From Kiritimatiellia bacterium (GTDB taxonomy: Bacteria > Verrucomicrobiota > Kiritimatiellia > RFP12 > UBA1067): a DNA stretch of 61,413 nt. How positions within the stretch are numbered: position 1 is the stretch's first letter; each line of letters opens with the position of its first letter. Position numbers and translations under genes: made by a program. This document shows positions 1 through 61,413 of the stretch, one piece after another. The stretch covers positions 1-61,413 of the forward strand of contig JAGBZX010000025.1 of assembly GCA_017628025.1 (NCBI GenBank). Direction: 5' to 3'. The notes under the pieces are model-generated. The model searched no databases and was not told the DNA's origin. It was given only the letters and a program-made list of their open reading frames with translations.

Positions 1-861
1 ACCTTGTATTATTTTTGAAAGGTCTTCAAACTCACCAGCAAAATTAGAATCTGGATAATGATCAAAATCATCATATTTAATTGTCAATCTACCATTTTTA
101 CGCATCTGAGGCAATCCGACCCAAGGCGATGCAATATAAAAAGATTGCTTGAGACCAAACAATTCCTTTAAAGGCGCATCGGGAATTAACTTACGTGTTG
201 TTATTTCTTCATGCACACCATAAACCAATTCTGCATCCTCAGAGAATAAGACTTTTTCAGCATCCATAAGCCACTTTATATCATAATACTCCATGGAAGT
301 AGCATAATTATAAGCATCATATATCCTTGCATTTAAATGCTCTTTATACTTACTAAGGCATTCTGTATATTTTGACCTGAATACTTGATATACCTTCTCT
401 AAATCAGCAGCATAATCTTCCCCTATACCCACGGCGCGAATAAATGCTGCGTATGCTCTTTTCGAGTCGCCTTGAGACATTTTTTCTTTATACGATTCAA
501 ATACTTTTTTTGTATATACATCAAGTTTTTCTAATACTTCACAAAACTGTCCACGCCCTAATTCATTTTCAAAATCCGAAGATGCCATCTCTACAGAAAG
601 TAACGATAACATTTCACCCCTATTCAACCGTTCACCAAGTATTGCAATCTGAGTAGCCCAACCTTTAAGAGGACGCCACGCGATCAACTCAAGCAATAAA
701 GGATATCTCGCGCTCAGGTTAACAATCTGATGTATCATTCTAGCCAATGTACTCTTACCAGAGGCATTAATGCCAGATAATACCGTTATTGAATCTAATT
801 CAATATCAGCACTTTTTATAGCCTTACTATTTACCACAGACAATTTATATTTTGCGCTCAT
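1..861 (-). CDS. P-loop (AAA/ABC-like) ATPase, N-terminal 287 aa; C-terminus lies beyond the window edge
   Basis: Frame is open from ATG (complement 859-861) to position 1. It is missing from the ORF track only because no stop lies in the window. Walker A GINASGKST at aa 30-38. Preceded by promoter-leader module A1. Confidence 0.6.
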   Translation of the reverse strand, partial: MSAKYKLSVVNSKAIKSADIELDSITVLSGINASGKSTLARMIHQIVNLSARYPLLLELIAWRPLKGWATQIAILGERLNRGEMLSLLSVEMASSDFENELGRGQFCEVLEKLDVYTKKVFESYKEKMSQGDSKRAYAAFIRAVGIGEDYAADLEKVYQVFRSKYTECLSKYKEHLNARIYDAYNYATSMEYYDIKWLMDAEKVLFSEDAELVYGVHEEITTRKLIPDAPLKELFGLKQSFYIASPWVGLPQMRKNGRLTIKYDDFDHYPDSNFAGEFEDLSKIIQG

Positions 862-920
862 TTTAATCTCTCTATTTTTATAACTTCCTGTATATACAAT
901 CTACTAAATCAAAAGACCAA

Positions 921-1011
921 ACTCTCGCCCCATGGGGTATGTAGCCGAATACCTCATCACAAATTTTTGAATTATTCTATTGTGCCTCTTCAACACAACG
1001 ATATTATACCA
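921..1011 (-). promoter_or_regulatory. Promoter-leader module A1 (TGGTATAAT extended -10 at 1003-1011; palindrome GCCCCATGGGG at 927-937) driving the ATPase gene
   Basis: Aligns by eye with modules at 3866-3974 and 4296-4403. Conserved core is GGNATATTCGGCTACATNCCCCATGGGG. Confidence 0.55.
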
Positions 1012-1087
1012 TTTAGACGATAAAATTACCACAATTACAGTAATTTTAACCAATAAAAACCTATTAGGATCAAATAGTAATTTTTTA

Positions 1088-1115
1088 GGTGAAGGTCAAA
1101 GGTGAAGGTGAACAG
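1088..1115. repeat. GGTGAAGGTCAAAGGTGAAGGTGAACAG low-complexity boundary repeat (copy 1)
   Basis: Near-identical copies at 1712-1740 and 4101-4127, plus an inverted copy at 4253-4279. Confidence 0.8.
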
Positions 1116-1120
1116 TGGCG

Positions 1121-1141
1121 GTTTTTAGCCGTGTAGAGGTG
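1121..1141. repeat. Left arm of the inverted repeat bracketing the GxxExxY fragment (GTTTTTAGCCGTGTAGAGGTG)
   Basis: Its reverse complement is found at 1454-1473 (CACCTCTACACGGCTAAAAC), 20 of 21 matched. Confidence 0.85.
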
Positions 1142-1409
1142 GAGATGGGGAGAAGTTTGGGACCACTGTGCGTGTTTCGAATCGATATGATCCAAAGTTT
1201 ATGAGAAGAGCCTTCTTGAATCCTGTAATCTTCAAATAGTTAAGAACTTGCGCGTAATGCTCTCCGGCAAGTGCACTGACCGCCTTTAGTTCCAGGATCA
1301 ACTCTCCGTTCACCACCAAATCCGCAAAATACTCGCCCAACAAATACCCATCCTCATCTCTGACCTCAAGTTTCTTCTGTGATTCTACACAATATCCCGC
1401 TTTCTCCAA
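1125..1409 (-). pseudogene. GxxExxY protein (PD-(D/E)XK nuclease-fold family) fragment, N-terminally truncated
   Basis: Translation contains ...GEYFADLVVNGELILELKAVSALAGEHYAQVLNYLKITGFKKALLINFG. It lacks about 35-40 N-terminal residues typical of the family. The 'start' is TTG, the upstream frame hits a stop within 60 nt, and the C-terminal tail is encoded by the inverted-repeat arm. Confidence 0.6.
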
Positions 1410-1453
1410 CCGGTGCTTCCGGCATTCTCCATCTCTTATTCCCTTCCCTTCTA

Positions 1454-1473
1454 CACCTCTACACGGCTAAAAC
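1454..1473. repeat. Right arm of the inverted repeat bracketing the GxxExxY fragment
   Basis: Reverse complement of 1121-1141. Confidence 0.85.
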
Positions 1474-1483
1474 AGACAACGCT

Positions 1484-1543
1484 CCGTACGTCGCAATAAC
1501 ATTGAGGAATATTCGCCGATTAGCTGTCATCTTAGGGGTTGGG
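1484..1543. repeat. Repeat module X (copy X1), about 58 bp
   Basis: Aligns with 1619-1676 and 4037-4095. The minus strand reads CCCAACCCCTAAGATGACAGCTAATCGGCG..., a vestigial ATG-initiated stub. Confidence 0.7.
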
Positions 1544-1552
1544 TGTTAACTA

Positions 1553-1618
1553 TTTTATGTAACTTTTTTGTTAATTCTTCTAAACTAAGTCCCACGTTTA
1601 CGAATTCAAGCCCAACCT
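1553..1618. repeat. Repeat module Y (copy Y1), about 65 bp
   Basis: TTTTATGTAACTTTTTTGTTAAT... aligns with 3975-4036. Confidence 0.7.
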
Positions 1619-1676
1619 GTACGGTGCTATAATATTCAAAAATATGAGACGATTAAGAATCATTGAGTAGTTGGAG
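1619..1676. repeat. Repeat module X (copy X1')
   Basis: Diverged copy of 1484-1543 and 4037-4095. Confidence 0.55.
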
Positions 1677-1781
1677 TTGTGAGTTCGAGTTGGAGAGTGG
1701 CGGTTTTATTTAGGTGAAGGTCAAAATTGATGGTGAACAGTGAAAGTATAGATGGTAATTTAATTATTTAATTATTGAAGT

Positions 1782-2372
1782 TTATTTTCCTATAAACACA
1801 CCTAGATCTGGCCTATCCAACTCTTTATACAAAATATCTAATATTCTTAACAAATGATTTGACTCGCGCTTAATAGCCTCCTTAGATGCCTGCAAAATCT
1901 CATAAAGTTCATTAATTTCAGATGGCATCAATTTACTATTAAGACCTCTCAATATTACACTGGCATTTATTCTCTGGCATGTCGTGACAAAATTTAACAA
2001 AGTATTTGCGTCCGAAATTTCACTAGGCCCTCTTGCTGGTATCGCACTATGTATATACGGCATCACAGCCAATACTTCCGTGTCCGTATCAGAAGCCGTC
2101 GCATATTTTTGAATCATATTAAATGTCAGGACTACATTAAGCCGCACTTTTTCCTCAGACGGATCATCTGTCACAATTTTAACCAATGTATCACATAAAT
2201 TATTCCTATAGGTCAATGCTTTAATAGCCCCGATTATTGCATCGTGTGCTTTAATATACATAAGATGTCGTATATTAGCTTCTGATGCAACTCTCTGCGC
2301 TTTTATTGATGCGCATCGATTTATTACAGCACCTACTATTACCCCAACCAATCCAATAATAGCTTCACTCAT
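1782..2372 (-). CDS. Hypothetical membrane-anchored protein (one N-terminal TM helix plus a helical domain)
   Basis: 196-aa ORF with a hydrophobic N-terminus (IIGLVGVIVGAVI). I recognise no family motif. Bracketed by inverted GAGTTCGAG-type repeats. Confidence 0.5.
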   Translation of the reverse strand: MSEAIIGLVGVIVGAVINRCASIKAQRVASEANIRHLMYIKAHDAIIGAIKALTYRNNLCDTLVKIVTDDPSEEKVRLNVVLTFNMIQKYATASDTDTEVLAVMPYIHSAIPARGPSEISDANTLLNFVTTCQRINASVILRGLNSKLMPSEINELYEILQASKEAIKRESNHLLRILDILYKELDRPDLGVFIGK

Positions 2373-2472
2373 AAAAATCTTCTTGTTAATTTATTTTCTG
2401 ACACATCATTAAACTCTAACTCGAACCTTTCCGCTATCAGCGGCTCACTACTCTGCGAACTCACAAAAAAAA

Positions 2473-2682
2473 CTATCGTTCTTTTGACTTCAGTTCCGCT
2501 ATAACATTCTCTAGCACATACCCATCACTCATCAACTGAAGACCATACTTTGCATCTGACAATTGCTTGTATGTTTCTGTTGAATAGAAGATATCCAACG
2601 CCTTCTCTTCATCAACTTCAAGCGCTGAAGCAAGGGCCATAATGATTCTCGCCTGCTTTCTCCATAAAACATTGTCACGCAT
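2473..2682 (-). CDS. DUF3791-like small protein
   Basis: 69 aa. The pattern ...ALDIFYSTETYKQLSDAKYGLQLMSDGY... is typical of DUF3791 partners of DUF3990. It starts 8 nt after the DUF3990 stop, with GGTG in the gap. Confidence 0.55.
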   Translation of the reverse strand: MRDNVLWRKQARIIMALASALEVDEEKALDIFYSTETYKQLSDAKYGLQLMSDGYVLENVIAELKSKER

Positions 2683-2690
2683 AATACACC

Positions 2691-3185
2691 TTATAAAATT
2701 TCAGCTCCAATAAACTTAAGACATGTATCAATCACAACTTGAGAACGAATGCATATCTGATGATTTACCTTTTTATAAATTAATTGGCCCAATGCCTGCT
2801 CTGCTGTTATTATGCCATTTTCATAATCTTCGACGGTATCAATTACATTATCATTAGCAACGCCACCTTCTATCACATCGTACTGAAGCTGCAATTCTCC
2901 TCCACGCCTACAATCAATCACATAATTTAGCCATTCCATATCATACGCATCAAACACCTTATAACGCGCACCTAACATATTCTTGGCCATCGCTTCATTA
3001 AAATCATAAGTGTTCAACACTGGCTTACCATATCGAGTACGACTTGCAATAACCCTAGCCCAAGATTTAGCTTGATCTGAAAGACTTGAGAGATAGAACC
3101 CTCTACCAAAATCCACCCTGGCGCGCCCAGCTTCCACCTTTGGATTCGCTACACTAACATCAGACCCGTGAAACAACTGAATCAT
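2691..3185 (-). CDS. DUF3990-like protein (possible ADP-ribosyltransferase-fold enzyme)
   Basis: Begins MIQLFHGS. Motifs are LFHGS (aa 4-8), GRGFYLS (aa 27-33) and DVIEGG (aa 103-108). I moved the start to ATG 3185, which forms an ATGA overlap with the stop of the upstream ORF. Confidence 0.65.
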   Translation of the reverse strand: MIQLFHGSDVSVANPKVEAGRARVDFGRGFYLSSLSDQAKSWARVIASRTRYGKPVLNTYDFNEAMAKNMLGARYKVFDAYDMEWLNYVIDCRRGGELQLQYDVIEGGVANDNVIDTVEDYENGIITAEQALGQLIYKKVNHQICIRSQVVIDTCLKFIGAEIL

Positions 3186-3460
3186 ACACCGGCCTCCCAA
3201 TTTTTCAAAGTTGTTATGGTATCTTCTGCAACCCAATCGAGACTTTGGGTATGCAAGTCATCATACATTGCGATTAAACGATTGTGAATCAAGTCTTGAG
3301 CTTTGAGCCGATCATGCATAACCTGACCCGAAACACCAAGCTTTCGAGCGCCACTCTCAATCGCCATCACAGCAAAGTGTATGCGCTTATGTACATCAGA
3401 TTTATTGAACGCATTCATACCCATAACTCTCCCTTCATCCAATCTTGTAAATCCCATCAA
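3182..3460 (-). CDS. DUF3791-like small protein (start may be the internal ATG at 3424)
   Basis: 92-aa ORF. ...FAVMAIESGARKLGVSGQVMHDRLKAQDLIHNRLIAMYDDLHTQS... resembles DUF3791. Translationally coupled to DUF3990. Confidence 0.55.
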   Translation of the reverse strand: MMGFTRLDEGRVMGMNAFNKSDVHKRIHFAVMAIESGARKLGVSGQVMHDRLKAQDLIHNRLIAMYDDLHTQSLDWVAEDTITTLKNWEAGV

Positions 3461-3544
3461 TCCTGTAAAACCCTCTCATCAAACAATCTCCAATTCCTCT
3501 ATTCACCTTCACCTCTGAAAAACTCGAACTCCAACTCCTACTAT

Positions 3545-3712
3545 CTATTTCCCGTTCGGATTTACCGAAGTGACTGTACCATCTGGTAATTGCCAAACAA
3601 GTTTTCCATTCAAGGAATAAACATTCGCTATTCCCTTGCGCCGATTTTCTTCCTGCGCAAGTTGAACGGCTTCAGATATAATTCGATATAACTTTGTAGT
3701 AATCTCGCTCAT
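3545..3712 (-). CDS. Small hypothetical protein, 55 aa (MSEITTKLYRIISEAVQLAQEENRRKGIANVYSLNGKLVWQLPDGTVTSVNPNGK)
   Basis: Below the ORF-track length cutoff. Strong SD AAGGAGG 6 nt upstream. Its ATG overlaps the TGA of the preceding micro-ORF (ATGA). Confidence 0.45.
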   Translation of the reverse strand: MSEITTKLYRIISEAVQLAQEENRRKGIANVYSLNGKLVWQLPDGTVTSVNPNGK

Positions 3713-3831
3713 AAATCCTCCTTAAATTTCAAATACAATTCTTCTGACAATATCAATGCGTCATCACTTTTATGACCTTCTGCTACAACGACAATTGCAC
3801 CTGCAAGTATATATAATTTCGGCGTTACCAT
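3709..3831 (-). CDS. Micro-ORF, 40 aa (MVTPKLYILAGAIVVVAEGHKSDDALILSEELYLKFKEDL)
   Basis: First ORF after promoter-leader module A2. Preceded by GGAG-rich leader sequence and coupled to the 55-aa ORF. Confidence 0.3.
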   Translation of the reverse strand: MVTPKLYILAGAIVVVAEGHKSDDALILSEELYLKFKEDL

Positions 3832-3865
3832 TCTTCAACTCCATTCTTAACTCCATTACTCCAAA

Positions 3866-3974
3866 CTCCCCCACTTCTCAACATATTCCACCACATGGGG
3901 TATGTAGCCGAATATCCCATTACAAACTTTTGATTTCTATTATCACATCTCTTTAACACAACATTATTATATCA
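3866..3974 (-). promoter_or_regulatory. Promoter-leader module A2 (TGATATAAT at 3966-3974; degenerate palindrome CCACATGGGG at 3891-3900)
   Basis: Aligns with A1 and A3. Sits upstream of the micro-ORF pair. Confidence 0.55.
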
Positions 3975-4036
3975 TTTTATGTAACTTTTTTGTTACTTTT
4001 TACACTAAGCACCACATCCACGCTTCCAAACTCAGA
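3975..4036. repeat. Repeat module Y (copy Y2)
   Basis: Aligns with 1553-1618. Confidence 0.7.
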
Positions 4037-4095
4037 GCGTATATCGCAATGATGTTCAAGATTTCTGGCGGTTAGAAGTCATTTTAGGGGTTAGG
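4037..4095. repeat. Repeat module X (copy X2)
   Basis: Aligns with 1484-1543. The ATG stub is degenerate here (ATGACTTCTAACCGCCAGAAATCTTGA). Confidence 0.7.
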
Positions 4096-4100
4096 ATTTA

Positions 4101-4127
4101 GGTGAAGGTCAAAGGTGAAGGTGAACA
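4101..4127. repeat. Left arm of the inverted repeat bracketing the four-helix-bundle fragment
   Basis: GGTGAAGGTCAAAGGTGAAGGTGAACA. The reverse-complement-like arm is at 4253-4279. Confidence 0.8.
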
Positions 4128-4252
4128 AAGGTGATTGTCATTAATGCGAAGCGCTCATCTAAAGGAAATTTCTTAATTTCCTCATACACGAGCCCCACAA
4201 GCTCAACCGATTTTTGCCAGACTATTAATTTTCTATAACCAAAATCTTCCAT
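4109..4252 (-). pseudogene. Four-helix-bundle protein (23S rRNA intervening-sequence protein / Avd-like family), N-terminal fragment only
   Basis: MEDFGYRKLIVWQKSVELVGLVYEEIKKFPLDERFAL matches the characteristic N-terminus of the family. The frame then runs into the boundary repeat and stops after 47 codons. Confidence 0.6.
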
Positions 4253-4279
4253 TGTTCACCTTCGCCTTTCACCTTCACC
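4253..4279. repeat. Right arm of the inverted repeat bracketing the four-helix-bundle fragment
   Basis: TGTTCACCTTCGCCTTTCACCTTCACC, an imperfect reverse complement of 4101-4127. Confidence 0.8.
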
Positions 4280-4295
4280 TCTACCACCCAACTCC

Positions 4296-4403
4296 ATCAC
4301 TCCCTCACTTCTCAACATATCCCGCCCCATGGGGCATGTAGCCGAATATCCCACTCTCGAATTGTTTTGAGTTTTCTCTCTCATAACGCTTACATTAATA
4401 TCA
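4296..4403 (-). promoter_or_regulatory. Promoter-leader module A3 (TGATATTAAT at 4394-4403; perfect 12-bp palindrome GCCCCATGGGGC at 4324-4335)
   Basis: Aligns with A1 and A2. Sits upstream of the four-helix-bundle fragment. Confidence 0.55.
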
Positions 4404-4489
4404 TTTTTTGTATTTTTTTGAAAGTTTCCTCCTCCACCTAACCTTGCACCTAACCTTGCCTTGGAAGAAAATTTCATGTCCCTTTTCTT

Positions 4490-4518
4490 AAAATGAGAAT
4501 TATGTGCGGAAAATTCTT
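4490..4518 (+). repeat. AATGAGAA motif copy M1 (AAAATGAGAATTATGTGCGGAAAATTCTT)
   Basis: 29-bp motif also at 27922-27950 and 28073-28101, and inverted at 61082-61110. Confidence 0.8.
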
Positions 4519-4715
4519 ACCACATTGCCACTTTTGTGATATTTCGCAAAAATTAACATTATATGCTGATTACTACAAACTATATCGGCTTTATACTGAA
4601 GAGAAAACTCCTCCTAAGCCATCCGCACCGACAGCCGCGCCGTGAGGGTTTTGTTTGCTAGGCTTTCTTAATTCCCACATACAGTGGGATATGACCATTG
4701 GGATCTTAATTTAGA

Positions 4716-6146
4716 TTATTTGCCAAGAATTTTTTCAAAGTATGGCAGAACTGCATCACGCCAAACCGCATAACCCTTGGGGTTAGTATGAAGAAGGTCT
4801 TCCATATAAATCTTAGTGTTGCCCTTCTCATCAACTAGTTTATCGTTAAAATCAACCCAGATCACATTCTCTCCATCAGCAAAAGTTTTAGTAATTTTGT
4901 TAACCGCTTCGTTTCTTATACGGTTTTTATCCTCACTCGACGCGCCGCGAGGAAAGATCGGAAGCAAAAGCACTTTTGCTTCTGCGTGTTTAGAACGAAT
5001 AACCTCTAAAATGCGCTTTGTGCCTTCTGCAATATCACTAGGCTTATCTCTACCATTATTAGTGCCAATCATCAACATGAATAATTTAGCCTTATATCCT
5101 TCAAGCTCTCCATACATCATTCTCCAAAGAACATGCTGCGTGCGATCACTACCATAACCAAGATTAAGAATAGAATACCTTTTCTTTAGTTCTGCAAAAA
5201 GAGCTACGCCTTCACCGCCTTTACGCTCCCAGCGATGCGTAATAGAATCTCCTACAAATACTAAATCATATTCCTTTGGACCATTGATAATTTCATTTCT
5301 CTTTTCAAGTGTGCGAGTTTTCCACCAAGGTGATTTTGCAAAAAAGTTCGTTGGTTTTATCGGCGCAGGAATTTTGTTGGATTTCTTAGGCGCAACTCTA
5401 CCTTTGACGACTGCTCCCTTAGGAGCATTAAGCGCGCGATCTATAATTGGCACCAATTCTTTAGCTATGACTTCATAACCATAATCATTAGGATGAAGAC
5501 GATCATTCATAAATTTCTTTGTATCGCCCTTTTCATCAACAAGCTTATCATTAAAATCACACCAGATTACCTTCTTCCCATCACAAAACTCAACGATAAC
5601 TTCATTTACAACTTTATTGCGCTTCCGAACTGCATCAGAATCTGACGCGCCTGATGGATAGATGGCCGTAAGCAGAATTCTCGCCTCTGGCTGTTTTTGC
5701 TTTATAATTTCGAGGATTTTCTTTATACCATGAATCGTATCAATTGGTGGCTCTTTCTCAAATGAATGGTGACCCGCGTTATTGCATCCAATTAATAAAA
5801 CTACAACCTTTGCTTTGTAGCCATCAAGTTCACGACCTTGCGTTATGCGCCAAATAACATGCTCCGTCCTGTCCCCCGAGACACCTAAATTAAGAGCCTT
5901 GCGAGGGCCATCAACGAAGTTATCTTTCCAAGATTGCTTCTGTTCCCAAAAATGCGTAATACTATCGCCGATAAATACAACATTAGCGACACTGCTAGTT
6001 ATACTATTAAGAAATTGTTCGTGACGCTTTAATTGCCAAGCATCTTTTTTATCACCCCATTTATTAGGTGTTACCGCACGAATATCTGCATGCAATGACG
6101 AAGCTAAAACTAAAGACAAAACAAACACGAAGCGCGTAAAATTCAT
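4716..6146 (-). CDS. Secreted tandem SGNH/GDSL hydrolase (two PAF-acetylhydrolase-like esterase domains)
   Basis: Signal peptide. GDSITHFWE and GDSITHRWE, G(V/Y)SGDRT, IGCNN/IGTNN and LHPN/LHTN blocks each occur twice. Confidence 0.8.
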   Translation of the reverse strand: MNFTRFVFVLSLVLASSLHADIRAVTPNKWGDKKDAWQLKRHEQFLNSITSSVANVVFIGDSITHFWEQKQSWKDNFVDGPRKALNLGVSGDRTEHVIWRITQGRELDGYKAKVVVLLIGCNNAGHHSFEKEPPIDTIHGIKKILEIIKQKQPEARILLTAIYPSGASDSDAVRKRNKVVNEVIVEFCDGKKVIWCDFNDKLVDEKGDTKKFMNDRLHPNDYGYEVIAKELVPIIDRALNAPKGAVVKGRVAPKKSNKIPAPIKPTNFFAKSPWWKTRTLEKRNEIINGPKEYDLVFVGDSITHRWERKGGEGVALFAELKKRYSILNLGYGSDRTQHVLWRMMYGELEGYKAKLFMLMIGTNNGRDKPSDIAEGTKRILEVIRSKHAEAKVLLLPIFPRGASSEDKNRIRNEAVNKITKTFADGENVIWVDFNDKLVDEKGNTKIYMEDLLHTNPKGYAVWRDAVLPYFEKILGK

Positions 6147-6166
6147 AACTGATGCTCCTTTAAAAA

Positions 6167-6240
6167 TGGTTGTCCGGCCTGGATTCGAACCAGGACTAAG
6201 GGTATCAAAAACCCCTGTGCGGCCACTACACCACCGGACA
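6167..6240 (-). tRNA. tRNA-Gln (anticodon UUG), CCA encoded
   Basis: Cloverleaf folded by hand: acceptor TGTCCGG/CCGGACA, anticodon stem GGGGT/ACCCT with loop TTTTGAT, T arm CCTGG-TTCGAAT-CCAGG. Confidence 0.85.
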
Positions 6241-7008
6241 ATCGCAAAGCAATTTAGTGCGTATTATATCATATTCTACACCATTTGGTATAGATAAATT
6301 ATTGGCAAATCCAAAAACCGTAGCTCCAGAGCCTGACATCCTAGCCATTTCTGCGCCCGCGCCTTTAAGAAATTCAAGAGCCTCTCCTATTTTTGGATAC
6401 AAATCTATCGCCGCATTTTCTAACTTATTTGGACCAAAGGACGGTTTGTTTTTATAATTTTGAAACACTAATTTTGTTGACGAATGAACGCGAGGATTGA
6501 CTAAATAAACATCTTTATTAGGCAACTCTGAAGGACGAGAGATACATTCAACTAATTCTCCTCGCCCGCGCATTAAAACTGCAGAACGGTAATGTTGTGC
6601 CAAAACTAGCGCAGGAACATCGCTACCAACAAAAGCGGCTACCTGAGCTAATTCTTCTGGCGAGCATCCTAGGTTAAACATTTGATTTAGTAGCCGCAAG
6701 ACAGCAGCAGCATCTGCGCTACCACCACCTAAACCTCCACCAACAGGAATCTTCTTGTCAACATTAATATCAACTCCACTCATTAGTGAGGAAGGCTTAT
6801 ATGACTTAAGTGCTTGATATGCCTTAATACACAAGTCATCCTTGTAACCCAAATTAGAAGTCACAAGCGAGTCATTTCTTTTAATAATCTCAATAGTATC
6901 ATTAAGCTCGATTGGCAAAACAATCGAGCTTAATTCATGGTATCCATCTTCCCTCACGCCCAATATATCAAGCGTGAGGTTTACCTTAGCATAAGCTAAT
7001 ATTTTCAC
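6226..7008 (-). CDS. ispE: 4-diphosphocytidyl-2-C-methyl-D-erythritol kinase
   Basis: KVNLTLDILGVREDGYHEL and GGGLGGGSADAAAVL GHMP-kinase motifs. 260 aa. Confidence 0.85.
   Translation of the reverse strand: MKILAYAKVNLTLDILGVREDGYHELSSIVLPIELNDTIEIIKRNDSLVTSNLGYKDDLCIKAYQALKSYKPSSLMSGVDINVDKKIPVGGGLGGGSADAAAVLRLLNQMFNLGCSPEELAQVAAFVGSDVPALVLAQHYRSAVLMRGRGELVECISRPSELPNKDVYLVNPRVHSSTKLVFQNYKNKPSFGPNKLENAAIDLYPKIGEALEFLKGAGAEMARMSGSGATVFGFANNLSIPNGVEYDIIRTKLLCDCPVV
6257..6271 (-). promoter_or_regulatory. Stable-RNA type promoter TGATATAATACGCAC for tRNA-Gln, embedded in the ispE 3' coding end
   Basis: Identical 15-mer upstream of rpmJ (54611-54625). The -10 hexamer ends 22 nt before the tRNA 5' end. 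Confidence 0.6.
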
Positions 7009-8357
7009 TTCTGGATCTGGACTTTCTTCATCATTTGCATCATTGCAATACCAGAGGCTGCAGGTCCAATCGCTTTAATTTCATCAGCAGAAATGCGGAT
7101 AAGCGACTCGTGCTTGTTACCCTTCTTCGTTGAATACCACGCTATACCAGCAGAATTATCCTGCGGCAGAACATCAAAGACGAGCGTTTTTATTTGCTCA
7201 CGCTCTGCCGATTCAACATTCTCAAGTATCACGCTCTCCAATGCCTTTAAAAGAGAATTTACCGAAACGAAACCGACGAGATAATTGTTCGCTTTCTGAA
7301 TTTCTGGCAACGTATTTATTAGGCGGCTAGAAATCGCAGCGCTAGGCTTATAATTTCTAACTGTCACGGTCGTGCGCTTCATGGAAGGAGCCTCAACAGC
7401 GGAGGATTTAAGAGCTTCAAAATCAGCACGAAGGACATCGCAATTTACCTTACCACTGCACTTGGCTTCTTTTATGCTCTTAACGCCCGAAAGTAAAGAC
7501 TTGGGGTCTATTGTTATATCAACGAAGCCTTCATTGCATACAAAAGAAATAAACGAAGAAATATCTATGCCATTTTTCTTTAACGTTTCAATGATTTTAT
7601 CGCATCCAACCTTTTTAGAATTAGCCCCCTTATTCATCGCTATCATGTAAAGCGCATCACTGGGGATATTTGAAAGAATTGAATTATCCAACAATTTATC
7701 GCCGATTTTATCTAAGTTTGAACCCTTTACAACAGTCATAAAATGACGAATATCAATGCCAGCGTTCGTCATTTTTAAAGAGAAATCGAAACTATCAACA
7801 TTCTTTAAAAGCTCTGCTTTTGCATGAGAGTTAAGTTCGGACTGCTCTAAAGCACGGCGAGTTACCTTAGCGCGAATGATATCCTTACCAATTTTCTTTT
7901 CAGCTAGCTTCGTGTATTTTAGTATCGCACGAGCACGGCGGGGATCAGATGAAACTCCTACCCAATCTCCTGACTTAGCAAACACTGCATATAATTCATT
8001 GGATACTTTAATAACACCGTTTGACTCTACAGCATCTGGGTTGTTTTGTAAAATTTCAGCCTTTGTAGAGGCAACTGGATAAAGGCAACCGCCGCAAATC
8101 TCACCATGATCAATTATTCCAACAATCATGGCACCGACACCAGTGCGTGACTCGCCGAAAATCATCGCTAAAGGATTGCTAGAGATTGCCTGCGTCGCCA
8201 TCATGCTCAGCATAGGATTACCTAGCATCATACCTAAATTTGAAATATTTTCGACAAGCGTTTGCGTGTCATTTAACTTTACGTAACCTGCCAACTCATC
8301 CTTTGCAGAAAGCTGCAACGAGAAGCAAATCGCGACAAACATTAATATTCTTTTCAT
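7005..8357 (-). CDS. Hypothetical secreted protein
   Basis: 450-aa ORF with a signal peptide and a GGAG SD. ATGA overlap with ispE. No family recognised. Confidence 0.6.
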   Translation of the reverse strand: MKRILMFVAICFSLQLSAKDELAGYVKLNDTQTLVENISNLGMMLGNPMLSMMATQAISSNPLAMIFGESRTGVGAMIVGIIDHGEICGGCLYPVASTKAEILQNNPDAVESNGVIKVSNELYAVFAKSGDWVGVSSDPRRARAILKYTKLAEKKIGKDIIRAKVTRRALEQSELNSHAKAELLKNVDSFDFSLKMTNAGIDIRHFMTVVKGSNLDKIGDKLLDNSILSNIPSDALYMIAMNKGANSKKVGCDKIIETLKKNGIDISSFISFVCNEGFVDITIDPKSLLSGVKSIKEAKCSGKVNCDVLRADFEALKSSAVEAPSMKRTTVTVRNYKPSAAISSRLINTLPEIQKANNYLVGFVSVNSLLKALESVILENVESAEREQIKTLVFDVLPQDNSAGIAWYSTKKGNKHESLIRISADEIKAIGPAASGIAMMQMMKKVQIQK

Positions 8358-8452
8358 TTTATTCTCCTCAACTTATGGTATATGCGTATTATGATATCAT
8401 TTTACATTTATATTTGTCAATGCAAAATAAATTCTTTGTAAAACCTCATAGT

Positions 8453-8463
8453 TGTGATATAAT
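8453..8463 (+). promoter_or_regulatory. Extended -10 promoter TGTGATATAAT for the 872-aa glycosidase-like gene
   Basis: About 28 nt upstream of ATG 8491. An AGGAGG SD lies between them. Confidence 0.55.
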
Positions 8464-8490
8464 TCACATAATACTAATTAGGAGGATGAT

Positions 8491-11109
8491 ATGAAATTAA
8501 TAACAACTACCATTCTTGCGCTCATTTCACTATTATCATTTGCTGCGCAAGACAAAAAAACAGTTAAACCCAAAACACCCGCTCAAATAATACAAGAGAA
8601 ACTTGATGCAATTGATGAGAAAATGAAAAAAGAAAATTGCATTAGTAATTTCTCTTGTTGGAACGGCTATTTCTGTCGCAAATGGAATACTTGCCCCTCT
8701 GGCCCTTTATCACAAGATAAATTAGATGCTATTAGCGATCGCTACATTGAGTTAATTGAGGAAAAGTTAAAAATCGCTCCTAATAGCATACCCGTCAAAC
8801 TTGAATATATTGAAGCTCTAATGTTTAGAAGCTTCTACCCGAAAGCCTTAGCCGTCTGTAACGATGTTGTTCTAAGTCTTTCAAAAGGAAAACGTCCAAA
8901 TGGTCGTTATGTTGCTGCCGCCAAATATCGCTTAGCAGAAATTCAATTCGCAACGGGCGACAAGGAAGCAGCCCTAAAAACCCTTAAATCTCTCATTGAT
9001 GCCAAAATCAACACTTCTCACCGCTATCAAGTAAATTGGTCTGCCTTGGCAAATTGCGCATATCAATTTCTTTCTGGCGCCACGCCTTGCGCTCTCAATC
9101 TTCCTGTTTGGTCTGGCGCAAAAGCTTATCCAGAGCCTCAAATCTCGACATACACAGAAAAATTCGCTCCTCTTACTAGTGTAAAAATAAAACTGAATAA
9201 TCTCTGCCCTAAAGACGCGCGAGTAAACCTCCTTGTCCGCAAACTCAAAGCTCGTGGAATTAACGCTTCTATTGACAGCAAAGGCGAATATGAAATAACT
9301 CTTTCACTTGATGACAACGCCAAAGTCGACAAGAGCGAAGGCTATACTCTTGATATTTCAGAAAAAAGCGCTATCGTGAAAGCTCGCGATCTCCAAGGCA
9401 TTCTTTGGGGCGTCGTCTCTTTCGTCCAATGCTTATCTAATACAGAGAAATCTGTGCGCATTTGCTCTATTGAAGACTGGCCTTCGACTAGTTGGCGCGG
9501 ATACGAGTCTGTACCTCTTTGGGCTCACACCACAGAATACACAATTTTCAGCAAGTTGAACTATGCCGTTATTCAGCGCTATCCGATGGATTATGGCAAT
9601 GACTCACCTCTCAATGTCTTCCAGTGCGAAAGTCTTGCTAAGGAATTCAAAGATTTCGGTCTAAGGCTCTGCTTTGGCATCTCAAATCACACAATGGGGC
9701 TTAACTGGCCCTACTTATCAGAGCCCATCGTAAATATGCATATTGACCGCTGCTCAACATTTGCAAAAATGGGCGCCAACGTTTATTACCCAAATGACGA
9801 CAGCCGCTATCCAGCCCATCCTGATGATCTTAAAAAAGGATTAAGACCTTCTGACTTCGATGCTAAACACGTTGATAAAGTCTTCCGCGCTGTAAAAGCA
9901 AAATATCCTCACTTTAAAATGATTTACTGCCCGCCCTTCTACTGGGGCCCTGATTCAAGCGCACCATATCCTGATGATAGAGAAAAATATCTCAAGAGCA
10001 TGCGCATATTCCACGAAGAAATTGATATTTTCTGGACTGGCGGTCAGGTTAAAGGTTATAACAAATCAAAACGCCAAGTTGATTGGTTTAAAAATTTAAC
10101 TGGCCAAAAGCCAGCTATCGGCCAAAATGGCACAGGACCTCATAATCTTTTAACCTACATCGTCGACGAAACTGATTGGAATGGTTGGCACTACCCCGGG
10201 TTCTTTGAAAATGACATAAAAGCATTTCTTAAAAACTCACACCTTCCAATAGAATGCCCTCAGCTTTCTACGCTTGGTGACTGCCTTTGGAACCCAAAGG
10301 GCTATGACAAGAAAAGATCCGTTCAAAATGCCGTTGCCCAGTTACTTGGCAAGGACATGTATTCTATCCTAAAACCAGGCCGCGATGCTCTTACTTACTT
10401 TGACAAATACAAGTACGGTCAAGTTACCGCTGACATACTTTTTGAAGACATAAATGATCTTCGTAAAAAACATGAAATAGCCAGCAACAGTTGGGAACAG
10501 GCTATAAAATACAATCCACAAGTTCGCGCATATGGGCACTTTGGCTCAGCCGTTTCGTTTGTGGCAAAAGCAGTGAAATCAGCAGCAAACCCACCTGACT
10601 TTATGAAAAAATTCGCCCAGTATACTGGACCAGCTAGAGAAGTAGCAGAAAAAGAAACTAACTTCGATAAAACTAAAGGCGATATGCTTTTCTTGCCTAC
10701 TGATATGACTGGTCCATTTAATACTTATTACAATCATAAGTCATTAAAGGATCATCGTTTTATTAAATGCATTCGAGCCAAAGATACGCAGTTCTCCGAA
10801 ACTCAGCTCAGTTTTGAATGCGATCCATTCCCGCCTGCCGGTGATTATGAACTAATTATCTGTGCGCTTGATGATGAAGTAAAAGGCTTTAACCCGATGG
10901 AGATTTCAGTTAATGATACTGTATTCTACTCTGATGTCCCAGAATTTGCAGAGCACGGCTATAGCATAAAGAAGTTTCGTATACCTGCTACTTTAATGAA
11001 AAGGTATAACAAACTTAAAATTAAAAACACAGCTTCTGGAGCTAACTCAAACGGGCCTCCCTACTTTGCTATCGCCTATGTAGTGATCAAAAAGACTGGC
11101 GAAAAATAA
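8491..11109 (+). CDS. Secreted large glycoside-hydrolase-like protein (GH20b-type N-domain plus GH84-like beta-N-acetylglucosaminidase core, tentative)
   Basis: Signal peptide. EGYTLDISEKSAIVKARDLQGILWGVVSFVQ resembles the GH20b/GH84 N-domain. Also contains NDD and YCPPFYWG segments. No search was run. Confidence 0.4.
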   Translation: MKLITTTILALISLLSFAAQDKKTVKPKTPAQIIQEKLDAIDEKMKKENCISNFSCWNGYFCRKWNTCPSGPLSQDKLDAISDRYIELIEEKLKIAPNSIPVKLEYIEALMFRSFYPKALAVCNDVVLSLSKGKRPNGRYVAAAKYRLAEIQFATGDKEAALKTLKSLIDAKINTSHRYQVNWSALANCAYQFLSGATPCALNLPVWSGAKAYPEPQISTYTEKFAPLTSVKIKLNNLCPKDARVNLLVRKLKARGINASIDSKGEYEITLSLDDNAKVDKSEGYTLDISEKSAIVKARDLQGILWGVVSFVQCLSNTEKSVRICSIEDWPSTSWRGYESVPLWAHTTEYTIFSKLNYAVIQRYPMDYGNDSPLNVFQCESLAKEFKDFGLRLCFGISNHTMGLNWPYLSEPIVNMHIDRCSTFAKMGANVYYPNDDSRYPAHPDDLKKGLRPSDFDAKHVDKVFRAVKAKYPHFKMIYCPPFYWGPDSSAPYPDDREKYLKSMRIFHEEIDIFWTGGQVKGYNKSKRQVDWFKNLTGQKPAIGQNGTGPHNLLTYIVDETDWNGWHYPGFFENDIKAFLKNSHLPIECPQLSTLGDCLWNPKGYDKKRSVQNAVAQLLGKDMYSILKPGRDALTYFDKYKYGQVTADILFEDINDLRKKHEIASNSWEQAIKYNPQVRAYGHFGSAVSFVAKAVKSAANPPDFMKKFAQYTGPAREVAEKETNFDKTKGDMLFLPTDMTGPFNTYYNHKSLKDHRFIKCIRAKDTQFSETQLSFECDPFPPAGDYELIICALDDEVKGFNPMEISVNDTVFYSDVPEFAEHGYSIKKFRIPATLMKRYNKLKIKNTASGANSNGPPYFAIAYVVIKKTGEK

Positions 11110-11110
11110 C

Positions 11111-11884
11111 TTGTCTAAAATGAAAGCATTAACTGATATACTTTCGGAAGTTCAGGAGAAAATTGCCGCGGCCGCCGCTCGCGCTGGTCGCGATGTAAAT
11201 GATGTTGAAATATTGGCTGTTACAAAAACGCACGGCGAAGATGTCGTGCGCGAAGCTTGGCAATCAGGCTTAAGCATAATGGCTGAAAATAAAGTCCAGG
11301 AGGCGGCGTGGAAAAAGCCCGCTTCGCCTTCTGGGCCATCATGGCATCTTATTGGTCACCTACAGACTAACAAGGTACGCCAAGCGCTTTCTCTATTTGA
11401 CTTTATCCATAGCGTTGACTCTATTCGTCTTATTGAAAAATTAAACACCATATCCGAAGAGACTGGAGCTCGCCCTGGGATACTCCTTGAAGTAAATGTT
11501 AGCGGAGAAAGTTCTAAAACTGGCATGTCTCCAAATGAAGTTGACAAAGCAGTAGAGTTACTCTTAACTTCTCCTCGTCTTTCATTTGAAGGCTTTATGA
11601 CCATGGCGCCATTTAGCGATAATCCAGAGGACTCACGACCTTTTTTTAGAAGGCTTCGCCAACTAAGAGACGATGTTGAAAAAAGATTTTCACTATCGCT
11701 ACCTCGCCTTTCGATGGGCATGAGTAATGACTATGAAGTAGCAGTAGAAGAAGGTGCTACATGGTTAAGACTTGGCACAGTGCTTTTCGGCGAACGCCCA
11801 AAAATCACTAAAAAAACTAATGTCTCTTTTTCGGGTTTGGACTCATATTCAGGCGAAGGGCCTACATTTAAAATTCTAGATTAA
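11111..11884 (+). CDS. yggS: YggS-family pyridoxal-phosphate homeostasis protein
   Basis: ILAVTKTH, HLIGHLQTNKV and MGMSNDYEVAVEEGATWLRLGTVLFG motifs. Confidence 0.85.
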   Translation: MSKMKALTDILSEVQEKIAAAAARAGRDVNDVEILAVTKTHGEDVVREAWQSGLSIMAENKVQEAAWKKPASPSGPSWHLIGHLQTNKVRQALSLFDFIHSVDSIRLIEKLNTISEETGARPGILLEVNVSGESSKTGMSPNEVDKAVELLLTSPRLSFEGFMTMAPFSDNPEDSRPFFRRLRQLRDDVEKRFSLSLPRLSMGMSNDYEVAVEEGATWLRLGTVLFGERPKITKKTNVSFSGLDSYSGEGPTFKILD

Positions 11885-11885
11885 T

Positions 11886-12881
11886 ATGAACCGCAGAGAA
11901 TTCTTAGCGTTAGCAACGTGTGCAGCAACATTTACGAAAGGTTATACTGCAAATGCAGATAAATCTTTAATCGCAGACATCAAAGAAGCCGTTGAGTTAT
12001 TCGAGTCTACAACAATGTTTGACTACGAAAAACGCCTCGGTGCTTTAGAAAAAGCTCAGCGCGTCATATACGCGATGAAAACAGGCGTTCCCTTCTTAAA
12101 GCATCAATCCGCAGGCCTTTCTCTTTCCGAAGAGGACGTTGCAAAGACCCATGCTCTTCATCCAGCTCTTTGGTGGTATGACAGAGCTTTTGAAAAAGTT
12201 CTTAAAGAATTTCAAGAGACAAAAGTCACTACCAATAAGCCTGCTATTTGGTATATCTATAACATGGGTATCGTAGTAAAAACCAGCACCGTCTCGTTTT
12301 CTATCGATCTTAGCCATAGACAAGGCGTAAAGTTCGCTCCGCTTCTTGACTTTGCTCTTACTACTCATAGTCATGGCGACCATTGGTCGCGTGAATTTAC
12401 TAATGCTATGCTGAAAAATGGCAAACACGTAATCTCAAATTTTTTACTTGAGCCAGGCTACTACTTTAAGGGCGATAGAAAAACTTATACTTTTGGTGAT
12501 GTAAAAGTTCATGTAAGTGAAGCTGACCACAATAAAAGACTTTTAAAAGCAATAATGTGTTTTGAAGTTGAATTCGGCGGCGAGAAACCATTTGTTATTT
12601 TCCATTCCGGCGACACTCATAGAGCTTCGTGCTTAAGACCGATAAATCCTAATCCTGATATCTTTATGGGGCATTGCGCTATAGGCCTTAACTTCAATGT
12701 CGCTTACACAACATCTATGCCTGCTAAACTTATGCTACCTTTGCATCATCAGGAGTTAGGCCATCTCGGCGGCAAATATCGCTGCGTTGGCTTCCATGAA
12801 GAACCTAAAAAATATATGAAATCTCTCCCCGAAATTGGCGCTAACACTGCGTTACCAGTGTGGGGAGACAGGATTTGTTAA
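11886..12881 (+). CDS. MBL-fold metallo-hydrolase with a Tat-like signal
   Basis: MNRREFLALATCAA N-terminus. THSHGDHW metal-binding motif. Confidence 0.65.
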   Translation: MNRREFLALATCAATFTKGYTANADKSLIADIKEAVELFESTTMFDYEKRLGALEKAQRVIYAMKTGVPFLKHQSAGLSLSEEDVAKTHALHPALWWYDRAFEKVLKEFQETKVTTNKPAIWYIYNMGIVVKTSTVSFSIDLSHRQGVKFAPLLDFALTTHSHGDHWSREFTNAMLKNGKHVISNFLLEPGYYFKGDRKTYTFGDVKVHVSEADHNKRLLKAIMCFEVEFGGEKPFVIFHSGDTHRASCLRPINPNPDIFMGHCAIGLNFNVAYTTSMPAKLMLPLHHQELGHLGGKYRCVGFHEEPKKYMKSLPEIGANTALPVWGDRIC

Positions 12882-13621
12882 GCGTTCTTACGCCACCAAG
12901 ACAAATATTCTATATTGCCTTTTTCTTTGCCTGGGACTGGGGATTGAGCTATGCCCATTAACTCTAGACCAAGTTGAGTAATAGCGAAATTTTTAATTTT
13001 CTCGCATGCTTCTAGCCTTAGAGCTTCGTCGCGCACTAACCCGCCAGGAGCATTGCCCTTTCCTACTTCAAACTGTGGTTTAATTAACGCCACAATATCC
13101 CCATTCGGTAAAAGCACATCAACAATCGGGGGAAGTATCAATTCTAAAGAAATAAACGACACATCCGTCACTGCTAATATTGGTGAGCGCGGCAAATCAG
13201 CGCTCGTCATGAATCTAGCATTAAATTTTTCTTTAACCCAAACTCTTTCATCCGTCCTTAGTTTATAATCAAGTTGATTGGTGCCAACATCAACTGCCAT
13301 GACATACTCTGCGCCGCGTTGTAACAAGCAATCTGTAAATCCACCTGTTGAACTACCAACATCTAAACAAGTCTTACCCTCTGCAGAAAGCCCTTTATCT
13401 CCCCACAAAACAAACGCCCCCTCTAACTTTTCTCCACCGCGAGAAACAAATCTACGAGGGCTTTCTACCTCTATTACAGTTTCTTGAGTTACTTGCCTAG
13501 ATGATTTTCTTTCTACCTGTCCTTCTACGCGAACTTTACCCTCCATTACAAGGGCTTGCGCAAGAGTTCTGCTTGAGGCTAAGCCCCTGTCAACAAGCAT
13601 CACATCTAGGCGTTTTTTCAT
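12878..13621 (-). CDS. tlyA: TlyA-family rRNA 2'-O-methyltransferase
   Basis: N-terminal S4 domain (RLDVMLVDRGLASSRTLAQALVMEGKVRV) plus FtsJ-type methyltransferase (LDVGSSTGGFTDCLL). Confidence 0.85.
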   Translation of the reverse strand: MKKRLDVMLVDRGLASSRTLAQALVMEGKVRVEGQVERKSSRQVTQETVIEVESPRRFVSRGGEKLEGAFVLWGDKGLSAEGKTCLDVGSSTGGFTDCLLQRGAEYVMAVDVGTNQLDYKLRTDERVWVKEKFNARFMTSADLPRSPILAVTDVSFISLELILPPIVDVLLPNGDIVALIKPQFEVGKGNAPGGLVRDEALRLEACEKIKNFAITQLGLELMGIAQSPVPGKEKGNIEYLSWWRKNA

Positions 13622-14934
13622 AGTCCGTCGTTAAGCCACGTAACTTTTCTAATCTGGTCTTGTGAATATGTGCGCACAACTCCAGGCTTTTCTTCTATTG
13701 TGACACCTTGAGAACTCTTGCCCTTATATACGCCAGTAACCTTCTTGCTGACTGTCTCAATTTCAACATTAGGAGTGAATGTGCGTTTTAACTTAACATT
13801 AGCCTGAGAGCGTTTGCCGCGAGAAATATTTGGCTTGCGAGTAGCGACCTTAAACCCTTTGCGTTCTATACGTATTTCATGCTCACCTTCAGGTATGTCT
13901 TCAAGAATAAGAACCTCACTCTTTGTCTCATCATCAGCCCCTGATTTAGTACGCCCAACCAACTTACCATCTAGGTAAACGCTTGCTCCACCAGGAAGCG
14001 TAGTAATACCTAGCGATCCCATCTGGCTTTCTAGAGTGTACATCTTTGAAAACGTCTTATCATGCTCAATCGTGATTTTCTCTGCGATTTTTGTATATCC
14101 TGGTGCTTCTATTTCTACATCATACTCACCAGCTGGCAACTCAATTTGAATAGCACCATTACCCTGGTCTTTACCATTAATTTTGATTCTCGCCTGCGGA
14201 ACTGTTGTAGAAAGTTCAGCTTTGCCAGGCATGCCCGTTAGCGGGATATCAATACTCTGTATGCCTCCAGGCATTACATCTATTACGCGCTTATAATCAG
14301 CGTAGCCAGGCAACTTGAGTGTAATACGTGCCTTACCTTTTGGCACTGTTGTTATTTCAATTGGCGTTTTGCCGCGGCAAACATCCCCTAAATAAACATC
14401 TGCTCCTGATGGAGTAGATGTAATATTGAGTTTACCGGAATCTAACATAAGTTGAATATTACGGACCGCAGGAACGCGATTTTCAAGACGAACCTCGAAC
14501 TTTTTCGTCCCATAACCCGTCTTTGCTAATTCAAATCTATATTGACGTTTAAGCTTGATATCCGTCACAAGCTTTGGTGTAACGCCAAGCGAAACCCCGT
14601 CAAGCGAAAGATCTGCCCCTTCTGGATCGGAGGTAACTAAAAGAATACCCGTCTCAGCTACTAGTTCTGTTTCAATCGGCACATACGAACCTTCTGATAC
14701 AGTAAAAAATTCGTCATACTGATAATAGCCTTGAAGCTCAAGCCTGAGGTGGTAACGGCCTGCTTTTAAGGAGTTGATTGTCGTGGGCGTTACACCATAG
14801 CTCTCTCCATCAATAAAGACTCTCGCATTTCCAGGAGTAGTAGTTATATCGACTCTGGCCGGGCGCGAATCTTCAGATGAAAAAGCCGTCGCTGCAACTA
14901 ATAGAGCAGAAAAAATCGCTACGATATGCCTCAT
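13618..14934 (-). CDS. Secreted protein with multiple PEGA domains
   Basis: Five to six repeats of the pattern P.GA.V(Y/F)(L/I)DG...G.TP...I..GEH.I. Signal peptide present. Confidence 0.75.
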   Translation of the reverse strand: MRHIVAIFSALLVAATAFSSEDSRPARVDITTTPGNARVFIDGESYGVTPTTINSLKAGRYHLRLELQGYYQYDEFFTVSEGSYVPIETELVAETGILLVTSDPEGADLSLDGVSLGVTPKLVTDIKLKRQYRFELAKTGYGTKKFEVRLENRVPAVRNIQLMLDSGKLNITSTPSGADVYLGDVCRGKTPIEITTVPKGKARITLKLPGYADYKRVIDVMPGGIQSIDIPLTGMPGKAELSTTVPQARIKINGKDQGNGAIQIELPAGEYDVEIEAPGYTKIAEKITIEHDKTFSKMYTLESQMGSLGITTLPGGASVYLDGKLVGRTKSGADDETKSEVLILEDIPEGEHEIRIERKGFKVATRKPNISRGKRSQANVKLKRTFTPNVEIETVSKKVTGVYKGKSSQGVTIEEKPGVVRTYSQDQIRKVTWLNDGL

Positions 14935-16265
14935 TTTGAACCGCCTTTCTTTAGACGCTTTTCAACATCAACAAGTTTAGCCTTAGCTTCGCGGTAACGG
15001 TCATCTGTTTTCTCTGGTACCATCTGACAAAGAATCGTTAAGTGTTCACGAGCAAGCTCCCAATTTTGCGTATTAAGAGCCTTGTCCGCTTGGAAGCGCG
15101 TCTCCCGATAGGCTTTATCAAGCTCTATAACCGACTTATCACGAGATTGAACTAACGTATCATACCAATCAGGCTTGGGGTCGACGGTTTCTAGATAAAA
15201 GACGGCTTCAGAGTACGCTGAAACAGAAGCGGCAAGGTTACCATAATCAACTTCTCGCTCTTCATACTTTGATTGACCTAACTGGTAACTTTGCTCGGCT
15301 AATTCAAGAAGTTTTTCGCGAGAGTACTGAATCGCCCAAACTCCAAGCTCGTTTCTAGAAAATGTTTCAAGCATCTCCCTTAATTTCATAAATACAGGAG
15401 GCTCTACAACATTAACAACTTGAACAGACTTTATTTTTTCGCCGCGCACAATCCTTATTCTGCGTGATACTAGCCTATTTGATTGTTGGGGATCAATGCC
15501 CGAATATTCGTCATCGAGCTGCATAAACGCTTGGCAATCATCAAAGATTTCACGCAGCGCATCAATGGCCTTCTGCTGAAGTTTCATCTTTTTCTGAATC
15601 TGCCTATTGTTTACCGGAACATCGTGACAAACAATTGAAAGCTCACCAGAAAAGCCGTCAAAGAACATCGCGTACCTAAAGATACCTGATCTATCTGCGT
15701 CTACTTTTTCAAACTCAATAGAGTGAATGTCATCCTTTTTTTCTACTGGAATATCCGCAATCACTTTCGTATCAGCAGTATCTACTGGGATAAATGTGAC
15801 TGCACAAATAGCTATTGCGATAACTCCCCAAACTAGAAGCCAAAGCTTACGCTTATTCGGCTTATTTACTGAATTGGCCTCTTCGTTATCTTCACTTTTA
15901 TTAAGACCTAAATCTATGCCACTAAAAACATGCGAACGCTGATGCGATGGAGAAGACGGATCAATAACCTTAAACTGCTGGTCACCAACACTAATCACAT
16001 CACCAGGATTAAGCTCGTGAGAAGCATCAGGTTGTATTTGATCAGAATTTACATAAGTACCATTGGCGCTATTCAAATCTATTATTTTAAGACCTTTTTC
16101 ACCAGAAGTCTCAAAGAAACAATGCCTACGGCTTAATTGCTCGTCAGGTATCGAAAGGTCATTCATTGAACCTCGCCCAACATAAAACTGCGCACCCTCT
16201 TTTATTTCAAGAGTTTTTTCTGCGCCATCTGGGGCGATATGTTTTAGTTGTAATCTTTCAGCCAT
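14931..16265 (-). CDS. FHA-domain membrane protein (N-terminal FHA, one TM, periplasmic helical/TPR-like domain)
   Basis: FYVGRGSMNDLSIPDEQLSRRHCFFE...DLNSANGTYVN. TM helix LWLLVWGVIAIAICAVTFIPV. I moved the start to ATG 16265 (MAERLQ...), overlapping the upstream stop by 1 nt. Confidence 0.75.
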   Translation of the reverse strand: MAERLQLKHIAPDGAEKTLEIKEGAQFYVGRGSMNDLSIPDEQLSRRHCFFETSGEKGLKIIDLNSANGTYVNSDQIQPDASHELNPGDVISVGDQQFKVIDPSSPSHQRSHVFSGIDLGLNKSEDNEEANSVNKPNKRKLWLLVWGVIAIAICAVTFIPVDTADTKVIADIPVEKKDDIHSIEFEKVDADRSGIFRYAMFFDGFSGELSIVCHDVPVNNRQIQKKMKLQQKAIDALREIFDDCQAFMQLDDEYSGIDPQQSNRLVSRRIRIVRGEKIKSVQVVNVVEPPVFMKLREMLETFSRNELGVWAIQYSREKLLELAEQSYQLGQSKYEEREVDYGNLAASVSAYSEAVFYLETVDPKPDWYDTLVQSRDKSVIELDKAYRETRFQADKALNTQNWELAREHLTILCQMVPEKTDDRYREAKAKLVDVEKRLKKGGSK

Positions 16266-17068
16266 TAGAACAGAGCTCCTTTCGAGGCCTGTAACAAGAC
16301 AGGACCGAGAAGTATAATGAACACTGCAGGGAAAATACAAAGCATCAACGGTCCTAGCATCTTAGTAGGGGCAGTACTAGCAAGTTTCTCTGCCCTATCA
16401 AAGCGTTGCTGTCTAAGCTGTTCGGATTGAATACGTAAAATAGAACCGATAGAAACACCAAGTTCGTCTGCCTGAATAAGAGCAAATGCAACTGACTTTA
16501 AATCAGGCTGCCCAACTCTAGTCGACATTGCTCTAAGAGCTTCTTGGCGAGAAGAACCCATTTGAATTTCTTTTGTCATTCTAAGAAGCTCTTCATTTAG
16601 TGGGTCCATTTTTCTGCTTTTACAATTACGCTGCAATGCGCTAATAAAATCCATACCCGCTTCAACAGAAAGAGTTAGCACATCCATGACAAATGGTAAC
16701 GCCTTCATTATAGAAAGGTGTCTAGCTTTCACTGCGTCATGCAACCAAATATCTGGCAACACCCAAAAGAGCATAAATTTCAAAGCGACAAACTCTTTAG
16801 GCGAAATAAGACCTTCAAAGCCTCCTTGAATAAGTTTTTTCTCAGAACGCTCAAGTGTTTTAGAGAAAGCTTTCTTTGAGATTAACTTAAAGAAATTTGG
16901 CGCTAGCGGCAGTAAAAGTTTAAAGATAAGCGGTATCGAACGCTCTTGTTTTCTGCCATCGGCAAGAGAAACATACGTCACCTCTTTAGCTACAGTTATA
17001 ACATAAAAAGCAACAAGGGCGGCGGTGGCAGACCATGCTGCCATCATAGAAATCTCTAATATATCCAT
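16265..17068 (-). CDS. Type II secretion system F-domain protein (TadB/TadC-like), orphan
   Basis: 267 aa with TM helices at both ends. Central T2SSF-like segment LSVEAGMDFISALQ...RQEALRAMSTRVGQPDLKSVAFALIQADELGVSIGSILRIQSEQLR. Confidence 0.65.
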   Translation of the reverse strand: MDILEISMMAAWSATAALVAFYVITVAKEVTYVSLADGRKQERSIPLIFKLLLPLAPNFFKLISKKAFSKTLERSEKKLIQGGFEGLISPKEFVALKFMLFWVLPDIWLHDAVKARHLSIMKALPFVMDVLTLSVEAGMDFISALQRNCKSRKMDPLNEELLRMTKEIQMGSSRQEALRAMSTRVGQPDLKSVAFALIQADELGVSIGSILRIQSEQLRQQRFDRAEKLASTAPTKMLGPLMLCIFPAVFIILLGPVLLQASKGALF

Positions 17069-17089
17069 TTTAGCCGCCCCCTTTCCTTG

Positions 17090-19138
17090 TTAGCTAACTA
17101 TCACTCCGCCACCAGCAGGGCTTAGTGGTGTAACAACTCCGCCATTGACGCCTGGCTCACCAGCAAAAAGTATCATGCCTTCTGATACACCAACTGACAT
17201 TTTGCGAGGCGCTAAATTGGCAACGAACACAACCTCCTTGCCGATTAATTTTTCTGCCTCAGGATATGCTTGGCGAATGCCAGAGAAAATTGTGCGCTTA
17301 CCAAGAGAGCCAGCATCTATCACAAACTTAAGAAGCTTCGAACTCTTTGGCACGATCTGACAACTCTCAACTACGCCAATGCGTAAATCAATTTTATCAA
17401 AATCAGCAAATGTTATCTCGCCTTTAAGCGGCTCGGCAGTTTGCGCAGTAGTTATCGTATCTTGTTTTTGCGCATCTTTATTTTTGCTCGCTCTTGATTC
17501 GTGACTTACTTCGCCAGACTCGCCGGGCTTAGCTTTGGCTGCTTCAACCATCGCTTCGACTTGTTTTATATCAATACGGCTTGCTAAATACTCGTAAGGC
17601 CCAAGAGCACAATTTTCCTTAACCTCTGAAGCGCTTGCCCAAGACCATGAGGATTCTCCAAAAAGCTTCATCGCCTTATCGGCATACATTGGCAAAACTG
17701 GTTTCAAATAAATCGCAATTATACGAAACGCATTCAATGCCGCCGTAAGCGTTGTGCGCGTGAACTCCTCATCTGTTTTTACGCTCTTCCAAGGCTCGCG
17801 CTTATCAAAGTACTCATTGGCCGCATCGGCAAGACGACAGATTTCAACAAGCGCCTGATTGAACTTGCGTTCCTCATAGTGCTTTGCAATCGTCTCGCCA
17901 GCATCTACACATTTCTTAATTAACGCCTTGCCCTCTTCGTCGATCTGTCCAAGCATACCACCAAGCTTCTTCTGAAGCATCTGGCCACCACGTGAAGCGA
18001 TATTTGTAATCTTACCAACGAGATCAGAATTAACGCGCTGGACAAAATCCGAAAGATTAAGATCCATATCGTCTGTCGTGCCGCCAAGTTTGGCAGCATA
18101 ATAATATCTTAGTGCTTCTGGAGGAAGATTGTCTAAATACGTTCTAGCCGAAACGAACGTACCTTTAGACTTTGACATCTTTTCACCATTTACAGTTAAA
18201 AAGCCATGTACAAAAACCTTCGTCGGCCCCTTAAAGCCCGCAGCGTTTAACATACCTGGCCAGAAGAGACAGTGGAAGCGAATAATATCTTTTCCGATAA
18301 AATGATAAAGTTCTACATTTGGATCGTTCCACATTTCAATTTTACCAGCATTCTTCAAGCTAGCAATATATCCAATTGGCGCATCAACCCAAACATAGAA
18401 ATACTTATCTTTGCAGCCAGGAATTTCAAACCCGAAATATGGCGCGTCACGAGAAATACACCACGCTCTTAATGGCTCCTTAAACCACTCTAAAAGTTTA
18501 TTTGAGACATCACTTGTTGTATGCTCTGGTATCCATTTCTCAAGATAGTCGTGCTGTGGCTCAAGTTCATAATAAAGATGTTCTGAGTCCTTTACAATAG
18601 GTGATCCCAAGCACGTTGTGCATTTCGGCGAACCAAGTTCCTCTGCCGCGTATGTCGCACCGCACTTATCGCAGCTGTCTCCATACTGCTCAGGGGCGCC
18701 GCACTTTGGACAAATACCCTTGACGAATCTATCAGGAAGAAACATCTGGCATTTCTCGCAATATAACTGTGGAGTGGTTTTACGAGTAATATAACCCTTT
18801 GCTTCAGCAGCTTTGTAAAACTCTTCGCTCAGTTCTTTATTCTCAGGAGAGTTAGTTGTATAGTAATTATCAAACTTTATTTGGAAGTCAGTGAAATCTT
18901 TTAGATGCTGAGCATGACTTCTTTTAATAAGCTCTTCTGGTGTAATACCTTCTTTGCGAGCGCGAATCATTATTGGTGTGCCATGTGTGTCATCAGCACA
19001 TACATAAACACACTCATTGCCACGCATTTTCTGGAAGCGCACCCAGAAATCTGTTTGAATATATTCAACGAGGTGACCGATATGTATATCACCGTTAGCA
19101 TACGGCAACGCGCTTGTAACTATGATTTTTCTATTCAT
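17090..19138 (-). CDS. metG: Methionine--tRNA ligase (with C-terminal tRNA-binding domain)
   Basis: PYANGDIHIGHL, KMSKSKG, zinc knuckles CPKCG...CDKCG, and a C-terminal EMAP/Trbp111-like domain. Confidence 0.95.
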   Translation of the reverse strand: MNRKIIVTSALPYANGDIHIGHLVEYIQTDFWVRFQKMRGNECVYVCADDTHGTPIMIRARKEGITPEELIKRSHAQHLKDFTDFQIKFDNYYTTNSPENKELSEEFYKAAEAKGYITRKTTPQLYCEKCQMFLPDRFVKGICPKCGAPEQYGDSCDKCGATYAAEELGSPKCTTCLGSPIVKDSEHLYYELEPQHDYLEKWIPEHTTSDVSNKLLEWFKEPLRAWCISRDAPYFGFEIPGCKDKYFYVWVDAPIGYIASLKNAGKIEMWNDPNVELYHFIGKDIIRFHCLFWPGMLNAAGFKGPTKVFVHGFLTVNGEKMSKSKGTFVSARTYLDNLPPEALRYYYAAKLGGTTDDMDLNLSDFVQRVNSDLVGKITNIASRGGQMLQKKLGGMLGQIDEEGKALIKKCVDAGETIAKHYEERKFNQALVEICRLADAANEYFDKREPWKSVKTDEEFTRTTLTAALNAFRIIAIYLKPVLPMYADKAMKLFGESSWSWASASEVKENCALGPYEYLASRIDIKQVEAMVEAAKAKPGESGEVSHESRASKNKDAQKQDTITTAQTAEPLKGEITFADFDKIDLRIGVVESCQIVPKSSKLLKFVIDAGSLGKRTIFSGIRQAYPEAEKLIGKEVVFVANLAPRKMSVGVSEGMILFAGEPGVNGGVVTPLSPAGGGVIVS

Positions 19139-19146
19139 CTTGAAAT

Positions 19147-19155
19147 ATTATATCA
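19147..19155 (-). promoter_or_regulatory. Extended -10 promoter TGATATAAT, 8 nt from the metG ATG (predicted leaderless)
   Basis: Hexamer at 19147-19152. The gap ATTTCAAG is followed directly by the ATG. Confidence 0.6.
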
Positions 19156-19174
19156 TATTGTTCAATTAAAAATC

Positions 19175-20956
19175 TTACTTATCAAATCCTTTGTGGACAA
19201 GAAACTCCCAAATTCTATCAATCCAGGTGTAACTACCTGTCCCAGGCGAAGCCTTCGCCTGAAAGGAATGAGTTCTTAAAGCTAGCGTGTGAAGCTCTCC
19301 TTGAACACCCATCCTACGCATTTGCTCCCAACATTTTACAGAATTCATCGCCGTGTAGGGATCAGCGTCGCCATGTAAAAACAGCGTAGGGCAAGTATTT
19401 AAATCAAATGATAACTCAGGCGATAATCTCGTCGTATCCTCATTACCAGGACCAGAATCAACATTGCCGTCAGGCCCTACTATTGAATAAGCTGGGTATA
19501 CAGCTATCGCCCATTGAACATTGCAAGGCAATTTATCAATTTTATCAATACCTCTATAGTACGAGTTGCGCATTGAACTAGTCGCACCAAGAAGCGAGAG
19601 ATGCCCACCAGCAGAAGACCCCATAATACCAATTTTATTTGGATCTAAACCCTTTGATTCTGCTTGACTACGAACGATGCGTATAGCTCGCTGAAGGTCT
19701 TGCCACGCACTCAAATGCTTTGGCAAAGGTGGGTTCGGTCGGGGAGAGCGATACTTAAGCGTAACAACAGCCATCCCCTTCGCATTTAAGTAACGCCTAA
19801 CTGGAGCTACTTCATATCGCCCAGTTGAGTTTTTATTATAGCCGCCTCCTGAATAGATTATTTGAATTGCTTTTGTAGTTAAATTAGACGGCACATACCA
19901 CTCTATATATGGCTTTTCTTGGTGATCTTGAAAATCAGGAGTCTTCCCCTCCGGCCATATATCTTGTTTTTCTTCAATTTTACACTTCACATTAGCAATA
20001 CGAGGAGACAAGGGAACTTGGTCAGGCACTGGTCCTAAAAACGCAGTTTGTACAAGAAATTCTTCTATTCGTCCATACCAATTTGCTGCACCTGAACCCT
20101 TCTTTGCGCCAGCAAAAAAGCCGTGATTTCTATCTGGGTAAATATGAACCTCCGCCGGCACTCCCATGCGCCTTAATTGGCGATAAATTTGCGTCGTCCC
20201 ATTTGGAGAATAAATATCTACTCCACCATGGAAAAAGCTCATCGGTGGCGTTTTTGAATCAAACTTAAAGGCTGACGAAAGTTTTATATCTGGAGCATCA
20301 CCATCGCGTTTGTTAGGCCCTGTTAAGCCGTCATTAAGAACATAAGCGGGGTAAATCGGAACGGCTATATTTACATGACAAGGCAAATCATCTAGCGCAT
20401 CTAATTTTTCGTAGGCATTAGTTTGAGAACTTGTTGCTAGCATAAGGGTAAGATGCGCACCAGCAGAAAAGCCCATTACGCCAATTTTCTCTGGGTCATA
20501 CCCGCGCTTAGCTGCCTCGGAGCGAACTATTCTCACAGCCCTTTGACCATCCTGCCATGCCGTGGCAAAAATCTCTAAACCTTTTGGACGCGGTGTACGA
20601 TAGATTAGTGAAACACAAGTAACCCCGCGTTGCACAAGACGTCTAGCTAGCCAGTCAACCCAATAACCGTCACAACAATTCTGATAAGCCCCTCCTGAAA
20701 TAAGAATCATACAAGCGCGAGTATTTTCATTTTCTAACGGTGGCTCATACCATTCAAGACGCGGCATTCTTATATCACAACCCGCAGGAGGTTTTTGCCT
20801 TTCACGAACTGCAATTTGGTGCTTCTGTTTATTAGGCATAGAATCTACAGATGGCCAAATGTCAGTGTACTCTTTTATTGCGCAAGGACGAACAGCTTGA
20901 GAAAAAACACTGCCACTAATAATAGCAATTATAGAAAATAAGAAAATATTCTTCAT
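19175..20956 (-). CDS. Secreted tandem alpha/beta-hydrolase (two esterase/lipase-type domains)
   Basis: Two nucleophile elbows, GFSAGAHL and GSSAGGHL, each followed by an HG(G/D)(V/A)D block. I chose the start at ATG 20956 because of the GGGAGGAAAA SD and signal peptide. Confidence 0.75.
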   Translation of the reverse strand: MKNIFLFSIIAIISGSVFSQAVRPCAIKEYTDIWPSVDSMPNKQKHQIAVRERQKPPAGCDIRMPRLEWYEPPLENENTRACMILISGGAYQNCCDGYWVDWLARRLVQRGVTCVSLIYRTPRPKGLEIFATAWQDGQRAVRIVRSEAAKRGYDPEKIGVMGFSAGAHLTLMLATSSQTNAYEKLDALDDLPCHVNIAVPIYPAYVLNDGLTGPNKRDGDAPDIKLSSAFKFDSKTPPMSFFHGGVDIYSPNGTTQIYRQLRRMGVPAEVHIYPDRNHGFFAGAKKGSGAANWYGRIEEFLVQTAFLGPVPDQVPLSPRIANVKCKIEEKQDIWPEGKTPDFQDHQEKPYIEWYVPSNLTTKAIQIIYSGGGYNKNSTGRYEVAPVRRYLNAKGMAVVTLKYRSPRPNPPLPKHLSAWQDLQRAIRIVRSQAESKGLDPNKIGIMGSSAGGHLSLLGATSSMRNSYYRGIDKIDKLPCNVQWAIAVYPAYSIVGPDGNVDSGPGNEDTTRLSPELSFDLNTCPTLFLHGDADPYTAMNSVKCWEQMRRMGVQGELHTLALRTHSFQAKASPGTGSYTWIDRIWEFLVHKGFDK

Positions 20957-20957
20957 A

Positions 20958-21551
20958 TCATTTTCCTCCCGAAAGAGATTTACGAACAAGCGTCTCAGTA
21001 TCAGATATTGATGGATCTCGTTCGATGGCGTCTGAAACCATCTTTAGAGCGCTTTCCTCTGCAAAGCCAAGAGCGGCAAGTGCCTTAGCAGCATCACGCA
21101 TAAACTCTTTACCTTTAGCGGTCGTGCTATTAGAAGCGAAAGCCGCAAAAGCATCCACTTTATCCTTAAGTTCTATGCAAATTTTTTCAGCAGTCTTTTT
21201 GCCAACGCCGCGTATTGAAGAAATACGCTTTGCATCACCAGTAGAAACACAACGAGAAAGGTCTGCTACCGTCATACCAGAGAGAACTGAAACAGCAAGC
21301 TTCGGCCCTACGCCAGAAACTAAAACTAATTTTTCAAACATCTCTTTCTCTGGCTCAGTAGCAAAGCCATAAAGCCATTGACCGTCTTCGCGAACTATAT
21401 GAACTGTATGGAGTTTAACTATTTCTCCCGTGCGAGAAAGTTGATCATACGTCGAAAGCGGAATATAAAGCTCATAACCAACACCTGCGGCCTCAACGAC
21501 CGCCTTTGCTGGCGATTTCTGCGTCAATTCTCCTTTGATGTATGCTATCAC
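20958..21551 (-). CDS. ruvA: Holliday junction branch-migration complex subunit RuvA
   Basis: MIAYIKGEL..., HhH motifs (LVSGVGPKLA, IRGVGKKTAEKI), 197 aa, GTG start. Confidence 0.9.
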   Translation of the reverse strand: MIAYIKGELTQKSPAKAVVEAAGVGYELYIPLSTYDQLSRTGEIVKLHTVHIVREDGQWLYGFATEPEKEMFEKLVLVSGVGPKLAVSVLSGMTVADLSRCVSTGDAKRISSIRGVGKKTAEKICIELKDKVDAFAAFASNSTTAKGKEFMRDAAKALAALGFAEESALKMVSDAIERDPSISDTETLVRKSLSGGK

Positions 21552-21569
21552 TAGGCAACGACCTTTTTA

Positions 21570-24272
21570 TCAAGCAAAAAGTTTCGCTAGCTTTTCAAGC
21601 TGAGCTACTTTCTCCTTATTCTCTTCAAGCTTTCGTCTCGCCTCTGCAACAACAGCCTCTGGAGCATGTGCTACAAAGTTTTCATTTGCTAACTTCGCCT
21701 CTGAAGACTTAATAAAGCCAGCAAGTTTCTGTAGCTCTGTCGCAATTCGCTTAGACTCGGCCGCCTTGTCAACCAACCCCTCAAGGCTTAAATAAACTGT
21801 GCCAAACTTGGTCATCTTCGAAGGCATCGGCAAATCGCTGCCTGAGGAAACGAACTCGACATTCGCCGCTCTCATTGCCTTTTTAAGTGAATCTACTTCG
21901 CCTGAAGCACGGACATCGTCTGTAGCAATTGTTACATTAACAAATGTTGCTGGTGTAACTTTATATTCTGCTCTTAGCGCCCTAAGCGCTGTAATTGCCT
22001 CGCGCTTCTTTTCTACGAAATCATATATCTCTTCTGTCAATCCCCACTTTGCTTTCTCCTCTTCGCAGTAGCCTAAAGGATAAGTTTCGCGCATGATTGA
22101 CTGGCCGTCTTTTAGATAACCTAATTGATGGGCAACTTCTTCAGTTACAAACGGCATATAAGGATGTAAAAGTCTTAACGCTTTGTAGAACACATCGCGA
22201 AGAATTGCAAACGCCCTAGTCTTATTAGGAGCATCCTTAGCATACTCTACATACCAGTCACAAATCTGCGTCCAGAAGAAATCATATACAGCTAATGCAC
22301 CGTCTTGTATGCGATAGTTTTCAAGAATAGACTGAAGCTTTTTACAGGCCTTATCAGTTGCAAGAAGAATATGTTTTTCATCTGCTGTGAGTTCGCCGCT
22401 TATTTCTCCAAAACCTTCTGCAGGGGTATTCATCTCGAGGAATCGAGCAGCATTCCAAATCTTTGTTGTAAAGTTTCGGCCGATTTCAAACTTCTCTTTA
22501 TTGACCTTAGTGTCACAATCAAGCGACGTAATAAGCGCAATAGAGAAGCGAAGCGCATCTGCGCTATACATATCAATAAGCTCAAGAGGATCTAACGAAT
22601 TACCTTTTGACTTAGACATCTTTGAGCCATCGGCTGCGCGAACGATACCGTGAATAACTATATTCTTAAACGGCGGTTTACCCATGAAATGAATACCTGC
22701 CATCATCATACGGGCAACCCAGAAGAAAATAATATCCTGCGCCGTGACAAGATCACTCGTTGGATAGTAATACTCAAGGTCCTTCGTCTTCTCTGGCCAA
22801 CCTAAAGTTGAAAATGGCCAAAGCCATGAACTAAACCATGTATCAAGAACATCTGGATCTTGCTCAAGATCTGCAAGTGTCAAAGATGCGTTACCAGTTT
22901 TGGCCTTTGCTTGTTCCAGAGCCTCTTCGGCAGACTCGGCAACAAACACCAACTCCTCTTCACCCTTGACTTTCGCTTCGCCAATTCCTACGTCCTCACG
23001 AAGAGTGTATGCTGGAATTCTGTGCCCCCACCAAAGCTGACGCGAAATACACCAATCTTGAATGTTCTCCATCCAGTTGAAATAAATTTTCGACCAGCGC
23101 TCAGGAACAAACTTAACCTCACCGGACTTAACTGCTTCAATCGCTGGTTTTGCTAGAGGCTCCATCTTAACAAACCACTGCTTTGAAAGACGAGACTCAA
23201 CAACCTCATGACAACGATAGCAATGCCCGACCTGATTATCAAGATCTTCAATATGATCAAGATAACCACCTGCTTCTAAATCAGCAACTATCGCTTCGCG
23301 GCACTTAAAGCGATCCATACCGACATACTTCTGGCCGGCAAGTTCATTCATTGTGCCATCGCCATTCATTATATTAATTTCTTCTAACGCGTGGCGTTTA
23401 CCAACCAGGAAGTCGTTCGGGTCGTGAGCAGGAGTAATCTTAACAATACCTGTACCAAATTCACGATCAACATAATCGTCTGCGATAACTGGTATCTGGC
23501 GACCAGTTAAAGGAAGTATCACTTTTTTACCTAAAAGGTGTGCATAACGCTCATCCTTAGGATTAACCGCTACAGCTGTATCGCCAGGCAGAGTTTCTGG
23601 ACGAGTTGTAGCCACCATAACATAGTCTTTATATGGCTGACCATTAACACCTTTATCAGAATCAACTACAGGATAACGCACATACCAAAAATGTCCATGA
23701 TTTGGCTCATGCTCAACCTCGTCATTCGCCAAAGCCGTGCCACAACGCGGACACCAGTTTACAATATAATTGCCCTTGTAGATGAGGCCCTCATCGAAAA
23801 GCTGTTTAAACACCTTGATAACCGCTTTTGAACAACCTTCATCAAATGTAAAGCGTTCGCGAGCCCAGTCAGTAGAGTTACCAAGCATACGCTGCTGATG
23901 AACAATCGTGCCGCCATACTGCTTCTTCCATTCCCAAACGCGATCGAGAAACGCCTCGCGTCCGAGATCTTGACGGCGCTTACCTTCTTTCTTAAGAGCC
24001 TTCTCTACAACGTTCTGTGTAGCGATACCTGCGTGGTCTGTCCCAGGTAGCCAAAGCGTGTTCTTACCTTGCATACGACGCCACCTGACAAGTATATCTT
24101 GAATCGTCTGATTAAGCGCATGGCCCATATGAAGAATACCCGTCACATTCGGAGGGGGGATAACTACAGAATATTTCTCGCCAGAACCTGGTTCATCATG
24201 AAAACAACCATTGTTTTCCCAAAAAGGATACCACTTGGCTTCGGCTGCCTTTGCGTCGTAATGTTTGTCCAT
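21570..24272 (-). CDS. valS: Valine--tRNA ligase
   Basis: PPPNVTGILHMGHAL, KMSKSKGN, 900 aa, C-terminal coiled coil. Confidence 0.95.
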   Translation of the reverse strand: MDKHYDAKAAEAKWYPFWENNGCFHDEPGSGEKYSVVIPPPNVTGILHMGHALNQTIQDILVRWRRMQGKNTLWLPGTDHAGIATQNVVEKALKKEGKRRQDLGREAFLDRVWEWKKQYGGTIVHQQRMLGNSTDWARERFTFDEGCSKAVIKVFKQLFDEGLIYKGNYIVNWCPRCGTALANDEVEHEPNHGHFWYVRYPVVDSDKGVNGQPYKDYVMVATTRPETLPGDTAVAVNPKDERYAHLLGKKVILPLTGRQIPVIADDYVDREFGTGIVKITPAHDPNDFLVGKRHALEEINIMNGDGTMNELAGQKYVGMDRFKCREAIVADLEAGGYLDHIEDLDNQVGHCYRCHEVVESRLSKQWFVKMEPLAKPAIEAVKSGEVKFVPERWSKIYFNWMENIQDWCISRQLWWGHRIPAYTLREDVGIGEAKVKGEEELVFVAESAEEALEQAKAKTGNASLTLADLEQDPDVLDTWFSSWLWPFSTLGWPEKTKDLEYYYPTSDLVTAQDIIFFWVARMMMAGIHFMGKPPFKNIVIHGIVRAADGSKMSKSKGNSLDPLELIDMYSADALRFSIALITSLDCDTKVNKEKFEIGRNFTTKIWNAARFLEMNTPAEGFGEISGELTADEKHILLATDKACKKLQSILENYRIQDGALAVYDFFWTQICDWYVEYAKDAPNKTRAFAILRDVFYKALRLLHPYMPFVTEEVAHQLGYLKDGQSIMRETYPLGYCEEEKAKWGLTEEIYDFVEKKREAITALRALRAEYKVTPATFVNVTIATDDVRASGEVDSLKKAMRAANVEFVSSGSDLPMPSKMTKFGTVYLSLEGLVDKAAESKRIATELQKLAGFIKSSEAKLANENFVAHAPEAVVAEARRKLEENKEKVAQLEKLAKLFA

Positions 24273-24292
24273 ATTTATTTCTCCTACAAATT

Positions 24293-25204
24293 TTACTGGC
24301 CCTTACACCAATTATCAATACCTCTAGCAATTGCCGCGCCTACTTTGCGCCTGCGATCAACATTCCAACTAGCCGCCTCGCCAGCAGGATGTGTTACAAA
24401 ATCAATCTCTACTAAACAGCTAGGCACTTGGGGCGAACGCATCACCTTGAAGTTAGCCGAAAAGACACCTCTTACAGATATTTCGTCTTTAACCGCTTCT
24501 TCAAACGAAGTGCGGATAGCTTCTCCTAAAACTTTACCAATATCGTTCCACGCATAAACTGAAGCGTATCTGGTAGTCGCAGCATTGTGATTATGCGCTG
24601 GAGCGTTGTGATGAATAGAAATAAACGCATCAGCCTTAGTCTCATGCGCCATCTTAGGCCTATCTTGCAGCGCAATAAAAACATCATTTGTGCGCGTTAA
24701 AATCACATTGTAACCTAAACTATCAAGACTCTTTTTTATCTCCTTTGCGACAAAAAGATTAACTTGCTTTTCAGGATAAGAATGTGGAGAGACAGCCCCA
24801 GAGTCATGGCCTCCGTGACCTGCGTCTAAATATATCGTTATGCTGGCAGGAGTCTTGTTTGTTGGCACAACTTGAGGCTCATCACTAGCGTAAGGAAGTT
24901 TTTCATACTTCTTTTGAACAACTTTTTGGCCGTTCGTACTAGGTGGATTTGCTACATAAAAACTACGGCTAACCTTCTCTAACTTAGACGTTACCGTTAT
25001 TTCATTTAACCCTGGCTGAACATCAACCATGCCCGCCCAAGCGCCAATACGATAAACGCTAACACTTTTGCCATTAAGATAAACTTCTTTTACACCTCTG
25101 TCTACTGCACCTATAACGTAAATTTTGTCTAAATGCTGAAACTTCACACCTTCACGAGGGAAGGCTATTGAAAGAAGTGCGAAAAGTATCGAGGTAAATA
25201 TCAT
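24293..25204 (-). CDS. N-acetylmuramoyl-L-alanine amidase (Amidase_3 family)
   Basis: IYLDAGHGGHDSGAV...FISIHHNA...E.DFVTHP motifs. Confidence 0.8.
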   Translation of the reverse strand: MIFTSILFALLSIAFPREGVKFQHLDKIYVIGAVDRGVKEVYLNGKSVSVYRIGAWAGMVDVQPGLNEITVTSKLEKVSRSFYVANPPSTNGQKVVQKKYEKLPYASDEPQVVPTNKTPASITIYLDAGHGGHDSGAVSPHSYPEKQVNLFVAKEIKKSLDSLGYNVILTRTNDVFIALQDRPKMAHETKADAFISIHHNAPAHNHNAATTRYASVYAWNDIGKVLGEAIRTSFEEAVKDEISVRGVFSANFKVMRSPQVPSCLVEIDFVTHPAGEAASWNVDRRRKVGAAIARGIDNWCKGQ

Positions 25205-25803
25205 TAAAGTGAAGCTATAATAGCTTTAAGAAATTCATCGTACCTTGTATAAACTGGGATTTCAGGATTGGCTTTTACGATAGACTCTGGCGGGCGGAAG
25301 AAGAACCCAGCCTTTGAAGCTTTAATCATCCCTAAGTCGTTAAAACTATCACCTGCTGCAATCGTCTCAAATCCACAACTTTGAAGCGCTTTAACTGTTG
25401 TGAGCTTTGATTGCGGGCAGCGAAGTTTATAGTCAACAACCGTGCCGTCTTCATTTATTATAAGAGAGTTGCAGAAAAGGGATGGGTGATTTAGCTTTTT
25501 CATAAGTGGCCCACCAAACTGCTCGAATGTATCTGAAAGGATAAGCACTTGCGTGCGCTCCCTAAGATTCGAAAGAAACTCCAGTGCGCCATCAAATGGC
25601 TCAAGAGTTGAAATAACATCTGTTATCTGAGGAAGCTTTAAGTTGTGCTTATTAAGCAAATCTATGCGATATTGCATAAGCTTATCATAATCAGGCTCAT
25701 CCCGAGTCGTTTTACGAAACTCGGGAATACCTGTTTTTTCAGCAAATGCAATCCAGATTTCAGGAACTAAAACCCCCTCAAGATCCAAACAGACAATATT
25801 CAT
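25204..25803 (-). CDS. thrH: Phosphoserine phosphatase / homoserine phosphotransferase ThrH-like HAD hydrolase
   Basis: MNIVCLDLEGVLVPEIWIAFAEKTGI... and GDSFNDLGM, 199 aa. Confidence 0.75.
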   Translation of the reverse strand: MNIVCLDLEGVLVPEIWIAFAEKTGIPEFRKTTRDEPDYDKLMQYRIDLLNKHNLKLPQITDVISTLEPFDGALEFLSNLRERTQVLILSDTFEQFGGPLMKKLNHPSLFCNSLIINEDGTVVDYKLRCPQSKLTTVKALQSCGFETIAAGDSFNDLGMIKASKAGFFFRPPESIVKANPEIPVYTRYDEFLKAIIASL

Positions 25804-25814
25804 ATTAAAGTAGA

Positions 25815-27731
25815 TTATTTTTTATCTGGGAAACGATCAAGAATAAACTCTGAAATAAGTTCAAAGTAATCCTGCATTGACCAAAGATTCATATGTTCTT
25901 TAGGTGTATGCCCGCCGTGGCAATCAGTGCCAGTGATAATAAGCGGAACTCCAAGATTTTGTAAGTGTCGAGCGTCTGTCGAACTATCAAGATGGAAATA
26001 ATGATCATACTTATGACCCTTGCCATCACAAAGTTTAACCTTAGTACGACGAAGGAAATCGTTCATCACTGGCTCAGACTCGTCAAGAATTACAGCAGGA
26101 CTCTTACGAGAGTTCTTAATCTCGCAATTGGGGAAGCATGATGCGAGTTTTTTCTCTATTTCTGCCCAGTCGTCATTCTTGGAATTCTTAAGCGTAATTT
26201 TTGCAGACGCCTTTACAGAATTACCATTAATCGCTGAGACTGCCGCAGTATCACGCCAAGAGCCATCCTCAAAGTTAGGGAACACCTCGGCTAGTTTATC
26301 ACAACCCTCTAAAATACGAGCCAACGCATTCTTAGGAGGAGCTCCCTTAAGAAGCCCCGTATGAACAGGAGCAGCAGTTGCAATAACTTCATAGCCACCT
26401 AAGCCCTTCTGACGCGTAGTTACGGAATATGGCTCCATATCAAGAACAAACGCGACCTTCTTTGCGCCATACCCTTTTTCTTCTACCATCCATTTCGTGC
26501 CTGCGCCACCGATTTCTTCATCGCTGCCGAAAATACAGCCTATCGACGCTTTATCCTTAAGCTCACGAAGAAGACGAGCGGCTAATACGCAATGCCCCTT
26601 GCAGTCACTTGCACCGCGTCCATAAAGAACACCATTAGTGATAGTAGCTGTATACATGGAGGGTGATTGCGCCTGGACAACATCTAAGTGAGCTGAAATT
26701 AATACATCAGGCCTCTTGGTGTCACGAGTACAAGCAAAGAGAACCTTTCTTCCGTCAGGCATTACTTCCATCGTGCATTTAATGCCATGAACATTAAGAT
26801 GCGCCGCCATCGCCTCACTCATGCGATTGACTTGAGGAATATTGCGCGAGGTAGAAGGAATTGCGATAAAAGCCTTTAAAAGCGTAGCGTCATCAGTTGA
26901 AGTAAGAATATCGCCAACAACCTTTGACTCCTTAAGAGGCTCTAAGCCACAAAGCTCGGGCAAGCGCGAGAATATCTCACCAATGCGAGCTAGTTCAAAA
27001 CGCGAATCATTATCAAAGAGAATTTTCTCTGGGTGGAACTGAACACCAGCAGCGGGATAAAAGGAAGCCTCAATAGCCTCAACAACTCCATCTGGCGCGA
27101 CGGCTGAAGCAACAAAGCCAGGGGCTAAATCCATCGCTGATTGATGATGATACGTATTTACAGAAATGTTTCCTGCGCCAACGACTGCGGCTAAACGAGT
27201 GCCGTCAACGATTTTAGCGGTGTGCATAGGAAGAACGCCTTCCTTGCCCTTTATGGAATGCGCAAGCTTGATTTTTGACTTAGGTGTTATCTCGGAAGGA
27301 ATATCTTGATAAAGAGTTCCACCAAAGAAAACATTTAAAACTTGACACCCGCGGCAAATACCAAACATAGGCACGCGCTTAGCTTTGGCTACTTCAAGAA
27401 GTTTAAACTCAAAATTATCGCGGCATAAATTTACCGCTCCTAATTTAGGCGAGTTCTTATGGCCATAACGTTTTGGCTCAACATCTTCACCGCCAGTCAA
27501 TAAAAGAATATCAATCTTTTCAACGAATGCCTTGAGCGTTGCTTCATTAGTGGTGCAAGGCAATACTAGAGGCACGAAACCGGCATCTTCGACAGCTTTA
27601 ATATAAGTCCTTGAAACTCTAGCCATACCACCAGTGTAGCAAGTTTCAACGACACCAACAACGACACGATTCGTAGCGAAAAGGCTAAGCGAAATCGCAA
27701 AGAACGAAATAAAAAGAGTAAGTTTTTTCAT
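25815..27731 (-). CDS. Secreted fusion: class-I glutamine-amidotransferase-like peptidase C26 (gamma-glutamyl hydrolase type) plus M20 metallopeptidase
   Basis: N-half has GICRGCQVLNVFFGGTLYQDI...HHQS...FHPE. C-half has ISAHLDVV...GRGASDCKG...GSDEEIGG. Signal peptide present. Confidence 0.7.
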   Translation of the reverse strand: MKKLTLFISFFAISLSLFATNRVVVGVVETCYTGGMARVSRTYIKAVEDAGFVPLVLPCTTNEATLKAFVEKIDILLLTGGEDVEPKRYGHKNSPKLGAVNLCRDNFEFKLLEVAKAKRVPMFGICRGCQVLNVFFGGTLYQDIPSEITPKSKIKLAHSIKGKEGVLPMHTAKIVDGTRLAAVVGAGNISVNTYHHQSAMDLAPGFVASAVAPDGVVEAIEASFYPAAGVQFHPEKILFDNDSRFELARIGEIFSRLPELCGLEPLKESKVVGDILTSTDDATLLKAFIAIPSTSRNIPQVNRMSEAMAAHLNVHGIKCTMEVMPDGRKVLFACTRDTKRPDVLISAHLDVVQAQSPSMYTATITNGVLYGRGASDCKGHCVLAARLLRELKDKASIGCIFGSDEEIGGAGTKWMVEEKGYGAKKVAFVLDMEPYSVTTRQKGLGGYEVIATAAPVHTGLLKGAPPKNALARILEGCDKLAEVFPNFEDGSWRDTAAVSAINGNSVKASAKITLKNSKNDDWAEIEKKLASCFPNCEIKNSRKSPAVILDESEPVMNDFLRRTKVKLCDGKGHKYDHYFHLDSSTDARHLQNLGVPLIITGTDCHGGHTPKEHMNLWSMQDYFELISEFILDRFPDKK

Positions 27732-27739
27732 AATTGTAA

Positions 27740-27748
27740 ATTATATCA
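27740..27748 (-). promoter_or_regulatory. Extended -10 promoter TGATATAAT, 8 nt from ATG 27731 (predicted leaderless)
   Basis: The gap TTACAATT is followed directly by the ATG. Confidence 0.6.
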
Positions 27749-27921
27749 TTTTTGCTTAAAAAAGTGAAGCGAAACAGTTCGTTTTCGTGCATGTGTGATG
27801 TCCAAATCTAAAAGCAAGGATTACTTGCGTTTACTTTTGGACTCAACTGCAGAAACATACCCTACTTAGTAAAAAAGCGATTTCAAAGCACATGCCAATG
27901 AAATTCAATAACGCTTTATCC

Positions 27922-27950
27922 AAAATGAGAACTATCTGCGGAAATTTCTC
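27922..27950 (+). repeat. AATGAGAA motif copy M2
   Basis: AAAATGAGAACTATCTGCGGAAATTTCTC. Confidence 0.75.
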
Positions 27951-27969
27951 ATACTAATCCTGCTTACGC

Positions 27970-28022
27970 TTACTGGGAGATTTGGAGGTTACTGGGAGAT
28001 TTGGAGGCTTGGAGATTCGGAG
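27970..28022. repeat. 19-bp tandem repeat TTACTGGGAGATTTGGAGG, 2 copies plus a partial
   Basis: 27970-27988 and 27989-28007 are identical. A degenerate third unit follows. Confidence 0.85.
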
Positions 28023-28072
28023 AAACTTGAGAAAAATCAAACATACCTTTCAAAAAACAACTACTTATCAGC

Positions 28073-28101
28073 AAAATGAGAATTATATGCGGAAAATTCT
28101 T
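28073..28101 (+). repeat. AATGAGAA motif copy M3
   Basis: AAAATGAGAATTATATGCGGAAAATTCTT. Confidence 0.8.
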
Positions 28102-28166
28102 AAAGTAAAAACCTTCGCGAACGAAAGCGAACTTCACGTGAGTTTAAAGAAACTGGTATTGATAAT

Positions 28167-28200
28167 TGGCATTGGCAACACTGGCAACATTGGCAACATT
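28167..28200. repeat. 9-bp tandem repeat TGGCAACAY, 3 copies plus a partial
   Basis: TTGGCATTGGCAACACTGGCAACATTGGCAACATT. Confidence 0.8.
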
Positions 28201-28294
28201 TTTTATTAAGAAAGGTCGCAAATATGATATTCAAATTCTACGCTCTTACGTACTACCAATCCAAGAAAGAAAATCGCTATAAATACATTCTTTG

Positions 28295-29251
28295 TTATAG
28301 TGCGCCTGTGACTAGGGAACCAAATGTTGTCACAGGAGTTGTATCACGATAATTATCTAACACTTGCCTAGCGTCCTTAATTAACCCCTGCACATCGTTA
28401 TACAGCGACTCATCTGTTAATAACCTACCCATCGTCCCTTCGCCACTTTTTAACTTCAGCGCTACCTCATTTAAATTTGCAACAACCTCTTCGGCACGCT
28501 TAACAATCGTCTTAAGATCAAGCGACTGCCCTGCTTCTCGGAATGCTTTTGCACCACCCTCTAAATCATCTATCATGGTTGTATTCTTTATTCTCTGACT
28601 TACCTCTGCAATATTTTCACTTACTATCACTGCATTAGAAATAGCTAGGCTTAAATCTTCATATAAAGTCGATTTCTCATCAAAAAGTTTACCAATAACT
28701 CCCTCGCCTCTTTCAACTCGCTCACTCAACCTGCGAACCGACTGGCTAACCGCTGCAATATTCGTTATCACCGAACGAATTTCTTCGCGACTCGTAATTT
28801 CATTCAAATTTTTTGCTACTTTCGCAATATCCTGCATCCAGTCACTGGGCGTTTCACCTAAAAGACTAGTCGAACCAAGTTCTATAACCTCGCCTACACC
28901 CTCTTCAAGTTGCAAAAAATTGCCTCCCAGCATAGAAAGGCTGCAAACCGACGCTCTATACCCCTGGCGAAGAACAACCGAACGATCAAGTTCAATTTGA
29001 ACTACTAAATTCGACGGCGTTACAACTATATCCTCTACTGCACCTACCTTTGTGCCGCGATACATTACGTTGTCGTGCGCCTTCAACCCTCCAACTGAAG
29101 CAAACGAAATATCAACGCGAACCTTTTCGCGACCTCCTAAGACATCAACCCCAGAGATAACAATCGTAAAATATACTAGAAGTGCAAGAACTGCGAGCAT
29201 AAATATGCCGACGACAACTTCTGAAAATATATCCGCTTTGCCTCTTGCCAT
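28295..29251 (-). CDS. MlaD/MCE-domain protein
   Basis: N-terminal TM helix followed by an MCE domain (VRVDISFASVGGLKAHDNVMYRGTKVGAVEDI) and a long helical C-terminus. Confidence 0.75.
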   Translation of the reverse strand: MARGKADIFSEVVVGIFMLAVLALLVYFTIVISGVDVLGGREKVRVDISFASVGGLKAHDNVMYRGTKVGAVEDIVVTPSNLVVQIELDRSVVLRQGYRASVCSLSMLGGNFLQLEEGVGEVIELGSTSLLGETPSDWMQDIAKVAKNLNEITSREEIRSVITNIAAVSQSVRRLSERVERGEGVIGKLFDEKSTLYEDLSLAISNAVIVSENIAEVSQRIKNTTMIDDLEGGAKAFREAGQSLDLKTIVKRAEEVVANLNEVALKLKSGEGTMGRLLTDESLYNDVQGLIKDARQVLDNYRDTTPVTTFGSLVTGAL

Positions 29252-29285
29252 CTTTTCACTCCATTTTAAAATTCTTTTACTTGCT

Positions 29286-29318
29286 ATTATATCATATTTC
29301 CAGCAATTGTGATATAAT
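29286..29318. promoter_or_regulatory. Divergent promoter pair: ATGATATAAT (minus strand, 29286-29295, MlaD-like gene) and TGTGATATAAT (plus strand, 29308-29318, metK)
   Basis: Both copies of the extended -10 consensus lie within the 101-bp divergent spacer. Confidence 0.6.
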
Positions 29319-29352
29319 ACTCAATGCAAAAGCGAACAAGAAGTATTACAAA

Positions 29353-30549
29353 ATGAAAGCTAAAAAAATCTCAATGCCTCATACTCATATTTTCACATCT
29401 GAGTCAGTTTCTGAAGGTCACCCAGACAAAGTAGCAGACCAAATATCTGACGCTATTCTTGATAGTTGCCTTAAGATAGATAATAAGGCACACGTTGCTT
29501 GCGAAACAATGTGCGGTCATAATGTCGTAGTCAATATGGGTGAGATTACCTGTCGTGGCTTTGATAGCGTTGATACTCAAGGCATCGCTCGTGAAATCGT
29601 TACACGCATCGGCTACGACCGCAAGAGCGAAGGCTTCTCATGGGACAGTTTTAATTACACTAGTTACCTTCATGGTCAGTCGCGCGACATAGCTCGCGGA
29701 GTAAACCGCGACAAGGATCGCAAACAAGGCGCTGGCGATCAAGGCATGATGTTCGGATATGCAACAAATGAAACAGAAAGTTTCATGCCTGCACCTATCG
29801 TCTATTCTCATGAACTTCTGAAATATTTTGCAGACATCAGAAAAAGCGGCGATTATCCGTGGCTTAGGCCAGATTCAAAATGCCAAATATCTGTGGTTTA
29901 CGAAAATGGAGTCCCTAAACGCATCGATACGGTAGTAGTTTCTCATCAGACTACAAACCGTGGCGTAACAATGACAGATGAAATAAAGCGCCTAGCTAAA
30001 GAACAACTTTCCAAGACAGGACTTCTTGATAAGAAAACAAAGTTCCTTATAAATCCTACGGGCAAATTCGTTATTGGTGGTCCTTCTGGTGACTCTGGTC
30101 TTACTGGGCGCAAAATTATCGTTGATACATACGGCGGTATGGCCTCTCATGGTGGCGGAGCTTTCTCTGGCAAGGATCCTTCGAAGGTAGACCGCTCTGC
30201 AGCATATTACACTCGCTACGCTGCCAAAAACATTGTCGCCGCTGGTCTTGCTTCTCGTTGCCAGATTCAAGTTGCATATGCTATTGGCGTAGACAAGCCT
30301 GTTTCTTTTTGCATAAAAACATTCGGCACCAATGCCCCTGGAATTGAAAACGCTGATATTGAAGATATGCTTTATAAAGCCAAAGTGTTTGATTTTAGGC
30401 CTTATGCTTTAATTGAAGATCTTGGTCTTCTTTGTCCAAACGGCTGGTGTTATGCAGACACTGCGGCTTACGGTCACTTTGGCAGAGACATCTTCCCTTG
30501 GGAACGACTTGATAAAGTGGAAAAGCTAAAAAAATACTTTGCTCGCTAA
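29353..30549 (+). CDS. metK: S-adenosylmethionine synthase
   Basis: FTSESVSEGHPDKVADQISD, GAGDQGMMFGYA, GGGAFSGKDPSKVDRS. I moved the start to ATG 29353. The ORF-track start at 29245 would read through the promoter. Confidence 0.95.
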   Translation: MKAKKISMPHTHIFTSESVSEGHPDKVADQISDAILDSCLKIDNKAHVACETMCGHNVVVNMGEITCRGFDSVDTQGIAREIVTRIGYDRKSEGFSWDSFNYTSYLHGQSRDIARGVNRDKDRKQGAGDQGMMFGYATNETESFMPAPIVYSHELLKYFADIRKSGDYPWLRPDSKCQISVVYENGVPKRIDTVVVSHQTTNRGVTMTDEIKRLAKEQLSKTGLLDKKTKFLINPTGKFVIGGPSGDSGLTGRKIIVDTYGGMASHGGGAFSGKDPSKVDRSAAYYTRYAAKNIVAAGLASRCQIQVAYAIGVDKPVSFCIKTFGTNAPGIENADIEDMLYKAKVFDFRPYALIEDLGLLCPNGWCYADTAAYGHFGRDIFPWERLDKVEKLKKYFAR

Positions 30550-31510
30550 GAATCTTTACGTCCACTTCCCTTTTTGCAGACGCAGATGTTCGTACTGCTC
30601 GCTCTTTTCGCGCGTTTGCATACCTAGTGAACAACGAGATAGTTACGTTAGAAATCTGGCATTACACGCAAAGGGTAATTATGCCACCGTATACTTTGGC
30701 GGAGGTTCGCCTGCCCTTTGTGACTTAACGCCAATTCTAAAAGTAATTACTGCTGATGAATTCACAGTTGAGCTTCACCCCCTAGATGTCACAGAAGATA
30801 CTTTAAAAAAACTCTTTGATAACGGAGTTAATCGTATCTCTATGGGCGTTCAATCTCTTGACGAGTTAACTCTAGAAAAAATGGGGCGAATGTACACGCC
30901 TTTAGAAGCAGCCAAGGCATTTGAGATGGTTAAGAAACATTTCACCAATGCTGGAGTTGATATTATTCTAGGCTATCCAGGTGATAATGCTAAATGGTTT
31001 AATGAACTAAAATCATGGGATCTTAATCATTGCTCTGTCTATTCATTACAAAATGAAAGAAATTTAAAAGACACTTTTGACGATGATACTGTTTTAGACA
31101 TGATAAAAAATGCATCAGAATCACTCAAAGATATTGGCTTAGAGAGATATGAAATTTCAAACTATTCTAAGCCTGGTTTTGAATGTCGCCATAATCTGGC
31201 AGTATGGTTAGGAGAAGACTACATTGGATTAGGTGAAGGTGCTTACGGCAGAGAAGGACTACTAAGAACTAAAAACAAAGGCACAAAGCTAGAAGAATCT
31301 CAACTAGTTAAAACTGAAGATGACAAAAAAGAAAGAACTCTCTTCTCGCTTCGCACAAAGTATGGACTAGACACGAAAGACTACCCCAATTGGAGAAAAC
31401 TTTTAGATGACTTTGTTATTGAAGGCCTAGTAAGAAAAAACAACAACACATATTATTTAACGGAACGCGGCACAGAGGTTTGCGATTCAATAATTGCAGA
31501 GCTTATTTAG
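30539..31510 (+). CDS. hemW: Radical SAM heme chaperone HemW (HemN-like, short form)
   Basis: LYVHFPFCRRRCSYCSLFS CxxxCxxC motif. 323 aa. TTG start overlapping the metK stop. Confidence 0.75.
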   Translation: MLAKNLYVHFPFCRRRCSYCSLFSRVCIPSEQRDSYVRNLALHAKGNYATVYFGGGSPALCDLTPILKVITADEFTVELHPLDVTEDTLKKLFDNGVNRISMGVQSLDELTLEKMGRMYTPLEAAKAFEMVKKHFTNAGVDIILGYPGDNAKWFNELKSWDLNHCSVYSLQNERNLKDTFDDDTVLDMIKNASESLKDIGLERYEISNYSKPGFECRHNLAVWLGEDYIGLGEGAYGREGLLRTKNKGTKLEESQLVKTEDDKKERTLFSLRTKYGLDTKDYPNWRKLLDDFVIEGLVRKNNNTYYLTERGTEVCDSIIAELI

Positions 31511-31511
31511 T

Positions 31512-32660
31512 TTATTTGCGCTTAATATTTATAATTGAAGCAATATTAATTATATCGCCTGCACCCATAACAAGAGTAACATCACCTTCTGACTTAGAAT
31601 TTGATGCACATTCCCATGCTTCTTCGCAACTTTTTGCCAACAAGGGACTGCGCCCCAGGTCGCACATACGCTTATAAAGGCATGCTGTCGTACCGCCTTC
31701 AATAGGTTTTTCAAAAGCCGGATATACTGGACACAAAATAACTTCATCAGCTAAGTCAAATGACATGGCAAACTCATCTAAAAATCTTTTTGTTCGCGAA
31801 TACCTATGTGGCTGAAAAAGGACTCGAATTTTTCCTTTAGCTAGATTTTTAGCACGCTTCAAACAATACTTAATCTCAGCAGGATGATGAGCGTAATCAG
31901 CATAAACACCTTCTGCAAGTTTCTGAAAGCGTCTATCTGGCAACTCTGAAGAAACCTTTTTTAAGGCTTTATCAACTTCTGATAAACTATGCCCTCTAGA
32001 AAGTAGAACCTTAACTGCTATCTCCTCGTTTGTAAGCCCTTCACCTTCAATTACTTTTTCAGCATTACTTCTAGCAGTATTAAAACACGCTCTATATGAT
32101 TCTACTGTTGGAAATTTATCAGGATGATCATAGTCAACATTCGTAATAACCAGTAACTTTGGTTTATAAAGCTCTAGTGTCGCATCAGACTCATCAGCCT
32201 CAACAACTAAAACACCGCCCTTCTCTCCTCCAGCAAGGGGAAATTTACCTGTCTCACCACCTACCGCCCACTCAACCTTCTCACCTAGTTCGAGTAACAT
32301 GCGTATAATAAAAGTGCACGTTGTTGTCTTACCATGAGAACCTGAAACTGCTATAGAATCAGTCGCCTCAGAGACCATCTCCGCGAGAACTTCTCCTCGC
32401 ATTCGAAGATTTTTCGCTGCACTTCTTTCTGGAACAGTAAGAGGTACTGCTGGAGTTGCCACAACTTTATCAATGCCATCAAGGTGTGATATATCGTGAG
32501 AATCAAAAACCTTGATGCCTTTTCCTTCAAGCCACTTAAGGCGCGGGGAAATAGAAGTATCACAACCGCTAACTTCAAATGAGCGGTTTTTTAAAAGCAC
32601 AGCGAGGCCGGCCATGCCGACCCCGCCGACACCAATTAGGTGTATGTGCTGAGGATTCAC
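31512..32660 (-). CDS. murC: UDP-N-acetylmuramate--L-alanine ligase, unusually short (382 aa)
   Basis: IHLIGVGGVGMAGLA, GSHGKTTT, EADESD, DYAHHPAEI, FQPHRYSRT. Confidence 0.75.
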   Translation of the reverse strand: MNPQHIHLIGVGGVGMAGLAVLLKNRSFEVSGCDTSISPRLKWLEGKGIKVFDSHDISHLDGIDKVVATPAVPLTVPERSAAKNLRMRGEVLAEMVSEATDSIAVSGSHGKTTTCTFIIRMLLELGEKVEWAVGGETGKFPLAGGEKGGVLVVEADESDATLELYKPKLLVITNVDYDHPDKFPTVESYRACFNTARSNAEKVIEGEGLTNEEIAVKVLLSRGHSLSEVDKALKKVSSELPDRRFQKLAEGVYADYAHHPAEIKYCLKRAKNLAKGKIRVLFQPHRYSRTKRFLDEFAMSFDLADEVILCPVYPAFEKPIEGGTTACLYKRMCDLGRSPLLAKSCEEAWECASNSKSEGDVTLVMGAGDIINIASIINIKRK

Positions 32661-33124
32661 TCCTGAGGAGCTTCCTCGTCAAGAATCGCAACCTTGAACT
32701 TGACGATGACGTCGTGACCAAGGTCGATTGAAGCCTGATACTCGCCGACTTCCTTAAGTGTGTCGTCGAGATCGAGCTGTGAACGCTTAAGCTGAACACC
32801 GCGATTTGCTTCAATTGCTGCTACGATGTCGGTAGCACCGACAGAACCATAAAGCTTCTTGCCGTCGGTCGTGTGAGCCGAAACGGTGATCGAAAGATCC
32901 TGGAGCTTCTTAGCAACTTCAAGAGCGGACTTCTTTTCTTCGGCAGCCTTGAGAGCACGCTGTTCTTCAAGCTTTTTAAGTCTGCGCTTAGCCGCTTCAG
33001 TAACGGTGTCAGCAAGACCCTTTGGTGAAAGATAATTGCGGAAGTAGCCAGGAGCAACCTTAACGATTTGGCCGGACTTGCCGAGCTTCTTCACATTATC
33101 CATGAGTATGACTTCTATCTGCAT
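32657..33124 (-). CDS. rplI: 50S ribosomal protein L9
   Basis: MQIEVILMDNVKKLGKSGQIVKVAPGYFRNYLSPKGLA. Confidence 0.95.
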   Translation of the reverse strand: MQIEVILMDNVKKLGKSGQIVKVAPGYFRNYLSPKGLADTVTEAAKRRLKKLEEQRALKAAEEKKSALEVAKKLQDLSITVSAHTTDGKKLYGSVGATDIVAAIEANRGVQLKRSQLDLDDTLKEVGEYQASIDLGHDVIVKFKVAILDEEAPQE

Positions 33125-33143
33125 GAGAATCTCCTTCCTGAGA

Positions 33144-33374
33144 TCAAGCCATAAGGCCCATATTACGGGCGCGTTTCACACCCTGACGAATCTGGCGCTG
33201 CTGCTGAGCGGTAACGCCTGTGATACGTGCGGGAAGAATCTTGCCGTAGTCAGTAATGTAGTACTTGAGTGTCTCGATATCGTTGATATCAATAGACTCA
33301 CCTGCTCTGAGCGGTGGACGCTTACGAGCGGCGAACTCTTCACCCGCGGAACTGTTAGACTTTTTAAATGCCAT
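33144..33374 (-). CDS. rpsR: 30S ribosomal protein S18
   Basis: LKYYITDYGKILPARITGVTAQQQRQIRQGVKRARNMGLM. Confidence 0.95.
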   Translation of the reverse strand: MAFKKSNSSAGEEFAARKRPPLRAGESIDINDIETLKYYITDYGKILPARITGVTAQQQRQIRQGVKRARNMGLMA

Positions 33375-33397
33375 TTTTTAAACCTCGTGAAATTAAG

Positions 33398-33775
33398 TTA
33401 AACGTTCTGAGTTTCACCTGCTGCGGCGTCCTTCTTAGCCTGACGCTCCGCACGTGCGGCGCGCTCAGCAGCGAGCTTAGCTTCGCGACGCTCATCAATC
33501 GCGAGAATCTGAACTCTGAAGACGTCTTCTACGAGGCGGTAACGATTTACGAGTTCAACAACCTTGAGTGGATCGAGCTCGAAAACGACCTTGACATAAA
33601 CACCTGAGTCACGCTTGGAAAGCTGACGCGAGAACGTACGTTTACCAAGAGATTCGCTCGAAATAATATTGCCACCGAGCTTTGTTATTTCAGCAGCAGC
33701 CTTTTCGAGGCACGCTTCAAGAGCGTCATCTTTCGTAATACCGACAAAGATGTAAAGAGCTTCATACTTTTTCAT
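33398..33775 (-). CDS. rpsF: 30S ribosomal protein S6
   Basis: MKKYEALYIF... plus an acidic/basic tail. Position is upstream of rpsR. Confidence 0.9.
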   Translation of the reverse strand: MKKYEALYIFVGITKDDALEACLEKAAAEITKLGGNIISSESLGKRTFSRQLSKRDSGVYVKVVFELDPLKVVELVNRYRLVEDVFRVQILAIDERREAKLAAERAARAERQAKKDAAAGETQNV

Positions 33776-34410
33776 TATTTCTTCTCCTCTTTTTCTTCCT
33801 TGCCCTTCTTGATTACCTTGGGCGAACCGTCACCAGCGGCTGCAGGAGCGTCAGCTGGAGCCTTAACGACCACGAGAGCAAGCTCGCCACGCGTAACAAC
33901 GGTATACTTCTCATCGAGCTTAAGGTCTCTAATAAACATCGTCTGATCGAGGCCGAGAGAAGAAACGTCAATCTTGAACATTTCAGGAATATCACCTGGC
34001 AAGCAGTCAATATCGACTGTGCGAAGAACCTGCTCGAGAATGCCGCCGCCAATCTTAACACCGACAGGCTCGCCAACGAGCTGAACTGGAACGGTGATGC
34101 GAACCTTCTCAGTAAGAGAAACTTCGCTGAAGTCGACGTGAATGGGAGTGCCCTTAAGAACGTCGTTCTGCATTTCACGCAAAAGAACCGACATATCTTC
34201 GCCGCCCATATCGAGCGTAACGAGGAGCTGCTTACCCGACTTACCACGGACGGCCATCATGAATTCATGCTGGGGCAATTTGATCAACTGCGTACCGCCC
34301 TTGTTCATTTTCATTACGCTGGCAGGAATCATACCTGTACGGCGTAATCTACGCACAGCACCAGTACCCTGTTCGGTACGAGCCTGCGCTGAGATGCGTA
34401 TCTGATCCAT
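33775..34410 (-). CDS. rplY: 50S ribosomal protein L25/Ctc
   Basis: MDQIRISAQARTEQGTGAVRRLRRTGMIPASV... I preferred the start at ATG 34410 over GTG 34449. Confidence 0.85.
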   Translation of the reverse strand: MDQIRISAQARTEQGTGAVRRLRRTGMIPASVMKMNKGGTQLIKLPQHEFMMAVRGKSGKQLLVTLDMGGEDMSVLLREMQNDVLKGTPIHVDFSEVSLTEKVRITVPVQLVGEPVGVKIGGGILEQVLRTVDIDCLPGDIPEMFKIDVSSLGLDQTMFIRDLKLDEKYTVVTRGELALVVVKAPADAPAAAGDGSPKVIKKGKEEKEEKK

Positions 34411-34481
34411 TTGTTTTCCTGTACTTTGTTTCCGCATACTCTCGCGCACTCACGCTACCCTCCGCGGCGAAACTCTATGGT

Positions 34482-34490
34482 AGTATATCA
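34482..34490 (-). promoter_or_regulatory. Extended -10 promoter TGATATACT for the rplY-rpsF-rpsR-rplI operon
   Basis: About 70-nt leader to ATG 34410. Confidence 0.5.
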
Positions 34491-34519
34491 TTTTTCTTCA
34501 AAATGTGCAAATCTGCTAA

Positions 34520-34553
34520 TTGACGAAAATAGAGTTTATTTGATATACTACAT
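34520..34553 (+). promoter_or_regulatory. tRNA-Arg promoter: TTGACG-N18-TATACT with TG extension (TGATATACTACAT)
   Basis: The hexamer ends 13 nt before the tRNA 5' end. Confidence 0.6.
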
Positions 34554-34562
34554 TTTTGTTAA

Positions 34563-34639
34563 GGGCCTGTAGCTCATCTGGACAGAGCAACTGCCTTCTA
34601 AGCAGTGGGTAGTGGGTTCGAGTCCCGCCAGGCCCGCCA
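34563..34639 (+). tRNA. tRNA-Arg (anticodon UCU), CCA encoded
   Basis: Acceptor GGGCCTG/CAGGCCC, D stem GCTC/GAGC, anticodon stem ACTGC/GCAGT with loop CTTCTAA, T arm GTGGG-TTCGAGT-CCCGC. Confidence 0.9.
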
Positions 34640-34648
34640 TTTTTTCCC

Positions 34649-35731
34649 TTAATTCATCCTTCTTCTTGGTAATGATACTCTATTACCAGAAAGAAACTCT
34701 ATGCGATCTTTAACCCTTAACATCATACATAGCGAATTTACTTGAGAAATATCTAAACCCGTTCGCTCAACTACTTCATCAATAGTTATAGGATCAACAG
34801 AAAGCGCATTCATTATTAACGCCTCCTCTGGCGAAACGGAGGGCAACTTTAATTCCACTTGAGGCTGATTAAACAAATCATCTTCTTCCTTCTTTGGCTT
34901 AGTTGCTCCCATCGCTAGCATGACATCCTTTGAGCCTCTAACTAAAATCGCCCCATCTCTAATAAGCGAAAGACACCCTGAACAAAGCGGATTATCCAAC
35001 CTACCAGGAACTGCCATAACTACCCTGCCTAAATCCGCAGCGATACTTGTAGTTATAAGCGTACCACTTTTATGAGGGCATTCTATTGCAATAACGCCTC
35101 CTGCTAAACCTGCCACAACATGGTTTCGCATAGGAAAAGTCTGCGTGTCGGCGCCACGACCAAAAGGAAACTGACTAATTACCGCGCCATTCTTTTCAAT
35201 AATTTCTCTCGCTAACTCCCTGTTTTTCTCGGGATAAAAGCGATCTAATGCCGAGCCTAAAACTCCTACCGTCACTCCATCGGCATCTAGCGCTCCTCTG
35301 TGAGATGCAGCGTCAATACCTAATGCAAGTCCAGAAACAACACTCCAGCCGTCTTTTGCTAAATCATACCCAAAACGCGAAGCTTGAGATAAACCATATT
35401 CACTTGCACGACGCGTACCAATAATTGCAACACTAGGCTTATTAAGCGCTTCTAGAGAACCTTTTACATAAAGCACTAATGGTCTACCGGGCGTATTTTT
35501 AAGCATCTCGGGATACTCGTCATCGACCATGGTAACTATTTTAATATTATATTTTTCTGCTAGCTCATATTCTCTCTCAACATTTACTTGACCACCTGAT
35601 CGAGAAGACTTGTTTGGCAAATTCTCCCAAGCAGCCGCTAATGAGCCACACTCAAGCTTTGCGTTCAATGCGCTGACACTGCCTATTTTAGCAGTCAAAT
35701 TAAACGCAACACATGCTTCACTTTCTGTCAA
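34649..35731 (-). CDS. dprA: DNA-processing protein DprA
   Basis: Rossmann-like core (AIIGTRRASEYG...VVSGLALGIDAASHRGAL...GVLGSALDRFYPEKN) and a C-terminal winged-helix-like tail. TTG start. Confidence 0.85.
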   Translation of the reverse strand: MTESEACVAFNLTAKIGSVSALNAKLECGSLAAAWENLPNKSSRSGGQVNVEREYELAEKYNIKIVTMVDDEYPEMLKNTPGRPLVLYVKGSLEALNKPSVAIIGTRRASEYGLSQASRFGYDLAKDGWSVVSGLALGIDAASHRGALDADGVTVGVLGSALDRFYPEKNRELAREIIEKNGAVISQFPFGRGADTQTFPMRNHVVAGLAGGVIAIECPHKSGTLITTSIAADLGRVVMAVPGRLDNPLCSGCLSLIRDGAILVRGSKDVMLAMGATKPKKEEDDLFNQPQVELKLPSVSPEEALIMNALSVDPITIDEVVERTGLDISQVNSLCMMLRVKDRIEFLSGNRVSLPRRRMN

Positions 35732-35761
35732 AATTAACCCCTTGCATTATTAAAATTTTTA

Positions 35762-35776
35762 TGATATACTACGCAC
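35762..35776 (+). promoter_or_regulatory. Stable-RNA type promoter TGATATACTACGCAC for tRNA-Glu
   Basis: The hexamer ends 17 nt before the tRNA 5' end. Confidence 0.6.
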
Positions 35777-35787
35777 TGTTCTTTGAT

Positions 35788-35862
35788 GGCCCCATCGTCT
35801 ATCGGCTAGGACACAAGCTTTTCATGCTTGTTAGAGGAGTTCGACTCTCCTTGGGGCTGCCA
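35788..35862 (+). tRNA. tRNA-Glu (anticodon UUC), CCA encoded
   Basis: GGCCCCATCGTCTA... start, anticodon stem CAAGC/GCTTG with loop TTTTCAT, T arm AGGAG-TTCGACT-CTCCT. Confidence 0.9.
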
Positions 35863-35893
35863 CTTTTTTCCACCAGTTTTTTTATACAAAATA

Positions 35894-35928
35894 AATGCTG
35901 GCTTTTGCAAACCAGCATTATTTTTTTT
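35894..35928. terminator. Bidirectional rho-independent terminator (AATGCTGG-loop-CCAGCATT plus T8; A-rich on the other side)
   Basis: Hairpin 35894-35919 followed by TTTTTTTT at 35921-35928. Lies between tRNA-Glu (+) and the convergent TPR gene (-). Confidence 0.75.
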
Positions 35929-35931
35929 CGA

Positions 35932-37314
35932 TTATGCCTTTTCTTTGATCGCCTTAGAAATGGCGAGCATTCTCTCTGATAGATCTTCAAAGCCCACATC
36001 AGAAGAGTATACACTCTTATAGTAATCATAGGCTTTTTCGTAATCCTTAGACTCTTCTGCACAACGGCCGAGTCTATAAACGACGAGCTTCTTTAATTCG
36101 TCCATTACTGGCAATGCGTCTCTAGCAGTTTCTAACTGCATAACCGCCATATCAGTCTGCCCCTTAGATAAGAAACAAAGCGAGAGATAATAAAGCGCCC
36201 AGAGACGATCTTTAGGGCTCTTTTGCGCTAACTGAAGATGTTGCAATGCCTCATCAAGATATTCATACTCGTAGCATTTAACACCAAGCTCATAACGCAA
36301 ATGAAGATCATTTGGGTAGCGAGCAACACGCTCCTGAAGATCATCGAAAACATATTGGTTTTTCTGATTTTCAACTTCTACCGCGCCTGCCTCATCACCT
36401 GCTTGACGATACTCATTTATGACAGAGTCAAAATAAAGGACTCTCGTCTGCGAAAGCATTCTATCAAGTTCAGGGTCCATATTGCCTGATATTTCAATAG
36501 CACTTTCTAAGCTTTCAATCGCCTCTTCGTATCTATGGTTTTGAATATAGATTCGAGCAAGAGCGCGGCGGAAATTAATATTCTTTGGCTCCTTCTCAAT
36601 CTGCTGCAACTTTTCTGCAATAAGCATATCAGCATCTTCATCTGTAACGACAGCCTTATTTGCCGCGTCAAGCTTTGCCGCCTGCTCCTTGTTGGCGATA
36701 AGCGCCTGAAAACCACCGCGTTTACCTGCAGTCTGTTCCCAACCTGCATTCATCGTAGTGCGTGCTTCAGCGTTCTTTAACTGGGCCAATATACGCTGAT
36801 CACCTGGCTTAATTTGAGACAACTTCTGATACGCGTCTCTAGCCTTATCGTAACGCTTGGCCTTCATATAATAATCAGCGACACGCTCTAGAAGCGCTGA
36901 ATCGCGATTTGAGCATTCATAGGCCGCCTCAATAGTGATAGCTGCAGTTTCCGGATTGCCAGCTGCTTCTGCCGCGTTTACCGCACACTCAATATTATCA
37001 GGATCAAGGGGATTAAGGCAAAGAAGCTTTTCTGCCTCTGCAAGTGCTTCTGCGTGCTGGCCTTTCTTTGAAAAAGCAGCAACCTTACCACGGGCCATCA
37101 TATAAGTAAGCTTTGCACCAAAGCCAGGCTTGCCGCGAGTTTTAAAGCTAGCAATTTGAGCAGCTCTAAGACGCTTTCTAGTTTCTAAAACATCTGGCGC
37201 TGCACTTACCGCCTCCATAAGCATTTCAACTGCTAAATCAAAGCGACCAGACTCCATAGCCTGTCTGCCGCGATTCGCAAAATTTTGCGCTTTTTGTGCG
37301 TTATCTGTAGCCAT
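35932..37314 (-). CDS. TPR-repeat protein
   Basis: 460 aa with repeated A..Y......(Y/F)..A...(Y/F)...L...P patterns throughout. Confidence 0.7.
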   Translation of the reverse strand: MATDNAQKAQNFANRGRQAMESGRFDLAVEMLMEAVSAAPDVLETRKRLRAAQIASFKTRGKPGFGAKLTYMMARGKVAAFSKKGQHAEALAEAEKLLCLNPLDPDNIECAVNAAEAAGNPETAAITIEAAYECSNRDSALLERVADYYMKAKRYDKARDAYQKLSQIKPGDQRILAQLKNAEARTTMNAGWEQTAGKRGGFQALIANKEQAAKLDAANKAVVTDEDADMLIAEKLQQIEKEPKNINFRRALARIYIQNHRYEEAIESLESAIEISGNMDPELDRMLSQTRVLYFDSVINEYRQAGDEAGAVEVENQKNQYVFDDLQERVARYPNDLHLRYELGVKCYEYEYLDEALQHLQLAQKSPKDRLWALYYLSLCFLSKGQTDMAVMQLETARDALPVMDELKKLVVYRLGRCAEESKDYEKAYDYYKSVYSSDVGFEDLSERMLAISKAIKEKA

Positions 37315-37315
37315 A

Positions 37316-37624
37316 TTAACTCACCGCCATTCTTTCATCACCACCAAGGGATTGTGCAACCCCTTTAGCTTTATATGTCTGCAACATAAAATGTGTAGCC
37401 GTTGAAAGCACACCCTCAATTGTTGAAATATCTGCTGCTACAAACTGAGCAACATCTTGAAGACTATCTCCTTTAACAAATACAAGCAAATCATAACCAC
37501 CGCTCATTAGAAAGCAAGCCTCGACCTGCTCAAACTTTGCAACGCGCTCAGCAATCTTGCCGAAACCTGAATCGCGCTGAGGAGTAATTTTCAACTCGAT
37601 AACTGCGTGAACAGCATTATTCAT
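37316..37624 (-). CDS. Lrp/AsnC-type ligand-binding-domain-only protein
   Basis: 102 aa. VHAVIELKI...VEACFLMSGGYDLLVFVKGDSLQDVAQFV...I..IEGV..T.T matches the AsnC_trans_reg fold. No HTH. Confidence 0.6.
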   Translation of the reverse strand: MNNAVHAVIELKITPQRDSGFGKIAERVAKFEQVEACFLMSGGYDLLVFVKGDSLQDVAQFVAADISTIEGVLSTATHFMLQTYKAKGVAQSLGGDERMAVS

Positions 37625-38130
37625 TTTGAGCCACCCTTCTTCCAGTTAAAATGCACAAGATCATCAACTACTTGACGAGCTATTTGCTCTGCAAGCCTGC
37701 CCGCTGCACTGCGCTCTGCTGTAACAATATCGTTATCAGCAAGCACCGTTGTGCGAGCCTCATAAAGGCGCGATTCTACAACAACTTCACCCGTTAACTT
37801 ATTTACGACAGAGACTTCAACCTGCGCATTTACTATATGCTCGCGATGGCGACGCGTACGCGCAGCAAACAAATCACGCGAAGAAATCGTCGTCTTCTTA
37901 GCTACACCTTGGATTTCAATAGCCGCTGACGTTGACAACTTAAAAGAGCCTTCTCTTTGAAATTCACGCGCTACTTGCGTTGACAAAGTTGCACCAAAAC
38001 CGGTAAGCGATGTTTCATTTCTAAAAACTGGAATATCAATAGTTGATAAATCCTTGGGGACTGTGCTTTTCCAGTTATAAGAGGCACAGCCACATAAAAG
38101 TAGCATTATTGCTATTACGCTATTTCTCAT
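37621..38130 (-). CDS. Lipoprotein, LptE-like (tentative)
   Basis: Lipobox LLLCGC. 169 aa. The pattern IDIPVFRNETSLTGFGATLSTQVAREF...IQG resembles LptE-type lipoproteins. Confidence 0.4.
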   Translation of the reverse strand: MRNSVIAIMLLLCGCASYNWKSTVPKDLSTIDIPVFRNETSLTGFGATLSTQVAREFQREGSFKLSTSAAIEIQGVAKKTTISSRDLFAARTRRHREHIVNAQVEVSVVNKLTGEVVVESRLYEARTTVLADNDIVTAERSAAGRLAEQIARQVVDDLVHFNWKKGGSK

Positions 38131-39149
38131 TTTGACACCTCCTGAAGTTCTTTAAGACGTTCACGAGCCTTTTCAGCATACGAAGAGCCCGGATGCTCTG
38201 CAATAAATTTCTGCAACGCATTTATCGCACTTTTCTTTGTTCTTGTAGGCGAATCATAAAAGAGGGTAGACTTCCAATCTTCATCTTCAAGCTTCGTATT
38301 GAGCTCTTGGTAGTATTGGCGCAATTTCTCTGTTCTCTCATCATTAGAAGCCGTATCCACCGCCTGCCTTAAAAACGCTAACACATCAAGTGTACGCGAA
38401 CGATTATAAGCCTTACGCTCTAATAATTTCATACGAGCATCTGCCTCGCGGAAAATAGCCTCAAGAGCTTCCTTACTAGTATGATGAGCATTGCGAAGAT
38501 TGCCATAGACAGAAATGGCATTTTCTAAATCTTCATCCTCCTCGCGAAGCGAAGCTATAGTAAGCATGGCCTTAGGCGCAAAACTAGCTCCTGGCGCTCG
38601 CACTACCAAGGCCTCATAAGCTAAACGGACATCAACAGTATTAGCAAAACGGAAGAAAATAAACATCTTGCCTTCTGCACGCCACATCTCGCAAGCTTTA
38701 TAAAGATGCTCTGCAATCTTCGCGTAATCACATTTAGAAGGATAGAAGTCTAGCAAATAGCGATATTCCTTTATAGCTCGCTCCGTTGAATCTAAATGCT
38801 CAAGGAGTATATCAGCAAAGCGCTCCTGTGCTACAGGCGCTTCTGGAGAATACGGCCACTTTCTTACTAGCGCATCGTATTCATCTGCCGCATCAGACCA
38901 ATCACCTTCAGCTTCAAGAGCTTTGCAATAGGCCATTTGTTCGGCCGGGCTATTCTTTTCTGGCCCATATATAAACTGAAACCACCTTGGATTTTTCTTC
39001 TCAGGAGCGGCTATTTCGCCAGTAAGGTCAAAGCCTGGATACGCATCTGTTGCATATAAAGATGACCCTGGTCCAGCAGCTGGCATTACTGCCGCTGTGG
39101 CCACTGATGTGGCAAAAACAACCGCCGCTATATTTAGAATATTTCGCAT
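38127..39149 (-). CDS. Secreted TPR-like protein (BamD/YfiO-like, tentative)
   Basis: Signal peptide. Helical-repeat composition. Operon context with the lipoprotein gene. Confidence 0.35.
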   Translation of the reverse strand: MRNILNIAAVVFATSVATAAVMPAAGPGSSLYATDAYPGFDLTGEIAAPEKKNPRWFQFIYGPEKNSPAEQMAYCKALEAEGDWSDAADEYDALVRKWPYSPEAPVAQERFADILLEHLDSTERAIKEYRYLLDFYPSKCDYAKIAEHLYKACEMWRAEGKMFIFFRFANTVDVRLAYEALVVRAPGASFAPKAMLTIASLREEDEDLENAISVYGNLRNAHHTSKEALEAIFREADARMKLLERKAYNRSRTLDVLAFLRQAVDTASNDERTEKLRQYYQELNTKLEDEDWKSTLFYDSPTRTKKSAINALQKFIAEHPGSSYAEKARERLKELQEVSK

Positions 39150-39156
39150 ACATGAG

Positions 39157-39165
39157 ATTATATCA
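39157..39165 (-). promoter_or_regulatory. Extended -10 promoter TGATATAAT, 7 nt from ATG 39149 (predicted leaderless)
   Basis: The gap CTCATGT is followed directly by the ATG. Confidence 0.55.
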
Positions 39166-39181
39166 AATCAGAGGTGTTCTA

Positions 39182-41044
39182 TCAATCCTCAAGCGTTCTA
39201 AACTCCATGCCTAACTGCTTAGCTTTGGCAAGAATCTTTTCTAACCACTCACGCTTCATATGCACATGTTTTGCATCTGGGGCAATGTCGTGGGAGAAAA
39301 GAGCAAAGATAGAATTAGACTCTGCTGCATACTCTATACGCTTAAGAAGAGCATCAATGTCGGTATTGTAAAACTCGCCTACTCCCTCTGCGCGCATCAT
39401 CTTCATCGCGTCAAATCCCATAGAGTTACGCCACTGCGTACGAGCAAAATTATCTCCGCCAACACGAAGGCGCTTCATGCCATGTGATAAAAGATATTTA
39501 TCGATAGCGGGATTATGCTGATTATTAGGCATAGCCATGCTCTTAACTTCAATACCTACCTTTTTAAGCGCGTCAACTTGTGGCTTTACTTCGCTGTTGT
39601 AATAAGCCTCACATTCCTGATAAGTTGGCTTACGATTTTTAAATGTCTTGTGAGTTAGAGTATGAACGCCAACAGTATGACCTGCCTTTTTAAGTTTGAG
39701 AAGATTTGAGGCAACTTCTGGTGTTATCTGACCGCTAATAAAGAACGAAGCACGAGCATCATACTTCTCAAAAAGGTCTATATTATCTGCCCAGTTCTTA
39801 GCATATTTATCATCAAAGGTAAGACATAGAATGCCGCGGCGAGGCGTTTTTTCTGGATGCCTTTCACCAATTGCCGATGCAATAAAGTTAACTCCGCCCT
39901 TCTTCGGGAAGAAACACTTCTCGATCTGTCCAGGCCAACCTTGCATAAATTCAAGGGTGCCATAGAAACGATTATCAGGATCCCATACCGCATAAGTCAT
40001 ATTAGAAGCTTTTGGCACAGAATACTCTTCGCCGCGTTCATATGCACATTGATTTACGCGCATATAGACTTTGCGTGCGCGACGACCAAATGTTCCATCG
40101 GGAAGAGTAGCAAAAATGCGCTGATTATGCTGTGCTAAAATTCGATTAATGATAATCGGGTGCGTAGCACTAACTACCGCCACACCATATTCACAGTTAT
40201 GCACATAAAGATGCTCAGCGCAAGAATGCTCGCTTAGAACAATACCATACTTAAAACCTTGAACGGCAACATTTCTTAATATCTGATCGTCAGACTGTGC
40301 GCCAGAGCCCATAAGACCTACTGTGTGGCATGGATTTTCAAGAAGCTCCTTCTTGCTATCCCAATCGCCAACATGGTCATCAAGACAGAACTGAGAATCA
40401 ATAATAATTATGCGGCTTGAGTTCTCTAGATTGACTGCCGAAGTTGTTGGATACATGCGATCGTGGTCCAAGTGAACACGCACCTCGAGATTCTTGATCG
40501 AAACAGCAGGAACAGAAAAACATCCCTCACACATCGTGCCTTTGGGCGCAGCAATAACTGCCCATGGGCGCTCTTCAGGATCATGAACCTCAGGGGCGTC
40601 CCAAGTTGAATGAAGCGTTACATTCATATTACCCAAGTTTCCAAATCGCGTAGGAACAAAGTGGGGATCGCCATCATCTGGTCTAACTTGATATTCATAA
40701 AGAATTTTCGGAGGGAATTCACCTTCAAGCTGAACTACGTTTTTACCAGCTGGAATAATAAGCTGCGCGCGAACAATACGCCCTTCAGAGTCGAACTCGC
40801 GACCAGGAGAGGCAATAAGATAGCCCTTTGGTGTATATGGGAAATAAAGTTTACCACCGCCGCGAGCTGCGATATAGTCAATGCCACGCTGAATAGCAGC
40901 AGTATCATCTGTCACACCATCACCTTTCGCACCGAAATCAAATACGCAAAGTCTTCCTTCGCGAGCTTTTTCTTCAAGAGAAGGCGTGTGGCAAATGCAA
41001 CCTGCCATCAAAATAATAGAAAATAATGCTATCAAGTTTTTCAT
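39182..41044 (-). CDS. Fusion protein: pectate-lyase-3/right-handed beta-helix domain plus polysaccharide deacetylase (CE4/NodB) domain; lipoprotein-type signal
   Basis: FGAKGDGVTDDTAAIQRGIDY at the N-terminus. LTFDDKYAKNW...GVHTLTH in the C-terminal third. N-terminal LMAGC lipobox. Confidence 0.65.
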   Translation of the reverse strand: MKNLIALFSIILMAGCICHTPSLEEKAREGRLCVFDFGAKGDGVTDDTAAIQRGIDYIAARGGGKLYFPYTPKGYLIASPGREFDSEGRIVRAQLIIPAGKNVVQLEGEFPPKILYEYQVRPDDGDPHFVPTRFGNLGNMNVTLHSTWDAPEVHDPEERPWAVIAAPKGTMCEGCFSVPAVSIKNLEVRVHLDHDRMYPTTSAVNLENSSRIIIIDSQFCLDDHVGDWDSKKELLENPCHTVGLMGSGAQSDDQILRNVAVQGFKYGIVLSEHSCAEHLYVHNCEYGVAVVSATHPIIINRILAQHNQRIFATLPDGTFGRRARKVYMRVNQCAYERGEEYSVPKASNMTYAVWDPDNRFYGTLEFMQGWPGQIEKCFFPKKGGVNFIASAIGERHPEKTPRRGILCLTFDDKYAKNWADNIDLFEKYDARASFFISGQITPEVASNLLKLKKAGHTVGVHTLTHKTFKNRKPTYQECEAYYNSEVKPQVDALKKVGIEVKSMAMPNNQHNPAIDKYLLSHGMKRLRVGGDNFARTQWRNSMGFDAMKMMRAEGVGEFYNTDIDALLKRIEYAAESNSIFALFSHDIAPDAKHVHMKREWLEKILAKAKQLGMEFRTLED

Positions 41045-42375
41045 TATCTAGGTTCCTTTATATTTAAAATAGATGCCCCTGGTAAGGACTCAAGAATATC
41101 ATTTAGCTTTTTATCGTTTAAAATTTCTGAGCGCGTCATTTTCGGCATCGAAATAGATTTTTGTTCCTCAATCTTTTCTACTTGTTTTTCTACCTGCGAA
41201 AAAGCCGTAGTAACTTCTACCGTGCCAGTTTTCATCGCCTTAAGTGCTCTTAACAACTCCTCAATTGTCGCGGTTGTTGCAATACGAGAGGAACGAATAA
41301 GACACATCTCCATTACTGTCTTCACACTTAAGACATGACGAAGACGATCTTCCATCTCGGCTAGTTGGTCGCATATCTTAAAAAGACGCGACGAATCAAC
41401 TAAATCGGCTTGTGCTTTTAGCGTCTCGACGTGTGCAGCAGAGGCCGCCAAAGAGCCAAGCTCAGAGCCCAGAGATTTAACAACAACAAGATCACGGAAA
41501 TGCATCATAAGCTCGCCGGCAAGTCTGCGCATATCCTTACCTGCTGAATCAAACTTTTCCACTCCCTTAATTACTGAAGCAGCATCTCCTGTAAGCACCG
41601 CTTCAGCAAGACGCTCTAATTCAGAACGACTGACAAGACCAAAAATGCCAAGAGCATCTTCTTCTGTGATTTCGTTACCCCTAAAAGAGACCAACTGATC
41701 AAGCGAAGAAAGAGCATCTCTCATGCCACCTTCAGCGCCACGCGCTATCGCCATAAGCGCGTCTTCAGCAGCATTAATCCCTTCGCTTTTACATACATGC
41801 AAAAGGCGAGAGAAAATATCTTTAGTTTGAATGCGTCTTAAATCGAATCTTTGACAACGCGATATAATCGTTGCTAAAACCTTATCGCCTTCAGTAGTAG
41901 CGAATATAAACTTTACATGTTCAGGCGGCTCCTCCAGCGTCTTTAATAGAGCATTCCACGCCGCCTTTGAAAGCATATGACATTCGTCAACAATGTAAAT
42001 TTTATACTTTGAATTTACGGGTTTAAATTGTGAACTTTCAATGATAGGCTTAACATCGTCAACACCATTGTGACTTGCCGCGTCAAGCTCCATCACATCA
42101 AGATTGCGCCCTTGATCAATTTCTTGACAATTGACGCATTTACCACAAGGCTCACCATTCGCTGGCGAAGTACAGTTTAGCGCCTTTGCGAAAATTCTTG
42201 AAAGCGTCGTTTTGCCAATGCCGCGCGGACCGATGAATAAATACGCATTAGCCACTCTATTAGCAGCTATCGCATTTTTCAATGTCTCAACTACATGCTG
42301 CTGCCCGATGACATCAGCAAATATCCGCGGCCTATATTCGAGCGCTAGCGCCCTGCGCTGTTTTCCTACATCCAT
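41044..42375 (-). CDS. dnaX: DNA polymerase III subunit gamma/tau (short, 443 aa)
   Basis: YRPRIFADVIGQQHV, GPRGIGKTT, Zn module CGKCVNCQ, DECHML, SRCQRF. Confidence 0.9.
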   Translation of the reverse strand: MDVGKQRRALALEYRPRIFADVIGQQHVVETLKNAIAANRVANAYLFIGPRGIGKTTLSRIFAKALNCTSPANGEPCGKCVNCQEIDQGRNLDVMELDAASHNGVDDVKPIIESSQFKPVNSKYKIYIVDECHMLSKAAWNALLKTLEEPPEHVKFIFATTEGDKVLATIISRCQRFDLRRIQTKDIFSRLLHVCKSEGINAAEDALMAIARGAEGGMRDALSSLDQLVSFRGNEITEEDALGIFGLVSRSELERLAEAVLTGDAASVIKGVEKFDSAGKDMRRLAGELMMHFRDLVVVKSLGSELGSLAASAAHVETLKAQADLVDSSRLFKICDQLAEMEDRLRHVLSVKTVMEMCLIRSSRIATTATIEELLRALKAMKTGTVEVTTAFSQVEKQVEKIEEQKSISMPKMTRSEILNDKKLNDILESLPGASILNIKEPR

Positions 42376-42393
42376 AACCCGTAAAAACCTTTA

Positions 42394-42891
42394 TCAAGAT
42401 TGAATACGCTCATTTGCCGCTGCCACCTTGGCAGCAAGCTCTGCTTTATAAGCCTTAAATTTCTCACGAAGATTTTCGTCTGCCGTGCCAAGTATTTGAA
42501 TAGCAAGAAGCGCCGCGTTAACAGGGCCAGCAGAGCCGACTGCCACAGTAGCTACAGGGACACCGCTAGGCATTTGCACAGTAGCATAAAGCGCATCAAG
42601 ACCATTGAGAGCGCCACCAGCAACTGGTATGCCTATTACAGGCAGAACCGTTGATGAAGCCAAAACACCACCTAAGTGAGCAGCTCCCCCTGCAGCTGCG
42701 ATAATAACCTTAAGACCGCGAGTTTCAGCCGTCTTTGAGTATTCAATTGCTTCAAGTGGTGTGCGGTGTGCAGAAATGACGCGCTTTTCATAGGCCACTC
42801 CGAATTTCTCTAAAACCTGACAGCCCTTTTCTACTAACGGCCAGTCAGAATCACTGCCCATAACAACGCCGACTTTAATTTCGTTTTCCAT
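42394..42891 (-). CDS. purE: 5-(carboxyamino)imidazole ribonucleotide mutase
   Basis: VGVVMGSDSDWP...AHRTP...IIAAAGGAAHLGGVLAS...PVIGIPV. Confidence 0.9.
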   Translation of the reverse strand: MENEIKVGVVMGSDSDWPLVEKGCQVLEKFGVAYEKRVISAHRTPLEAIEYSKTAETRGLKVIIAAAGGAAHLGGVLASSTVLPVIGIPVAGGALNGLDALYATVQMPSGVPVATVAVGSAGPVNAALLAIQILGTADENLREKFKAYKAELAAKVAAANERIQS

Positions 42892-42913
42892 TATCTACTC
42901 TACCTTTCTTTAT

Positions 42914-44107
42914 TTAAAATATTTCACACTTTGGCAACTTGCCAACAATGGGACTAACGTAATCAATAAATGCCTTTGTAACATCATTACCACTAGAGGC
43001 GATATAGTTTTTAGGCATTGACTTAGTAAACTTTGCTGCGCGCTGAATCGGTAAGGCCTTGTACGTAACACGATAAGCTGCTTTAGAGGCGCGGCAAATA
43101 GCTACAGTACCTTTCTTTATCTTGCCTTCAAAGGCAAACTTTACAGCAGCTTGACCTACTTCAAATGCTTCCTTGGAATCTACATTGGAAGCAACTCCTG
43201 GGAATGAACGCTGAAGATAACCAAACGTATCGGCTCTAACGCGCTTTATTTCGCAATTGGCTTTTAAATATTTAGCTAAGTAATCGCCTAATGCGCCAGT
43301 TCCGCTCATCTGAACATTTCCGTGGCTATCTTTCTCACCATCAGAAAGCATCGCACCTATAGAACGACCTTGCTCATCACGGATACCTTCTGAAACAGCA
43401 ACTACGGCACGGCCGAATTTTGCCATTGCTTTTTTAATATCATCGCCAAACTTCTCCAAAGAAAATGGAACCTCTGGCAAATAAATAAGGTGCGGGCCAT
43501 CATCGCAGCGTTCACGTGCTAATGCGGAAGCTGCTGTCAAAAAGCCAGCATCTCTCCCCATAATGACATCGATTTTTACACCCCCTAACGCACGGTTATC
43601 AAGATTATCACCCTTTATCGCACTAGCAACAAAGCGCGCTGCGCTTCCAAAGCCAGGCGTGTGGTCACAACTCCTTAAATCGTTATCTATCGTTTTAGGT
43701 ATGTGATAAACTGTAAGATTATATTTAGCCTTTTTCGCTTCATCCGCGACTATACGCGCAGCATCTGCCGAATCGTTGCCTCCGATATAGAAAAAGTAAC
43801 CAACATTTAATTCACGGAATCGCTCAAAAATTGTACGACAATCTTCTGCATTAGGTTTTTTACGGCAAGAGCCTAATGCCGAGGAAGGCGTCGCTGCTAT
43901 TGCTAGGAGTTTCTTTTCTGTGGGCTTTCTTAAATCAACATAATCGCCATTTAAAATGCCCACTATCCCATGCCTAGCACCAAGTATCGAGCCAATTCCA
44001 GCGCGGCGGCGCAACGCTAAAACCGCGCCAATAAGCGACTGGTTTATAACCATCGATGGCCCGCCAGATTGCGCTATAACAACATTTTTAAGTTCCGTTT
44101 TTTTCAT
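42914..44107 (-). CDS. 6-phosphofructokinase family enzyme (probably PPi-dependent type)
   Basis: SGGPSMVINQS, IGGNDS, PKTIDNDL, MGRDAGFL. 397 aa. Confidence 0.75.
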   Translation of the reverse strand: MKKTELKNVVIAQSGGPSMVINQSLIGAVLALRRRAGIGSILGARHGIVGILNGDYVDLRKPTEKKLLAIAATPSSALGSCRKKPNAEDCRTIFERFRELNVGYFFYIGGNDSADAARIVADEAKKAKYNLTVYHIPKTIDNDLRSCDHTPGFGSAARFVASAIKGDNLDNRALGGVKIDVIMGRDAGFLTAASALARERCDDGPHLIYLPEVPFSLEKFGDDIKKAMAKFGRAVVAVSEGIRDEQGRSIGAMLSDGEKDSHGNVQMSGTGALGDYLAKYLKANCEIKRVRADTFGYLQRSFPGVASNVDSKEAFEVGQAAVKFAFEGKIKKGTVAICRASKAAYRVTYKALPIQRAAKFTKSMPKNYIASSGNDVTKAFIDYVSPIVGKLPKCEIF

Positions 44108-44124
44108 AACTTATTCTTAAGAAA

Positions 44125-45423
44125 TTAATGTCTGAACGAACGCTGGCCGGTAAACACCATCGCAACTCCTGCGTCATTACAACAGTCAATAACATCCCAA
44201 TCGCGGAGCGCGCCACCAGGCTGAACGATAGATGTAATTCCCTCGCGAATGCCGACCTCCGCTCCATCGCGGAACGGGAAGAACGCATCCGACACCATAG
44301 CACACCCAGGCAGACCACCCTTCTCTGCCTTCGTCTGCTCCATAATCTCTGCCTGTTTCTTTGCGCCATCTTCCTCGCCAAAAACCAAGCGCAGATCATT
44401 ATATGGCTTTTGATACTTTTCCCAAGCGATCCAATCGGCGTGCTTAGTGTAGGCTTTGTCACGAGCAATTTCCGCGACACCCACGCGATCTTGCTCGCCA
44501 GTTCCAATTCCTACCGTCACTCCGTCTTTCACGTAAAGAACACTGTTGGAAGTTACGCCAGCCTCAACAAGCCAGCCAAACACCAAATCTTCATATTCCT
44601 TTGCAGTTGGAATACGCTTTATCGAATGCTCCTCAAAAGTTACTTCTCCAGTTTCCTTGTTTGTGATTTTACGCTTGCAATAAGCTGGCATTAAATCTTC
44701 AGGTTTTCTCGCATTTGCGCTAAAAGATGTCTGCGCGACGATACCTCCATCAATAAGACTCTTGAAATCTATCACATGTTTAGCAACAAATTCTGTAAGG
44801 CGCGACATGTTCTTAATACGGAAGACGCGTAAATTTTTCTTCGTTGCAAATAAATCCATTACACCTTCTTTGAAGTCTGGAGCAACAACGACTTCAGCAT
44901 AGTTTTCAATAATAAGCTTAGCCGTCTCAATATCACACTCTCTATTCAACGCTATCGCACCACCAAAGGCAGCAAGCCTATCAGCCTTGTTGGCACGATA
45001 ATAAGCCTCAGCAAGAGTACTGCCAGTTGCTACGCCACATGGATTATTGTGCTTTACAATTACAGCAGTGGGCTTTTCCATCAAGTAACGCAAAATATTC
45101 AATGCATTATCAGTGTCTGTAACGTTCGTCTTGCCAGGGTGCTTACCAGACTGAAGAAGTTCTGGAACTGATGCTAAATAACGACCAGCCTGAAGCATCT
45201 CAACATCACCAAGAACAAGGTTACCATTTACTAACTTATAAAGAGCAGCCTCCTGACCAGGATTTTCACCATATCTAAGACCTTTTTCCTCGCCGCCAAT
45301 ATTCCAGGTTACCTTCTCGTACCGAAATGTTTCACGCTTAGCGCCATCGATAAACGAAATCTCCATTTGAGGCGCAAAGTGATCTGCTTCAATCGTCTTG
45401 TATGCTTCTTTTAAGTCTTTCAT
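44125..45423 (-). CDS. purH: AICAR transformylase domain protein (PurH-like, lacking the MGS/IMP cyclohydrolase domain)
   Basis: GLRYGENPGQEAALY sits near the N-terminus, and the C-terminus is FTGQRSFRH. I moved the start to ATG 45423 (SD AAGGATGGAGAG). The ORF-track start would overlap the UXS gene. Confidence 0.7.
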   Translation of the reverse strand: MKDLKEAYKTIEADHFAPQMEISFIDGAKRETFRYEKVTWNIGGEEKGLRYGENPGQEAALYKLVNGNLVLGDVEMLQAGRYLASVPELLQSGKHPGKTNVTDTDNALNILRYLMEKPTAVIVKHNNPCGVATGSTLAEAYYRANKADRLAAFGGAIALNRECDIETAKLIIENYAEVVVAPDFKEGVMDLFATKKNLRVFRIKNMSRLTEFVAKHVIDFKSLIDGGIVAQTSFSANARKPEDLMPAYCKRKITNKETGEVTFEEHSIKRIPTAKEYEDLVFGWLVEAGVTSNSVLYVKDGVTVGIGTGEQDRVGVAEIARDKAYTKHADWIAWEKYQKPYNDLRLVFGEEDGAKKQAEIMEQTKAEKGGLPGCAMVSDAFFPFRDGAEVGIREGITSIVQPGGALRDWDVIDCCNDAGVAMVFTGQRSFRH

Positions 45424-45442
45424 TTTCTCTCCATCCTTGTTT

Positions 45443-46417
45443 TTATATAGATTTAAAATATTCGATTGTTTTAGAAAGTCCTTCATCTAGGCTTACCGTC
45501 GGCTCCCAGTTAAGCAGCTTTTTTGCCAACTCAATATCAGGCTTGCGTTTTTTAGGATCATCACCAGGCAATGGTCTATAAACTATTTTTGAAGTAGAGT
45601 TTGGTAACTTCTCAAGAGTTTTTTCTGCCAACTCTTTTATCGTGTATTCTCCTGGGTTACCTGTGTTGAGCACTGGCACAGGTGGTCTATCGGGAAGCCC
45701 GAAAAATGCCCTTACCTTTTCTTTCGGCAAACGCATAAATCTGACAAACGCCTCTATTAGATCGCTATAGTACTGGAACGAACGCGTCTGAGAGCCATCA
45801 CCGTAAATCGTTATATCTTGATCATTTAGAGCCTGCATAATAAAATTCGACACAACTCTACCATCTTGCGGATGCATTCTTGTCCCATAAGTATTAAATA
45901 TACGAGTCATTCTAGCATCTACATCAAACTCGCGAATATAATCAGCAATAAGCGTCTCGCCTATGCGTTTACCCTCGTCATAACAACTTCTAATGCCAAT
46001 TGTATTTACATTTCCCCAATAAGATTCTTTCTGAGGATGCACTAGCGGATCACCATATATTTCGCTAGTAGAGGCGTGTAGCATCTTAGCGTTATCTCTC
46101 TTTGCAATTTCAAGGCAAAGCATAACGCCTTTGATGCCGGTCATCGTTGTGAAATGAGGTCTGGCCTGATAATGCACGGGCGAAGCGGGGCAAGCTAAAT
46201 TATAAACCTCTTCTACTTTATCAAAGTCATCGGCCTTCAAGTCACAGACATCAGCCTCAAGAAACTTGAAATTTGGGTTTGATGCAAAAGAGGAAATATT
46301 CTCTCGTGTACCTGTGTACAAATTATCCACACCGACTACTTGACAACCTTCATTCAGAAGTCTTTCCGCAAGATGGCTCCCAAGAAATCCTGCCGCACCT
46401 GTTACTAGAACCTTCAT
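45443..46417 (-). CDS. UDP-glucuronate decarboxylase (UDP-xylose synthase), SDR family
   Basis: [32 protein letters not shown]. Confidence 0.8.
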
Positions 46418-46418
46418 T

Positions 46419-48032
46419 TTAAATACCCTTTATTTTGTCATCTAGAGTTTTTTGCTCATCAAATAAACTTCTAGCCCTTGGATCAAACTTCGTTGATGAA
46501 AACGGAATTTTAAAGAACGATTCATACGAGGCTTTACCATTTAAACCCCTGAGCGAAAACTCTAACTCATTAACATCCATTGGAACTCTGCCATATATTT
46601 CTGTAGGGCTTCCAACATAAATATTTTTTACCATTCTTGGATAGACTTCTGCTTTACAAGACGAGGCGAAAATAAGACGAATATCTGTCAGAACAGGATC
46701 TCTAAAACGCTCTGTTAAGCCTTGAAGCCCTTTGCCAGCTGTGCGCCTAGAACCAGTATAGACAAAACTCTCTCCTCTATTACCACGCGTTAAAACATCA
46801 ATTAACTCAATATTGGCCTCTTTCTTTACGCCATACATATAAACAGAAACCAACCCATCATTTAACTTTGAAAACTTTTGAATAATACCGGCGGTTGAAC
46901 TAAAACCAGAATTGGCATCGCCATCTGTAACTACAAGTGCTATTAAAGGACGAGCTGGGTCTCTGGGCAAAGTAAGAACACTTTCAATAGTAGCAAAGAC
47001 ATCAGTTCTGCCATATGAGGCTAAATCATTTATCCACTCATAAGCCTCATCAAATGACGACTGTGTGCATTGGCGCCAATTTTTAAAAGCATATGAATAA
47101 TGGTTACGAAAAGCCACGAGATTAAACCTATCTGCTGTATTCATCGCCGTTGAGAGGATGCCTTTTGCAGCAGCTCTTAAAGAGACCATACGCTCTCTGC
47201 CTATTGACCCAGAGGCGTCAATAAGAAGAACAAAATCCTTTGGAACCACTTTCAAAACATCAAGCGGATTAACAGTAATATGAAAATATTTCCAATTACC
47301 ATCCTGCGCAGAGGTCGTTTTAACATCAACAAATTGCGAAAGTTCTTCAACATTAGGAGCATCCAGCAATTGACGAACAGCCTTTTTCTCTGCTTCGATA
47401 ACTACCTTGTCGACTTTATCAAGAACTGTATCTACAGGTTTGAACTGGGGCGTAGAGTCTTCTTTAGCAAAGCTTGATACTTCAGATTTCTTGACTCGCG
47501 GCACCGATGAAAGTTTTGGAGTTTGAGAGAGCTTAGGCATATAAAATGAAGTGTCTTTATTTGGAGTTGGCACAACACTAGGAGCCATCGCTAATATTCG
47601 CGCCGTCGGAACGTGCGCAGGCATCTTCAACGGCTTTTCTATTCTTGGAGAGTTAATATCCTTAACAGCAACTACTTCAAAATCCTGAAACTTTGGCTCT
47701 GGTGCTTTAGGCATCGTAGCCTCGGGCGGCACTGCAATAGGAAGCGAAGTTGAATCTTCTACTCGCCTCAGTTCTGGCGCTAGCTCATCTGCTATTGTTG
47801 CCTCTGGTGCAGTACGCTTTGCATCCTGGTCTAAAATATCTTCAATTTTAACAATATCTTTTGGTGTTGACGTATTTTCAATACGAGTAACACGAACCTG
47901 CCTAGGCATATATTTCTCGTCAATGCCTGTAGACATTACTCGCCCCTTTACACAAAAAACCAAAACGGCGTGAAGCGCAAGCGACACAGCCACTGCGATA
48001 AGAACAATATCCTCGCGGCGTTCTTTTGTCAC
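46419..48032 (-). CDS. Membrane-anchored von Willebrand factor A domain protein
   Basis: N-terminal TM helix. MIDAS-like [10 protein letters not shown]...TD...TDGDAN. Confidence 0.7.
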
Positions 48033-49966
48033 TTCGCCTCCTCTGGATTTTCGTTAAGGAGCTTTTGCGCGGCAGGTCCATAAACAGGATCATCAAATAA
48101 AGTAATAATAATTGTTGCGTATGCACGCGCAGCACGGACATCTTTGCGTCCTAACGACAACGTCGCCAACTCCATATAGGCATTGCATCTTAAAGAAGAA
48201 TCTTTACTATTTAACTCAACTGCTTCTCGAAGAATTTTCTCGGCTTCATCAAAATTACCCGCTTTAGTTTCTAGCGCTCCCAATCGCACTGCGGCATTGC
48301 CAGCCCGCTCTGTGCGAGTAGACAAATTAAAGCCATCACGATATGACGCTATCGCTGCTGCAAAATGGCCCTCTGCCTCTTCGGCATGTGCCTTTAAAAA
48401 TAAAGCTTCTTGTTTTAGTTCTTCAGTCGTAGCAACTGAAGCTAAGGACGATGCGCAAAGCTTTGCCTCTCTTAAAGCCGCGTCACCTGATTTCTCCTCT
48501 ATCAAAAAGCGACCTACAGAAAGAATTTTCTTGGCGCTCATTCTTTCTGTCGCACCTTCGGCAACTAAACTAGCATATGATTTTTTCGCTGTAACAAAAT
48601 CACCTTCTTCAAACGCAATGTCTGCTAGCGCAATGCGCGATTCGCGGCGAAGTTCAATAGGAAGCACCCCTTCTAAAGCTTCTTTAAGTAACTTTGCCCC
48701 TTCGGCTTTATGTCCTAAACTTATCTGAGTCATCCCACGCCAATAGCGCATCTCGTTAATCTTAGCGTGATTGGGTGATGACTTCATCGCCTCTGCCAAC
48801 GAAAGCTCTGCTGCAGACCACATAGAAGCACGAATCTCTAACATGGCTTTTCTATAAAGCGCCTCTACTGCATCTACAGACCCAGGATTTGAAGAAGCTA
48901 TTTCGTCGTACATTTTTTTAGCCCATTCTGGGCGAGATGAAGTTTCATACCACCATGCTAGCCTAAGAGCATCTGTCGGCGAGCGAGAAATCTCGTAAGC
49001 CCTACGAGCGTTCTCTAGAGCTTTCGCGTTGTCACCCTTGCTACTTGCTTCATCAAAGTTAAGTCTCGCAAGAGGCAACTCGCAACTTTTGCGATACTTG
49101 CCAGTGGGATAGTCTTCTAAATACTTTTCAAACAACTTGCGCGCTTTTTCATTTTCGCCCGCTTGATAAGCACATGCAGCCGCCAAATATTCGTAGTCTT
49201 CACCATCCTTCGAATCGATAAATTGCGCACATTCTAAATACATCGCCGCTAGGTAATAACTCCATGCCCTTAGGCACATGGCCTCTTCAACATGTTTCCC
49301 ATTAGGAAAATTTTTAGAATATCGCCTAAGCATCGTCGCTGCTTGCGAATAACGTTTTGAAGTGTAACTTTCAACTGCTGCTAAATAAAGAGCGTCATCA
49401 CCTAGTGATTTATCAGAACTAAAGGCTATAGTTAAAAGATCTTCTACCGCTTTTTTGCGAAGTTCCTCATCTTCTGATTTTATCCACTTTGAAGCCCTAA
49501 CAAAACGAGCGTATAAGGCATAATCACCATTAGGATCAAGTTTAATCGATTTAGTAAATAATTCAGTATCAGATTTTGCTAAACCTAAATGATAACAAGC
49601 AACGGCTCTGACCTTATTATCAACACTATCACTATTTAATAGCTCAAGTTCTTTTATCTTTGTTTCTTCATCTACTGCTGTCAATGCAGCATTTAATCTA
49701 GCATGAAACTTTAATCTAAAAGTTGGATCATCGACTTTAACTGCCGCTAGATAATGATTTCTAGCCTTTTCATTACGTCCTAATCTACGCTCGCATTCAC
49801 CCAACCTAAACTCCAACTCATTTTGCGGCAAGGCATTGGTCGCTTTAAGAGAAACATATTCCTCTTGTGCCTTAGCATATTGACCTTTATTAAAAAGCCT
49901 ATCGGCTAGCGCAAGCCTATCGGCTGGCAACACAGAAAGCGCTGACAATAATAAGGCTAATATCAT
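48029..49966 (-). CDS. TPR-repeat protein
   Basis: 645 aa with many TPR-like A..Y/A..L repeats. Signal-like N-terminus. Confidence 0.7.
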   Translation of the reverse strand: MILALLLSALSVLPADRLALADRLFNKGQYAKAQEEYVSLKATNALPQNELEFRLGECERRLGRNEKARNHYLAAVKVDDPTFRLKFHARLNAALTAVDEETKIKELELLNSDSVDNKVRAVACYHLGLAKSDTELFTKSIKLDPNGDYALYARFVRASKWIKSEDEELRKKAVEDLLTIAFSSDKSLGDDALYLAAVESYTSKRYSQAATMLRRYSKNFPNGKHVEEAMCLRAWSYYLAAMYLECAQFIDSKDGEDYEYLAAACAYQAGENEKARKLFEKYLEDYPTGKYRKSCELPLARLNFDEASSKGDNAKALENARRAYEISRSPTDALRLAWWYETSSRPEWAKKMYDEIASSNPGSVDAVEALYRKAMLEIRASMWSAAELSLAEAMKSSPNHAKINEMRYWRGMTQISLGHKAEGAKLLKEALEGVLPIELRRESRIALADIAFEEGDFVTAKKSYASLVAEGATERMSAKKILSVGRFLIEEKSGDAALREAKLCASSLASVATTEELKQEALFLKAHAEEAEGHFAAAIASYRDGFNLSTRTERAGNAAVRLGALETKAGNFDEAEKILREAVELNSKDSSLRCNAYMELATLSLGRKDVRAARAYATIIITLFDDPVYGPAAQKLLNENPEEAK

Positions 49967-50373
49967 TTATTTTCAGTAGCAAGCGAAAAGTTCCAGATAT
50001 CTGCCGCGCGACAAGTATCAACGAGCTTTATAAGCATATCGTACTTTGTGTCGCGATCTGCTCTTATAATAACAGGCTGCCCAGGATAATACTCTGCCAC
50101 CTTTGAGAGCCTCGACTTTAAATCCTCAAGAGAAAGCTTAACGCCATTTACACTTATAACACCTTCTTTAGTAAGATTTACAATCACCTCTCCTGGCATA
50201 CGGTCTGGTGTTTGAGCAGTACCTGCTGTCGGTAATTTTATAGATATCTCGCTTTCCCATTGAGAGAAAACGCTTATCGTGACGAAAAAACATAATAGTA
50301 AGAATATAACGTCAAGCATAGACGTTAATTCAATAGATGTAGCCTTTGGAGGTTCTTTACGCGAGAATCTCAT
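49963..50373 (-). CDS. exbD: ExbD/TolR-family biopolymer transport protein
   Basis: LTSMLDVIFLLLCFF TM helix followed by a periplasmic domain. 136 aa. Confidence 0.8.
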   Translation of the reverse strand: MRFSRKEPPKATSIELTSMLDVIFLLLCFFVTISVFSQWESEISIKLPTAGTAQTPDRMPGEVIVNLTKEGVISVNGVKLSLEDLKSRLSKVAEYYPGQPVIIRADRDTKYDMLIKLVDTCRAADIWNFSLATENK

Positions 50374-50845
50374 CAGCTCTCTCCTCTATTTCATCTACGC
50401 GTCTTTGCGCACGCCTACGAAAGAAAGCATACGCTAACTGCGAAGGAATAGCGACTACTAAACCAAATATCGTAGTAACGATAGCTTGCGAGACACCTTG
50501 TGCTAAAACAACAGGCTTTGCCGCGGCACTTGCTTGGCTAGCAATACCGCCAAACGCCTCGAACATACCAAGAACCGTACCAAGCAGCCCTACTAGCGGA
50601 GCAATTGCAGCAATATCAGATAGCCACTGTACTTGACTAAAGAGTCGTTGCGCAATTCTAGAGCCTTCAGCCTGTGGATCTTTAGCTCTTTTAATATTCT
50701 CAAGAGCTTCAGGAATAACTACTCCTCTACGTTGAGAATACCATAAATAAAATACGAGTGCTAAGGCTGCTACAGAAAATAAAGCCAACACCCACATGAG
50801 CATCCCGCCATAAGCCCAAGCCTGGGCAAAAGTGATTTCATTCAT
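50357..50845 (-). CDS. exbB: MotA/TolQ/ExbB proton-channel family protein
   Basis: LSDIAAIAPLVGLLGTVLGMFEAF...QAIVTTIFGLVVAIP. Confidence 0.8.
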   Translation of the reverse strand: MNEITFAQAWAYGGMLMWVLALFSVAALALVFYLWYSQRRGVVIPEALENIKRAKDPQAEGSRIAQRLFSQVQWLSDIAAIAPLVGLLGTVLGMFEAFGGIASQASAAAKPVVLAQGVSQAIVTTIFGLVVAIPSQLAYAFFRRRAQRRVDEIEERADEILA

Positions 50846-50875
50846 TAGATAAACACCTTTCGTAAATTTCCTTGT

Positions 50876-50884
50876 ATTATATCA
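50876..50884 (-). promoter_or_regulatory. Extended -10 promoter TGATATAAT for the exbB operon (about 25-nt leader with an AAAGGTG SD)
   Basis: The motif lies 31 nt upstream of ATG 50845. Confidence 0.5.
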
Positions 50885-50929
50885 AAAAAACGAGTTTTAT
50901 GGAAATTAGAACGATGTAAAAAAGACATA

Positions 50930-50966
50930 AAAAAACGTCCTCACCGCAATACGGGAGAACGTTTTT
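50930..50966 (-). terminator. Rho-independent terminator of acpP
   Basis: The minus strand reads AAAAACGTTCTCCCGTATTGCGGTGAGGACGTTTTTT, an imperfect 11-bp stem followed by a T-run. Confidence 0.65.
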
Positions 50967-50990
50967 CTAGACGGCTTAAAGCCGATTCAA

Positions 50991-51242
50991 TTAGGCTTCG
51001 TCAGCGAAACCCTTGCTCTTGAGATACTCAAGAACCTTGCCGACAGTCGTGAGCTTTTCAGCATCCTCTTCAGGAATTGCTGCGCCAAATTCTTCTTCAA
51101 ACGCCATGATAAGCTCAACGTTGTCAAGAGAATCTGCACCGAGGTCATCGATAAACGAAGCTTCTTCGGTAACCTGCTCAGCATTAACACCGAGCTGCTC
51201 GACGATGATGTCTTTTACGCGATCTTCAAGCTTTCCTGCCAT
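50991..51242 (-). CDS. acpP: Acyl carrier protein
   Basis: [21 protein letters not shown] phosphopantetheine-attachment motif. Confidence 0.95.
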
Positions 51243-51273
51243 TTTTTTACTCCTTAGTTTTAAGTGATAACTA

Positions 51274-51282
51274 ATTATATCA
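51274..51282 (-). promoter_or_regulatory. Extended -10 promoter TGATATAAT for acpP
   Basis: About 30-nt leader containing an AAGGAG SD. Confidence 0.55.
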
Positions 51283-51286
51283 TATT

Positions 51287-51305
51287 TGATATATACTACG
51301 CAAGA
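51287..51305 (+). promoter_or_regulatory. Orphan stable-RNA-type promoter-like element TTGATATATACTACGCAAG pointing antisense into rpsU
   Basis: Resembles the tRNA-Glu and tRNA-Gln promoter signature. No plus-strand gene lies downstream. Confidence 0.3.
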
Positions 51306-51307
51306 GC

Positions 51308-51511
51308 TCAGTTAAGCTCCATACGACCACGACGGCTGCGCATACGGATGCGAGCACGTTGAGATTTTTTACGAGCCTTAACGCAAGGCTTTTCGAAATA
51401 ACGTTGGTCACGAAGCGTCTTCAAAAGACCCTCTTTGTCGAGAATCTTCTTCATGCGCTTAAGACCGCGCTCGACCGACTCGCCCTTCTTGAGTTTGAGT
51501 ACGATAGCCAT
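51308..51511 (-). CDS. rpsU: 30S ribosomal protein S21
   Basis: ...[36 protein letters not shown]... Confidence 0.9.
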
Positions 51512-51912
51512 TACTTCACCTCCTTCGCCGGCTCTTTCTCCGCCTGGGCTGACTCTTCAGCCTTGACGAATTGAAGAATGCACATTTCAGCAGCATCACC
51601 CTTACGGGCGCCAAGCTTGACGATGCGCGTATAACCGCCCTTGCGATCCTTGAACGAAGGAGCGATCTTATCGAATAGGATACGAACTGCCTCTGGATCT
51701 AAAAGTCTGCTCGCAGCGAGACGGCGTGCAGCAAGATCGCCCTTCTTGCCGATTGTAACCATCTTATCAGCTGCCTTACGTGCTTCCTTAGCCTTTGGCA
51801 ACGTGGTCTTGATGGATTCAGCGAGAATGAGGTTCGTGACAAGACCCTTCATGAGCATCTTGCGGTGCTCTGTAGAACGGCCGAATTTTTTCATTACTCT
51901 TTGATGACGCAT
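51511..51912 (-). CDS. rplQ: 50S ribosomal protein L17
   Basis: MRHQRVMKKFGRSTEHRKMLMKGLVTNLILAESIKTTLPKAKE. Confidence 0.95.
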   Translation of the reverse strand: MRHQRVMKKFGRSTEHRKMLMKGLVTNLILAESIKTTLPKAKEARKAADKMVTIGKKGDLAARRLAASRLLDPEAVRILFDKIAPSFKDRKGGYTRIVKLGARKGDAAEMCILQFVKAEESAQAEKEPAKEVK

Positions 51913-51931
51913 TTTAAAACTCCATTAATTC

Positions 51932-52933
51932 TTAGTTCTTCTTGTCGAGAAGATCGTGATCAAACTTATACCCGAGCGAGAGACCCATCTGGAGAAGTCT
52001 TGCCTTGATTTCATCAAGAGACTTCTTACCAAAATTGCGGTACTTAAGCATATCTGCTTCTGTCTTTGAGCAGAGCTCGCCGACTGTCGCAATATTTGCT
52101 GTGTTTAGGCAGTTTGCCGCACGCACAGAAAGTTCAATCTCATGAACTGACATATTGAGAAGCTTGCGAATCTTTTCGCGCTCTTCCGTACCCTTCTGGT
52201 CTGGACCTTCAAAGGTAATTTTCTCATCTTCACTGACGAAAACGTCAAGATGACGGCGGAAGATTGCTGATGCTGTCTTAAGTGCCTCATCTGGCGTAAT
52301 ACGCCCGTCAGTCCAAATATCAAGAACTAGTTTCTCGTAGTCAGTACGCTGACCAACACGAGTGTTCTCAACGAGGAAGTTGCACCTTGTTACAGGTGAG
52401 AAGATTGAGTCAATTGCGATCCTACCGACTTCCTGCTCGCTAGACTTGTTACCGTCAGCAAGGCAGAAACCGCGACCGGTGCGAACTTCGCACTCAAGAT
52501 CAATTGAACCATCTACATCAAGCGTGCAAATGACGAGATCAGGATTAAGCACTTCAACATTATTAGCTGCTGCAAAATCGCCAGCGACTACCTCGCAAGG
52601 TCCAACCTTCTTGAGAGAAATCTTCTGGACCTCGCGATTGAAAGTCTTGATGAGGACCTTCTTGAGGTTCAAGATGATGTCAGTGACGTCTTCAGCGCAT
52701 CCCTTAATCGACGCAAACTCATGGCTAACGCCCTGAATTTTGACAGAAGAAATGGCAGCGCCTTCGATTGAAGAAAGCAACACGCGGCGAAGCGAGTTAC
52801 CAATCGTCCTTGCGTAACCTATTTCAAACGGCTCAGCGACGAAGCGCGCATATGTGGCGTCGGACGCCTGGTTCTGCGTCATGACCTTCTCCGCCTTCTG
52901 CGGCATTTCGAAATGGCTCATGCGAATTGGCAT
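51932..52933 (-). CDS. rpoA: DNA-directed RNA polymerase subunit alpha
   Basis: GYARTIGNSLRRVLLSSIEGAAI... plus a C-terminal domain ELSVRAANCLNTANIATVGEL. Confidence 0.95.
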   Translation of the reverse strand: MPIRMSHFEMPQKAEKVMTQNQASDATYARFVAEPFEIGYARTIGNSLRRVLLSSIEGAAISSVKIQGVSHEFASIKGCAEDVTDIILNLKKVLIKTFNREVQKISLKKVGPCEVVAGDFAAANNVEVLNPDLVICTLDVDGSIDLECEVRTGRGFCLADGNKSSEQEVGRIAIDSIFSPVTRCNFLVENTRVGQRTDYEKLVLDIWTDGRITPDEALKTASAIFRRHLDVFVSEDEKITFEGPDQKGTEEREKIRKLLNMSVHEIELSVRAANCLNTANIATVGELCSKTEADMLKYRNFGKKSLDEIKARLLQMGLSLGYKFDHDLLDKKN

Positions 52934-52972
52934 AATATCACCCTCTTTAGAATGTTCTCAACAACGAAAAGA

Positions 52973-53602
52973 TTAGCGCGAATAGAGTTCGACGATTGCC
53001 TGCTCATCAACAATCGGAGCAATCTGCTCACGAGTTGGTACAGCGAGAATCTCTGCTCTAAGCGTAGCCTGGTCAAAAGCGATCCACTGAGGCAATTGTG
53101 CGCCAGTAGCTGCTTCAACACTGCGATTAGCGTATTCTTTAGATTTTTCAGCCTCTTTCACGGTGACAACGTCACCAACCTTGAGAATCATGGAAGGAAC
53201 GGCAGCCTTGCGACCATTGACGCAAACGTGACCGTGAAGCACATACTGACGAGCGCTACGACGGCTAGGAGCCATACCGAGGCGATAAACTACGTTATCA
53301 AGGCGAAGCTCAAGAAGTTGGAGAAGGTTTTCACCAGTAACACCATCACGCCTTAATGCTTCGGCGAAGAAACGGCGGAACTGAAGTTCGCCCATGCCAT
53401 ACTGACGACGGAGCGACTGCTTCTGACGAAGCTGGCTACCGTATTCAGACATCTTCTTAGCTCTGCGGCCAACGTGCATACCAGGAACGCCAATACCCTT
53501 TTCAATTGGGCATTTAGCCATGTAGCAACGAGCGCCTTTTAAAAACAACTTCTGCCCCTCGCGGCGGCACTGACGACAAACTGGACCCGTATAACGACCC
53601 AT
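52973..53602 (-). CDS. rpsD: 30S ribosomal protein S4
   Basis: MGRYTGPVCRQCRREGQKLFLKGARC... Confidence 0.95.
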   Translation of the reverse strand: MGRYTGPVCRQCRREGQKLFLKGARCYMAKCPIEKGIGVPGMHVGRRAKKMSEYGSQLRQKQSLRRQYGMGELQFRRFFAEALRRDGVTGENLLQLLELRLDNVVYRLGMAPSRRSARQYVLHGHVCVNGRKAAVPSMILKVGDVVTVKEAEKSKEYANRSVEAATGAQLPQWIAFDQATLRAEILAVPTREQIAPIVDEQAIVELYSR

Positions 53603-53605
53603 AAA

Positions 53606-54052
53606 TTAGACCCTCCTGCGTTTACGTGCACGGCAACCGTTGTGAGGAACGGGCGTCGTATCGGTAATTTGAGTGACACGGATACCGGCAGCCTGAATTG
53701 CTCTAACTGCACTTTCGCGGCCTGCACCAGCGCCCTGCATCCTAACTTCACATTCATGCATGCCCTTGGCGAGCGCGATACGCGCAGCGTCCTGAGCGAC
53801 CATAGTGGCAGCAAAAGCCGTTGACTTACGGCTGCCCTTAAAGCCTGCCTTGCCAGCAGAGCTCCAGCTAATTACACCGCCTCTAGCGTCAGCAATTGAC
53901 ACCTGGGTGTTATTGAATGTAGAACGGATAAAAGCGATACCTGCAGGAATCGACTTACCGCTGCGCTTGGCCTTAACAGCCTCACCGCCTTCAGCATCTG
54001 CAACGGGCGCTGCCGCGGCAGGAGCTGCTGTCTTCTTGATATCTTCTGACAT
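53606..54052 (-). CDS. rpsK: 30S ribosomal protein S11 (with an N-terminal Ala-rich extension)
   Basis: [41 protein letters not shown]... Confidence 0.95.
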
Positions 54053-54064
54053 GATGAAAACTCC

Positions 54065-54445
54065 TTAACGGCCAGCCTGCTTGGGCATGGCGATAGAGAT
54101 ACGCTTGCCGCCCTTGCGAGTGCGAGCGTTTGTTTTGGTACGCTGACCGCGGACGGGAAGACCCTTTTTGTGTCTGAGGCCGCGATAAGAACCGATCTGA
54201 ATAAGACGGCGGATATTCTGCGAAACCTCACGTCTGAGGTCGCCCTCAACGCGGAAATGATCCTGAATATACGTAGTGATGGCGTGAATCTCATCCTGAG
54301 TGACGTCATCAGCTTTCTTCATAGGATCTACATTTACGGCCGCCAAAACGTCATCGGCACGTTTTGGCCCAATACCGTGGATATACCGCAGTGCAAAGCG
54401 GATATGCTTTTTACCAGGGATGTCCACACCCATTAATCTAGGCAT
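54065..54445 (-). CDS. rpsM: 30S ribosomal protein S13
   Basis: MPRLMGVDIPGKKHIRFALRYIHGIGPKRA... Confidence 0.95.
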   Translation of the reverse strand: MPRLMGVDIPGKKHIRFALRYIHGIGPKRADDVLAAVNVDPMKKADDVTQDEIHAITTYIQDHFRVEGDLRREVSQNIRRLIQIGSYRGLRHKKGLPVRGQRTKTNARTRKGGKRISIAMPKQAGR

Positions 54446-54464
54446 ATTTTTATTACCTCATTTC

Positions 54465-54578
54465 TTACCCTTGACACTGCTTGTGCCTGGGATTGGTGCA
54501 GATCACGCGCACCACACCTTTACGGCGGATGATGCGGCAGTTCTCGCAAATGCGACGAACGGAACTACGTACTTTCAT
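54465..54578 (-). CDS. rpmJ: 50S ribosomal protein L36
   Basis: Hand translation: [37 protein letters not shown]. Below the ORF-track cutoff. Confidence 0.9.
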
Positions 54579-54610
54579 TGTTTGTTTAACTCTTTTGAGT
54601 GGTCGAATAA

Positions 54611-54625
54611 GTGCGTATTATATCA
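54611..54625 (-). promoter_or_regulatory. Stable-RNA type promoter TGATATAATACGCAC upstream of rpmJ
   Basis: Identical 15-mer to the tRNA-Gln promoter. The leader of about 25 nt has no recognisable SD. Confidence 0.6.
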
Positions 54626-54631
54626 AAAATG

Positions 54632-55600
54632 CTAAATCTTTTGCAAGGGGTAATTTTTTAAATTTTCAAGTTCATGCTCAATTTGCTCTAAAGAGCGTAT
54701 TTTTGAGAGCCTTGAACGTAGCTGTGCAGCCCCTGGCATACCATTGAAGTATCTAAATAGATGCGTATGCATACGTATCGAAGCGAATGCATCGCGTGAT
54801 GGCAAATGGTCATTTGGAAACTTTTCAACAAGCTGCTTATGGAAATCTAGTAAAAATTGCAAATGCATCCTACATGATGTCATCGCGTCATGTTCAACAA
54901 GGGGCTTTTCACCTTTTAGTAGTGAAAATATCCACGGCTTTGATAATGCCGCCCTTCCTATCATAAGACCTGCTACGCCAGTAGAAGCCATTTTCTTAAC
55001 ACTTTGCGCATCTTTGATGCTGCCATTTCCTATTATCTCAAGCTTAGTTTTTGAAACTACTTCTTCTAATACATCAAGATGTACTTCTCCAGAATGCTTT
55101 TCTGATGTATAGCGAGCATGAATAATAATACTAGATGCGCCAGCTTTTTCCGCTGCATCTAAAATTTCAAATATCAAGGTTTTTTGAGGATGAGGCCCTA
55201 AGCGCGTTTTAAGGGTAATGGGCAAAGTTGTCGCGCTTTTCATTGCCTTGAGCAGTTTATAGATTTTCTCTGGAGTCTCTATAAGTTTTGCGCCAGAGCC
55301 AGACCTAGTAATTCGCAACATTGGACAGCCAGCATTGAGATTTATCGAAGCAAAACTCCCTGTTTCTTCTATTAATTTAGCAGAAAACGCTAATTCCTCT
55401 TCATTTGAGCCAAAAAGTTGGCAATGAACTCGACCCTCTTCGGGCAATGTTTCTATTAGACGCAATGTGCCGCGGTGACCGTGGAAAAGAGCCGCCGCAC
55501 TAACCATCTCTGTATACGCCTCATCAGCACCACCCAAAAAACACATTTTTCTAAAAGGTGCATCTGTGAAATCTGCTAATGGTGCTAGTATATACTTCAT
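54632..55600 (-). CDS. tRNA-dihydrouridine synthase
   Basis: LAPLADFTDAPFRKMC, INLNAGCP, IIGNGSI, GLMIGRAA. Confidence 0.85.
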   Translation of the reverse strand: MKYILAPLADFTDAPFRKMCFLGGADEAYTEMVSAAALFHGHRGTLRLIETLPEEGRVHCQLFGSNEEELAFSAKLIEETGSFASINLNAGCPMLRITRSGSGAKLIETPEKIYKLLKAMKSATTLPITLKTRLGPHPQKTLIFEILDAAEKAGASSIIIHARYTSEKHSGEVHLDVLEEVVSKTKLEIIGNGSIKDAQSVKKMASTGVAGLMIGRAALSKPWIFSLLKGEKPLVEHDAMTSCRMHLQFLLDFHKQLVEKFPNDHLPSRDAFASIRMHTHLFRYFNGMPGAAQLRSRLSKIRSLEQIEHELENLKNYPLQKI

Positions 55601-57126
55601 TTTTTATTAGGAGCAAAAAACGGATCTACATATCCTTTTGTTTTTGTAGGATTAGCTACCGTAACAAAACTTGGAGCCCCCCATGTAGAAGAATCACTCT
55701 TAGCAAAAATCGCCACATCAACACGCGATGTTATTGAGCTTAAATCGATAGTTAACTTGGCAAGATTTGAAGCTATGCGCTCAAGCTTATGAGAAGAGGC
55801 ACCATTTACTATTGAAAATTCATTTGAAGTGCCGCCAGTTGATTTAATAAAAAACTCTTGAGTACCCTTATCTTCTCTTACAACAAATGCAACAGAGCAA
55901 CGAGAAGAAAATACACACTCCGCTTTAATCTTTTCGCCTTCCTTTGGCTTTGCTGGGCCAGCAGCTATAATTGCGACGGGAGGAATTTCTTCAGCTTTAA
56001 GCTTTTTTGAAAGCTTTATTAATTTAGGGACATTAAGTCCATTTGGCGGCATACATGTCGGGTGCGCCTTAGAAGACAAATAATCTGCCTCTGTCTCTAC
56101 CCCAACTAATGAGCGACGGATAATATTCTGGACTAAAGGTGCGAGCATCCCTTTCGAAACAGCCGCGGCTTTAACTTCGCTTTTAAGAGAGCGAGAAATC
56201 TCTAATGATGCTTTCAAATAATATAAATCTGACCAACTTGCCCCTGATGTAACAATCCAATAAGGAGCTACCGACATAAACAAATCACCATTAACCCCTA
56301 CAGGTGGATAATCGGCATTGGCAGGAAAAACCCATATCTGATTTAGAAAATAAAACTTCTCCATCAGATAAAACTTATTTCTATCAATCGTCATCAATGC
56401 ACGCGGCAAACTGCGCCAAAAAGATTTATCTTGGAGAGCTCTAGAACAATTTCCAAAAACTGGATATGGGAAAATCATATTAGGAAAATCTAGATGCGCT
56501 CTGCGATTTCTCGCTTCCCTATCGAGCATGACTTCTGTAAGTCCTGGAAAATCCGCTACATTTATTCTAGAATGCATACCGTCACGATTCATATAAAGAT
56601 CGTATCGGTTAGCGCCCGCCTTACCGCCTGTCAACTTTGCCTTTACAGAAAAAGCACCAACCTCAAAGTCCCAACCGAGATTATGCTCGCCAACTGAAAG
56701 CGGTCCATTCCCAACTCCACACGTTGTTGGCACACTAGCTAGCGGTCCAAATAAAATAGGTTTTTTCGCGATTGAGCGCGCATACTCAATAAGCTTTGCA
56801 AATCGCTTGCGATCTTTTAGCCTAGCTAAATCAAGATCGGCCGCCATTGATACATGATCTCTATAACCTAAATCAATCGCCTTTTCAAGTTGCACATACG
56901 CAGGTTCTTGATCCTCTTTATAAGCTAATGCACAAGCGTAATTATATGCCCAAGTTGGGTCTTCTGGCAAAAGCGCTGCTGCTTTTGAACTTGTTTCAAG
57001 CATCGTTGACGTATCTCCAGTGCGATACGCATTTACAAATGCTGCTTTTAATTTTGTATGCTCAAGTTGCTTTGCCGGATATTCCCATATCGACAGCACA
57101 GCTAAAGCTACGACAAGCCAATTCAT
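55597..57126 (-). CDS. Hypothetical protein (signal/TM N-terminus, one TPR-like segment)
   Basis: 509-aa ORF overlapping dus by 4 nt. No family recognised. Confidence 0.55.
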   Translation of the reverse strand: MNWLVVALAVLSIWEYPAKQLEHTKLKAAFVNAYRTGDTSTMLETSSKAAALLPEDPTWAYNYACALAYKEDQEPAYVQLEKAIDLGYRDHVSMAADLDLARLKDRKRFAKLIEYARSIAKKPILFGPLASVPTTCGVGNGPLSVGEHNLGWDFEVGAFSVKAKLTGGKAGANRYDLYMNRDGMHSRINVADFPGLTEVMLDREARNRRAHLDFPNMIFPYPVFGNCSRALQDKSFWRSLPRALMTIDRNKFYLMEKFYFLNQIWVFPANADYPPVGVNGDLFMSVAPYWIVTSGASWSDLYYLKASLEISRSLKSEVKAAAVSKGMLAPLVQNIIRRSLVGVETEADYLSSKAHPTCMPPNGLNVPKLIKLSKKLKAEEIPPVAIIAAGPAKPKEGEKIKAECVFSSRCSVAFVVREDKGTQEFFIKSTGGTSNEFSIVNGASSHKLERIASNLAKLTIDLSSITSRVDVAIFAKSDSSTWGAPSFVTVANPTKTKGYVDPFFAPNKK

Positions 57127-57127
57127 A

Positions 57128-58588
57128 TTATTTCCTTCCGCGAAGACGCATCCACGTTGGTATCTTTACCATTCTTGCTTCACGGCTTTGATTTGTAGAG
57201 ACAGTATCTATTGTACCGATTGATGGCGATTCAAGCTCTGCTATGCGTGCCATAAGCACCTGTTGATTTTGAGCTTCGCGGCGCATGAGCTCATCATTTT
57301 GCTTGCGTAAGTTTAAAATTTCCTTCTCGCGGAAATTTAACTTCTCGCGCAAAAGCGCAACTTCCTGATTAATCTGTGCAATATCTTTATCGCTCACCAA
57401 TCTACGCGATTGTTCAGCCTTTAATAGACGTATCGTTTCAGACTGCTCTGAAATCTTGCGCTCGCGTTCTGCAGCCGTTTTTTCAGCCATGCGGCGATAA
57501 TCCTCGTATTCTGTCCTTATTTGTGCAGTACGGGGATCTTCAGGATTTGAACGCAAAGCCAAACGAGTCATTTCTGCCGCGTCAGCGCCTGCTCTCTTAA
57601 GAAGATTACGCCTACGCTCAGTTAATCGTTCAATCCTGTTTTGGTATCTAGCACACATTTCTTCAAACTCGGCTTTTTCTGCTTCTAAGGTATTGGCTAA
57701 TTCAGTTGCCTCGTCAGAAATTATCGAATAGACTGCTGCTTGCATATTAGCTATTTCACTTGCAGCCTGAGGAAGACGCTCTAGATCTTCCCTAAGTTTT
57801 CCTATCGTAAGATCCTTATCAGCTAGCTCAGTAGCGCGTTGCTCAAGTTGAGTTTTATTAACATCAAGAATTGACTCTAATTCCCTTACTCTTCTTTCAT
57901 CAATAATTGTTTTCTCAACAATTTTCTCTACTTCAACAGGAACTTCTACGCGTACTTCTTTTATAACTTCCTTTTCAACTATCTTTTCTACTTCAACTGG
58001 AACCTCAACGCGTACTTCTTTAATAACTTCCTTCTCTACTATCTTTTCTACCTCAACTGGCACTTCAACGCGCACCTCTTTTACAACTTCCTTCTCTACT
58101 ATCTTTTCTACCTCAACTGGCACTTCAACGCGCACCTCTTTTACAACTTCCTTCTCTACTATCTTTTCTACCTCAACTGGCACTTCAACGCGCACCTCAT
58201 TTACGAGAGATACATCTTCTTTCTCTACTTCAAAAAACTCCTCGGCCTTCGGCTCTTCGATTTGTTGTTCACTTACCTCTATAGTTTCTTCTTCAAATGG
58301 TGCACGCACTTCAACAACCTTAGCAATTGGAGGTAAGCGCCCAGAAGAAATAAGCGCATCTGCCGCGGCTTTATTATATGGCCCTCGCGGATTTCCATCT
58401 CCCAAATCAATTGAAAAGCGCATATCTAAAAACGCTACATCCTCAACTTTACGCCAAGTAAAATTATCGGAGGAAATTTCTTGTCCTGGCTGTATACGCC
58501 CTACCTTTGCCCACGCAATAAGTTGCTCTCTAGACTCTGGACCGAAAACTTCGTCTGCAGTTCTTAAATACCACTTTTCATTTTGCAT
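57128..58588 (-). CDS. GYF_2 (DUF4339)-domain protein with five 20-aa repeats and a long C-terminal coiled coil
   Basis: N-terminus KWYLRTADEVFGPESREQLIAWAKVGRIQPGQEISSDNFTWRKVEDV. Repeats of VEVPVEVEKIVEKEV(V/I)KEVR. C-terminal heptad-rich region. Confidence 0.7.
   Translation of the reverse strand: MQNEKWYLRTADEVFGPESREQLIAWAKVGRIQPGQEISSDNFTWRKVEDVAFLDMRFSIDLGDGNPRGPYNKAAADALISSGRLPPIAKVVEVRAPFEEETIEVSEQQIEEPKAEEFFEVEKEDVSLVNEVRVEVPVEVEKIVEKEVVKEVRVEVPVEVEKIVEKEVVKEVRVEVPVEVEKIVEKEVIKEVRVEVPVEVEKIVEKEVIKEVRVEVPVEVEKIVEKTIIDERRVRELESILDVNKTQLEQRATELADKDLTIGKLREDLERLPQAASEIANMQAAVYSIISDEATELANTLEAEKAEFEEMCARYQNRIERLTERRRNLLKRAGADAAEMTRLALRSNPEDPRTAQIRTEYEDYRRMAEKTAAERERKISEQSETIRLLKAEQSRRLVSDKDIAQINQEVALLREKLNFREKEILNLRKQNDELMRREAQNQQVLMARIAELESPSIGTIDTVSTNQSREARMVKIPTWMRLRGRK
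57911..58198. repeat. 60-bp in-frame tandem repeat array (about 4.8 units) inside the GYF gene
   Basis: Units at 58021-58080 and 58081-58140 are identical. Neighbouring units differ by a few synonymous or V/I changes. Confidence 0.9.
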
Positions 58589-58591
58589 AAA

Positions 58592-59386
58592 TTACCTCCT
58601 ACCAAAAAGGCGACTGCCAAATCTGTGTTTATTCGCTGCTGCTATTTCACGCTGAGCAGCGGCCTCAAGCGCTTTTAATTTATCGCTAGAAACATCTTTA
58701 AAAATACCTTCTAACCTTACTGGAGGAGTAGCCCCAGATGGTTCTTCGAGAACTTCAGCAGTGACCACTCTTCTGGGAGGTGGTGCTACTTCAATCACGC
58801 GCTCAACTATCTTCTCAACTGGCACCTCGACGCGAACTTCTTTTATGACTTCCTTCTCGACGATTTTCTCTACCTCAACTGGCACCTCTACGCGCACTTC
58901 TTTTATCACTTCCTTCTCGACAATCTTCTCTACCTCAACTGGCACCTCTACGCGAACTTCTTTTATCACTTCCTTCTCGACGATTTTCTCTACCTCAACT
59001 GGCACCTCTACGCGCACTTCTTTTATCACTTCCTTCTCGACAATCTTCTCTACTACAACTGGAGGAGGATCTTGCTCTGCTAGAAGTTCATGCATCTTAT
59101 AGAGTTTTGCGCCTGTAGGCATTTCGCCTCGAGCCTGAAGACCTATAACGAGCGTTCGATTAAATGGACCAAAGAGTTTCCCAGGCTCTGTTTCTACTAT
59201 CCATTTCATCTCTAGCTCTGGCACTGTTTGTGCTGGCATCCACGAGCGTCTATCTGAAGATATTAAGCTAGCCGGTTCAATACGCCCATCGCGACACCAA
59301 GCTACAAGTTGCGTCATTGTTGCAGGGCCATAGACTTTAGAGTCTGCCGCTTTTACGTACCATTTCTTTTCTTCTGACATATACAA
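58592..59386 (-). CDS. GYF_2 (DUF4339)-domain protein with four 20-aa repeats (paralogue of the downstream gene)
   Basis: KKWYVKAADSKVYGPATMTQLVAWCRDGRIEPASLISSDRRSWMPAQTVPEL, then VEKIVEKEVIKEVRVEVPVE four times. The start could be ATG 59380. Confidence 0.7.
   Translation of the reverse strand: MYMSEEKKWYVKAADSKVYGPATMTQLVAWCRDGRIEPASLISSDRRSWMPAQTVPELEMKWIVETEPGKLFGPFNRTLVIGLQARGEMPTGAKLYKMHELLAEQDPPPVVVEKIVEKEVIKEVRVEVPVEVEKIVEKEVIKEVRVEVPVEVEKIVEKEVIKEVRVEVPVEVEKIVEKEVIKEVRVEVPVEKIVERVIEVAPPPRRVVTAEVLEEPSGATPPVRLEGIFKDVSSDKLKALEAAAQREIAAANKHRFGSRLFGRR
58799..59056. repeat. 60-bp in-frame tandem repeat array with 120-bp higher-order periodicity
   Basis: 58861-58920 is identical to 58981-59040. 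Confidence 0.9.
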
Positions 59387-59404
59387 ATTAGTCTTCTACA
59401 AATT

Positions 59405-60628
59405 TTACATTGCTTTTACTAGGGCTTCTGCAAACTGCGAACAGCTTACTTCTTTTGCGCCTTCCATTAAGCGCGCAAAATCATAAGTAACAGTTTTTTC
59501 TGCAATTACTTTATCCATCGCGGAAATAATTAAATCTGCCGCTTCCGTCCACCCCATATATCTAAGCATCATTTCACCAGAAAGTATTAATGAACCTGGA
59601 TTTACTTTATCTAGCCCAGCATACTTTGGAGCAGTTCCATGGGTTGCTTCAAAAACAGCAACACCGGTTTGATAATTAATATTTGCTCCTGGAGCTATAC
59701 CAATACCACCGACTGTCGCTGCTAGCGCGTCGGAAACATAATCACCATTCAAGTTAAGTGTTGCAATTACGTCGTATTCTGCAGGGCGTGTTAATATCTG
59801 TTGTAAAAACGCATCACAAATACAATCTTTAATTACTATTTCGTTTCCAGTTTTGGGATTTTTAAGTTTACACCATGGTCCTTCGCCAATAGGCTCGGCA
59901 AAGTATTCGCGCCTTGCAAGTTGATACCCCCAATCGCGGAACGCACCTTCTGTAAACTTCTGTATATTCCCTTTATGGACGAGAGTTACAGACTTGCGAT
60001 CATTTGTAATAGCGTAATCAATAGCTGCGCGAACGAGGCGTTCTGTACCTTCTATTGAAACTGGCTTAATTCCTATTGAAGAAGTTTCTGGGAAGCGGAT
60101 TTTTTTTACTCCCATTTCTTCAATTAAGAATTTTTTGATTTTATCAGCGCCTTCTGTGCCGCTCATCCACTCAATGCCTGCGTAGATATCTTCGGTGTTT
60201 TCTCTAAAAACTACCATATCGGTAGATTCAGGGTGTTTAACAGGAGAAGGTACACCTTTAAAGTAGCGAACAGGTCTAAGGCAGACATAGAGATCTAATT
60301 CTTGACGCATTGCGACATTAATAGAACGAATTCCGCCACCCACTGGAGTCGTCAATGGACCTTTTATAGAGACAAGGGCTTCTTTACAAGTATCAAGAGT
60401 TTCTTGAGGCAGCCACTGACCAGTTTTCTTAAATGCCTTTTCGCCAGCGAGAACTTCGCGCCATTGAATGGAACGGGACTGTCCATATGCCTTTTTAATC
60501 GAGGCGTTCCAAACGCGCAAAGCTGCACTTGTTATATCTGGACCTATTCCATCACCTTCTATATATGGAATCACAGGACAATCAGGCACACATAGCGCGC
60601 CATCACACATAGAAATTGTATTTTTCAT
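59405..60628 (-). CDS. icd: NADP-dependent isocitrate dehydrogenase
   Basis: [45 protein letters not shown]. 407 aa. Confidence 0.95.
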
Positions 60629-60634
60629 ACTAAT

Positions 60635-60643
60635 ATTATATCA
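60635..60643 (-). promoter_or_regulatory. Extended -10 promoter TGATATAAT, 6 nt from the icd ATG (predicted leaderless)
   Basis: The gap ATTAGT is followed directly by the ATG. Confidence 0.6.
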
Positions 60644-60660
60644 TAAATTTCAGCAAATTA

Positions 60661-60784
60661 ACTCATTTACCTTGTAATTCTCTATTTACCTTGCAACTCT
60701 CCATTTACCTTGCAACTCTCTATTTACCTTGCAATTCTCCATTTACTCTTTTACCTTGCAATTCTCCATTTGCCTTGCAATCAA
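60661..60784. repeat. 19-bp direct tandem repeat CYATTTACCTTGCAAYTCT, about 6 units (one with an 8-bp insertion)
   Basis: Read directly from the sequence. The array begins about 20 bp upstream of the icd -10 element. Confidence 0.9.
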
Positions 60785-60916
60785 CATTGGAAGAAGTTAA
60801 TGGACATTTGGAAAAACTAAATGCGACCACGAGTCACAATGTCCCTATTATATTTTAGTCGCATTTACTCTGACAACCAATCATGAACTTTGGAGTTAAG
60901 AAGTTATAGTCTCTTA

Positions 60917-60968
60917 ATACTCCAATGAGAAAAATACTCCAATGAGAAAAATACTCCAATGAGAAAAA
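60917..60968. repeat. 17-bp tandem repeat ATACTCCAATGAGAAAA, 3 units
   Basis: Three perfect units, each containing the AATGAGAA core. Confidence 0.9.
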
Positions 60969-61081
60969 TTGTCAACGCACAAACCTCACAAAAATAAAAA
61001 CAGTAATTCTAAAAAATTATTCTAGCGATAATTTCAATCTCTCCATTGCAAATCACTCCCCAGCTCCACTCAAAACACCCC

Positions 61082-61110
61082 AAGATTTTTCCGCATATAA
61101 TTCTCATTTT
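61082..61110 (-). repeat. AATGAGAA motif copy M4 (inverted orientation)
   Basis: The minus strand reads AAAATGAGAATTATATGCGGAAAAATCTT. Confidence 0.8.
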
Positions 61111-61413
61111 AAAAATCTTACCGTCTTTGCAGCACGCAAAAACTTCTTAAAAGATCTCTTAAAAAGTCTAAATCTCCCCTCGAAAAAGGACAAAAAGATT
61201 TCCTGAACGACACTTAAGCTAGATGCAAACTGTTTTTGCTCAAGAAACGCTGCTTTTCGCCCAACAAATGCCAAGATTCTAGCTTTTTTACCGAAAAAAA
61301 TGGGTAAAAAAGACAAAAACCGCCCTAGTCGCGATTTATTTGCTGCGGTTTTTGCTTAGTTTTCTTTGGGGTTTTTAGCTATCCCTACCCGTCATACACC
61401 CTATCGGGCGAGA

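Follow-up and report, generated by a model that had tools for sequence, protein, structure and literature searches.

Gene content and setting of the locus

Positions 862-4480 of the analysed stretch (the window, 61,413 nt in full) belong to a rumen Kiritimatiellia bacterium; together they are the proximal portion of an accessory island that varies between strains and lies downstream of an SGNH-hydrolase gene (Table 1). As cargo, the island carries ABC-type ATPase modules, selfish genes in decay, and a candidate anti-phage trio (PDC-M13) accompanied by a TM protein. Every gene unit lies on the minus strand, as the sequence-only reading of the locus had stated, and ORF calls and HMM identities bear this out. 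According to a crude gene call, the median intergenic gap in the window is ~3 nt and large gaps cluster here, in agreement with the tight gaps elsewhere and long gaps at this site that had been described. No rRNA was found in the window with Rfam.

Table 1. Features of the locus, with positions in the window.
Feature	Position	Strand	Basis
AAA_15/AAA_21 ATPase gene, 5' part	1..861, start at 861	minus	HMM
Module A copy 1: TGGTATAAT 1003-1011 + DUF6922 stub, upstream of ATPase	922..1014	minus	three-copy alignment
AAAACCGCCACT, then orphan Q' arm	1084..1126	minus	repeat match
P arm + GxxExxY pseudogene + P' arm	1123..1472 (P 1443-1472, P' 1123-1152)	minus	inverted repeat
GxxExxY/PDDEXK_3 fragment, remaining ORF	1125-1409	minus	HMM profile positions 34-115 of 116
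Wzx-like stub no. 3	1530-1485	minus	repeat family
GTAAC-A6-GTTAC palindrome, second copy	1552-1579	minus	28-nt repeat
Wzx-like stub no. 2	1663 to ~1584	minus	repeat family
Composite 3' arm, contains junction motif AAAACCGCCACT	1748-1666	minus	inverted pair
Discrete arm-bounded cassette: 5' arm, PDC-M13 A/B/C, TM protein, 3' arm	1699..3527	minus	L035 match, PADLOC
TM protein	1782-2372	minus	ORF
PDC-M13C, third trio gene	2473-2682	minus	PADLOC E = 4.6e-11
PDC-M13B, DUF3990	2691-3185	minus	HMM; PADLOC E = 6.5e-49
PDC-M13A, DUF3791	3182-3460	minus	HMM; PADLOC E = 5.5e-13
Composite 5' arm, GAGTT plus Q-like	3540-3496	minus	inverted pair
Two overlapping micro-ORFs, 40 and 55 aa	3545..3831	minus	ORF calls
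Module A copy 2: TGATATAAT 3966-3974 + DUF6922 stub, with palindrome 3974-4001	3858..4001	minus	three-copy alignment
GTAAC-A6-GTTAC palindrome, one of two copies	3974-4001	minus	28-nt repeat
CCTAACCCCTAAA, then Wzx/MATE-like stub no. 1, ATG 4082-4080	4008..4096	minus	repeat family
Q' arm, pyrimidine-rich 3', TTCACC repeats	4097..4136	minus	inverted repeat
Four-helix-bundle (23S_rRNA_IVP) stub ORF	4109..4252	minus	PF05635 profile positions 1-31 of 106; TIGR02436 fragment
Q arm, purine-rich 5', GGTGAAG repeats; holds ribosome-binding region + start of four-helix-bundle stub	4249..4280	minus	inverted repeat
Module A copy 3: degenerate extended -10 TGATATTAAT 4394-4403 + DUF6922 stub, ATG 4384-4382, ~30 codons	4291..4427	minus	three-copy alignment

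The three components of PDC-M13, namely A (DUF3791), B (DUF3990), and C, are co-located in the island. The third gene of the trio had been taken for another DUF3791 gene, an assignment that neither HMM nor BLASTP supports; it matches PDC-M13C of PADLOC. PDC-M13 itself is a candidate defence system only, and its anti-phage role is putative. The micro-ORF pair, for which HMM and family searches returned no family match, is found upstream of the trio in 9 contigs. On the other side, the ATPase that starts at 861 (443 aa in L001) is the first gene of two ATPase-plus-partner modules beyond the window start, and the ATPases neighbouring the trio are AriA/PD-T4-4/HEC-02-like.

The spacers are built from hairpin arms and gene stubs

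The spacers are made of a lineage-wide vocabulary of four kinds of piece, and not of abstract modules. The first kind comprises the complementary purine-rich 5' and pyrimidine-rich 3' arms of 23S-IVS-protein-type hairpin elements, which are GxxExxY with arms P/P' and four-helix-bundle with arms Q/Q'. The second comprises derivatives of these elements that are ORF-less or carry an ORF stub, the third the promoter and 5' stub of a DUF6922-AbiEii toxin-antitoxin operon, and the fourth the 5' stubs of a Wzx-like gene. Cargo is found either inside the arms or between them, and other genomes contain blocks delimited by these pieces in different surroundings.

The repeats are far above chance and, within the 61-kb window, confined to this stretch; a scan of the available contigs of the genome for repeats outside the window gave a chance-level match only. 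The copy numbers counted earlier from the letters alone could be reproduced. GGTGAAGGTCAAAGGTGAAGGTGAACA is present in three direct copies and one inverted copy (1088, 1713, and 4101 on the plus strand, 4253-4279 on the minus strand; 0 expected by chance), module A in three copies with cores at 931, 3894, and 4328, the two-copy module as a 28-nt sequence at 1552 and 3974, and the three-copy module as a 46-nt sequence with three copies in the window and a fourth just past the window start. A further, shorter inverted copy of GGTGAAGGTCAAAGGTGAAGGTGAACA lies at 3496-3518, and GAGTTCGAGTTGGAG occurs at 1681 (plus) and 3523 (minus). The view that the spacers are nearly C-free on the coding strand holds for the 5' leaders, which appear as G-free runs of the plus strand (3466-3516, 3825-3896, 3933-3980, and 4265-4323), but not for whole spacers, which contain 4-21% C; the downstream arms are rich in pyrimidine.

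Two features had escaped the sequence-only reading: the repeats form inverted pairs that bracket units (4280-4249/4131-4100, 1472-1443/1152-1123, and 3540-3496/1748-1666), with arm duplexes at z = -5.5 to -6.3, and both module A and the 46-nt module are stubs of genes. Two observations count against the explanation favoured below: orphan 3' arms without a partner exist, and the stems show minimal covariation, with a single compensatory pair for Q and too few independent elements for P. A junction motif, AAAACCRCCWCT, recurs at module boundaries and could point to a site-specific process and not to general recombination.

The GGTGAAGG... strings (Q/Q') form a hairpin, with a purine-rich 5' arm and a pyrimidine-rich 3' arm, around the stub of a four-helix-bundle gene of the 23S-IVS-protein type. 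The Q arm (32 nt) is 91% complementary to 4100-4131, and the unit as a whole folds at -84 kcal/mol (z = -8.0). About 37 residues of the stub are family-like, while its tail is encoded by the 3' arm. Its close homologues are all likewise stubs (32-69 aa), and the Q/stub/Q' unit is conserved in L025, L028, and L031 as well as in polysaccharide and toxin-antitoxin loci of other contigs. The stub was not truncated locally; the same stub of 47-51 aa, within its hairpin, is propagated as a unit in other genomes.

The second arm pair, P/P' (30 nt, 90% complementary, duplex z = -6.0), brackets the GxxExxY pseudogene, a fragment that matches PF13366 and TIGR04256. Alignment to intact genes shows the loss of ~33 N-terminal codons including the GxxExxY motif, as expected from the earlier proposal that cassettes are truncated, and the native ATG (1432-1430) is out of frame. 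The P' arm encodes the C-terminus ...SPSPPLHG*, the LHG* tail being common to most homologues. Intact reference P - GxxExxY - P' elements occur in L009, L012, L014, and L024, together with ORF-less P - loop - P' palindromes, the loops of which are filled by GAGTTCGAG-type strings. Inverted repeats also bracket GxxExxY genes in Bacteroides and Treponema replicons.

Module A, previously described as a promoter-leader, combines an extended -10 promoter with the start of a DUF6922 antitoxin gene (its first 20-30 codons). The stub corresponds to residues 1-30 of an intact DUF6922 protein in L009 (BLASTP), and the DUF6922 Pfam domain begins beyond it, at residue 33. The TGnTATAAT promoter of the DUF6922-AbiEii operon now precedes three units, namely the four-helix-bundle stub, the micro-ORFs, and the ATPase, consistent with the suggestion that units had been re-promoted. 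A DUF6922-AbiEii type IV toxin-antitoxin operon in the window was rejected, as only the promoter and residues 1-30 are present and the domain is missing; by HMM, the window contains no AbiEii gene. The Wzx-like stubs retain 15-45 codons of a 515-521-aa membrane-protein gene, whose full-length Wzx/MATE-like form is found in L018 (2749-4314) and L037 (1117-2664). Homologues of these stubs form 164 clusters, all of at most 122 aa. The composite arms around the PDC-M13 and TM genes give a duplex of -54.5 kcal/mol (z = -5.5).

The same pieces in other genomes and strains

Many contigs from rumen and gut metagenomes contain this vocabulary on either side of other cargo (RelB/YafQ, Phd/ParE, AbiEii, and AAA_14), and related islands hold different cargo between the same repeats. 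L035, an NCBI MAG contig of 108 kb, is 98% identical at 5673-7499 to window 3514-1688 (1828 nt), which corresponds to the cassette 3527-1699; this copy of the cassette is flanked by unrelated sequence on both sides, and its ends fall in the arms. The exact DUF3990 protein is found in other contexts. L037 and L038 carry the trio alone (to window 2490), followed by the intact Wzx-like gene or a RAYT-like gene, and sub-cassette junctions are visible in L037-L039. Within the species, L044 and L045 match the window at 99.2% identity as far as 1552, a breakpoint that coincides with a module junction, and carry different genes beyond. In 90%-identity clusters, cargo proteins have 82 and 118 members, compared with 2-7 for 4/5 housekeeping proteins.

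The exchange of cassettes suggested earlier is supported by these comparisons, and a recombination hotspot of cassettes is supported by the mobile blocks, truncated genes, and moved promoters. Set against related contigs, the locus did not turn out to be an invariant one with repeats absent elsewhere.

Models of island turnover

As a whole, the locus is probably best read as a variable island built of hairpin arms and stubs, with turnover by recombination and processing of RNA stems. Turnover would proceed through homologous or microhomology-mediated recombination and slippage between dispersed arms and stubs, acting within and between genomes, and each event would leave a stub or an orphan arm. 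The three TGnTATAAT promoters would drive the units, and the arms may pair on transcripts into 25-45-bp stems that sequester the GGAG-rich leaders. By analogy with rRNA intervening sequences, from which we infer an RNA-level function of the stems, they are likely RNase III substrates; if they are cut, processing would yield a separate RNA for every cassette.

It is possible, if rather unlikely, that the elements drive their own mobilisation. The PD-(D/E)XK GxxExxY protein or a partner would cut arm hairpins or cruciforms, and repair would copy or move the element with the contents of its loop, so that the arms form a dedicated cassette-carrier system. Both in this locus and in distant phyla, an inverted repeat of its own encloses the GxxExxY ORF, near-identical intact copies are numerous on short contigs, which indicates multiple copies, and the elements span contigs of GC 0.41 to 0.59; cassette ends are located in arms, and the junction motif is conserved. 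However, the copy in the window is a pseudogene, the GxxExxY family is without known nuclease activity and has its function listed as unknown (PMC3424549), no target-site duplication was recognised at the junctions read, for which there was no empty site for comparison, and the breakpoints at 2490 and 1552 fall outside arms. Just as tentative is the broader idea that 23S-IVS-protein-type hairpin elements, far from being curiosities of rRNA, serve as general gene-cassette carriers in Kiritimatiellia and other gut bacteria, with cargo in the loop, the PD-(D/E)XK protein of the element or a host factor acting on the arms or on AAAACCRCCWCT so that cassettes are moved or exchanged, and stems insulating the cassette RNA.

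An integron-like array (CALIN), in which the palindromes would be attC-type sites served by an integrase encoded elsewhere, is very unlikely. The small cassettes do share one orientation, are in many cases toxin-antitoxin pairs, and are separated by imperfect palindromes of ~130-230 nt, but by inspection the arms end in TTTAGCC...GGCTAAA and not in RYYYAAC...GTTRRRY, and their order with respect to the ORFs is reversed. The palindromes enclose the GxxExxY and four-helix-bundle ORFs and do not merely separate them, the spacers include gene stubs, and the ~20 kb covered (window island, L001 up to 20.2 kb) contain no integrase. Single-strand transposition of the REPIN/RAYT type, with a Y1 (HUH) transposase moving hairpin-bounded units, is less likely again: the 340-aa RAYT-like protein that adjoins the trio in L035 and L038 (Y1_Tnp 33 bits; REP_Tyr_transpos E = 1e-15) is encoded between REP hairpins of its own, of a different kind, neither the window nor 38/40 loci contain these hairpins, and the gene is absent from this island. 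A chimeric MAG contig joined through repeats is the least credible explanation, for short-read contigs do end inside the region (L003 and L004 at 4490, L002 at 2503), but independent assemblies from different samples (L001, L002, L008, and L043) show the same order at 99.9% identity.

The hairpin-cassette architecture appears to be undescribed so far. No explanation has been given for the GxxExxY and four-helix-bundle "IVS proteins", which are very common; this locus and its relatives show their genes in hairpins outside rRNA and their elements spawning ORF-less derivatives, with arms that mark where exchangeable blocks of toxin-antitoxin and candidate defence genes end. This provides a concrete and testable handle on the role of these elements and on the assembly of accessory islands in a poorly studied gut phylum. 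Annotation gains as well: many of the small "hypothetical proteins" called here turn out to be translated repeat arms or stubs of genes.

Comparison with known systems

The units share several properties with the intervening sequences (IVS) of 23S rRNA in Coxiella burnetii and Leptospira: loop-encoded proteins of the S23p/four-helix-bundle families, a long stem made by terminal inverted repeats on either side of the ORF, purine-rich short tandem repeats of variable number just upstream of the start codon, and decaying ORFs in elements considered selfish (PMC4990558). In Coxiella, the IVS carries its ORF in the loop of a 28-bp terminal stem, with purine-rich tandem repeats ahead of the start codon, and RNase III excises it (PMC4990558). 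In contrast to the 23S rRNA IVS, which occupy helix 25 or 45 of the 23S rRNA gene, the units here lie between protein-coding genes of an accessory island, propagate ORF-less and ORF-stub derivatives, and hold unrelated cargo (PDC-M13 trio and TM protein) in the loop of one arm pair, with RNase III cleavage being putative.

With integron arrays and CALINs, the island has in common its small, co-oriented, toxin-antitoxin-rich cassettes, the imperfect palindromes between them, and a strain-variable content; it differs in ORFs inside palindromes, in promoter-bearing stubs between cassettes, and in being without R'/R'' boxes. A canonical integron was rejected, as the attC boxes R'' (RYYYAAC) and R' (GTTRRRY) are not matched by inspection and ORFs lie within arm pairs.

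Terminal inverted repeats without a transposase and in many copies, as in the ORF-less P - loop - P' palindromes and the four-helix-bundle-stub unit of many contigs, are reminiscent of MITEs. Correia elements of Neisseria are MITE-like and processed by RNase III. As in REPIN-RAYT and Correia-type MITEs, an element with an ORF has given rise to short, palindromic, non-autonomous derivatives, which would be transcribed together with neighbouring genes and can bring promoters with them; unlike in these, the ORFs are GxxExxY and four-helix-bundle genes and not transposases, and the copies are clustered in islands within the sampled DNA. REPIN-RAYT membership was rejected, the RAYT-like gene occurring in L035/L038 only and its REPs being different and absent from the window.

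The pdif modules of Acinetobacter plasmids are discrete modules, often toxin-antitoxin, that sit between short inverted sites in a variety of backbones. The blocks described here are likewise discrete, often toxin-antitoxin pairs, with inverted flanks and various backbones, whereas their arms are long, low-complexity, and variable, and no XerC/D-type site was recognised. Finally, the island resembles defence and toxin-antitoxin islands in its match to all three PDC-M13 components and in its AriA/PD-T4-4/HEC-02-like ATPase neighbours. Unlike PDC-M13 alone as defined in PADLOC, the trio here travels with the TM protein as one arm-bounded block.

Gene units and repeats

Profile HMMs verified the identities of the gene units, and every unit checked lies on the minus strand, as the sequence-only reading had proposed. 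Its DUF3791-DUF3990-DUF3791 trio stands for the first two genes, while the third is not a DUF3791 gene and instead matches PADLOC PDC-M13C, a match that makes the trio a complete candidate PDC-M13 A/B/C defence system. The transmembrane protein, the micro-ORFs and the ATPase partner proteins found no match in PHROGs, a PDB sequence search or NCBIfam. Rfam searches of the whole window at the gathering threshold, and of 800-4800 with permissive settings, returned tRNAs only, with zero matches in the region. The short ORFs reported by gene callers are translated stubs of module A (a repeat with three window copies) and repeat arms, not genes; the same stubs account for many entries of 46-122 aa that databases list as 'hypothetical proteins'.

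The repeats match their earlier description, lie far above chance and are absent from the rest of the 61 kb. Large intergenic gaps do concentrate here; across the window, the median gap is about 3 nt. The spacers had also been called nearly C-free, which holds for the 5' leaders only; whole spacers contain 4-21% C, and their downstream parts are pyrimidine-rich. Identities as attC, dif or CRISPR repeats were dismissed by inspection.

Features of the variable region and of its continuation in the related contig L001 (window coordinates unless stated)
Feature	Position	Strand	Details
AAA_15/AAA_21 ATPase	begins 861	-	start only
GxxExxY/PDDEXK_3 fragment	1125-1409	-	profile positions 34-115 of 116
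TM protein	1782-2372	-	196 aa, TM helix at N terminus
Third trio gene	2473-2682	-	69 aa, PADLOC PDC-M13C
DUF3990	2691-3185	-	profile HMM
DUF3791	3182-3460	-	profile HMM
Two micro-ORFs	3545-3831	-	overlap each other
Four-helix-bundle/23S-IVS-protein fragment	4109-4252	-	profile positions 1-31 of 106
Gene-caller ORFs	904-1053, 3825-3959, 4256-4477, 1085-1195	-	49, 44, 73, 36 aa
P/P' arms	1472-1443 with 1152-1123		enclose GxxExxY remnant; duplex z = -6.0
Composite arm GAGTTGGAGTTCGAG + GAGGTGAAGGTGAA	3540-3496 with 1748-1666		encloses trio + TM gene; z = -5.5
Q/Q' arms	4280-4249 with 4131-4100		enclose four-helix-bundle stub
TTTCCGCAYATAATTCTCATTTT copies	4490-4512, 27922-27944, 28073-28095	-	
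TTTCCGCAYATAATTCTCATTTT copy	61088-61110	+	
L001, ATPase module 1			443 aa + 207 aa + 89 aa; beyond window start, as are the rows below
L001, fourth Wzx stub			79 aa, separates the two ATPase modules
L001, ATPase module 2			435 aa + 218 aa
L001, further G-rich leader			four-helix-bundle-like start
L001, IS-like segment			high GC

Inverted arms enclose the units

Read on the coding strand, the units are bracketed by repeats paired in inverted orientation, an arrangement that the sequence-only reading missed. The unit made up of Q, the stub and Q' (211 nt) has a folding energy of -84 kcal/mol (z = -8.0). Junctions between 3'-arm modules repeatedly carry the motif AAAACCRCCWCT, and a search for a purine partner of the TTCGAC-type 3' arms found none. 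In the Q stem (window 4243/4126), the stub starts with ATG rather than the GTG of other copies, and the base paired to it in the 3' arm is T in place of C (ACCTTTGT versus ACCTCTGT). Together these form one compensatory change, the sole one, and the same-species contig L044 retains the C. This single change faintly hints that the hairpin may be conserved in evolution; for covariation tests on the stems, independent sequences were too few. A scan of viral contigs for the P' and Q' arms gave zero matches.

Full-length (134-aa) homologues of the GxxExxY fragment are many (88-96% identity) and lie chiefly on short metagenome contigs. Their surroundings and a scan of metagenome DNA using P' as query agree that other genomes use the same repeat vocabulary. 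More specifically, the P arm ((T/A)TAGCCGTGTAGAGGTG...) of L009, L012, L014 and L024 is immediately 5' of the GxxExxY start codon, and their P' (...CACCTCTACACGGCTAA) encodes the C-terminal ...SPSPxLHG with the stop codon. The LHG-stop tail is common to most GxxExxY homologues, down to 60% identity. P/P' arms also build ORF-less palindromes with GAGTTCGAGTTGG- or GTTGTAGTTGG-type loops, which explains the GAGTTCGAG strings listed earlier. About 33 N-terminal codons, and with them the GxxExxY motif, are missing from the window copy, whose native ATG lies in another reading frame; the deletion apparently arose when ATGGAGAA recombined with an internal ATGAGAA.

P/GxxExxY elements sit on contigs of GC 0.41 to 0.59. 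In L012 (59% GC), the P arm is tandemly repeated with a 35-nt period (2-3 copies; 1-190, 1505-1665, 5050-5280), forming the 5' side of ORF-less palindromes between RelB/YafQ, AAA_14 and GxxExxY genes. The inverted-repeat bracket around GxxExxY genes is not special to the Kiritimatiellia lineage and occurs in other phyla too. The Bacteroides finegoldii gene (plasmid L050), located between radA and the gene of an FAD-dependent protein, has a 30-nt inverted repeat, 90% complementary (1434-1463/1876-1905); its arms share the purine/pyrimidine polarity, the 5' arm consisting of CAGAGGAC-type purine-rich repeats. The Treponema saccharophilum gene (L049) has one of 16 nt (1440-1455/1885-1900).

Two alternatives bear on these palindromes. 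That GxxExxY, as a putative nuclease, drives mobilisation we consider unlikely. An integron-like cassette array is highly improbable: R'/R'' boxes are missing from the palindromes, which themselves contain the ORFs, and the window island and L001 up to 20.2 kb show no integrase.

Origin of the modules

The arms pair, and the modules are gene stubs together with element arms. An intact DUF6922 gene (116 aa, L009) begins MGEKTLENSVLGYSAAYPTGAERFLEKG, and window copy 3 of module A reads MREKTQNNSRVGYSATCPMGRDMLRSEG; by this sequence comparison, module A is the putative promoter and 5' end of a DUF6922-AbiEii toxin-antitoxin operon. Since the Pfam DUF6922 domain starts at residue 33, the window retains the stub only. 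Every module A copy carries TGnTATAAT (TGGTATAAT, TGATATAAT and, in copy 3, which should be the weakest promoter, a degenerate TGATATTAAT), and the promoter is predicted from this extended -10. A sigma-70 consensus scan left module A undetected because it has no -35. AAATGATATAAT also occurs at 27740-27751, 8 nt 5' of a housekeeping gene's start. Among genome contigs, the module A core matched once, in an unrelated MAG's CoA-transferase gene, and this match was set aside as chance.

A 46-nt module (consensus ATGAC.CCTAA.CG.CGAAT...) is the 5' end of a MATE/MOP-type, Wzx-like membrane-protein gene of 515-521 aa, whose MatE/MATE HMM matches are sub-threshold. The intact gene is present in L018 and L037, within polysaccharide gene clusters. 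A homologue search with the stub gave 164 clusters, every one ≤122 aa, so the stub counts as a multi-copy module propagated in its own right, and its reading as a local flippase-gene fragment was dropped. Homologues of the four-helix-bundle fragment are 32-69-aa stubs without exception. The unit of Q, stub, Q', CCTAACCCCTAAA and Wzx stub is kept in other contigs (polysaccharide loci, toxin-antitoxin islands), and the propagation of this stub elsewhere led us to reject truncation of the four-helix-bundle gene in place.

Cassette turnover between genomes

Blocks bounded by arms or stubs occur in varied contexts, and close strains differ at module junctions. The exact DUF3990 protein is also found in other contexts. 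L035, a 108-kb contig of an NCBI MAG, is 98% identical to window 3514-1688 across 1828 nt, and by alignment the shared block ends at AGTTCGAGTTTTT (~3527) and directly past AAAACCGCCACT (1699). Both flanks are unrelated to the window, with a DUF6922-like stub and a RAYT-like gene upstream and a Wzx stub and a UpxY/NusG-type antiterminator downstream. L037 and L038 share the trio alone (to window 2490), followed by an intact Wzx-like gene or a RAYT-like gene, and in L039 module A directly precedes the trio. Two same-species contigs (L044, L045) match at 99.2% identity down to 1552, the junction of a GTAAC-A6-GTTAC palindrome and a -10 box, past which they carry an intact module A and different small genes.

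In related islands, the cargo between the same repeats comprises RelB/YafQ, Phd/ParE, AbiEii, AAA_14-DUF4143, zeta-like, Schlafen/AlbA_2 and HTH genes. At 90% identity, cargo clusters have 82 and 118 members; of the five housekeeping proteins compared, four have clusters of 2-7. Because independent assemblies reproduce the same order, the window order is not an artefact.

Movement of the units by a RAYT is also highly improbable: a RAYT-like Y1 transposase gene (340 aa) adjoins the PDC-M13 trio in both L035 (3938-5240) and L038 (1095-2161), but the REP hairpins that flank it (AAAGTGGCACAAATAGGTCTGACCTGTTTGTGCCA, eight copies in L035) are its own and are missing from the window. We infer instead that dispersed arms and stubs serve as sites of homologous or microhomology-mediated recombination, and of slippage, through which exchange proceeds. 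Arm repeat number differs among copies, and the GxxExxY deletion coincides with a microhomology.

Host and wider island

The ValRS cluster contains proteins named Kiritimatiellae MAG, and sample names point to ruminant gut metagenomes. In L001, the two ATPase-plus-partner modules together span 15286-19823; the ATPases resemble AriA, PD-T4-4_A, HEC-02A and NsnB types, and no family matched their partners. At the contig end (20200-21060), GC rises abruptly to >60% with IS-like ORFs, reflecting either a recent insertion or an assembly break point.

The 23-nt intergenic motif TTTCCGCAYATAATTCTCATTTT, with a TATAAT-like core, has four window copies versus 0 expected; one marks the SGNH-side island edge, and two Logan contigs stop exactly at 4490. 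CAAGGTTAGGTG occurs twice at the island edge (4435-4459). Elsewhere, 60-nt tandem repeats (4-5 copies, 92-93% matches; 57912-58204 and 58814-59062) lie within two adjacent minus-strand genes and thus encode 20-residue protein repeats. Tandem 19-mers of GCAAGGTAAATGGAGAGTT type (60664-60771) precede the gene starting at 60628, and pyrimidine-rich ones lie near 28.0 kb (27970-28022). Leaders made of repeats rich in purines or pyrimidines seem to be more widespread in this genome.

Comparison with known systems

Variable toxin-antitoxin/defence islands and IVS elements are already known. Our literature search found no description of IVS-protein hairpin elements outside rRNA, of their ORF-less and stub derivatives, or of their arms as ends of exchangeable cargo blocks. 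In the Coxiella IVS, which RNase III excises, a 28-bp terminal stem closes a loop that holds an ORF, and purine-rich tandem repeats precede the start codon (PMC4990558). By analogy, the stems found here may be processed at the RNA level and could sequester the GGAG-rich leaders.

Follow-up and report, generated by a model that had tools for sequence, protein, structure and literature searches.

Three tightly coupled minus-strand genes at positions 2473-3460 of the window, the 61,413-nucleotide stretch of DNA from a gut Kiritimatiellia genome that was analysed, form one conserved module. We read this module, with modest confidence, as a self-contained, horizontally mobile toxin system of three components in which an ADP-ribosyltransferase (ART), the product of gene B, would be restrained by the products of genes A and C. 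NAD+ use by B, its toxicity, its neutralization by A and C, the trigger, the target and an anti-phage effect are all parts of this reading that we infer. The trio is the same system as the PADLOC candidate PDC-M13, from which it shows no difference of substance. Both the placement in the ART clan and the PDC-M13 listing are already known, and the window adds one more member to the family.

The genes and the junctions between them, read from the open reading frames in the order A, B, C, are:

3424..3182, minus strand: gene A, an 80-aa DUF3791 protein with an ATG start at 3424
3182..3185, minus strand: A/B ATGA overlap (TCAT on the plus strand), four bases that serve both the stop of A and the start of B
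3185..2691, minus strand: gene B, a 164-aa DUF3990 protein with a predicted ADP-ribosyltransferase fold
2683..2690, minus strand: 8-nt B-C spacer, AATACACC on the plus strand and GGTGTATT on the coding strand
2682..2473, minus strand: gene C, a 69-aa helical protein, putatively a divergent DUF3791-like paralogue of A

The longest ORF of gene A runs from 3460 to 3182 with a TTG start and is 92 aa long; the Shine-Dalgarno-like AAGGGAGAG at 3435..3427 precedes ATG 3424 and makes it the likelier start. The B-C spacer GGTGTATT carries a weak Shine-Dalgarno-like GGTG. The coupling described in an earlier note on this DNA, with three genes joined by an ATGA overlap at 3182-3185 and an 8-nt GGTG spacer at 2683-2690, is thus read from the sequence as it had been given. 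Scans for Rfam families in 1-5000 and for promoters and terminators in 1600-4300 returned nothing above chance.

B matches Pfam DUF3990 (PF13151) over residues 2-158 and the complete profile (1-152 of 152) with an E-value of 5.5e-45 and 153.2 bits, against a gathering cut-off of 32.2 bits; the family comprises 2195 clusters at 50% identity. Pfam has already placed DUF3990 in the ART clan, which also holds non-toxin enzymes such as Tpt1 (PTS_2-RNA) (PMC7955679). The AF2 model of B (pLDDT 94.7, pTM 0.88) supports an ART-like fold for the protein, as had been proposed for the central 164-aa product. When this model was compared with BFVD using Foldseek, eight matches were obtained at E<=1e-3, spanning 2e-5 to 7e-4, and where the name of a match is informative, it denotes an ART-PolyVal-like or polyvalent phage protein; the best named match is from Salmonella phage Mutine (E 2.1e-5, TM 0.55/0.60). 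Fold matches in the PDB are weak, all with E>1e-3 and TM<0.5 on the query, and are almost exclusively ART folds (best ART match E 0.015-0.05, TM 0.3-0.5). They include many PARPs, MbcT (6fkg_B, probability 0.69) and ParT (6d0h_A, probability 0.94, TM 0.51 on the target), with a cyanophage pre-ejectosome protein (9k3a_B) as the top match. Neither B alone nor a 66-sequence profile yielded a meaningful match when searched by sequence against the PDB, indicating that no DUF3990 structure has been solved.

Profile searches lead to the same neighbourhood. Pfam ART-PolyVal (PF18760) is matched below threshold by 29 of 66 diverse B relatives (best 2.9e-4) and PARP (PF00644), also below threshold, by four of the 66, always over residues ~1-57, which contain the H and Y motifs. 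Among the same 66 members of the DUF3990 alignment there was no match to a RES domain or to PTS_2-RNA. DarT and Macro were matched neither by these relatives nor by A, B or C, and no NCBIfam or PHROGs family matched any of the three proteins. The closest relatives of B are phage ART-PolyVal domains and PARP catalytic domains.

The motifs LFHGS (aa 4-8), GRGFYLS (aa 27-33) and DVIEGG (aa 103-108) are present at these residues of B, but the H-Y-E triad that the earlier note had read from them stands in its first two positions only. In 87 diverse relatives, conservation is high around His6 (90%; G7 81%, S8 84%) and around Tyr31 (94%; G27 94%, G29 88%, F30 95%), whereas position 106 is Glu in 32% and Ile in 39%, and E106 is conserved (at least 90%) only in the close subfamily of B. 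Asp103, in a Y-D-[IV]-[IV] motif, is instead conserved in 99% of the 87 relatives; in the model it lies directly before strand 104-107, three residues upstream of E106. The triad of B would therefore read H-Y-D, with His6, Tyr31 and Asp103 as its likely members, and D103, rather than E106, is the residue to mutate. The equivalence of D103 to the catalytic Glu of PARPs, which we draw from its strand position and local motif, is putative. W85, R93, G107, D112 and Q143 are also conserved in the family. From these features we infer that B belongs to the H-Y-[E/D] branch of ADP-ribosyltransferases and uses NAD+.

Both flanking proteins had been assigned to DUF3791, an assignment that holds for A but that C does not reach at the Pfam threshold. 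A matches DUF3791 (PF12668) over profile positions 2-60 of 60 with an E-value of 8.1e-10 and 39 bits, the gathering cut-off being 25 bits; its relatives form 522 clusters, and PF12668 is present in 120 of the 120 listed. C has no Pfam match at E<=1, DUF3791 included, and no Pfam domain was found in the 120 listed of its 661 relatives. The connection of C to the family comes from other comparisons: C shares 54% identity with WP_009018538.1, a DUF3791 protein by its RefSeq name, C-type relatives align to the DUF3791 profile at full length and in register (E 0.005-0.16, 12.5-17.3 bits), and the C HMM matches A-type proteins at 1.9e-4 and 6.9e-4. Because an hhalign comparison of A with C, made from shallow alignments of sequences taken from the loci, carried almost no information (probability 1.6%, P 0.03), the kinship of the two is built instead on these cross-matches and on the tandem fusions described below. 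By this indirect route, C appears to be a divergent DUF3791 paralogue of A that falls below the Pfam threshold. Neither A nor C has a Pfam or NCBIfam match to a SecB-like chaperone.

The three genes travel together. The order A-B-C is found for about 84 of the 89 B genes, a set that spans Kiritimatiellia, Lentisphaeria, Verrucomicrobia, Bacteroidales and Fibrobacter as well as some Firmicutes-labelled bins. At 31-34% identity, all three parts are also present on the Clostridium botulinum plasmid pCLI, in the order A-B-C, and on a Moraxella plasmid, in the order B-C-A, and there is no fourth conserved gene among the 144 nearest neighbours of the trio loci. In four divergent cluster representatives C is fused to the C-terminus of B; one B::C fusion type, which has A upstream and lacks a separate C, occurs on at least 24 contigs, and on pBF9343 DUF3990 is preceded by a C::A tandem fusion. 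The co-occurrence, the B-C-A arrangement and the two kinds of fusion point to one three-part complex, and A, B and C are best treated as such given the natural fusions and the apparent paralogy of A and C. A model of the B::C fusion has a pTM of 0.73, so that how the domains dock is predicted with low confidence. In one locus (L026) and in a P. distasonis plasmid, B is broken and A and C are intact; no intact B without A was seen among the loci examined. The compact operon with constant partners that characterizes type II and tripartite toxin-antitoxin (TA) systems is found here in the overlap, the spacer and the co-occurrence.

The trio cassette is mobile and lies within a repeat-bounded variable island, in agreement with the cassette-island placement suggested earlier. 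The relevant features are:

1696..3514, no strand: mobile segment with ORF D and genes C, B and A, from blastn of the window against locus L001
1705..1742, plus strand: copy of the AGGTGAAGGT-type repeat (repeat family D1, inverted pairs I3 and I9) at one end of the segment
1782..2372, minus strand: ORF D, whose 196-aa product has a hydrophobic helix at its N-terminus and matches no family
3494..3523, minus strand: inverted copy of the AGGTGAAGGT-type repeat (inverted pairs I6, I8 and I9; match 3501-3514) at the other end of the segment

The segment is 98.5% identical to one in another genomic context in a different Kiritimatiellia MAG (L001), and its GC content is 38.5% versus 43.1% for the rest of the window. 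All eight copies of the AGGTGAAGGT-type repeat in the window fall within its first 4.3 kb, against 0.33 expected by chance. Loci L004 and L005 have only 2503-3500 in common with the window; the neighbours differ in L001, L004 and L005, and an identical B protein is found in at least four different neighbourhoods. We also considered whether the island consists of integron cassettes, and found no integrase near it. ORF D, which has no significant Pfam or PHROG match, was considered as a fourth component and rejected: its three matches among 86 loci all belong to one and the same cassette, and it accompanies the trio in two genomes. Its absence from every other locus among the 86 makes membership of the module improbable.

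In the mechanism that we favour, A and C, as paralogous helical proteins of the DUF3791 type, would bind B as a pseudo-heterodimeric partner and hold it inactive. Loss of the element or a phage-derived signal would remove this restraint, and the freed B would ADP-ribosylate an essential macromolecule, most plausibly a nucleic acid or a component of translation. Growth would then stop, so that the trio would act as an addiction system, as an abortive-infection defence, or as both. An MbcT-like NAD+-degrading activity is an alternative for B that should be kept in view, and nothing in the data points to a target. A B::C fusion is atypical for a labile antitoxin, and C may be a regulatory, sensor or targeting domain. 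The observations counted in support of a toxin module include, besides the fold, the conserved residues and the co-occurrence of the parts, the use of DUF3990 as an Rhs toxin tip, the fusions, the decay of B, the plasmid-borne copies, the defence-gene contexts and the match to PDC-M13.

The alternative that survives best, to which we give an appreciable but minor chance, is that the trio is purely an addiction module of plasmids and other mobile elements, with B as the toxin, A and/or C as the antitoxin, and no role against phages. Homologues are carried on 86 plasmids, of which 29 are conjugative, nine mobilizable and 48 non-mobilizable. The copy on B. fragilis pBF9343 adjoins a zeta toxin gene, that on pCLI, a 17.5-kb C. 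botulinum plasmid, adjoins the rep gene, and some contigs bear multiple copies of the trio (L024, L055 and L087). The mobility of the cassette also favours this view, as do its chromosomal surroundings: profiling of 144 flanking ORFs revealed scattered defence genes only, and the immediate neighbours are mostly non-defence. A purely addictive role is harder to reconcile with the copy on a Moraxella osloensis plasmid, which is inserted with 4-nt overlaps between hsdM and hsdS of a type I restriction-modification system, or with the L001 cassette, which adjoins AbiEii and Thoeris-like ThsA/ThsB genes. PADLOC, moreover, chose the PDC-M13 family for its embedding in defence systems (bioRxiv 10.1101/2024.01.29.577857). 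Addiction and defence roles are compatible with one another.

It is quite improbable, in our judgement, that the trio is instead an offensive or establishment factor of mobile elements, in which B modifies a host defence or regulatory factor and A and C serve as specificity or targeting subunits. The ART-PolyVal domains of phage and conjugative-element polyvalent proteins have been proposed to ADP-ribosylate host factors, and such domains, from injected phage polyvalent proteins, are the closest named structural and profile relatives of B; the best PDB match, 9k3a_B, is likewise a phage pre-ejectosome protein. The pBF9343 copy lies within a conjugative-transfer region near traN, and the B::C fusion suits a targeting domain better than a labile antitoxin. 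However, the B subfamily is essentially absent from phages. A search of 2.9 million IMG/VR contigs with an alignment of close relatives of B found none, and the six matches among 50,697 records of a phage collection are all unannotated 'UNVERIFIED' virome scaffolds. Most copies of the trio lie on chromosomes as three-gene operons that stand alone and are unconnected to secretion or injection, and the decay of B at loci where A and C persist suggests that B is costly to its own host.

Very doubtful, too, is the view that B is a non-toxic ART-fold enzyme or pseudo-enzyme (a Tpt1-like RNA 2'-phosphotransferase, an NAD+-metabolising enzyme or a regulator) with A and C as regulatory subunits: Asp takes the place of the canonical Glu as third member of the triad and the ART clan includes Tpt1 (PMC7955679), but the near-invariance of H, Y and D and of the five other conserved residues argues for an active enzyme, no family member matched PTS_2-RNA, the domain serves as an Rhs toxin tip, and the patchy, mobile, multi-copy and plasmid-borne spread is unlike that of a housekeeping enzyme.

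The reading of B as a toxin restrained by two partners can be given a more specific form, which we offer tentatively and consider unlikely to hold in full. A and C would form a pseudo-symmetric DUF3791 heterodimer that acts as a sensor clamp on the H-Y-D ART, B::C fusions would be autoinhibited in cis, and a signal of phage infection or plasmid loss would free B to act on a nucleic-acid or translation target new for ARTs. Autoinhibition in cis by a fused antitoxin domain is known from CapRel. If true, the sensor clamp would make the trio a mechanistically new tripartite ART defence system that is very abundant in the gut and rumen.

DUF3990 is a large branch of the ARTs that gut and rumen bacteria carry in abundance and that is frequent on Bacteroides plasmids; it also serves as a T6SS Rhs tip. 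PDC-M13 was found at 3324 loci in one rumen survey (PMC13356809). Each of the ART-fold toxins DarT, CmdT, ParT and MbcT has brought new target chemistry to light. Cultivable sources of close analogues of the window trio are available in B. fragilis pBF9343, C. botulinum pCLI and the Moraxella osloensis plasmid.

PDC-M13 is one of 145 candidate PDC systems predicted by 'guilt by embedding' (bioRxiv 10.1101/2024.01.29.577857). The window trio is assigned to it by component HMM matches (A 5.5e-13, B 6.5e-49, C 4.6e-11) and gene adjacency, the three genes being neighbours on the same strand; B also matches PDC-M10A at 1.8e-30, PDC-M10 being a two-gene relative of PDC-M13. The copy on the Moraxella plasmid shows the defining arrangement, inside a type I restriction-modification operon, whereas the window copy lies outside any restriction system, in a repeat-bounded cassette island. 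The earlier note had held that the module has no experimentally defined function, and we likewise found no experimental characterization of any member of the trio family in the literature.

With ART-PolyVal domains and PARPs, B shares the predicted fold, an H-G-S on strand 1 and a G-x-G-[FI]-Y on the next strand. It differs from them in that the cross-family matches all lie below gathering scores and that its third position is Asp103, not Glu. B is also a free-standing protein of 164 aa with two small partners, whereas its relatives are domains of giant injected polyvalent proteins or of eukaryotic PARPs. DUF3990 itself is known from the C-terminal toxin position of T6SS Rhs effectors, including Serratia Rhs5 and Enterobacter RhsA (PMC4524185, PMC10763514). 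Those tips are delivered into competitors and have a separate downstream immunity gene, whereas the B of the window is free-standing and intracellular.

The RES/Xre-type systems ParT-ParS and MbcT-MbcA resemble the trio in being small ART-fold toxins encoded in compact operons with small helical partners. The conserved set of RES is R-E-S, in contrast to the H-Y-D of DUF3990, and a single partner of the Xre/COG5642 type takes the place of the two DUF3791-type partners. MbcT degrades NAD+ and ParT modifies the protein Prs; neither activity can be transferred to B. DarTG is likewise an ART-fold toxin in a mobile defence or TA module, but its antitoxin is a macrodomain, which is found neither in the trio nor in its conserved neighbourhood, and the trio has no DarT match.

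CmdTAC is an anti-phage toxin-antitoxin-chaperone system with an mRNA ADP-ribosyltransferase as its toxin, in which defence has been proven and operates through a translation block (PMC11618068). Like the trio, it consists of three genes around an ADP-ribosyltransferase. Its third part is a SecB-like chaperone, whereas A and C of the trio have no SecB-like match and are probably paralogous, and kinship between CmdT and B is evident at the superfamily level only. CmdTAC thus provides a functional analogy for a tripartite abortive system built on an ART.

The trio consists of three genes, A, B and C, laid out as follows.

3460..3182, minus strand: gene A, longest ORF, TTG start, 92 aa
3424, minus strand: alternative ATG start of gene A, 80 aa, with AAGGGAGAG just before it at 3435..3427
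3185..2691, minus strand: gene B, 164 aa
3182-3185, minus strand: ATGA common to the A stop and the B start
Between B and C, minus strand: 8-nt spacer, GGTGTATT on the coding strand
2682..2473, minus strand: gene C, 69 aa

The ATG at 3424 is the likelier start of A because AAGGGAGAG precedes it. B contains LFHGS at residues 4-8, GRGFYLS at 27-33 and DVIEGG at 103-108. On re-reading, the ORFs, the ATGA, the 8-nt spacer and the three motif positions were all as the earlier note had described them. B is DUF3990 over its full length (Pfam, E 5.5e-45) and A is DUF3791 (Pfam, E 8e-10). The models of the PADLOC phage defence candidate PDC-M13 match all three proteins (A 5.5e-13, B 6.5e-49, C 4.6e-11), and searches of NCBIfam and PHROGs gave no match for A, B or C.

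An ADP-ribosyltransferase (ART) fold is a well supported prediction for B. The AlphaFold2 model, built with 59 homologues, is confident (pLDDT 94.7, pTM 0.88), and eight predicted viral structures match it at E<=1e-3. The top match is unnamed (E 1.9e-11, TM 0.78) and the others are mostly phage ART-PolyVal-like or polyvalent proteins; a protein of Salmonella phage Mutine matches at E 2.1e-5 (TM 0.55/0.60). No match reaches E 1e-3 in a fold search of the PDB, where the top-scoring structures, all at E>1e-3, are ART folds almost throughout and include a cyanophage pre-ejectosome protein and the toxin-antitoxin toxins MbcT and ParT. Further weak PDB matches are PARP1, 2, 3, 10, 12, 14 and 15, tankyrases, and the cholera and diphtheria toxins. 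Direct sequence search of the PDB gave no match for B. Among 66 diverse DUF3990 proteins, Pfam ART-PolyVal matches occur in 29 (best 2.9e-4) and PARP matches in 4, always over residues ~1-57, the stretch with H-G-S and G-x-G-F-Y.

The catalytic triad requires one revision. The earlier note had proposed H6, Y31 and E106. Within the close subfamily (>=59% identity) H6 and Y31 never vary, and E106 hardly does. Exhaustive searching across 1.84 billion representatives yielded 2195 relatives, and conservation was scored on 87 aligned full-length relatives (30-50% identity). In this alignment H6 (90%) and Y31 (94%) are conserved, whereas E106 is present in just 32%, with Ile at that position in 39%, compared with 99% for D103, which directly precedes the strand at 104-107. 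Conservation extends to W85 (100%), R93 (99%), G107 (99%), D112 (93%) and Q143 (93%). The strand with the catalytic Glu in PARPs resembles the local DUF3990 pattern Y-D-[IV]-[IV]. Because H6, Y31 and D103 are conserved and E106 is not, we infer from conservation and strand position that the family triad reads H-Y-D; E106 is a feature of the subfamily. The ART assignment stands in outline, on the predicted fold and the conserved H6 and Y31, with its third catalytic residue misassigned.

Both partners of B had been taken for DUF3791 proteins, which holds for A by Pfam; C has no Pfam match and is DUF3791-like by remote evidence alone. Within the window subfamily there is no cross-match between the HMMs of A and C at E<1e-3, and hhalign gives a weak match between them. 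Homology of A and C is nevertheless supported by the 54% identity of C to a P. distasonis protein with the RefSeq name DUF3791, by full-length, in-register, sub-threshold matches of the DUF3791 profile to C-type proteins (E 0.005-0.16), and by a C. botulinum pCLI A protein that the C HMM matches at 1.9e-4. It is also supported by the 149-aa 'DUF3791' protein whose gene precedes that for DUF3990 on B. fragilis pBF9343, a tandem with a C-like half (residues 28-83, 4e-5) and an A-like half (residues 77-147) matched by both the A HMM (1.2e-6) and the C HMM (6.9e-4).

Across 80 genome loci, the three genes as a rule share a strand and the order A-B-C; these loci come from Kiritimatiellia, Lentisphaeria, Verrucomicrobia, Bacteroidales and Fibrobacter, along with a few bins labelled Firmicutes, Actinobacteria or Proteobacteria. 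The order holds in its simple form for 81 of 89 B genes (three with ORF D, described below, added), the remainder being tandem duplications, a contig end, one split B and one read-through fusion. The order on pCLI is again A-B-C, and on the Moraxella osloensis plasmid NZ_CP014236.1 (3457-7004) it is B-C-A (DUF3990, C-like ORF, DUF3791), flanked by hsdM and hsdS within a type I restriction-modification operon, with 4-nt overlaps at all junctions. Fusions of B to C are known from four divergent representatives (229-246 aa; C domain E 1e-15 to 4e-23), and the fusion P0254 is found on at least 24 contigs with a DUF3791 gene before it and no separate C after it. Persistent co-occurrence, permuted order and both pairwise fusions therefore read, at the level of sequence, as the signature of one multi-subunit unit. 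No fourth conserved gene was found among the nearest 144 flanking ORFs. Tandem trios occur in loci L024 and L055. The metagenomic contig L087 has two DUF3990 modules 2.7 kb apart (3670-4705 and 7427-8315), one of two genes (DUF3791 and a B::C fusion) and the other a canonical trio. In L075 (6001-6720) the B stop codon is lost and reading runs through the spacer into C, either a recent fusion or a sequencing error.

The description of the region as a cassette island is fair, given its repeats, GC content, varied neighbourhoods and shared mobile segment. The window's MAG is of gut or rumen origin, and the identical B protein is encoded by 8 contigs, which show no fewer than 4 different neighbourhoods around it. 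Window positions 1696-3514 (D with C, B and A) recur at 98.5% identity in another Kiritimatiellia MAG, where the segment adjoins an IS200-like Y1 transposase, AbiEii and Thoeris-like ThsA/ThsB genes; two further contigs match at 2503-3500 alone, the trio without D. The segment ends are inverted copies of a AGGTGAAGGTGAA-type repeat. The AGGTGAAGGTGAA/AGGTGAAGGTGAAC family has 8 copies, all within 1087-4280 in the first 4.3 kb (0.33 expected), and none in the remaining 57 kb of the window. The cassette is 38.5% GC, against 43.1 +/- 2.4% elsewhere. Homologues lie on 86 plasmids, mostly of Bacteroides, Phocaeicola, Parabacteroides and Clostridium, and the pCLI homologue adjoins rep. On pBF9343 (NC_006873.1, 3555-5615), which belongs to a family of plasmids distributed widely among Bacteroides, Phocaeicola and Parabacteroides, the tandem DUF3791 gene overlaps the DUF3990 gene start, and an 86-aa ORF and a zeta-toxin gene come directly after DUF3990.

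Several other elements share the island. The window opens inside an AAA_15/AAA_21 ATPase gene (1-861, minus); a matching contig (L002, 12325-16862) has, beyond the window edge, two consecutive pairs of an ATPase and a ~210-aa partner that resemble ABC-ATPase defence pairs. A 94-aa PD-(D/E)XK ORF (PDDEXK_3, E 1.4e-20) at 1125-1409 is flanked by 30-nt inverted repeats (1123-1152 and 1443-1472, 90% complementary), so that 1123-1472 looks like a miniature inverted-repeat element with one small gene. ORF D (1782-2372, minus; 196 aa) matches no family and has a hydrophobic helix at its N-terminus; it and the trio move as a unit between two Kiritimatiellia MAGs, and no other trio locus has it. Two overlapping minus-strand ORFs immediately upstream of the trio, 3545-3712 (55 aa) and 3709-3831 (40 aa), are called as genes in public contigs too, have no family match and may be another small two-gene cassette. 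At 4109-4252 lies a truncated 47-aa ORF like 23S-rRNA-intervening-sequence proteins (E 5.9e-5), inside 32-nt inverted repeats (4100-4280, 91% complementary) of the AGGTGAAGGTGAAC family that also bounds the trio cassette. A second intergenic repeat, with core CATGGGGTATGTAGCCGAATA, is confined to the island (928-1014, 3891-3977 and 4299-4353; 3 copies versus 0 expected) and could be REP-like or a recombination site. An IS200-like (Y1) transposase adjoins the trio cassette in L001 and L005.

Our best reading, which we hold to be reasonably probable, is that the trio is a tripartite toxin module. B would be an NAD+-dependent H-Y-D ADP-ribosyltransferase, and A and C paralogous helical partners that bind and restrain it; on loss of restraint B would modify an essential target and growth would stop, with stabilization of the mobile element, abortive phage defence, or both, as the outcome. 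A pure addiction module is a more doubtful explanation. The B::C fusions suggest for C a role beyond that of an expendable antitoxin, perhaps as a domain that regulates or senses in cis. In the model of a B::C fusion (pLDDT 94.3, pTM 0.73) the C domain has four helices and its position relative to the active site is without confident placement. The nearest branch for B is ART-PolyVal and PARP, and an ART-PolyVal-like role for the trio, as a mobile-element factor against host defences, is unlikely. IMG/VR contains no member of the window subfamily, and phage records hardly any. The toxicity that a tripartite toxin module predicts for B is indirectly supported because DUF3990 is used as a toxin tip, at the C-terminus, by T6SS Rhs effectors of Serratia and Enterobacter, because MbcT and ParT are among its structural neighbours, and because B is decayed with A and C intact in L026 (499-987, split B) and on the P. 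distasonis plasmid L093 (4001-4492, internal stop), the reverse pattern being seen in none of the loci examined. That B is a non-toxic or inactive ART-fold protein is as unlikely as the mobile-element reading.

A literature search on DUF3990, DUF3791 and PDC-M13 found no experimental work. The 145 PDC systems are predictions from embedding in BREX, DISARM or type I restriction systems (bioRxiv 10.1101/2024.01.29.577857), and one rumen survey counted 3324 PDC-M13 loci (PMC13356809). DUF3990 is already a member of the Pfam ART clan (PMC7955679). The window copy itself is unsurprising, and the worth of the trio is as a well-defined experimental target: its kind, biochemically uncharacterised, is already catalogued in the Pfam ART clan and as PADLOC PDC-M13, and the window trio is therefore a further member of it.

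Follow-up and report, generated by a model that had tools for sequence, protein, structure and literature searches.

In Escherichia coli, the ops element (GGCGGTAGCGTG, with the 12-nt box GGCGGTAGnnTG) lies within the JUMPStart element (RF01707) and is the loading site of RfaH, the product of a stand-alone gene that is encoded away from its target operons; as DNA, d(GCGNAGC) is a very stable mini-hairpin. We know of no RfaH in the Kiritimatiellia lineage. The promoter-early stem-loops (PeSLs) of T4-type phages are reportedly mobile regulatory cassettes that flank the small genes of hyperplastic regions. In Bacteroides fragilis, opsX sites are the recruitment sites of the UpxY proteins, which are NusG paralogues (Nat Commun 2024, PMC11685472). 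The opsX elements of Bacteroides capsule operons span ~40 bp and combine a pause hairpin in the RNA with, downstream of it, a hairpin in the non-template DNA, 5'-YGCGNAGCR, the box reading ccgcgtagcgca in PSA and CTGCGAAGCATA in PSE, alongside GCGGTAGC in the ops of E. coli (PMC11685472). In our literature search, no paper connected Verrucomicrobiota or Kiritimatiellia with elements of the ops type.

Here we analyze a window of 61,413 nucleotides, by which we mean the whole stretch of Kiritimatiellia DNA under study, and find that three repeats on its minus strand belong to a large promoter-plus-leader family that heads many unrelated accessory cassettes. A module of this family can be pictured as a predicted sigma-70-type promoter, ~50 variable bases that would be transcribed, and a conserved block of ~40 nt. 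In the family alignment the block reads (A)TGAGGTAT-TCGGCTGC-ATACCCCA-CGG-GCGCGGAGCGTA, its 5' part being (A)TG AGGTAT, and conservation drops within a few bases after GCGGAGCGTA, where cargo-specific sequence begins.

The likeness of this element to opsX extends over several features. Both are leader elements of ~40 nt between a promoter and the first gene, the transcription starts being predicted in our case; in both, an RNA hairpin is followed by a box fitting YGCGNAGCR, to which the family box CGCGGAGCG is an exact fit; in both, the box is followed by a pyrimidine and then an A; and both occur in several copies per genome, many of the Kiritimatiellia copies being located in polysaccharide loci. 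The two systems nevertheless differ in that a NusG paralogue is the first gene of the operon in Bacteroides, whereas no UpxY-like gene comes after the Kiritimatiellia element; in that the hairpin stands 3 nt from the 12-mer here but abuts it in Bacteroides; in that the loop is conserved across the Kiritimatiellia copies, whereas the Bacteroides sites diverge for specificity; and in that the Kiritimatiellia element, which belongs to another phylum, also heads small cassettes with defence, toxin-antitoxin or unknown content. With the ops of E. coli the element shares a short leader box with GCG..AGC arms, the variant GCGAGAGC having the same GCG-NN-AGC form as GCGGTAGC, as well as the sense (non-template) strand, a position before horizontally acquired and polysaccharide operons and the use of one sequence for many operons. 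It departs from ops in that the 12-mer GGCGGTAGnnTG is not found, the family consensus being GCGCGGAGCGTA and its variant GGGGCGAGAGCGTA, in that the usual Kiritimatiellia box has a one-base loop, and in that there is no Rfam match.

Two further systems invite comparison on account of their arrangement. As in the case of PeSLs, a promoter and a stem-loop precede each small cassette, the array occupies one strand and the cassette content varies among relatives; unlike PeSLs, the Kiritimatiellia module is chromosomal, with one provirus-labelled contig only, and carries a conserved box after the stem-loop. A phage origin was considered and rejected, given that one provirus-labelled contig carried the module, plus one chance match. 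Integron attC/CALIN arrays likewise consist of small variable cassettes on one strand with a hairpin-capable repeat between them; however, the module has neither the R''/R' cores (RYYYAAC / GTTRRRY) nor the long imperfect palindrome, and it stands 5' of its cassette together with a promoter, whereas attC stands 3'. No integrase was present in the Pfam lists for the flanks of the module loci.

Three module copies in the window

The core TTCGGCTACATRCCCCATGGGG occurs on the minus strand of the window at 949-928, 3912-3891 and 4346-4325, with 0, 1 and 0 mismatches, respectively, as compared with 0 matches in 100 dinucleotide-preserving shuffles. These results, together with the alignment of the copies (hereafter m1, m2 and m3), bear out the original prediction of a module repeated three times: all three have in common an extended -10 element, ~50 variable bases and the core GGTATTCGGCTACATRCCCCATG. 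Repeat detection and alignment gave 79% identity over 87 nt between m1 and m2, and 91% identity over 55 nt between m2 and m3. According to the nhmmer profile of the family, the module occupies 921..1021 in m1 (E 1.8e-16), 3871..3986 in m2 (E 2.4e-13) and 4307..4404 in m3 (E 5.7e-15), always on the minus strand. In the sample that is the likely source of the DNA, unitig depth reaches 82x over a baseline of 15x, which points to a copy number above three.

The -10-like elements of the window copies lie 55-65 nt upstream of the core, at the positions previously named, and could be read from the minus-strand sequence as TGGTATAAT at 1011-1003 in m1, as TGATATAAT at 3974-3966 in m2 and, in an imperfect version with one extra base, as TGATATTAAT at 4403-4394 in m3. 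The tail GGATATGTTGAGAAGTGRGGGAG, which had been described as shared by two copies, is indeed present in m2 and m3 only, but it falls outside the family core and is no part of it. Over the -35 region of m2 there is an inverted repeat, GTAAC-A6-GTTAC (3981..3996, minus strand, read from sequence), that we consider a candidate operator of this copy. The same repeat is found in the close relatives L022 and L029, and its counterpart in L024 differs at 2 of the 5 bases of the 3' arm; it is not conserved at the other promoter types of the family.

The positions formerly assigned to the cargo of the three copies were correct. Downstream of m1 lies a partial P-loop ATPase of the AAA_15 / ABC type (1..861, minus strand), which starts with an ATG at 861, runs off the window and matches Pfam AAA_15 with an E-value of 2.1e-6, below the curated cutoff. 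The cargo of m2 is a pair of overlapping micro-ORFs of 40 and 55 aa (3545..3831, minus strand, by ORF reading), for which Pfam gave no family match and which is cleanly missing from the related contig L029. That of m3 is a 47-codon fragment of a gene for a four-helix-bundle protein (23S rRNA IVS protein, Pfam 23S_rRNA_IVP; 4109..4252, minus strand), bracketed by inverted repeats of the GGTGAAGG type (I2, 91% complementary).

A module family in gut and rumen Kiritimatiellia

When a genome collection with one genome per species was scanned with the window core, 14 matches were obtained where ~17 were expected by chance, and these were single chance matches inside coding sequence from unrelated phyla. 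The scan was too narrow, because the family consensus is two bases off the window core; cores of the window type, with A at the loop and CATG, are uncommon. A pattern scan of metagenomes, on the other hand, gave 5 real relatives among 14 matches (L017, L022, L024, L025 and L029). In L024 and L017, the core stands in frame at the front of a Pfam DUF7724 gene that is followed by DUF7723 and DUF4160 genes, and a protein search with DUF7724 returned 120 homologues, ~85 of which carry the translated core at their N-terminus (…[MV]RYSAAYPTGAER…) while the rest start at the domain. From the contigs encoding ten of the DUF7724 homologues we obtained 50 loci (L030-L082); their sources are gut metagenomes, of ruminants among others, and in one case an NCBI assembly bearing the name 'Kiritimatiellae bacterium'. 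The assembly GCA_017432735.1 also carries the module. With the copies as input to an nhmmer profile, 393 kb of sequence yielded 114 instances and 42 distinct cores; outside the window there are 111 hits, 109 of them in the orientation of the genes. The proposal that a portable promoter-leader module precedes unrelated genes is thus supported by these 114 instances in related metagenome contigs, with up to nine of them per contig.

The array with the most copies, on contig L060, consists of nine modules in 13 kb, all on the same strand and each before a different cassette, the cargo comprising an NTP-transferase, DUF2204, RhuM, a DUF3791/DUF3990 trio, small ORFs, a DUF7724 operon and a polysaccharide block. 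A DUF3791/DUF3990 trio like that of L060 is also present in the window. Module arrays are one-stranded, and many of them are found inside polysaccharide-synthesis loci; some, the window included, lie next to housekeeping genes. As regards the predicted promoters of L060, 7 of the 9 copies have TTGATT or TTGACA, 17 nt and TAAAAT or TACACT just upstream, and the remaining copies use TGGTATAAT as promoter element. Since sigma-70-type and TGGTATAAT elements are both found upstream, two unrelated promoter types feed one and the same downstream block. In most copies of the family, and with either promoter type, the predicted -10 is located 54-75 nt upstream of the hairpin, and the ~50 nt that lead from promoter to block fall into several loosely related types. 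Metatranscriptome contigs bearing the module had a very low coverage, yielded no usable 5' ends and were indistinguishable from DNA carry-over.

Hairpin and box of the conserved block

Within the block, UGAGGUAU can pair with AUACCCCA around the loop UCGGCUGC, giving rise to the stem GGUAU / AUACC (in DNA, GGTAT / ATACC with the loop TCGGCTGC), which is extendable to 7-8 bp. Among the 37 distinct cores, 85% of the hairpin cells are paired, as opposed to 25-59% in controls with the partner shifted by 1-3 columns, and both the covariation score and the count of double changes are higher than in all 500 shuffles. L032, L035 and L073 show a compensatory change from GG/CC to AG/CU. In L074, the A.C mismatch seen in the GGGA variants has given way to A.U, and in the GGGA and GGAG variants an A.C mismatch elsewhere in the stem has given way to G.C; the wobbles GGUGU and AUGCC are likewise compatible with pairing. 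As the covariation events are few and come from related sequences, the hairpin is supported rather than proven. Its loop, UCGGCUGC, is nearly invariant, and this near-invariance points to a loop whose sequence is recognised.

No second covarying helix or pseudoknot was found in the block, and a loop-box pseudoknot checked by eye was discarded in view of a GG to CC loop variant without a compensating change. A conserved loop is unexpected for a simple pause hairpin. In the window, and on the minus strand throughout, the hairpin of m1 is made up of the 5' arm TGAGGTAT (956-949), the loop TCGGCTAC (948-941) and the 3' arm ATACCCCA (940-933); that of m2, of TGGGATAT (3919-3912), a loop at 3911-3904 and ATACCCCA (3903-3896); and that of m3, of TGGGATAT (4353-4346), a loop at 4345-4338 and ATGCCCCA (4337-4330). 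An RNA hairpin had been envisaged as an alternative use of a palindrome in the leader; a hairpin is supported, but it is the one formed by GGTAT and ATACC and not that of the palindrome, with a longer alternative being possible in m2 and m3.

Three bases after the hairpin comes the box GCGCGGAGCGTA, whose RNA form GCGCGGAGCGUA contains the GCGNAGC mini-hairpin motif; the stability of this mini-hairpin as DNA is consistent with recognition on an exposed non-template strand. At its fixed place in the block, GC[GT]N1-2AGC is present in 33 of the 42 distinct cores and the stricter YGCGNAGCR in 26 of the 42, albeit in 0 of the 3 window copies. Across the 393 kb, YGCGNAGCR has 151 matches, 68 of which fall in modules, all 68 on the module strand. 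The likeness to ops is a post hoc observation, and the chance of encountering such a degenerate 9-mer in a 40-nt block is a few in a thousand.

Box loss and possible alternative folding in the window copies

While all three window copies keep the -10-like element and the hairpin, none of them has an intact box. In m1 the degenerate ops-like box GCGAGAGT (928-921, minus strand) is one base off the GCGAGAGC form, and the bases that follow differ as well. The other two copies, m2 and m3, have GGRATATGTTGAGAAGTGRGGGAG in place of the box, and this sequence merges into the low-complexity, GA-rich repeats on either side of the four-helix-bundle fragment. This replacement makes a longer hairpin possible, in which ATATTCGGCTACAT would pair with ATGKGGYGGRATAT; on the minus strand, the alternative hairpin of m2 would have 14 bp, between ATATTCGGCTACAT at 3915-3902 and ATGTGGTGGAATAT at 3896-3883, and that of m3 would join 4349-4336 to 4330-4317. 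For the m2 alternative hairpin, z is -2.34 and 4 of 200 shuffles fold equally well; single-sequence folds of the three window leaders are no better than those of shuffles. Out of the four differences between m2 and m3, two swap Watson-Crick and wobble pairs in the alternative hairpin, which includes G.U pairs, and these swaps, coming from two sequences, weakly hint at maintenance of the m2/m3 hairpin at the RNA level.

The upstream half of m2 is shared nearly base for base with its close relatives L022 and L024, in which the box is either intact (GGCGGAGCG in L022) or one base off (GCGGAGTG in L024), and m2 therefore looks like a derived copy. By their sequences, the window copies appear to be eroded or variant members of the family. 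They may thus be promoters with only a hairpin (variant) leader, or else decaying remnants, and the view that m2 and m3 are decaying fits their cargo, namely homologue-less micro-ORFs and a 47-codon gene fragment.

Discussion

The explanation that we favor, tentatively and with somewhat less than even confidence, is that the module might be a portable promoter fused to a pause and loading leader for an antiterminator of the NusG type. Under this explanation the promoter would fire and RNA polymerase would pause after ~60-100 nt, at or near GCGGAGCGU, with the help of the nascent hairpin; a NusG-type factor would then recognise the box in the non-template strand, possibly together with the hairpin, and remain bound to the polymerase, suppressing termination throughout the cassette, which is often foreign, and perhaps throughout the whole array. 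Pausing, factor and anti-termination are carried over by analogy with the ops and opsX systems. As to the factor, the Pfam lists contain no NusG paralogue (PF02357/KOW) within 10 kb of the ~50 loci, and a tblastn search of the loci with an approximate E. coli RfaH sequence as query gave a best match with an E-value of 0.31; the 183-aa and 605-aa proteins encoded after the first module of some arrays have no NusG-like or NCBIfam match. As to the leader, Rfam, including JUMPstart RF01707, gave no match in the window at the gathering score and none with E<=5 in 13.8 kb of L060, where the nine copies lie.

A more far-reaching proposal, which we deem possible but on the whole unlikely, is that every accessory cassette would come with its own promoter and hairpin-ops loader, read by one NusG-type factor encoded elsewhere. 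The module would then act as a 'licensing tag' that keeps cassettes expressed and proof against termination at whatever site they insert, and the repeats would in addition drive cassette shuffling. Defence systems, toxin-antitoxin pairs and sugar-modifying genes are the accessory cassettes to which this proposal refers.

Several observations could also be accounted for if the module were primarily a substrate for recombination that shuffles cassettes in the manner of PeSLs, serving as a stretch of homology or as a site for their exchange, loss and duplication, its role in expression being secondary. The variable junctions at modules suggest recombination between copies, as in PeSL-type cassettes, and the modules mark the cassette boundaries in all arrays; near-identical upstream halves are followed by different downstream sequences in L022, L024, L029 and the m2 copy of the window; contigs from other samples join the module to different flanks, with joints between repeat copies; the related haplotypes L030 and L032 differ by whole cassettes; and L029 is devoid of the micro-ORF pair. 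However, joints that metagenome contigs show at repeats may be artefacts of assembly, the Pfam lists reveal no recombinase gene that regularly neighbours the modules, and the block is kept far more strictly than homology for recombination demands. Its internal covarying structure and its constant distance from two unrelated promoter types argue, instead, for a function in the transcript. We hence find it rather improbable that shuffling is the primary role, although it is compatible with the antiterminator-loading explanation and may well be true alongside it. To a similarly limited degree we would credit the possibility that the conserved-loop hairpin of the leader is bound by some other factor, be it an RNA-binding regulator, an XRE-linked system or an RNase/processing enzyme, with effects on mRNA stability or translation, in which case the GCGGAGC box would be part of the RNA site and not a DNA loading site. 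The nearly invariant loop UCGGCUGC and the wobble changes, which indicate pairing at the RNA level, speak for such a factor, as do the longer RNA-type hairpin with G.U pairs that m2 and m3 keep, the XRE-type HTH genes that end just upstream of many modules and the cargo start codons that often lie 5-60 nt past the block. This possibility would not, however, explain why the box is an exact fit to the DNA-hairpin consensus of opsX; moreover, no candidate RNA-binding protein was identified, and the block has neither an Rfam match nor a covarying pseudoknot or second helix.

Two other explanations, one acting on the protein and the other on the DNA, fare considerably worse once the family as a whole is taken into account. 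That the block encodes a leader peptide, in the form of a translated upstream ORF, M-x10-15-[MV]RYSAAYPTGAER..., coupled or fused to the cargo, is suggested by a frame that is open from an ATG near the transcript start through the block in almost all copies and that often either stops a few bases from the cargo start (TGAcATG) or continues, in frame, into genes for DUF7724, DUF6922 or YobI-type ATPases, as well as by the N-terminal extension annotated in ~85 of the 120 DUF7724 homologues. Yet minor alleles are spread evenly over the three codon positions (56, 53 and 54), and the ratio of synonymous to non-synonymous changes, 11:38, does not differ from that of the remaining two frames; the frequent Y->C (at two places), R->G/E/K and P->S replacements are severe changes for a peptide and mild ones for the stem; L025 has no start codon; and the Pfam DUF7724 domain begins after the extension, many homologues beginning right at the domain. 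On the grounds of these codon statistics the leader peptide was rejected, and we consider it very improbable; the variation in the block is not coding-like, so that the constraint acts on RNA or DNA, that is, on the nucleic acid and not on a peptide. The fact that the frame is open and either ends before the cargo or is fused to it explains why gene callers extend many proteins through the block.

The remaining explanation, contained in the original prediction, regarded a perfect 12-bp palindrome as common to the three leaders and as a possible operator for a dimeric repressor, by which elongation would be blocked at ~+50. The palindrome GCCCCATGGGGC is perfect in m3 only (4335-4324); the site in m1, ACCCCATGGGGC, is palindromic over 10 bp, which still speaks for an operator, but that in m2, ACCCCATGTGGT, is broken at CCCCATGTGG. 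The family consensus at this site is CCCCACGGGCGC, and among the 37 distinct cores only 2 and 10 retain the respective outer pairs and 13 the central A-T, with a covariation that is not above that of shuffles. Given that the pairs of the palindrome are not conserved across the 37 cores of the family, the palindromic operator was rejected, and we would assign it hardly any probability at all.

Conclusions

What would be new in the antiterminator-loading explanation that we favor is an ops/opsX-like leader turned into a mobile unit on single accessory cassettes. If the core is indeed a loading site for an elongation factor, the control exerted by a hairpin plus ops would extend to the Kiritimatiellia and would operate from a mobile unit on individual small cassettes, beyond the long sugar operons. 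Should each cassette carry the loader as a licensing tag, an RfaH-like regulon would have spread as a mobile module in a phylum without a described one. The findings also have a bearing on annotation, inasmuch as many DUF7724, DUF6922 and other database genes possess a false N-terminal extension (…RYSAAYPTGAER…) that corresponds to the leader, and the 40-nt block provides a sequence handle for finding accessory genes in metagenomes. The same loading mechanism would, if true, offer a simple account of how foreign low-GC genes escape silencing in abundant, uncultured gut bacteria.

Copy number and broken copies of the module

Read depth, measured on the unitigs of sequencing run X1, the likely source sample of the window, rises to 50-148x over window positions 3781-4620, which hold the module copies m2 and m3 and the adjacent repeats, compared with approximately 15x in the flanks. 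This difference suggests that the repeats of the m2/m3 region exist in more copies, in the source genome or in its community, than the three present in the window.

Not all copies are intact. Three stretches of the window (1484-1543, 1619-1676 and 4037-4095) are copies of what we term module X, and the sequence ACGGAGCGTTGTCTG, within the copy at 1490-1470, consists of a remnant of the family box, i.e. the ops-like element that follows the hairpin, together with its usual GCGTTGTC continuation. In addition, a contig from run X5 carries a complete family core (…GGCTGCATACCCCACGGGGCGA) joined exactly at window position 1484. On these two observations, one "vestigial gene start" at the least is in part a broken module. 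In contig L022 (383-826), the module is followed right after the box by a thiC-like gene that is truncated and runs the other way; this junction reflects a rearrangement or else chimeric assembly at low coverage.

Possible insertions at the leader and the box

Modules immediately precede gene fragments encoding GxxExxY (PDDEXK_3) and four-helix-bundle (23S rRNA IVS protein) products, which in the window (1088-1475 and 4101-4280) are bracketed by long inverted repeats of two types, GTGTAGAG… and GGTGAAGG…. The arm sequence GTGTAGARCGTGTAGA is seen again just upstream or downstream of modules on other contigs (around L060 4160-4200, L065 200-260 and L042 620-660). Module leaders appear to be preferred insertion targets of these IVS-like elements. 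The box itself is interrupted in some module copies (L025 951-1100; L060 around 7747-7860; the DUF7724 homologues P0017, P0019, P0090 and P0095-P0101) by some 65 nt of GC-rich sequence (…GGAGGGGAGCCTTGCCGAAGGCGAGCCCGAAGGGCCCGCAAGGGGCC…) with a GCGGAG-like repeat on either side. This insert resembles a small insertion element that forms a hairpin and targets the box, or else an extra stem.

The leader also affects annotation: among proteins P0001-P0120 and in L066 (1091-1504 and 2642-6340), genes for DUF7724, DUF6922 and a YobI-type ATPase have starts called too far 5', so that they run across the leader, with RYSAAYPTGAER forming part of the false N-termini, and certain extensions even reach past the -10 element (…KWYNI…).

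Candidate operators and regulators

The -10 element of m1 is preceded by an inverted repeat, AAAATTAC-N10-GTAATTTT (window 1012-1057), which shares a GTAA half-site with the m2 repeat GTAAC-A6-GTTAC; the two are candidate operators, possibly of a single regulator. The motif AATGAGAAT…GCGGAA occurs as three repeats upstream of the L029 module (380-660) and as a single inverted copy upstream of m3 (window 4490-4518).

The window lacks a small XRE-type HTH_3 gene of the kind that precedes modules elsewhere, namely in L060 (3818-4024, 5180-5440, 8288-8548 and 9587-9928), L017 (952-1194), L069 (1-258) and L081 (2075-2281). Such genes terminate some 20-50 nt ahead of the following module's promoter in eight or more contexts, and this neighbouring promoter may be their regulatory target.

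Follow-up and report, generated by a model that had tools for sequence, protein, structure and literature searches.

What might two neighbouring bacterial genes build when both encode the same valine-rich, charged tandem repeat behind an adaptor-like N-terminal module? The pair lies in a window of 61,413 nucleotides, the whole stretch of DNA analysed here, from an uncultured gut Kiritimatiellae bacterium. A first, sequence-only reading had assigned one architecture to both products, namely a GYF_2-type N-terminus, a degenerate second copy and four to five tandem repeats of 20 residues, and this is confirmed by the open reading frames, Pfam, Tandem Repeats Finder (TRF) and profile comparison. 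Our analysis of the genes, their orthologues and their repeat arrays points to a putative, previously undescribed bacterial scaffold.

Two adjacent genes encode paralogues with a common repeat

The short paralogue, gene B (58592-59380, reverse strand), encodes 262 residues and is delimited by its open reading frame and by a family alignment (A1) in which the two GYF halves and the C-terminal part each contain invariant residues. Its product consists of two GYF domains, the repeat array, a proline-rich segment, a helix and a basic tail. A TTG at 59386 would extend the protein by two residues to 264; the ATG at 59380 is the more likely start, because the orthologues begin there, at MSEEKKW. The long paralogue, gene A (57128-58588, reverse strand), is an open reading frame of 486 residues and is composed of two GYF domains, an acidic linker, the repeat array, a helical coiled-coil-like region of about 230 residues and a conserved tail. 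Only 3 nt separate the stop codon of B from the start of A, and an AGGAGG is found within the final codons of B. In their N-terminal modules, A and B reach an identity of only about one third, whereas their arrays have an identical peptide of 57 residues in common. A search of public runs found no RNA runs that carry the window stretch.

The N-terminal modules are pairs of GYF domains

The first GYF_2 domain of B comprises residues 7-56 (59213-59362, reverse strand) and was recognised by Pfam (PF14237), AlphaFold2 and Foldseek. The second, degenerate GYF-like domain follows at residues 57-103 (59072-59212, reverse strand), as seen by profile-profile comparison and AlphaFold2. In A, two stretches matching Pfam GYF_2 define the pair at residues 6-95 (58304-58573, reverse strand). 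Both proteins pass the gathering score of GYF_2/DUF4339 (PF14237; 25.8 bits), the N-terminus of B with 30.6 bits and that of A, borderline, with 25.9 bits, in line with the initial GYF_2 assignment, and all 47 B-type orthologues match the family. When the profiles of the first and the second GYF half of the B family were compared, the probability was 95% and the E-value 3e-8. Moreover, AlphaFold2 (residues 1-100 of B) predicts a strand-strand-helix-strand arrangement for both halves at a pLDDT of ~90. As judged from these profiles and this model, the second GYF copy is real.

A Foldseek search with the model of B returned GYF domains as the best small-domain matches, including those of GIGYF1/2, Smy2 and GltJ (7z3c). 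The match to 7rup reached a target TM-score of 0.60 at a probability of 0.97; the E-values of the GYF matches are weak (0.07-0.16), as the model is largely unstructured. Across species, the GYF pair is the best conserved part of A (66-79% identity, tblastn). The double-GYF module as such is widespread, with at least 838 clusters at 50% identity in a library of 1.84 billion proteins, among them giant proteins in which several modules are separated by coiled coils. One bacterial GYF domain has been studied, that of GltJ, which is cytosolic and binds a proline-rich sequence preceding the coiled coil of AglZ (PMC11135422).

Synonymous divergence supports selection on the repeat peptide

According to TRF, the array of B (58814-59062, reverse strand) contains 4.2 copies of a 60-bp unit encoding VEKIVEKEVIKEVRVEVPVE, and that of A (57912-58204, reverse strand) contains 4.9 copies of a 60-bp unit. 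The unit, present four to five times per gene, encodes VEKIVEKEV(I/V)KEVRVEVPVE; an example of the resulting array peptide is EVRVEVPVEVEK. In B, the array is flanked by DPPPVVV and EVAPPPRR. Positions 58861-58920 of B are exactly identical to 58981-59040, and the longest exact match at an offset of 120 bp spans 86 nt, so that the higher-order period of 120 bp proposed for this gene is borne out. Identical units had been proposed for A as well, at 58021-58080 and 58081-58140. These two segments differ by two mismatches, at 58022 and 58024, and the exact identity at an offset of 60 bp, 114 nt long, links 58025-58138 to 58085-58198; identical units thus exist in A, displaced by 4 nt from where they had been placed.

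Units of A and B differ by 7-12 synonymous and 0-1 nonsynonymous changes per 60 nt, i.e. the same peptide is written in different synonymous codons. Among the eight full units, third codon positions account for 14 of the 15 variable columns, although synonymous sites make up only 22% (binomial P ~1e-8), and the NG86 estimates between the arrays are 0.011 for dN and 1.89 for dS. The units within one array are also more similar to each other than units of A are to units of B. These observations agree with the original view that the two genes differ mainly at synonymous sites around an almost invariant peptide, and they support purifying selection on the repeat peptide combined with homogenisation within each gene.

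The same data bear on the possibility that the array is a functionless, low-complexity expansion, tolerated in a linker and uniform only through recent duplication. Such slippage would account for the several identical 60-bp units, for the wide variation in length between species, for the whole-unit differences between close assemblies and for the finding that the array region replaces a disordered linker of related proteins. However, the units have diverged by up to 12 of 60 nt and the arrays by a dS of ~1.9, with nearly all changes synonymous (P ~1e-8), and a composition of six residues with its spacing is maintained in about 60 species and in both paralogues. Already disfavoured by the dN/dS comparison, this reading appears highly improbable to us.

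The strongest hydrophobic periodicity of the window arrays is 2.0 residues, and proline accounts for 8.6% of the array, with one proline per 12-20 residues. AlphaFold2 assigned a pLDDT of ~30 to the array of B and hence predicts no fold for it as a monomer; according to this model, the array may be disordered rather than β-structured.

Composition and spacing are held across species, length is not

In 61 genomes, 97% of array residues are V, E, K, I, P or R, with V at every second position. The distance between prolines is mostly even (12, 14, 16, 18 or 20 residues), the commonest inter-proline unit of the family is the 12-residue VEKIVEKIVEVP, and an exact EKIVEVP is present in 29 of the 61 genomes. 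The 20-residue unit is confined to the lineage of the window and is not itself the selected feature, which is a family-wide compositional rule. Selection on the repeat peptide, as first claimed, is seen within the window; for the family as a whole, it is composition and spacing that are held, the unit itself being lineage-specific.

The arrays of B measure 22-175 residues and those of A 13-102 residues, and the two lengths are only weakly correlated (rho 0.31). The sequence-only reading had suggested an extended scaffold or ruler. We reject a ruler of fixed length as unlikely on the basis of these lengths, 13-175 residues overall, and of the weak A-B correlation; the scaffold half of the suggestion fared better (see below). 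The free length also counts against a precise structural role, for which a fixed length would be the likelier outcome. Within a genome, the arrays of A and B resemble each other more closely than do arrays taken from different genomes (Wilcoxon P 4e-6 for DNA, 6e-5 for peptide), to which shared base composition and codon use could partly contribute.

Near-identical assemblies differ in copy number by whole units, a difference that is inseparable from the collapse of repeats in short-read assembly. Two MEGAHIT contigs (L001 and L002) have two units fewer in B and one unit fewer in A; these arrays may be collapsed, as depth is low, although k = 141 exceeds the length of the exact repeats (114 and 86 nt). 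For the four best runs, the public reads were represented by Logan contigs (k = 31) only, which break inside the arrays. One of these runs shows a 60-nt skip in A, and the unitig depth ratios of ~2-2.75 are compatible with the copy number of the window.

The array is a derived feature within an older gene pair

The array is limited to a subclade in which the A-type N-terminal module is at least ~56% identical to that of the window; all more distant orthologues, and also some close ones, lack it. Kiritimatiellia from outside the gut retain the B-A pair without it. At the array position, distant B proteins have a coiled coil and distant A proteins a Pro/Ala/Glu-rich linker followed by a coiled coil, and intermediate forms contain only a seed of ~20 residues, EVRVEVPVEKVVEKVVVD, at the coiled-coil junction. 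Its presence in a single subclade, together with the array-less B-A pairs of other Kiritimatiellia, indicates that the array is derived and arose within the phylum. The coiled coil (B type) or proline-rich linker (A type) that occupies its position elsewhere lends support to the idea of a scaffold.

Conserved C-terminal regions and a linked TPR protein

The C-terminal part of B (58595-58792, reverse strand), defined by alignment A1 and the model, comprises a proline-rich segment, the helix LKALEAAAQREIAAA and a basic tail that ends in LFGRR. It contains invariant and near-invariant columns in alignment A1, and AlphaFold2 places the helix at residues 232-255. The tail may resemble membrane-targeting sequences of the MinD type. 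In A, composition and a weak periodicity delimit a helical coiled-coil-like region at about residues 229-455 (57224-57904, reverse strand): residues 226-470 are helix-prone, with 4 prolines and 3 glycines in 245 residues and weak periodicities of 3.6 and 6.8 residues. Orthologues of A are labelled 'chromosome segregation ATPase' or 'SbcCD' in the source annotations, which are the usual wrong labels for coiled coils. The conserved C-terminal tail of A (...NQSREA-x-VKIPTWMRLRGRK; 57131-57223, reverse strand) is retained in orthologues with and without the array.

About 80 Kiritimatiellae species of the gut or rumen keep the B-A pair, all carriers found being uncultured and represented by metagenome-assembled genomes, and the order B-A with junctions of 0-4 nt is maintained across species. 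Both flanking genes had initially been linked to the pair. For the downstream gene, which encodes 509 residues and is referred to here as gene C, linkage is conserved in 74 of 84 loci. In contrast, icd lies upstream in only 4 of 84 loci, and we reject a functional link to it. No Mgl or Glt genes were found nearby. Gene C (55597-57126, reverse strand) starts 1 nt past the stop codon of A, and its product is made of a TPR region (NCBIfam TPR_END_plus, 38 bits), a central domain and a C-terminal Ig-like sandwich, with an N-terminal hydrophobic stretch. The protein was modelled by AlphaFold2 at a pLDDT of 90.4 and shows 58 invariant residues among 42 species. Against solved structures, Foldseek matched the Ig-like and TPR parts only, with no match for the central domain, and no Pfam family other than TPR was found.

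A further reading is that A and B are exported and that the repeat forms a surface stalk or an adhesin spacer. Surface proteins typically carry charged tandem repeats that vary in copy number, and the neighbouring protein C combines its hydrophobic stretch with an Ig-like domain. However, A and B have neither a signal peptide nor a membrane segment, their maximum Kyte-Doolittle means over 19 residues being 0.89 and 0.55, respectively, with no hydrophobic segment in either protein. Furthermore, the C-terminal part of A, a long helical region followed by a basic tail, has no sorting signal, and the GYF domains of bacteria are N-terminal modules located in the cytosol (PMC11135422). We therefore see hardly any room for export, which is the least probable of the alternatives considered here.

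A model of a cytoplasmic two-protein scaffold

We propose that B and A form a cytoplasmic two-protein scaffold with GYF adaptors, a self-associating β-type rod and basic C-terminal tails, a model to which we give an even chance of being right. B and A would be translationally coupled, paralogous scaffold proteins of the Kiritimatiellae. Their GYF pair may act as an adaptor for proline-rich partners and would be followed by a rod or spacer, which in the gut/rumen clade would be, or include, the V/E/K/I/P/R array. The short basic/aromatic C-terminal tail would dock the protein on the membrane or on a partner, e.g. the TPR region of C. Strands of the array would have one face formed by V/K and the opposite face by E/I and might pair with themselves or with the array of the partner, as is thought for articulin and alveolin repeats. 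From such pairing, B and A would be expected to form a sheet-like or filamentous cortical scaffold, in which the long helical region of A could serve as a second oligomerising rod. The array itself would gain and lose 60-bp units through slippage or unequal exchange, while selection would purge almost every amino-acid change. A pairing of A with B is favoured by the short junctions of 0-4 nt and by the greater likeness of their arrays within a genome. The data show the domain make-up, the selection on the peptide, the conserved gene pair, the composition and spacing of the arrays and their derived origin, as well as the lack of a signal peptide or membrane segment; within the model, we infer the β-type self-association, the co-assembly of A and B, the role of the tails and any attachment to the membrane or to protein C.

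Rather than a rod, the array could be a multivalent ligand, whose ...RVEVPVE... units and PPP flanks are bound by the GYF pairs of A and B. With two GYF domains and several proline motifs on each chain, a cross-linked network or condensate would result, its valency being set by copy number. The only bacterial GYF domain studied does bind a proline-rich sequence beside a coiled coil (PMC11135422), and in array-less A orthologues a proline-rich linker is located exactly at the array site. A monomeric array predicted to be unstructured, a constant motif in freely variable copy number and the greater likeness of A and B arrays from the same genome, as expected if both fit the same binding pockets, would also be in agreement with a ligand. 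On the other hand, proline at 8.6%, or one per 12-20 residues, is unlike known GYF ligands, and the strict period of two for valine and the fixed V/E/K/I composition far exceed the needs of a short linear motif. We thus regard a ligand role as doubtful; it overlaps with the scaffold model, and both could hold together.

The scaffold model can be taken one step further. Gut and rumen Kiritimatiellae might have independently evolved a β-strand cortical skeleton of the articulin/alveolin type, made of B and A, organised by GYF domains and anchored by the tails or by C, which we consider unlikely. If true, this would add a class of bacterial cytoskeleton beyond tubulin, actin, pure coiled coil and bactofilin, and the epiplasm of protists from the same habitat would be strikingly convergent with it. 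The Kiritimatiellae belong to the PVC group, whose cell biology has often been compared with that of eukaryotes. If the arrays self-assemble, bacteria would have, for the first time, a counterpart to the membrane skeletons of charged Val/Pro repeats known only from protists. B and A would also be a second functional setting, after GltJ, for the widespread and almost unstudied bacterial GYF (DUF4339) domain. The locus is a clean natural case of a coding tandem repeat that combines near-absolute conservation of the peptide with free copy number across species.

Comparison with known systems

The repeat had initially been thought to have no described function. This view overlooked how closely it resembles the repeats found in alveolins, articulins and plateins (PMC12465100, PMC4303705, PMC2120578) as well as the GYF domain of GltJ (PMC11135422). 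Literature searches for this family, for DUF4339 in PVC bacteria and for bacterial alveolin-like proteins returned nothing specific; 'articulin homologues' are mentioned for Caulobacter (PMC4303705).

A long helical rod (250-500 residues), predicted in the case of A, dominates A and all distant A-type orthologues and recalls the coiled-coil-rich cytoskeletal proteins of bacteria such as crescentin, FilP and Scy. The latter proteins have neither GYF domains nor Val/Glu arrays, and no sequence relationship of A or B to them was found. The GltJ/AglZ system of gliding in Myxococcus xanthus offers a parallel in its cytosolic GYF domain of the bacterial type, which recruits a coiled-coil protein by way of a proline-rich sequence (PMC11135422). 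However, GltJ is a membrane protein with one GYF domain and a zinc ribbon, whereas A unites two GYF domains, the proline-containing array and the coiled-coil-like region in one chain.

Articulins and plateins of Euglena and ciliates have in common with the window arrays a valine at every second position, in-register alternating charges and periodic proline. Articulin repeats follow VPVP--V-V-V- with alternating charges, and recombinant p60 forms filaments and sheets with ~30% β-sheet (PMC2120578). In contrast, the window arrays lack the VPVP core and the 12-residue period, their proline is rarer and their Glu and Lys are far commoner; the flanking domains of articulins and plateins are unlike those of A and B.

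Alveolins of apicomplexans, ciliates and dinoflagellates come close to the arrays of the family in that both are tandem repeats rich in Val, Glu, Lys and Pro and based on EKIVEVP. The consensus EKIVEVP recurs in alveolins with a period of 12 residues (PMC12465100, PMC4303705), and alveolin domains mediate alveolin-alveolin interaction in the membrane skeleton (PMC12465100). The unit of the window differs in its length of 20 residues, with EKIVEKE and RVEVPVE and no EKIVEVP, and alveolins are devoid of GYF domains and coiled coil. The Pfam family IMCp (PF12314; gathering score 21.1 bits) matched neither A and B of the window at E-values up to 10 nor their isolated arrays at E-values up to 1. 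Four orthologues pass it with 26.5-29.6 bits (P0050, P0082, P0130 and P0152), and only 4 of 47 B-type proteins match at E-values up to 0.001; among the 120 best A-type matches, the majority come with a precomputed PF12314 label. We reject membership in the alveolin family, since the window proteins fail IMCp and the array is a derived insertion. With a bacterial family and an array inserted late within the Kiritimatiellae, the likeness to alveolins is, on these sequence comparisons, most simply explained as convergent, and a gain of the repeat by gene transfer from rumen ciliates is much less likely.

Genes B, A and C form a conserved unit

Five closely spaced genes lie on the minus strand of the window, namely icd (59405-60628), the short paralogue B (58592-59380; 262 aa), the long paralogue A (57128-58588; 486 aa), gene C (55597-57126; 509 aa) and a dus gene (54632-55600). 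B and A are separated by 3 nt and A and C by 1 nt, C and dus overlap by 4 nt, and a consensus scan returned no terminator-like sites at the junctions from icd through dus. An AGGAGG is found 5-10 nt ahead of the ATG of A within the final codons of B (GGT AGG AGG TAA, 58592-58610), and this perfect ribosome-binding site fits a translational coupling of A to B.

Public data hold well over 1000 relatives for A and for B each, and all source-given names that state a taxon refer to Kiritimatiellae or Kiritimatiellaeota. A species scan with one genome per species yielded 80 loci, almost all of them from Kiritimatiellae metagenome assemblies of rumen, other animal gut or human gut; several entries are filed as Verrucomicrobia, Lentisphaerae or under plainly wrong bin names. 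Contigs carrying the B-A pair of the Kiritimatiellae type also appear under unrelated labels (loci L024, L035, L050, L054, L062, L076, L078, L079 and L081), including Alistipes, Muribaculaceae, Methanomethylophilaceae archaeon, Faecalibacterium, Azospirillum, Anaerovoracaceae, Barnesiella and Gemmiger, which points to probable mislabelling or contamination of these bins.

All 84 loci contain the A-type N-terminal GYF module, in most cases directly downstream of B; at a few loci, the matched gene is B itself or an A-type gene standing alone. The helical part of A was detected at 76 of these loci, C downstream of A at 74 and dus downstream of C at 54, and the reading frames of B, A and C overlap or abut across loci. 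The pair had been proposed from the sequence to be linked to icd upstream and to the 509-aa gene downstream; the latter linkage is conserved, whereas icd precedes B at only 4/84 loci. Judging from these counts, the conserved unit is B-A-C.

In the model of C (pLDDT 90.4), a central domain lies between a TPR region and a C-terminal Ig-like sandwich. Foldseek matches were limited to the TPR and Ig-like parts, and the confidently modelled central domain of ~260 aa had no fold match among solved structures. Across 42 orthologues of C, 58 residues are invariant, many of them polar, and many invariant polar residues fall in the central domain. A short hydrophobic stretch at the N-terminus is too weak for a membrane-segment call.

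Both paralogues combine paired GYF domains with a repeat array

The sequence-only reading assigned A and B a common architecture of a GYF module, a second degenerate copy and a tandem array. This architecture is real, as both proteins exceed the Pfam GYF_2 cut-off and Tandem Repeats Finder recovered both arrays; the second copy is supported by profile comparison (95%, E 3e-8) and by the model of B. Between A and B, just about one third of the GYF-module residues are identical. In the B model, pLDDT is ~90 for residues 1-100 and ~30 for the array, with a helix at 232-255. Its fold matches are GYF domains, among them that of M. xanthus GltJ, with weak E-values. No hydrophobic segment was detected in A or B. 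A surface role of the two proteins is unlikely because both lack export signals.

The array peptide is under selection

The arrays of A (57912-58204, minus strand; 4.9 copies) and B (58814-59062, minus strand; 4.2 copies) have a period of 60, and the motif occurs nowhere else in the window. Opposite the B array, the plus strand has an ORF of 113 aa (58761-59102; beginning TSTRTSFITSFSTIFS) that arises as a side effect of the repeat and is not a gene. As proposed, 58861-58920 is identical to 58981-59040. The identity reported for 58021-58080 and 58081-58140 also exists, but 4 nt away from the stated position, with 58025-58138 matching 58085-58198 exactly.

The eight full units contain 15 variable nucleotide columns, 14 of which are third codon positions, and the sole exception exchanges V and I at residue 10 of the unit. 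As synonymous sites make up just 22%, this excess has a P of ~1e-8. A dN of 0.011 and a dS of 1.89 between the arrays bear out the suggestion that units of A and B differ mainly at synonymous sites around a near-invariant peptide. Units differ by 0-8 nucleotides inside one array and by 7-12 across the two, and the longest identity between the arrays is 57 aa for the peptide and at most 17 nucleotides in a row. Near-identical assemblies encode a B of 222 aa versus 262 aa in the window and an A of 466 or 446 aa versus 486 aa, differences that are indistinguishable from assembly collapse of the repeats. An array arising as a neutral product of slippage is unlikely in light of these selection data.

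Array rules are shared among species

No other species has the window's 20-aa unit; even the closest one (~61% identity) has different units. Across ~60 species and both paralogues, V, E, K, I, P or R account for 97% of array residues, the most frequent units being VEKIVEKIVEVP and VEKIVEKEVRVEVP. Spacing between prolines is chiefly even, i.e., 12 (65 times), 14 (108), 16 (28), 18 (35) and 20 (46), and odd values are rare (11 once, 15 and 17 twice each). The top hydrophobic periodicity of the window arrays is 2.0 residues, which in an extended strand places Val and Lys on one face and Glu and Ile on the other. Array length is unconstrained (22-175 aa in B, 13-102 aa in A).

Within a genome, the A and B arrays resemble each other more closely than arrays taken from different genomes do (Wilcoxon P = 4e-6 for DNA and 6e-5 for peptide). 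Rare variants are shared in some cases. At locus L026, VDRIVEKEVMVEVP occurs in both arrays, which have the rare variant VEVPVDRIVEKEVMVEVPVEKIVE and a 56-nt stretch of identical DNA in common; this suggests a recent exchange between them. Overall, likeness within genomes and shared rare variants fit occasional exchange or joint selection, and common codon use may contribute to the likeness.

The array is a derived expansion

A search of 1.84 billion representative proteins with the double-GYF module of A matched 838 clusters. Arrays are confined to the closest matches (roughly ≥56% identity) and are absent even from some of these. In A-type proteins further removed from that of the window, the GYF pair and the VKLxSWMRLK tail are retained, the coiled coil is longer and a Pro/Ala/Glu-rich linker stands where the array would be. 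In intermediate forms, one seed of ~20 aa, EVRVEVPVEKVVEKVVVD, is located where the coiled coil begins. The B-A pair also occurs in other Kiritimatiellia, one of them a complete genome of 6.1 Mb, where C does not adjoin it and where B consists of a GYF pair, a coiled coil, a VEVMPPERP segment and then the same helix and basic tail. Thus, the array is a derived expansion that replaced a rod or linker.

The double-GYF module itself is a building block in wide reuse. Proteins P0242, P0258, P0264 and P0273 (1100-1590 aa) contain 3-4 such modules with long coiled coils between them, and in P0279 the module is fused to other, non-coiled-coil sequence.

A putative scaffold resembling protist repeat proteins

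The best-supported reading of sequence and models is that B and A together build a scaffold in the cytoplasm. Their GYF pairs would act as adaptors for Pro-containing partners, by analogy to the GltJ GYF domain, which binds AglZ (PMC11135422). As has been proposed for articulins, the array would form a self-complementary β-type rod; a second rod may be provided by A's helical region, and the basic and aromatic tails could serve as anchors. The main rival, an array acting as a multivalent GYF ligand, is compatible with such a scaffold.

Pfam IMCp was passed by four tested orthologues, matches 4/47 B-type proteins at E ≤0.001 and labels more than half of the A-type matches listed; A and B of the window do not match it. 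We treat this resemblance as likeness in construction and not as alveolin membership. Alveolins have the consensus EKIVEVP with a 12-aa period and interact via their repeat domain (PMC12465100, PMC4303705). Articulins follow VPVP--V-V-V- with alternating charges, and recombinant articulin p60 forms filaments and sheets with ~30% β-sheet (PMC2120578). The rules that the B and A arrays share among species are those described for these two protist groups.
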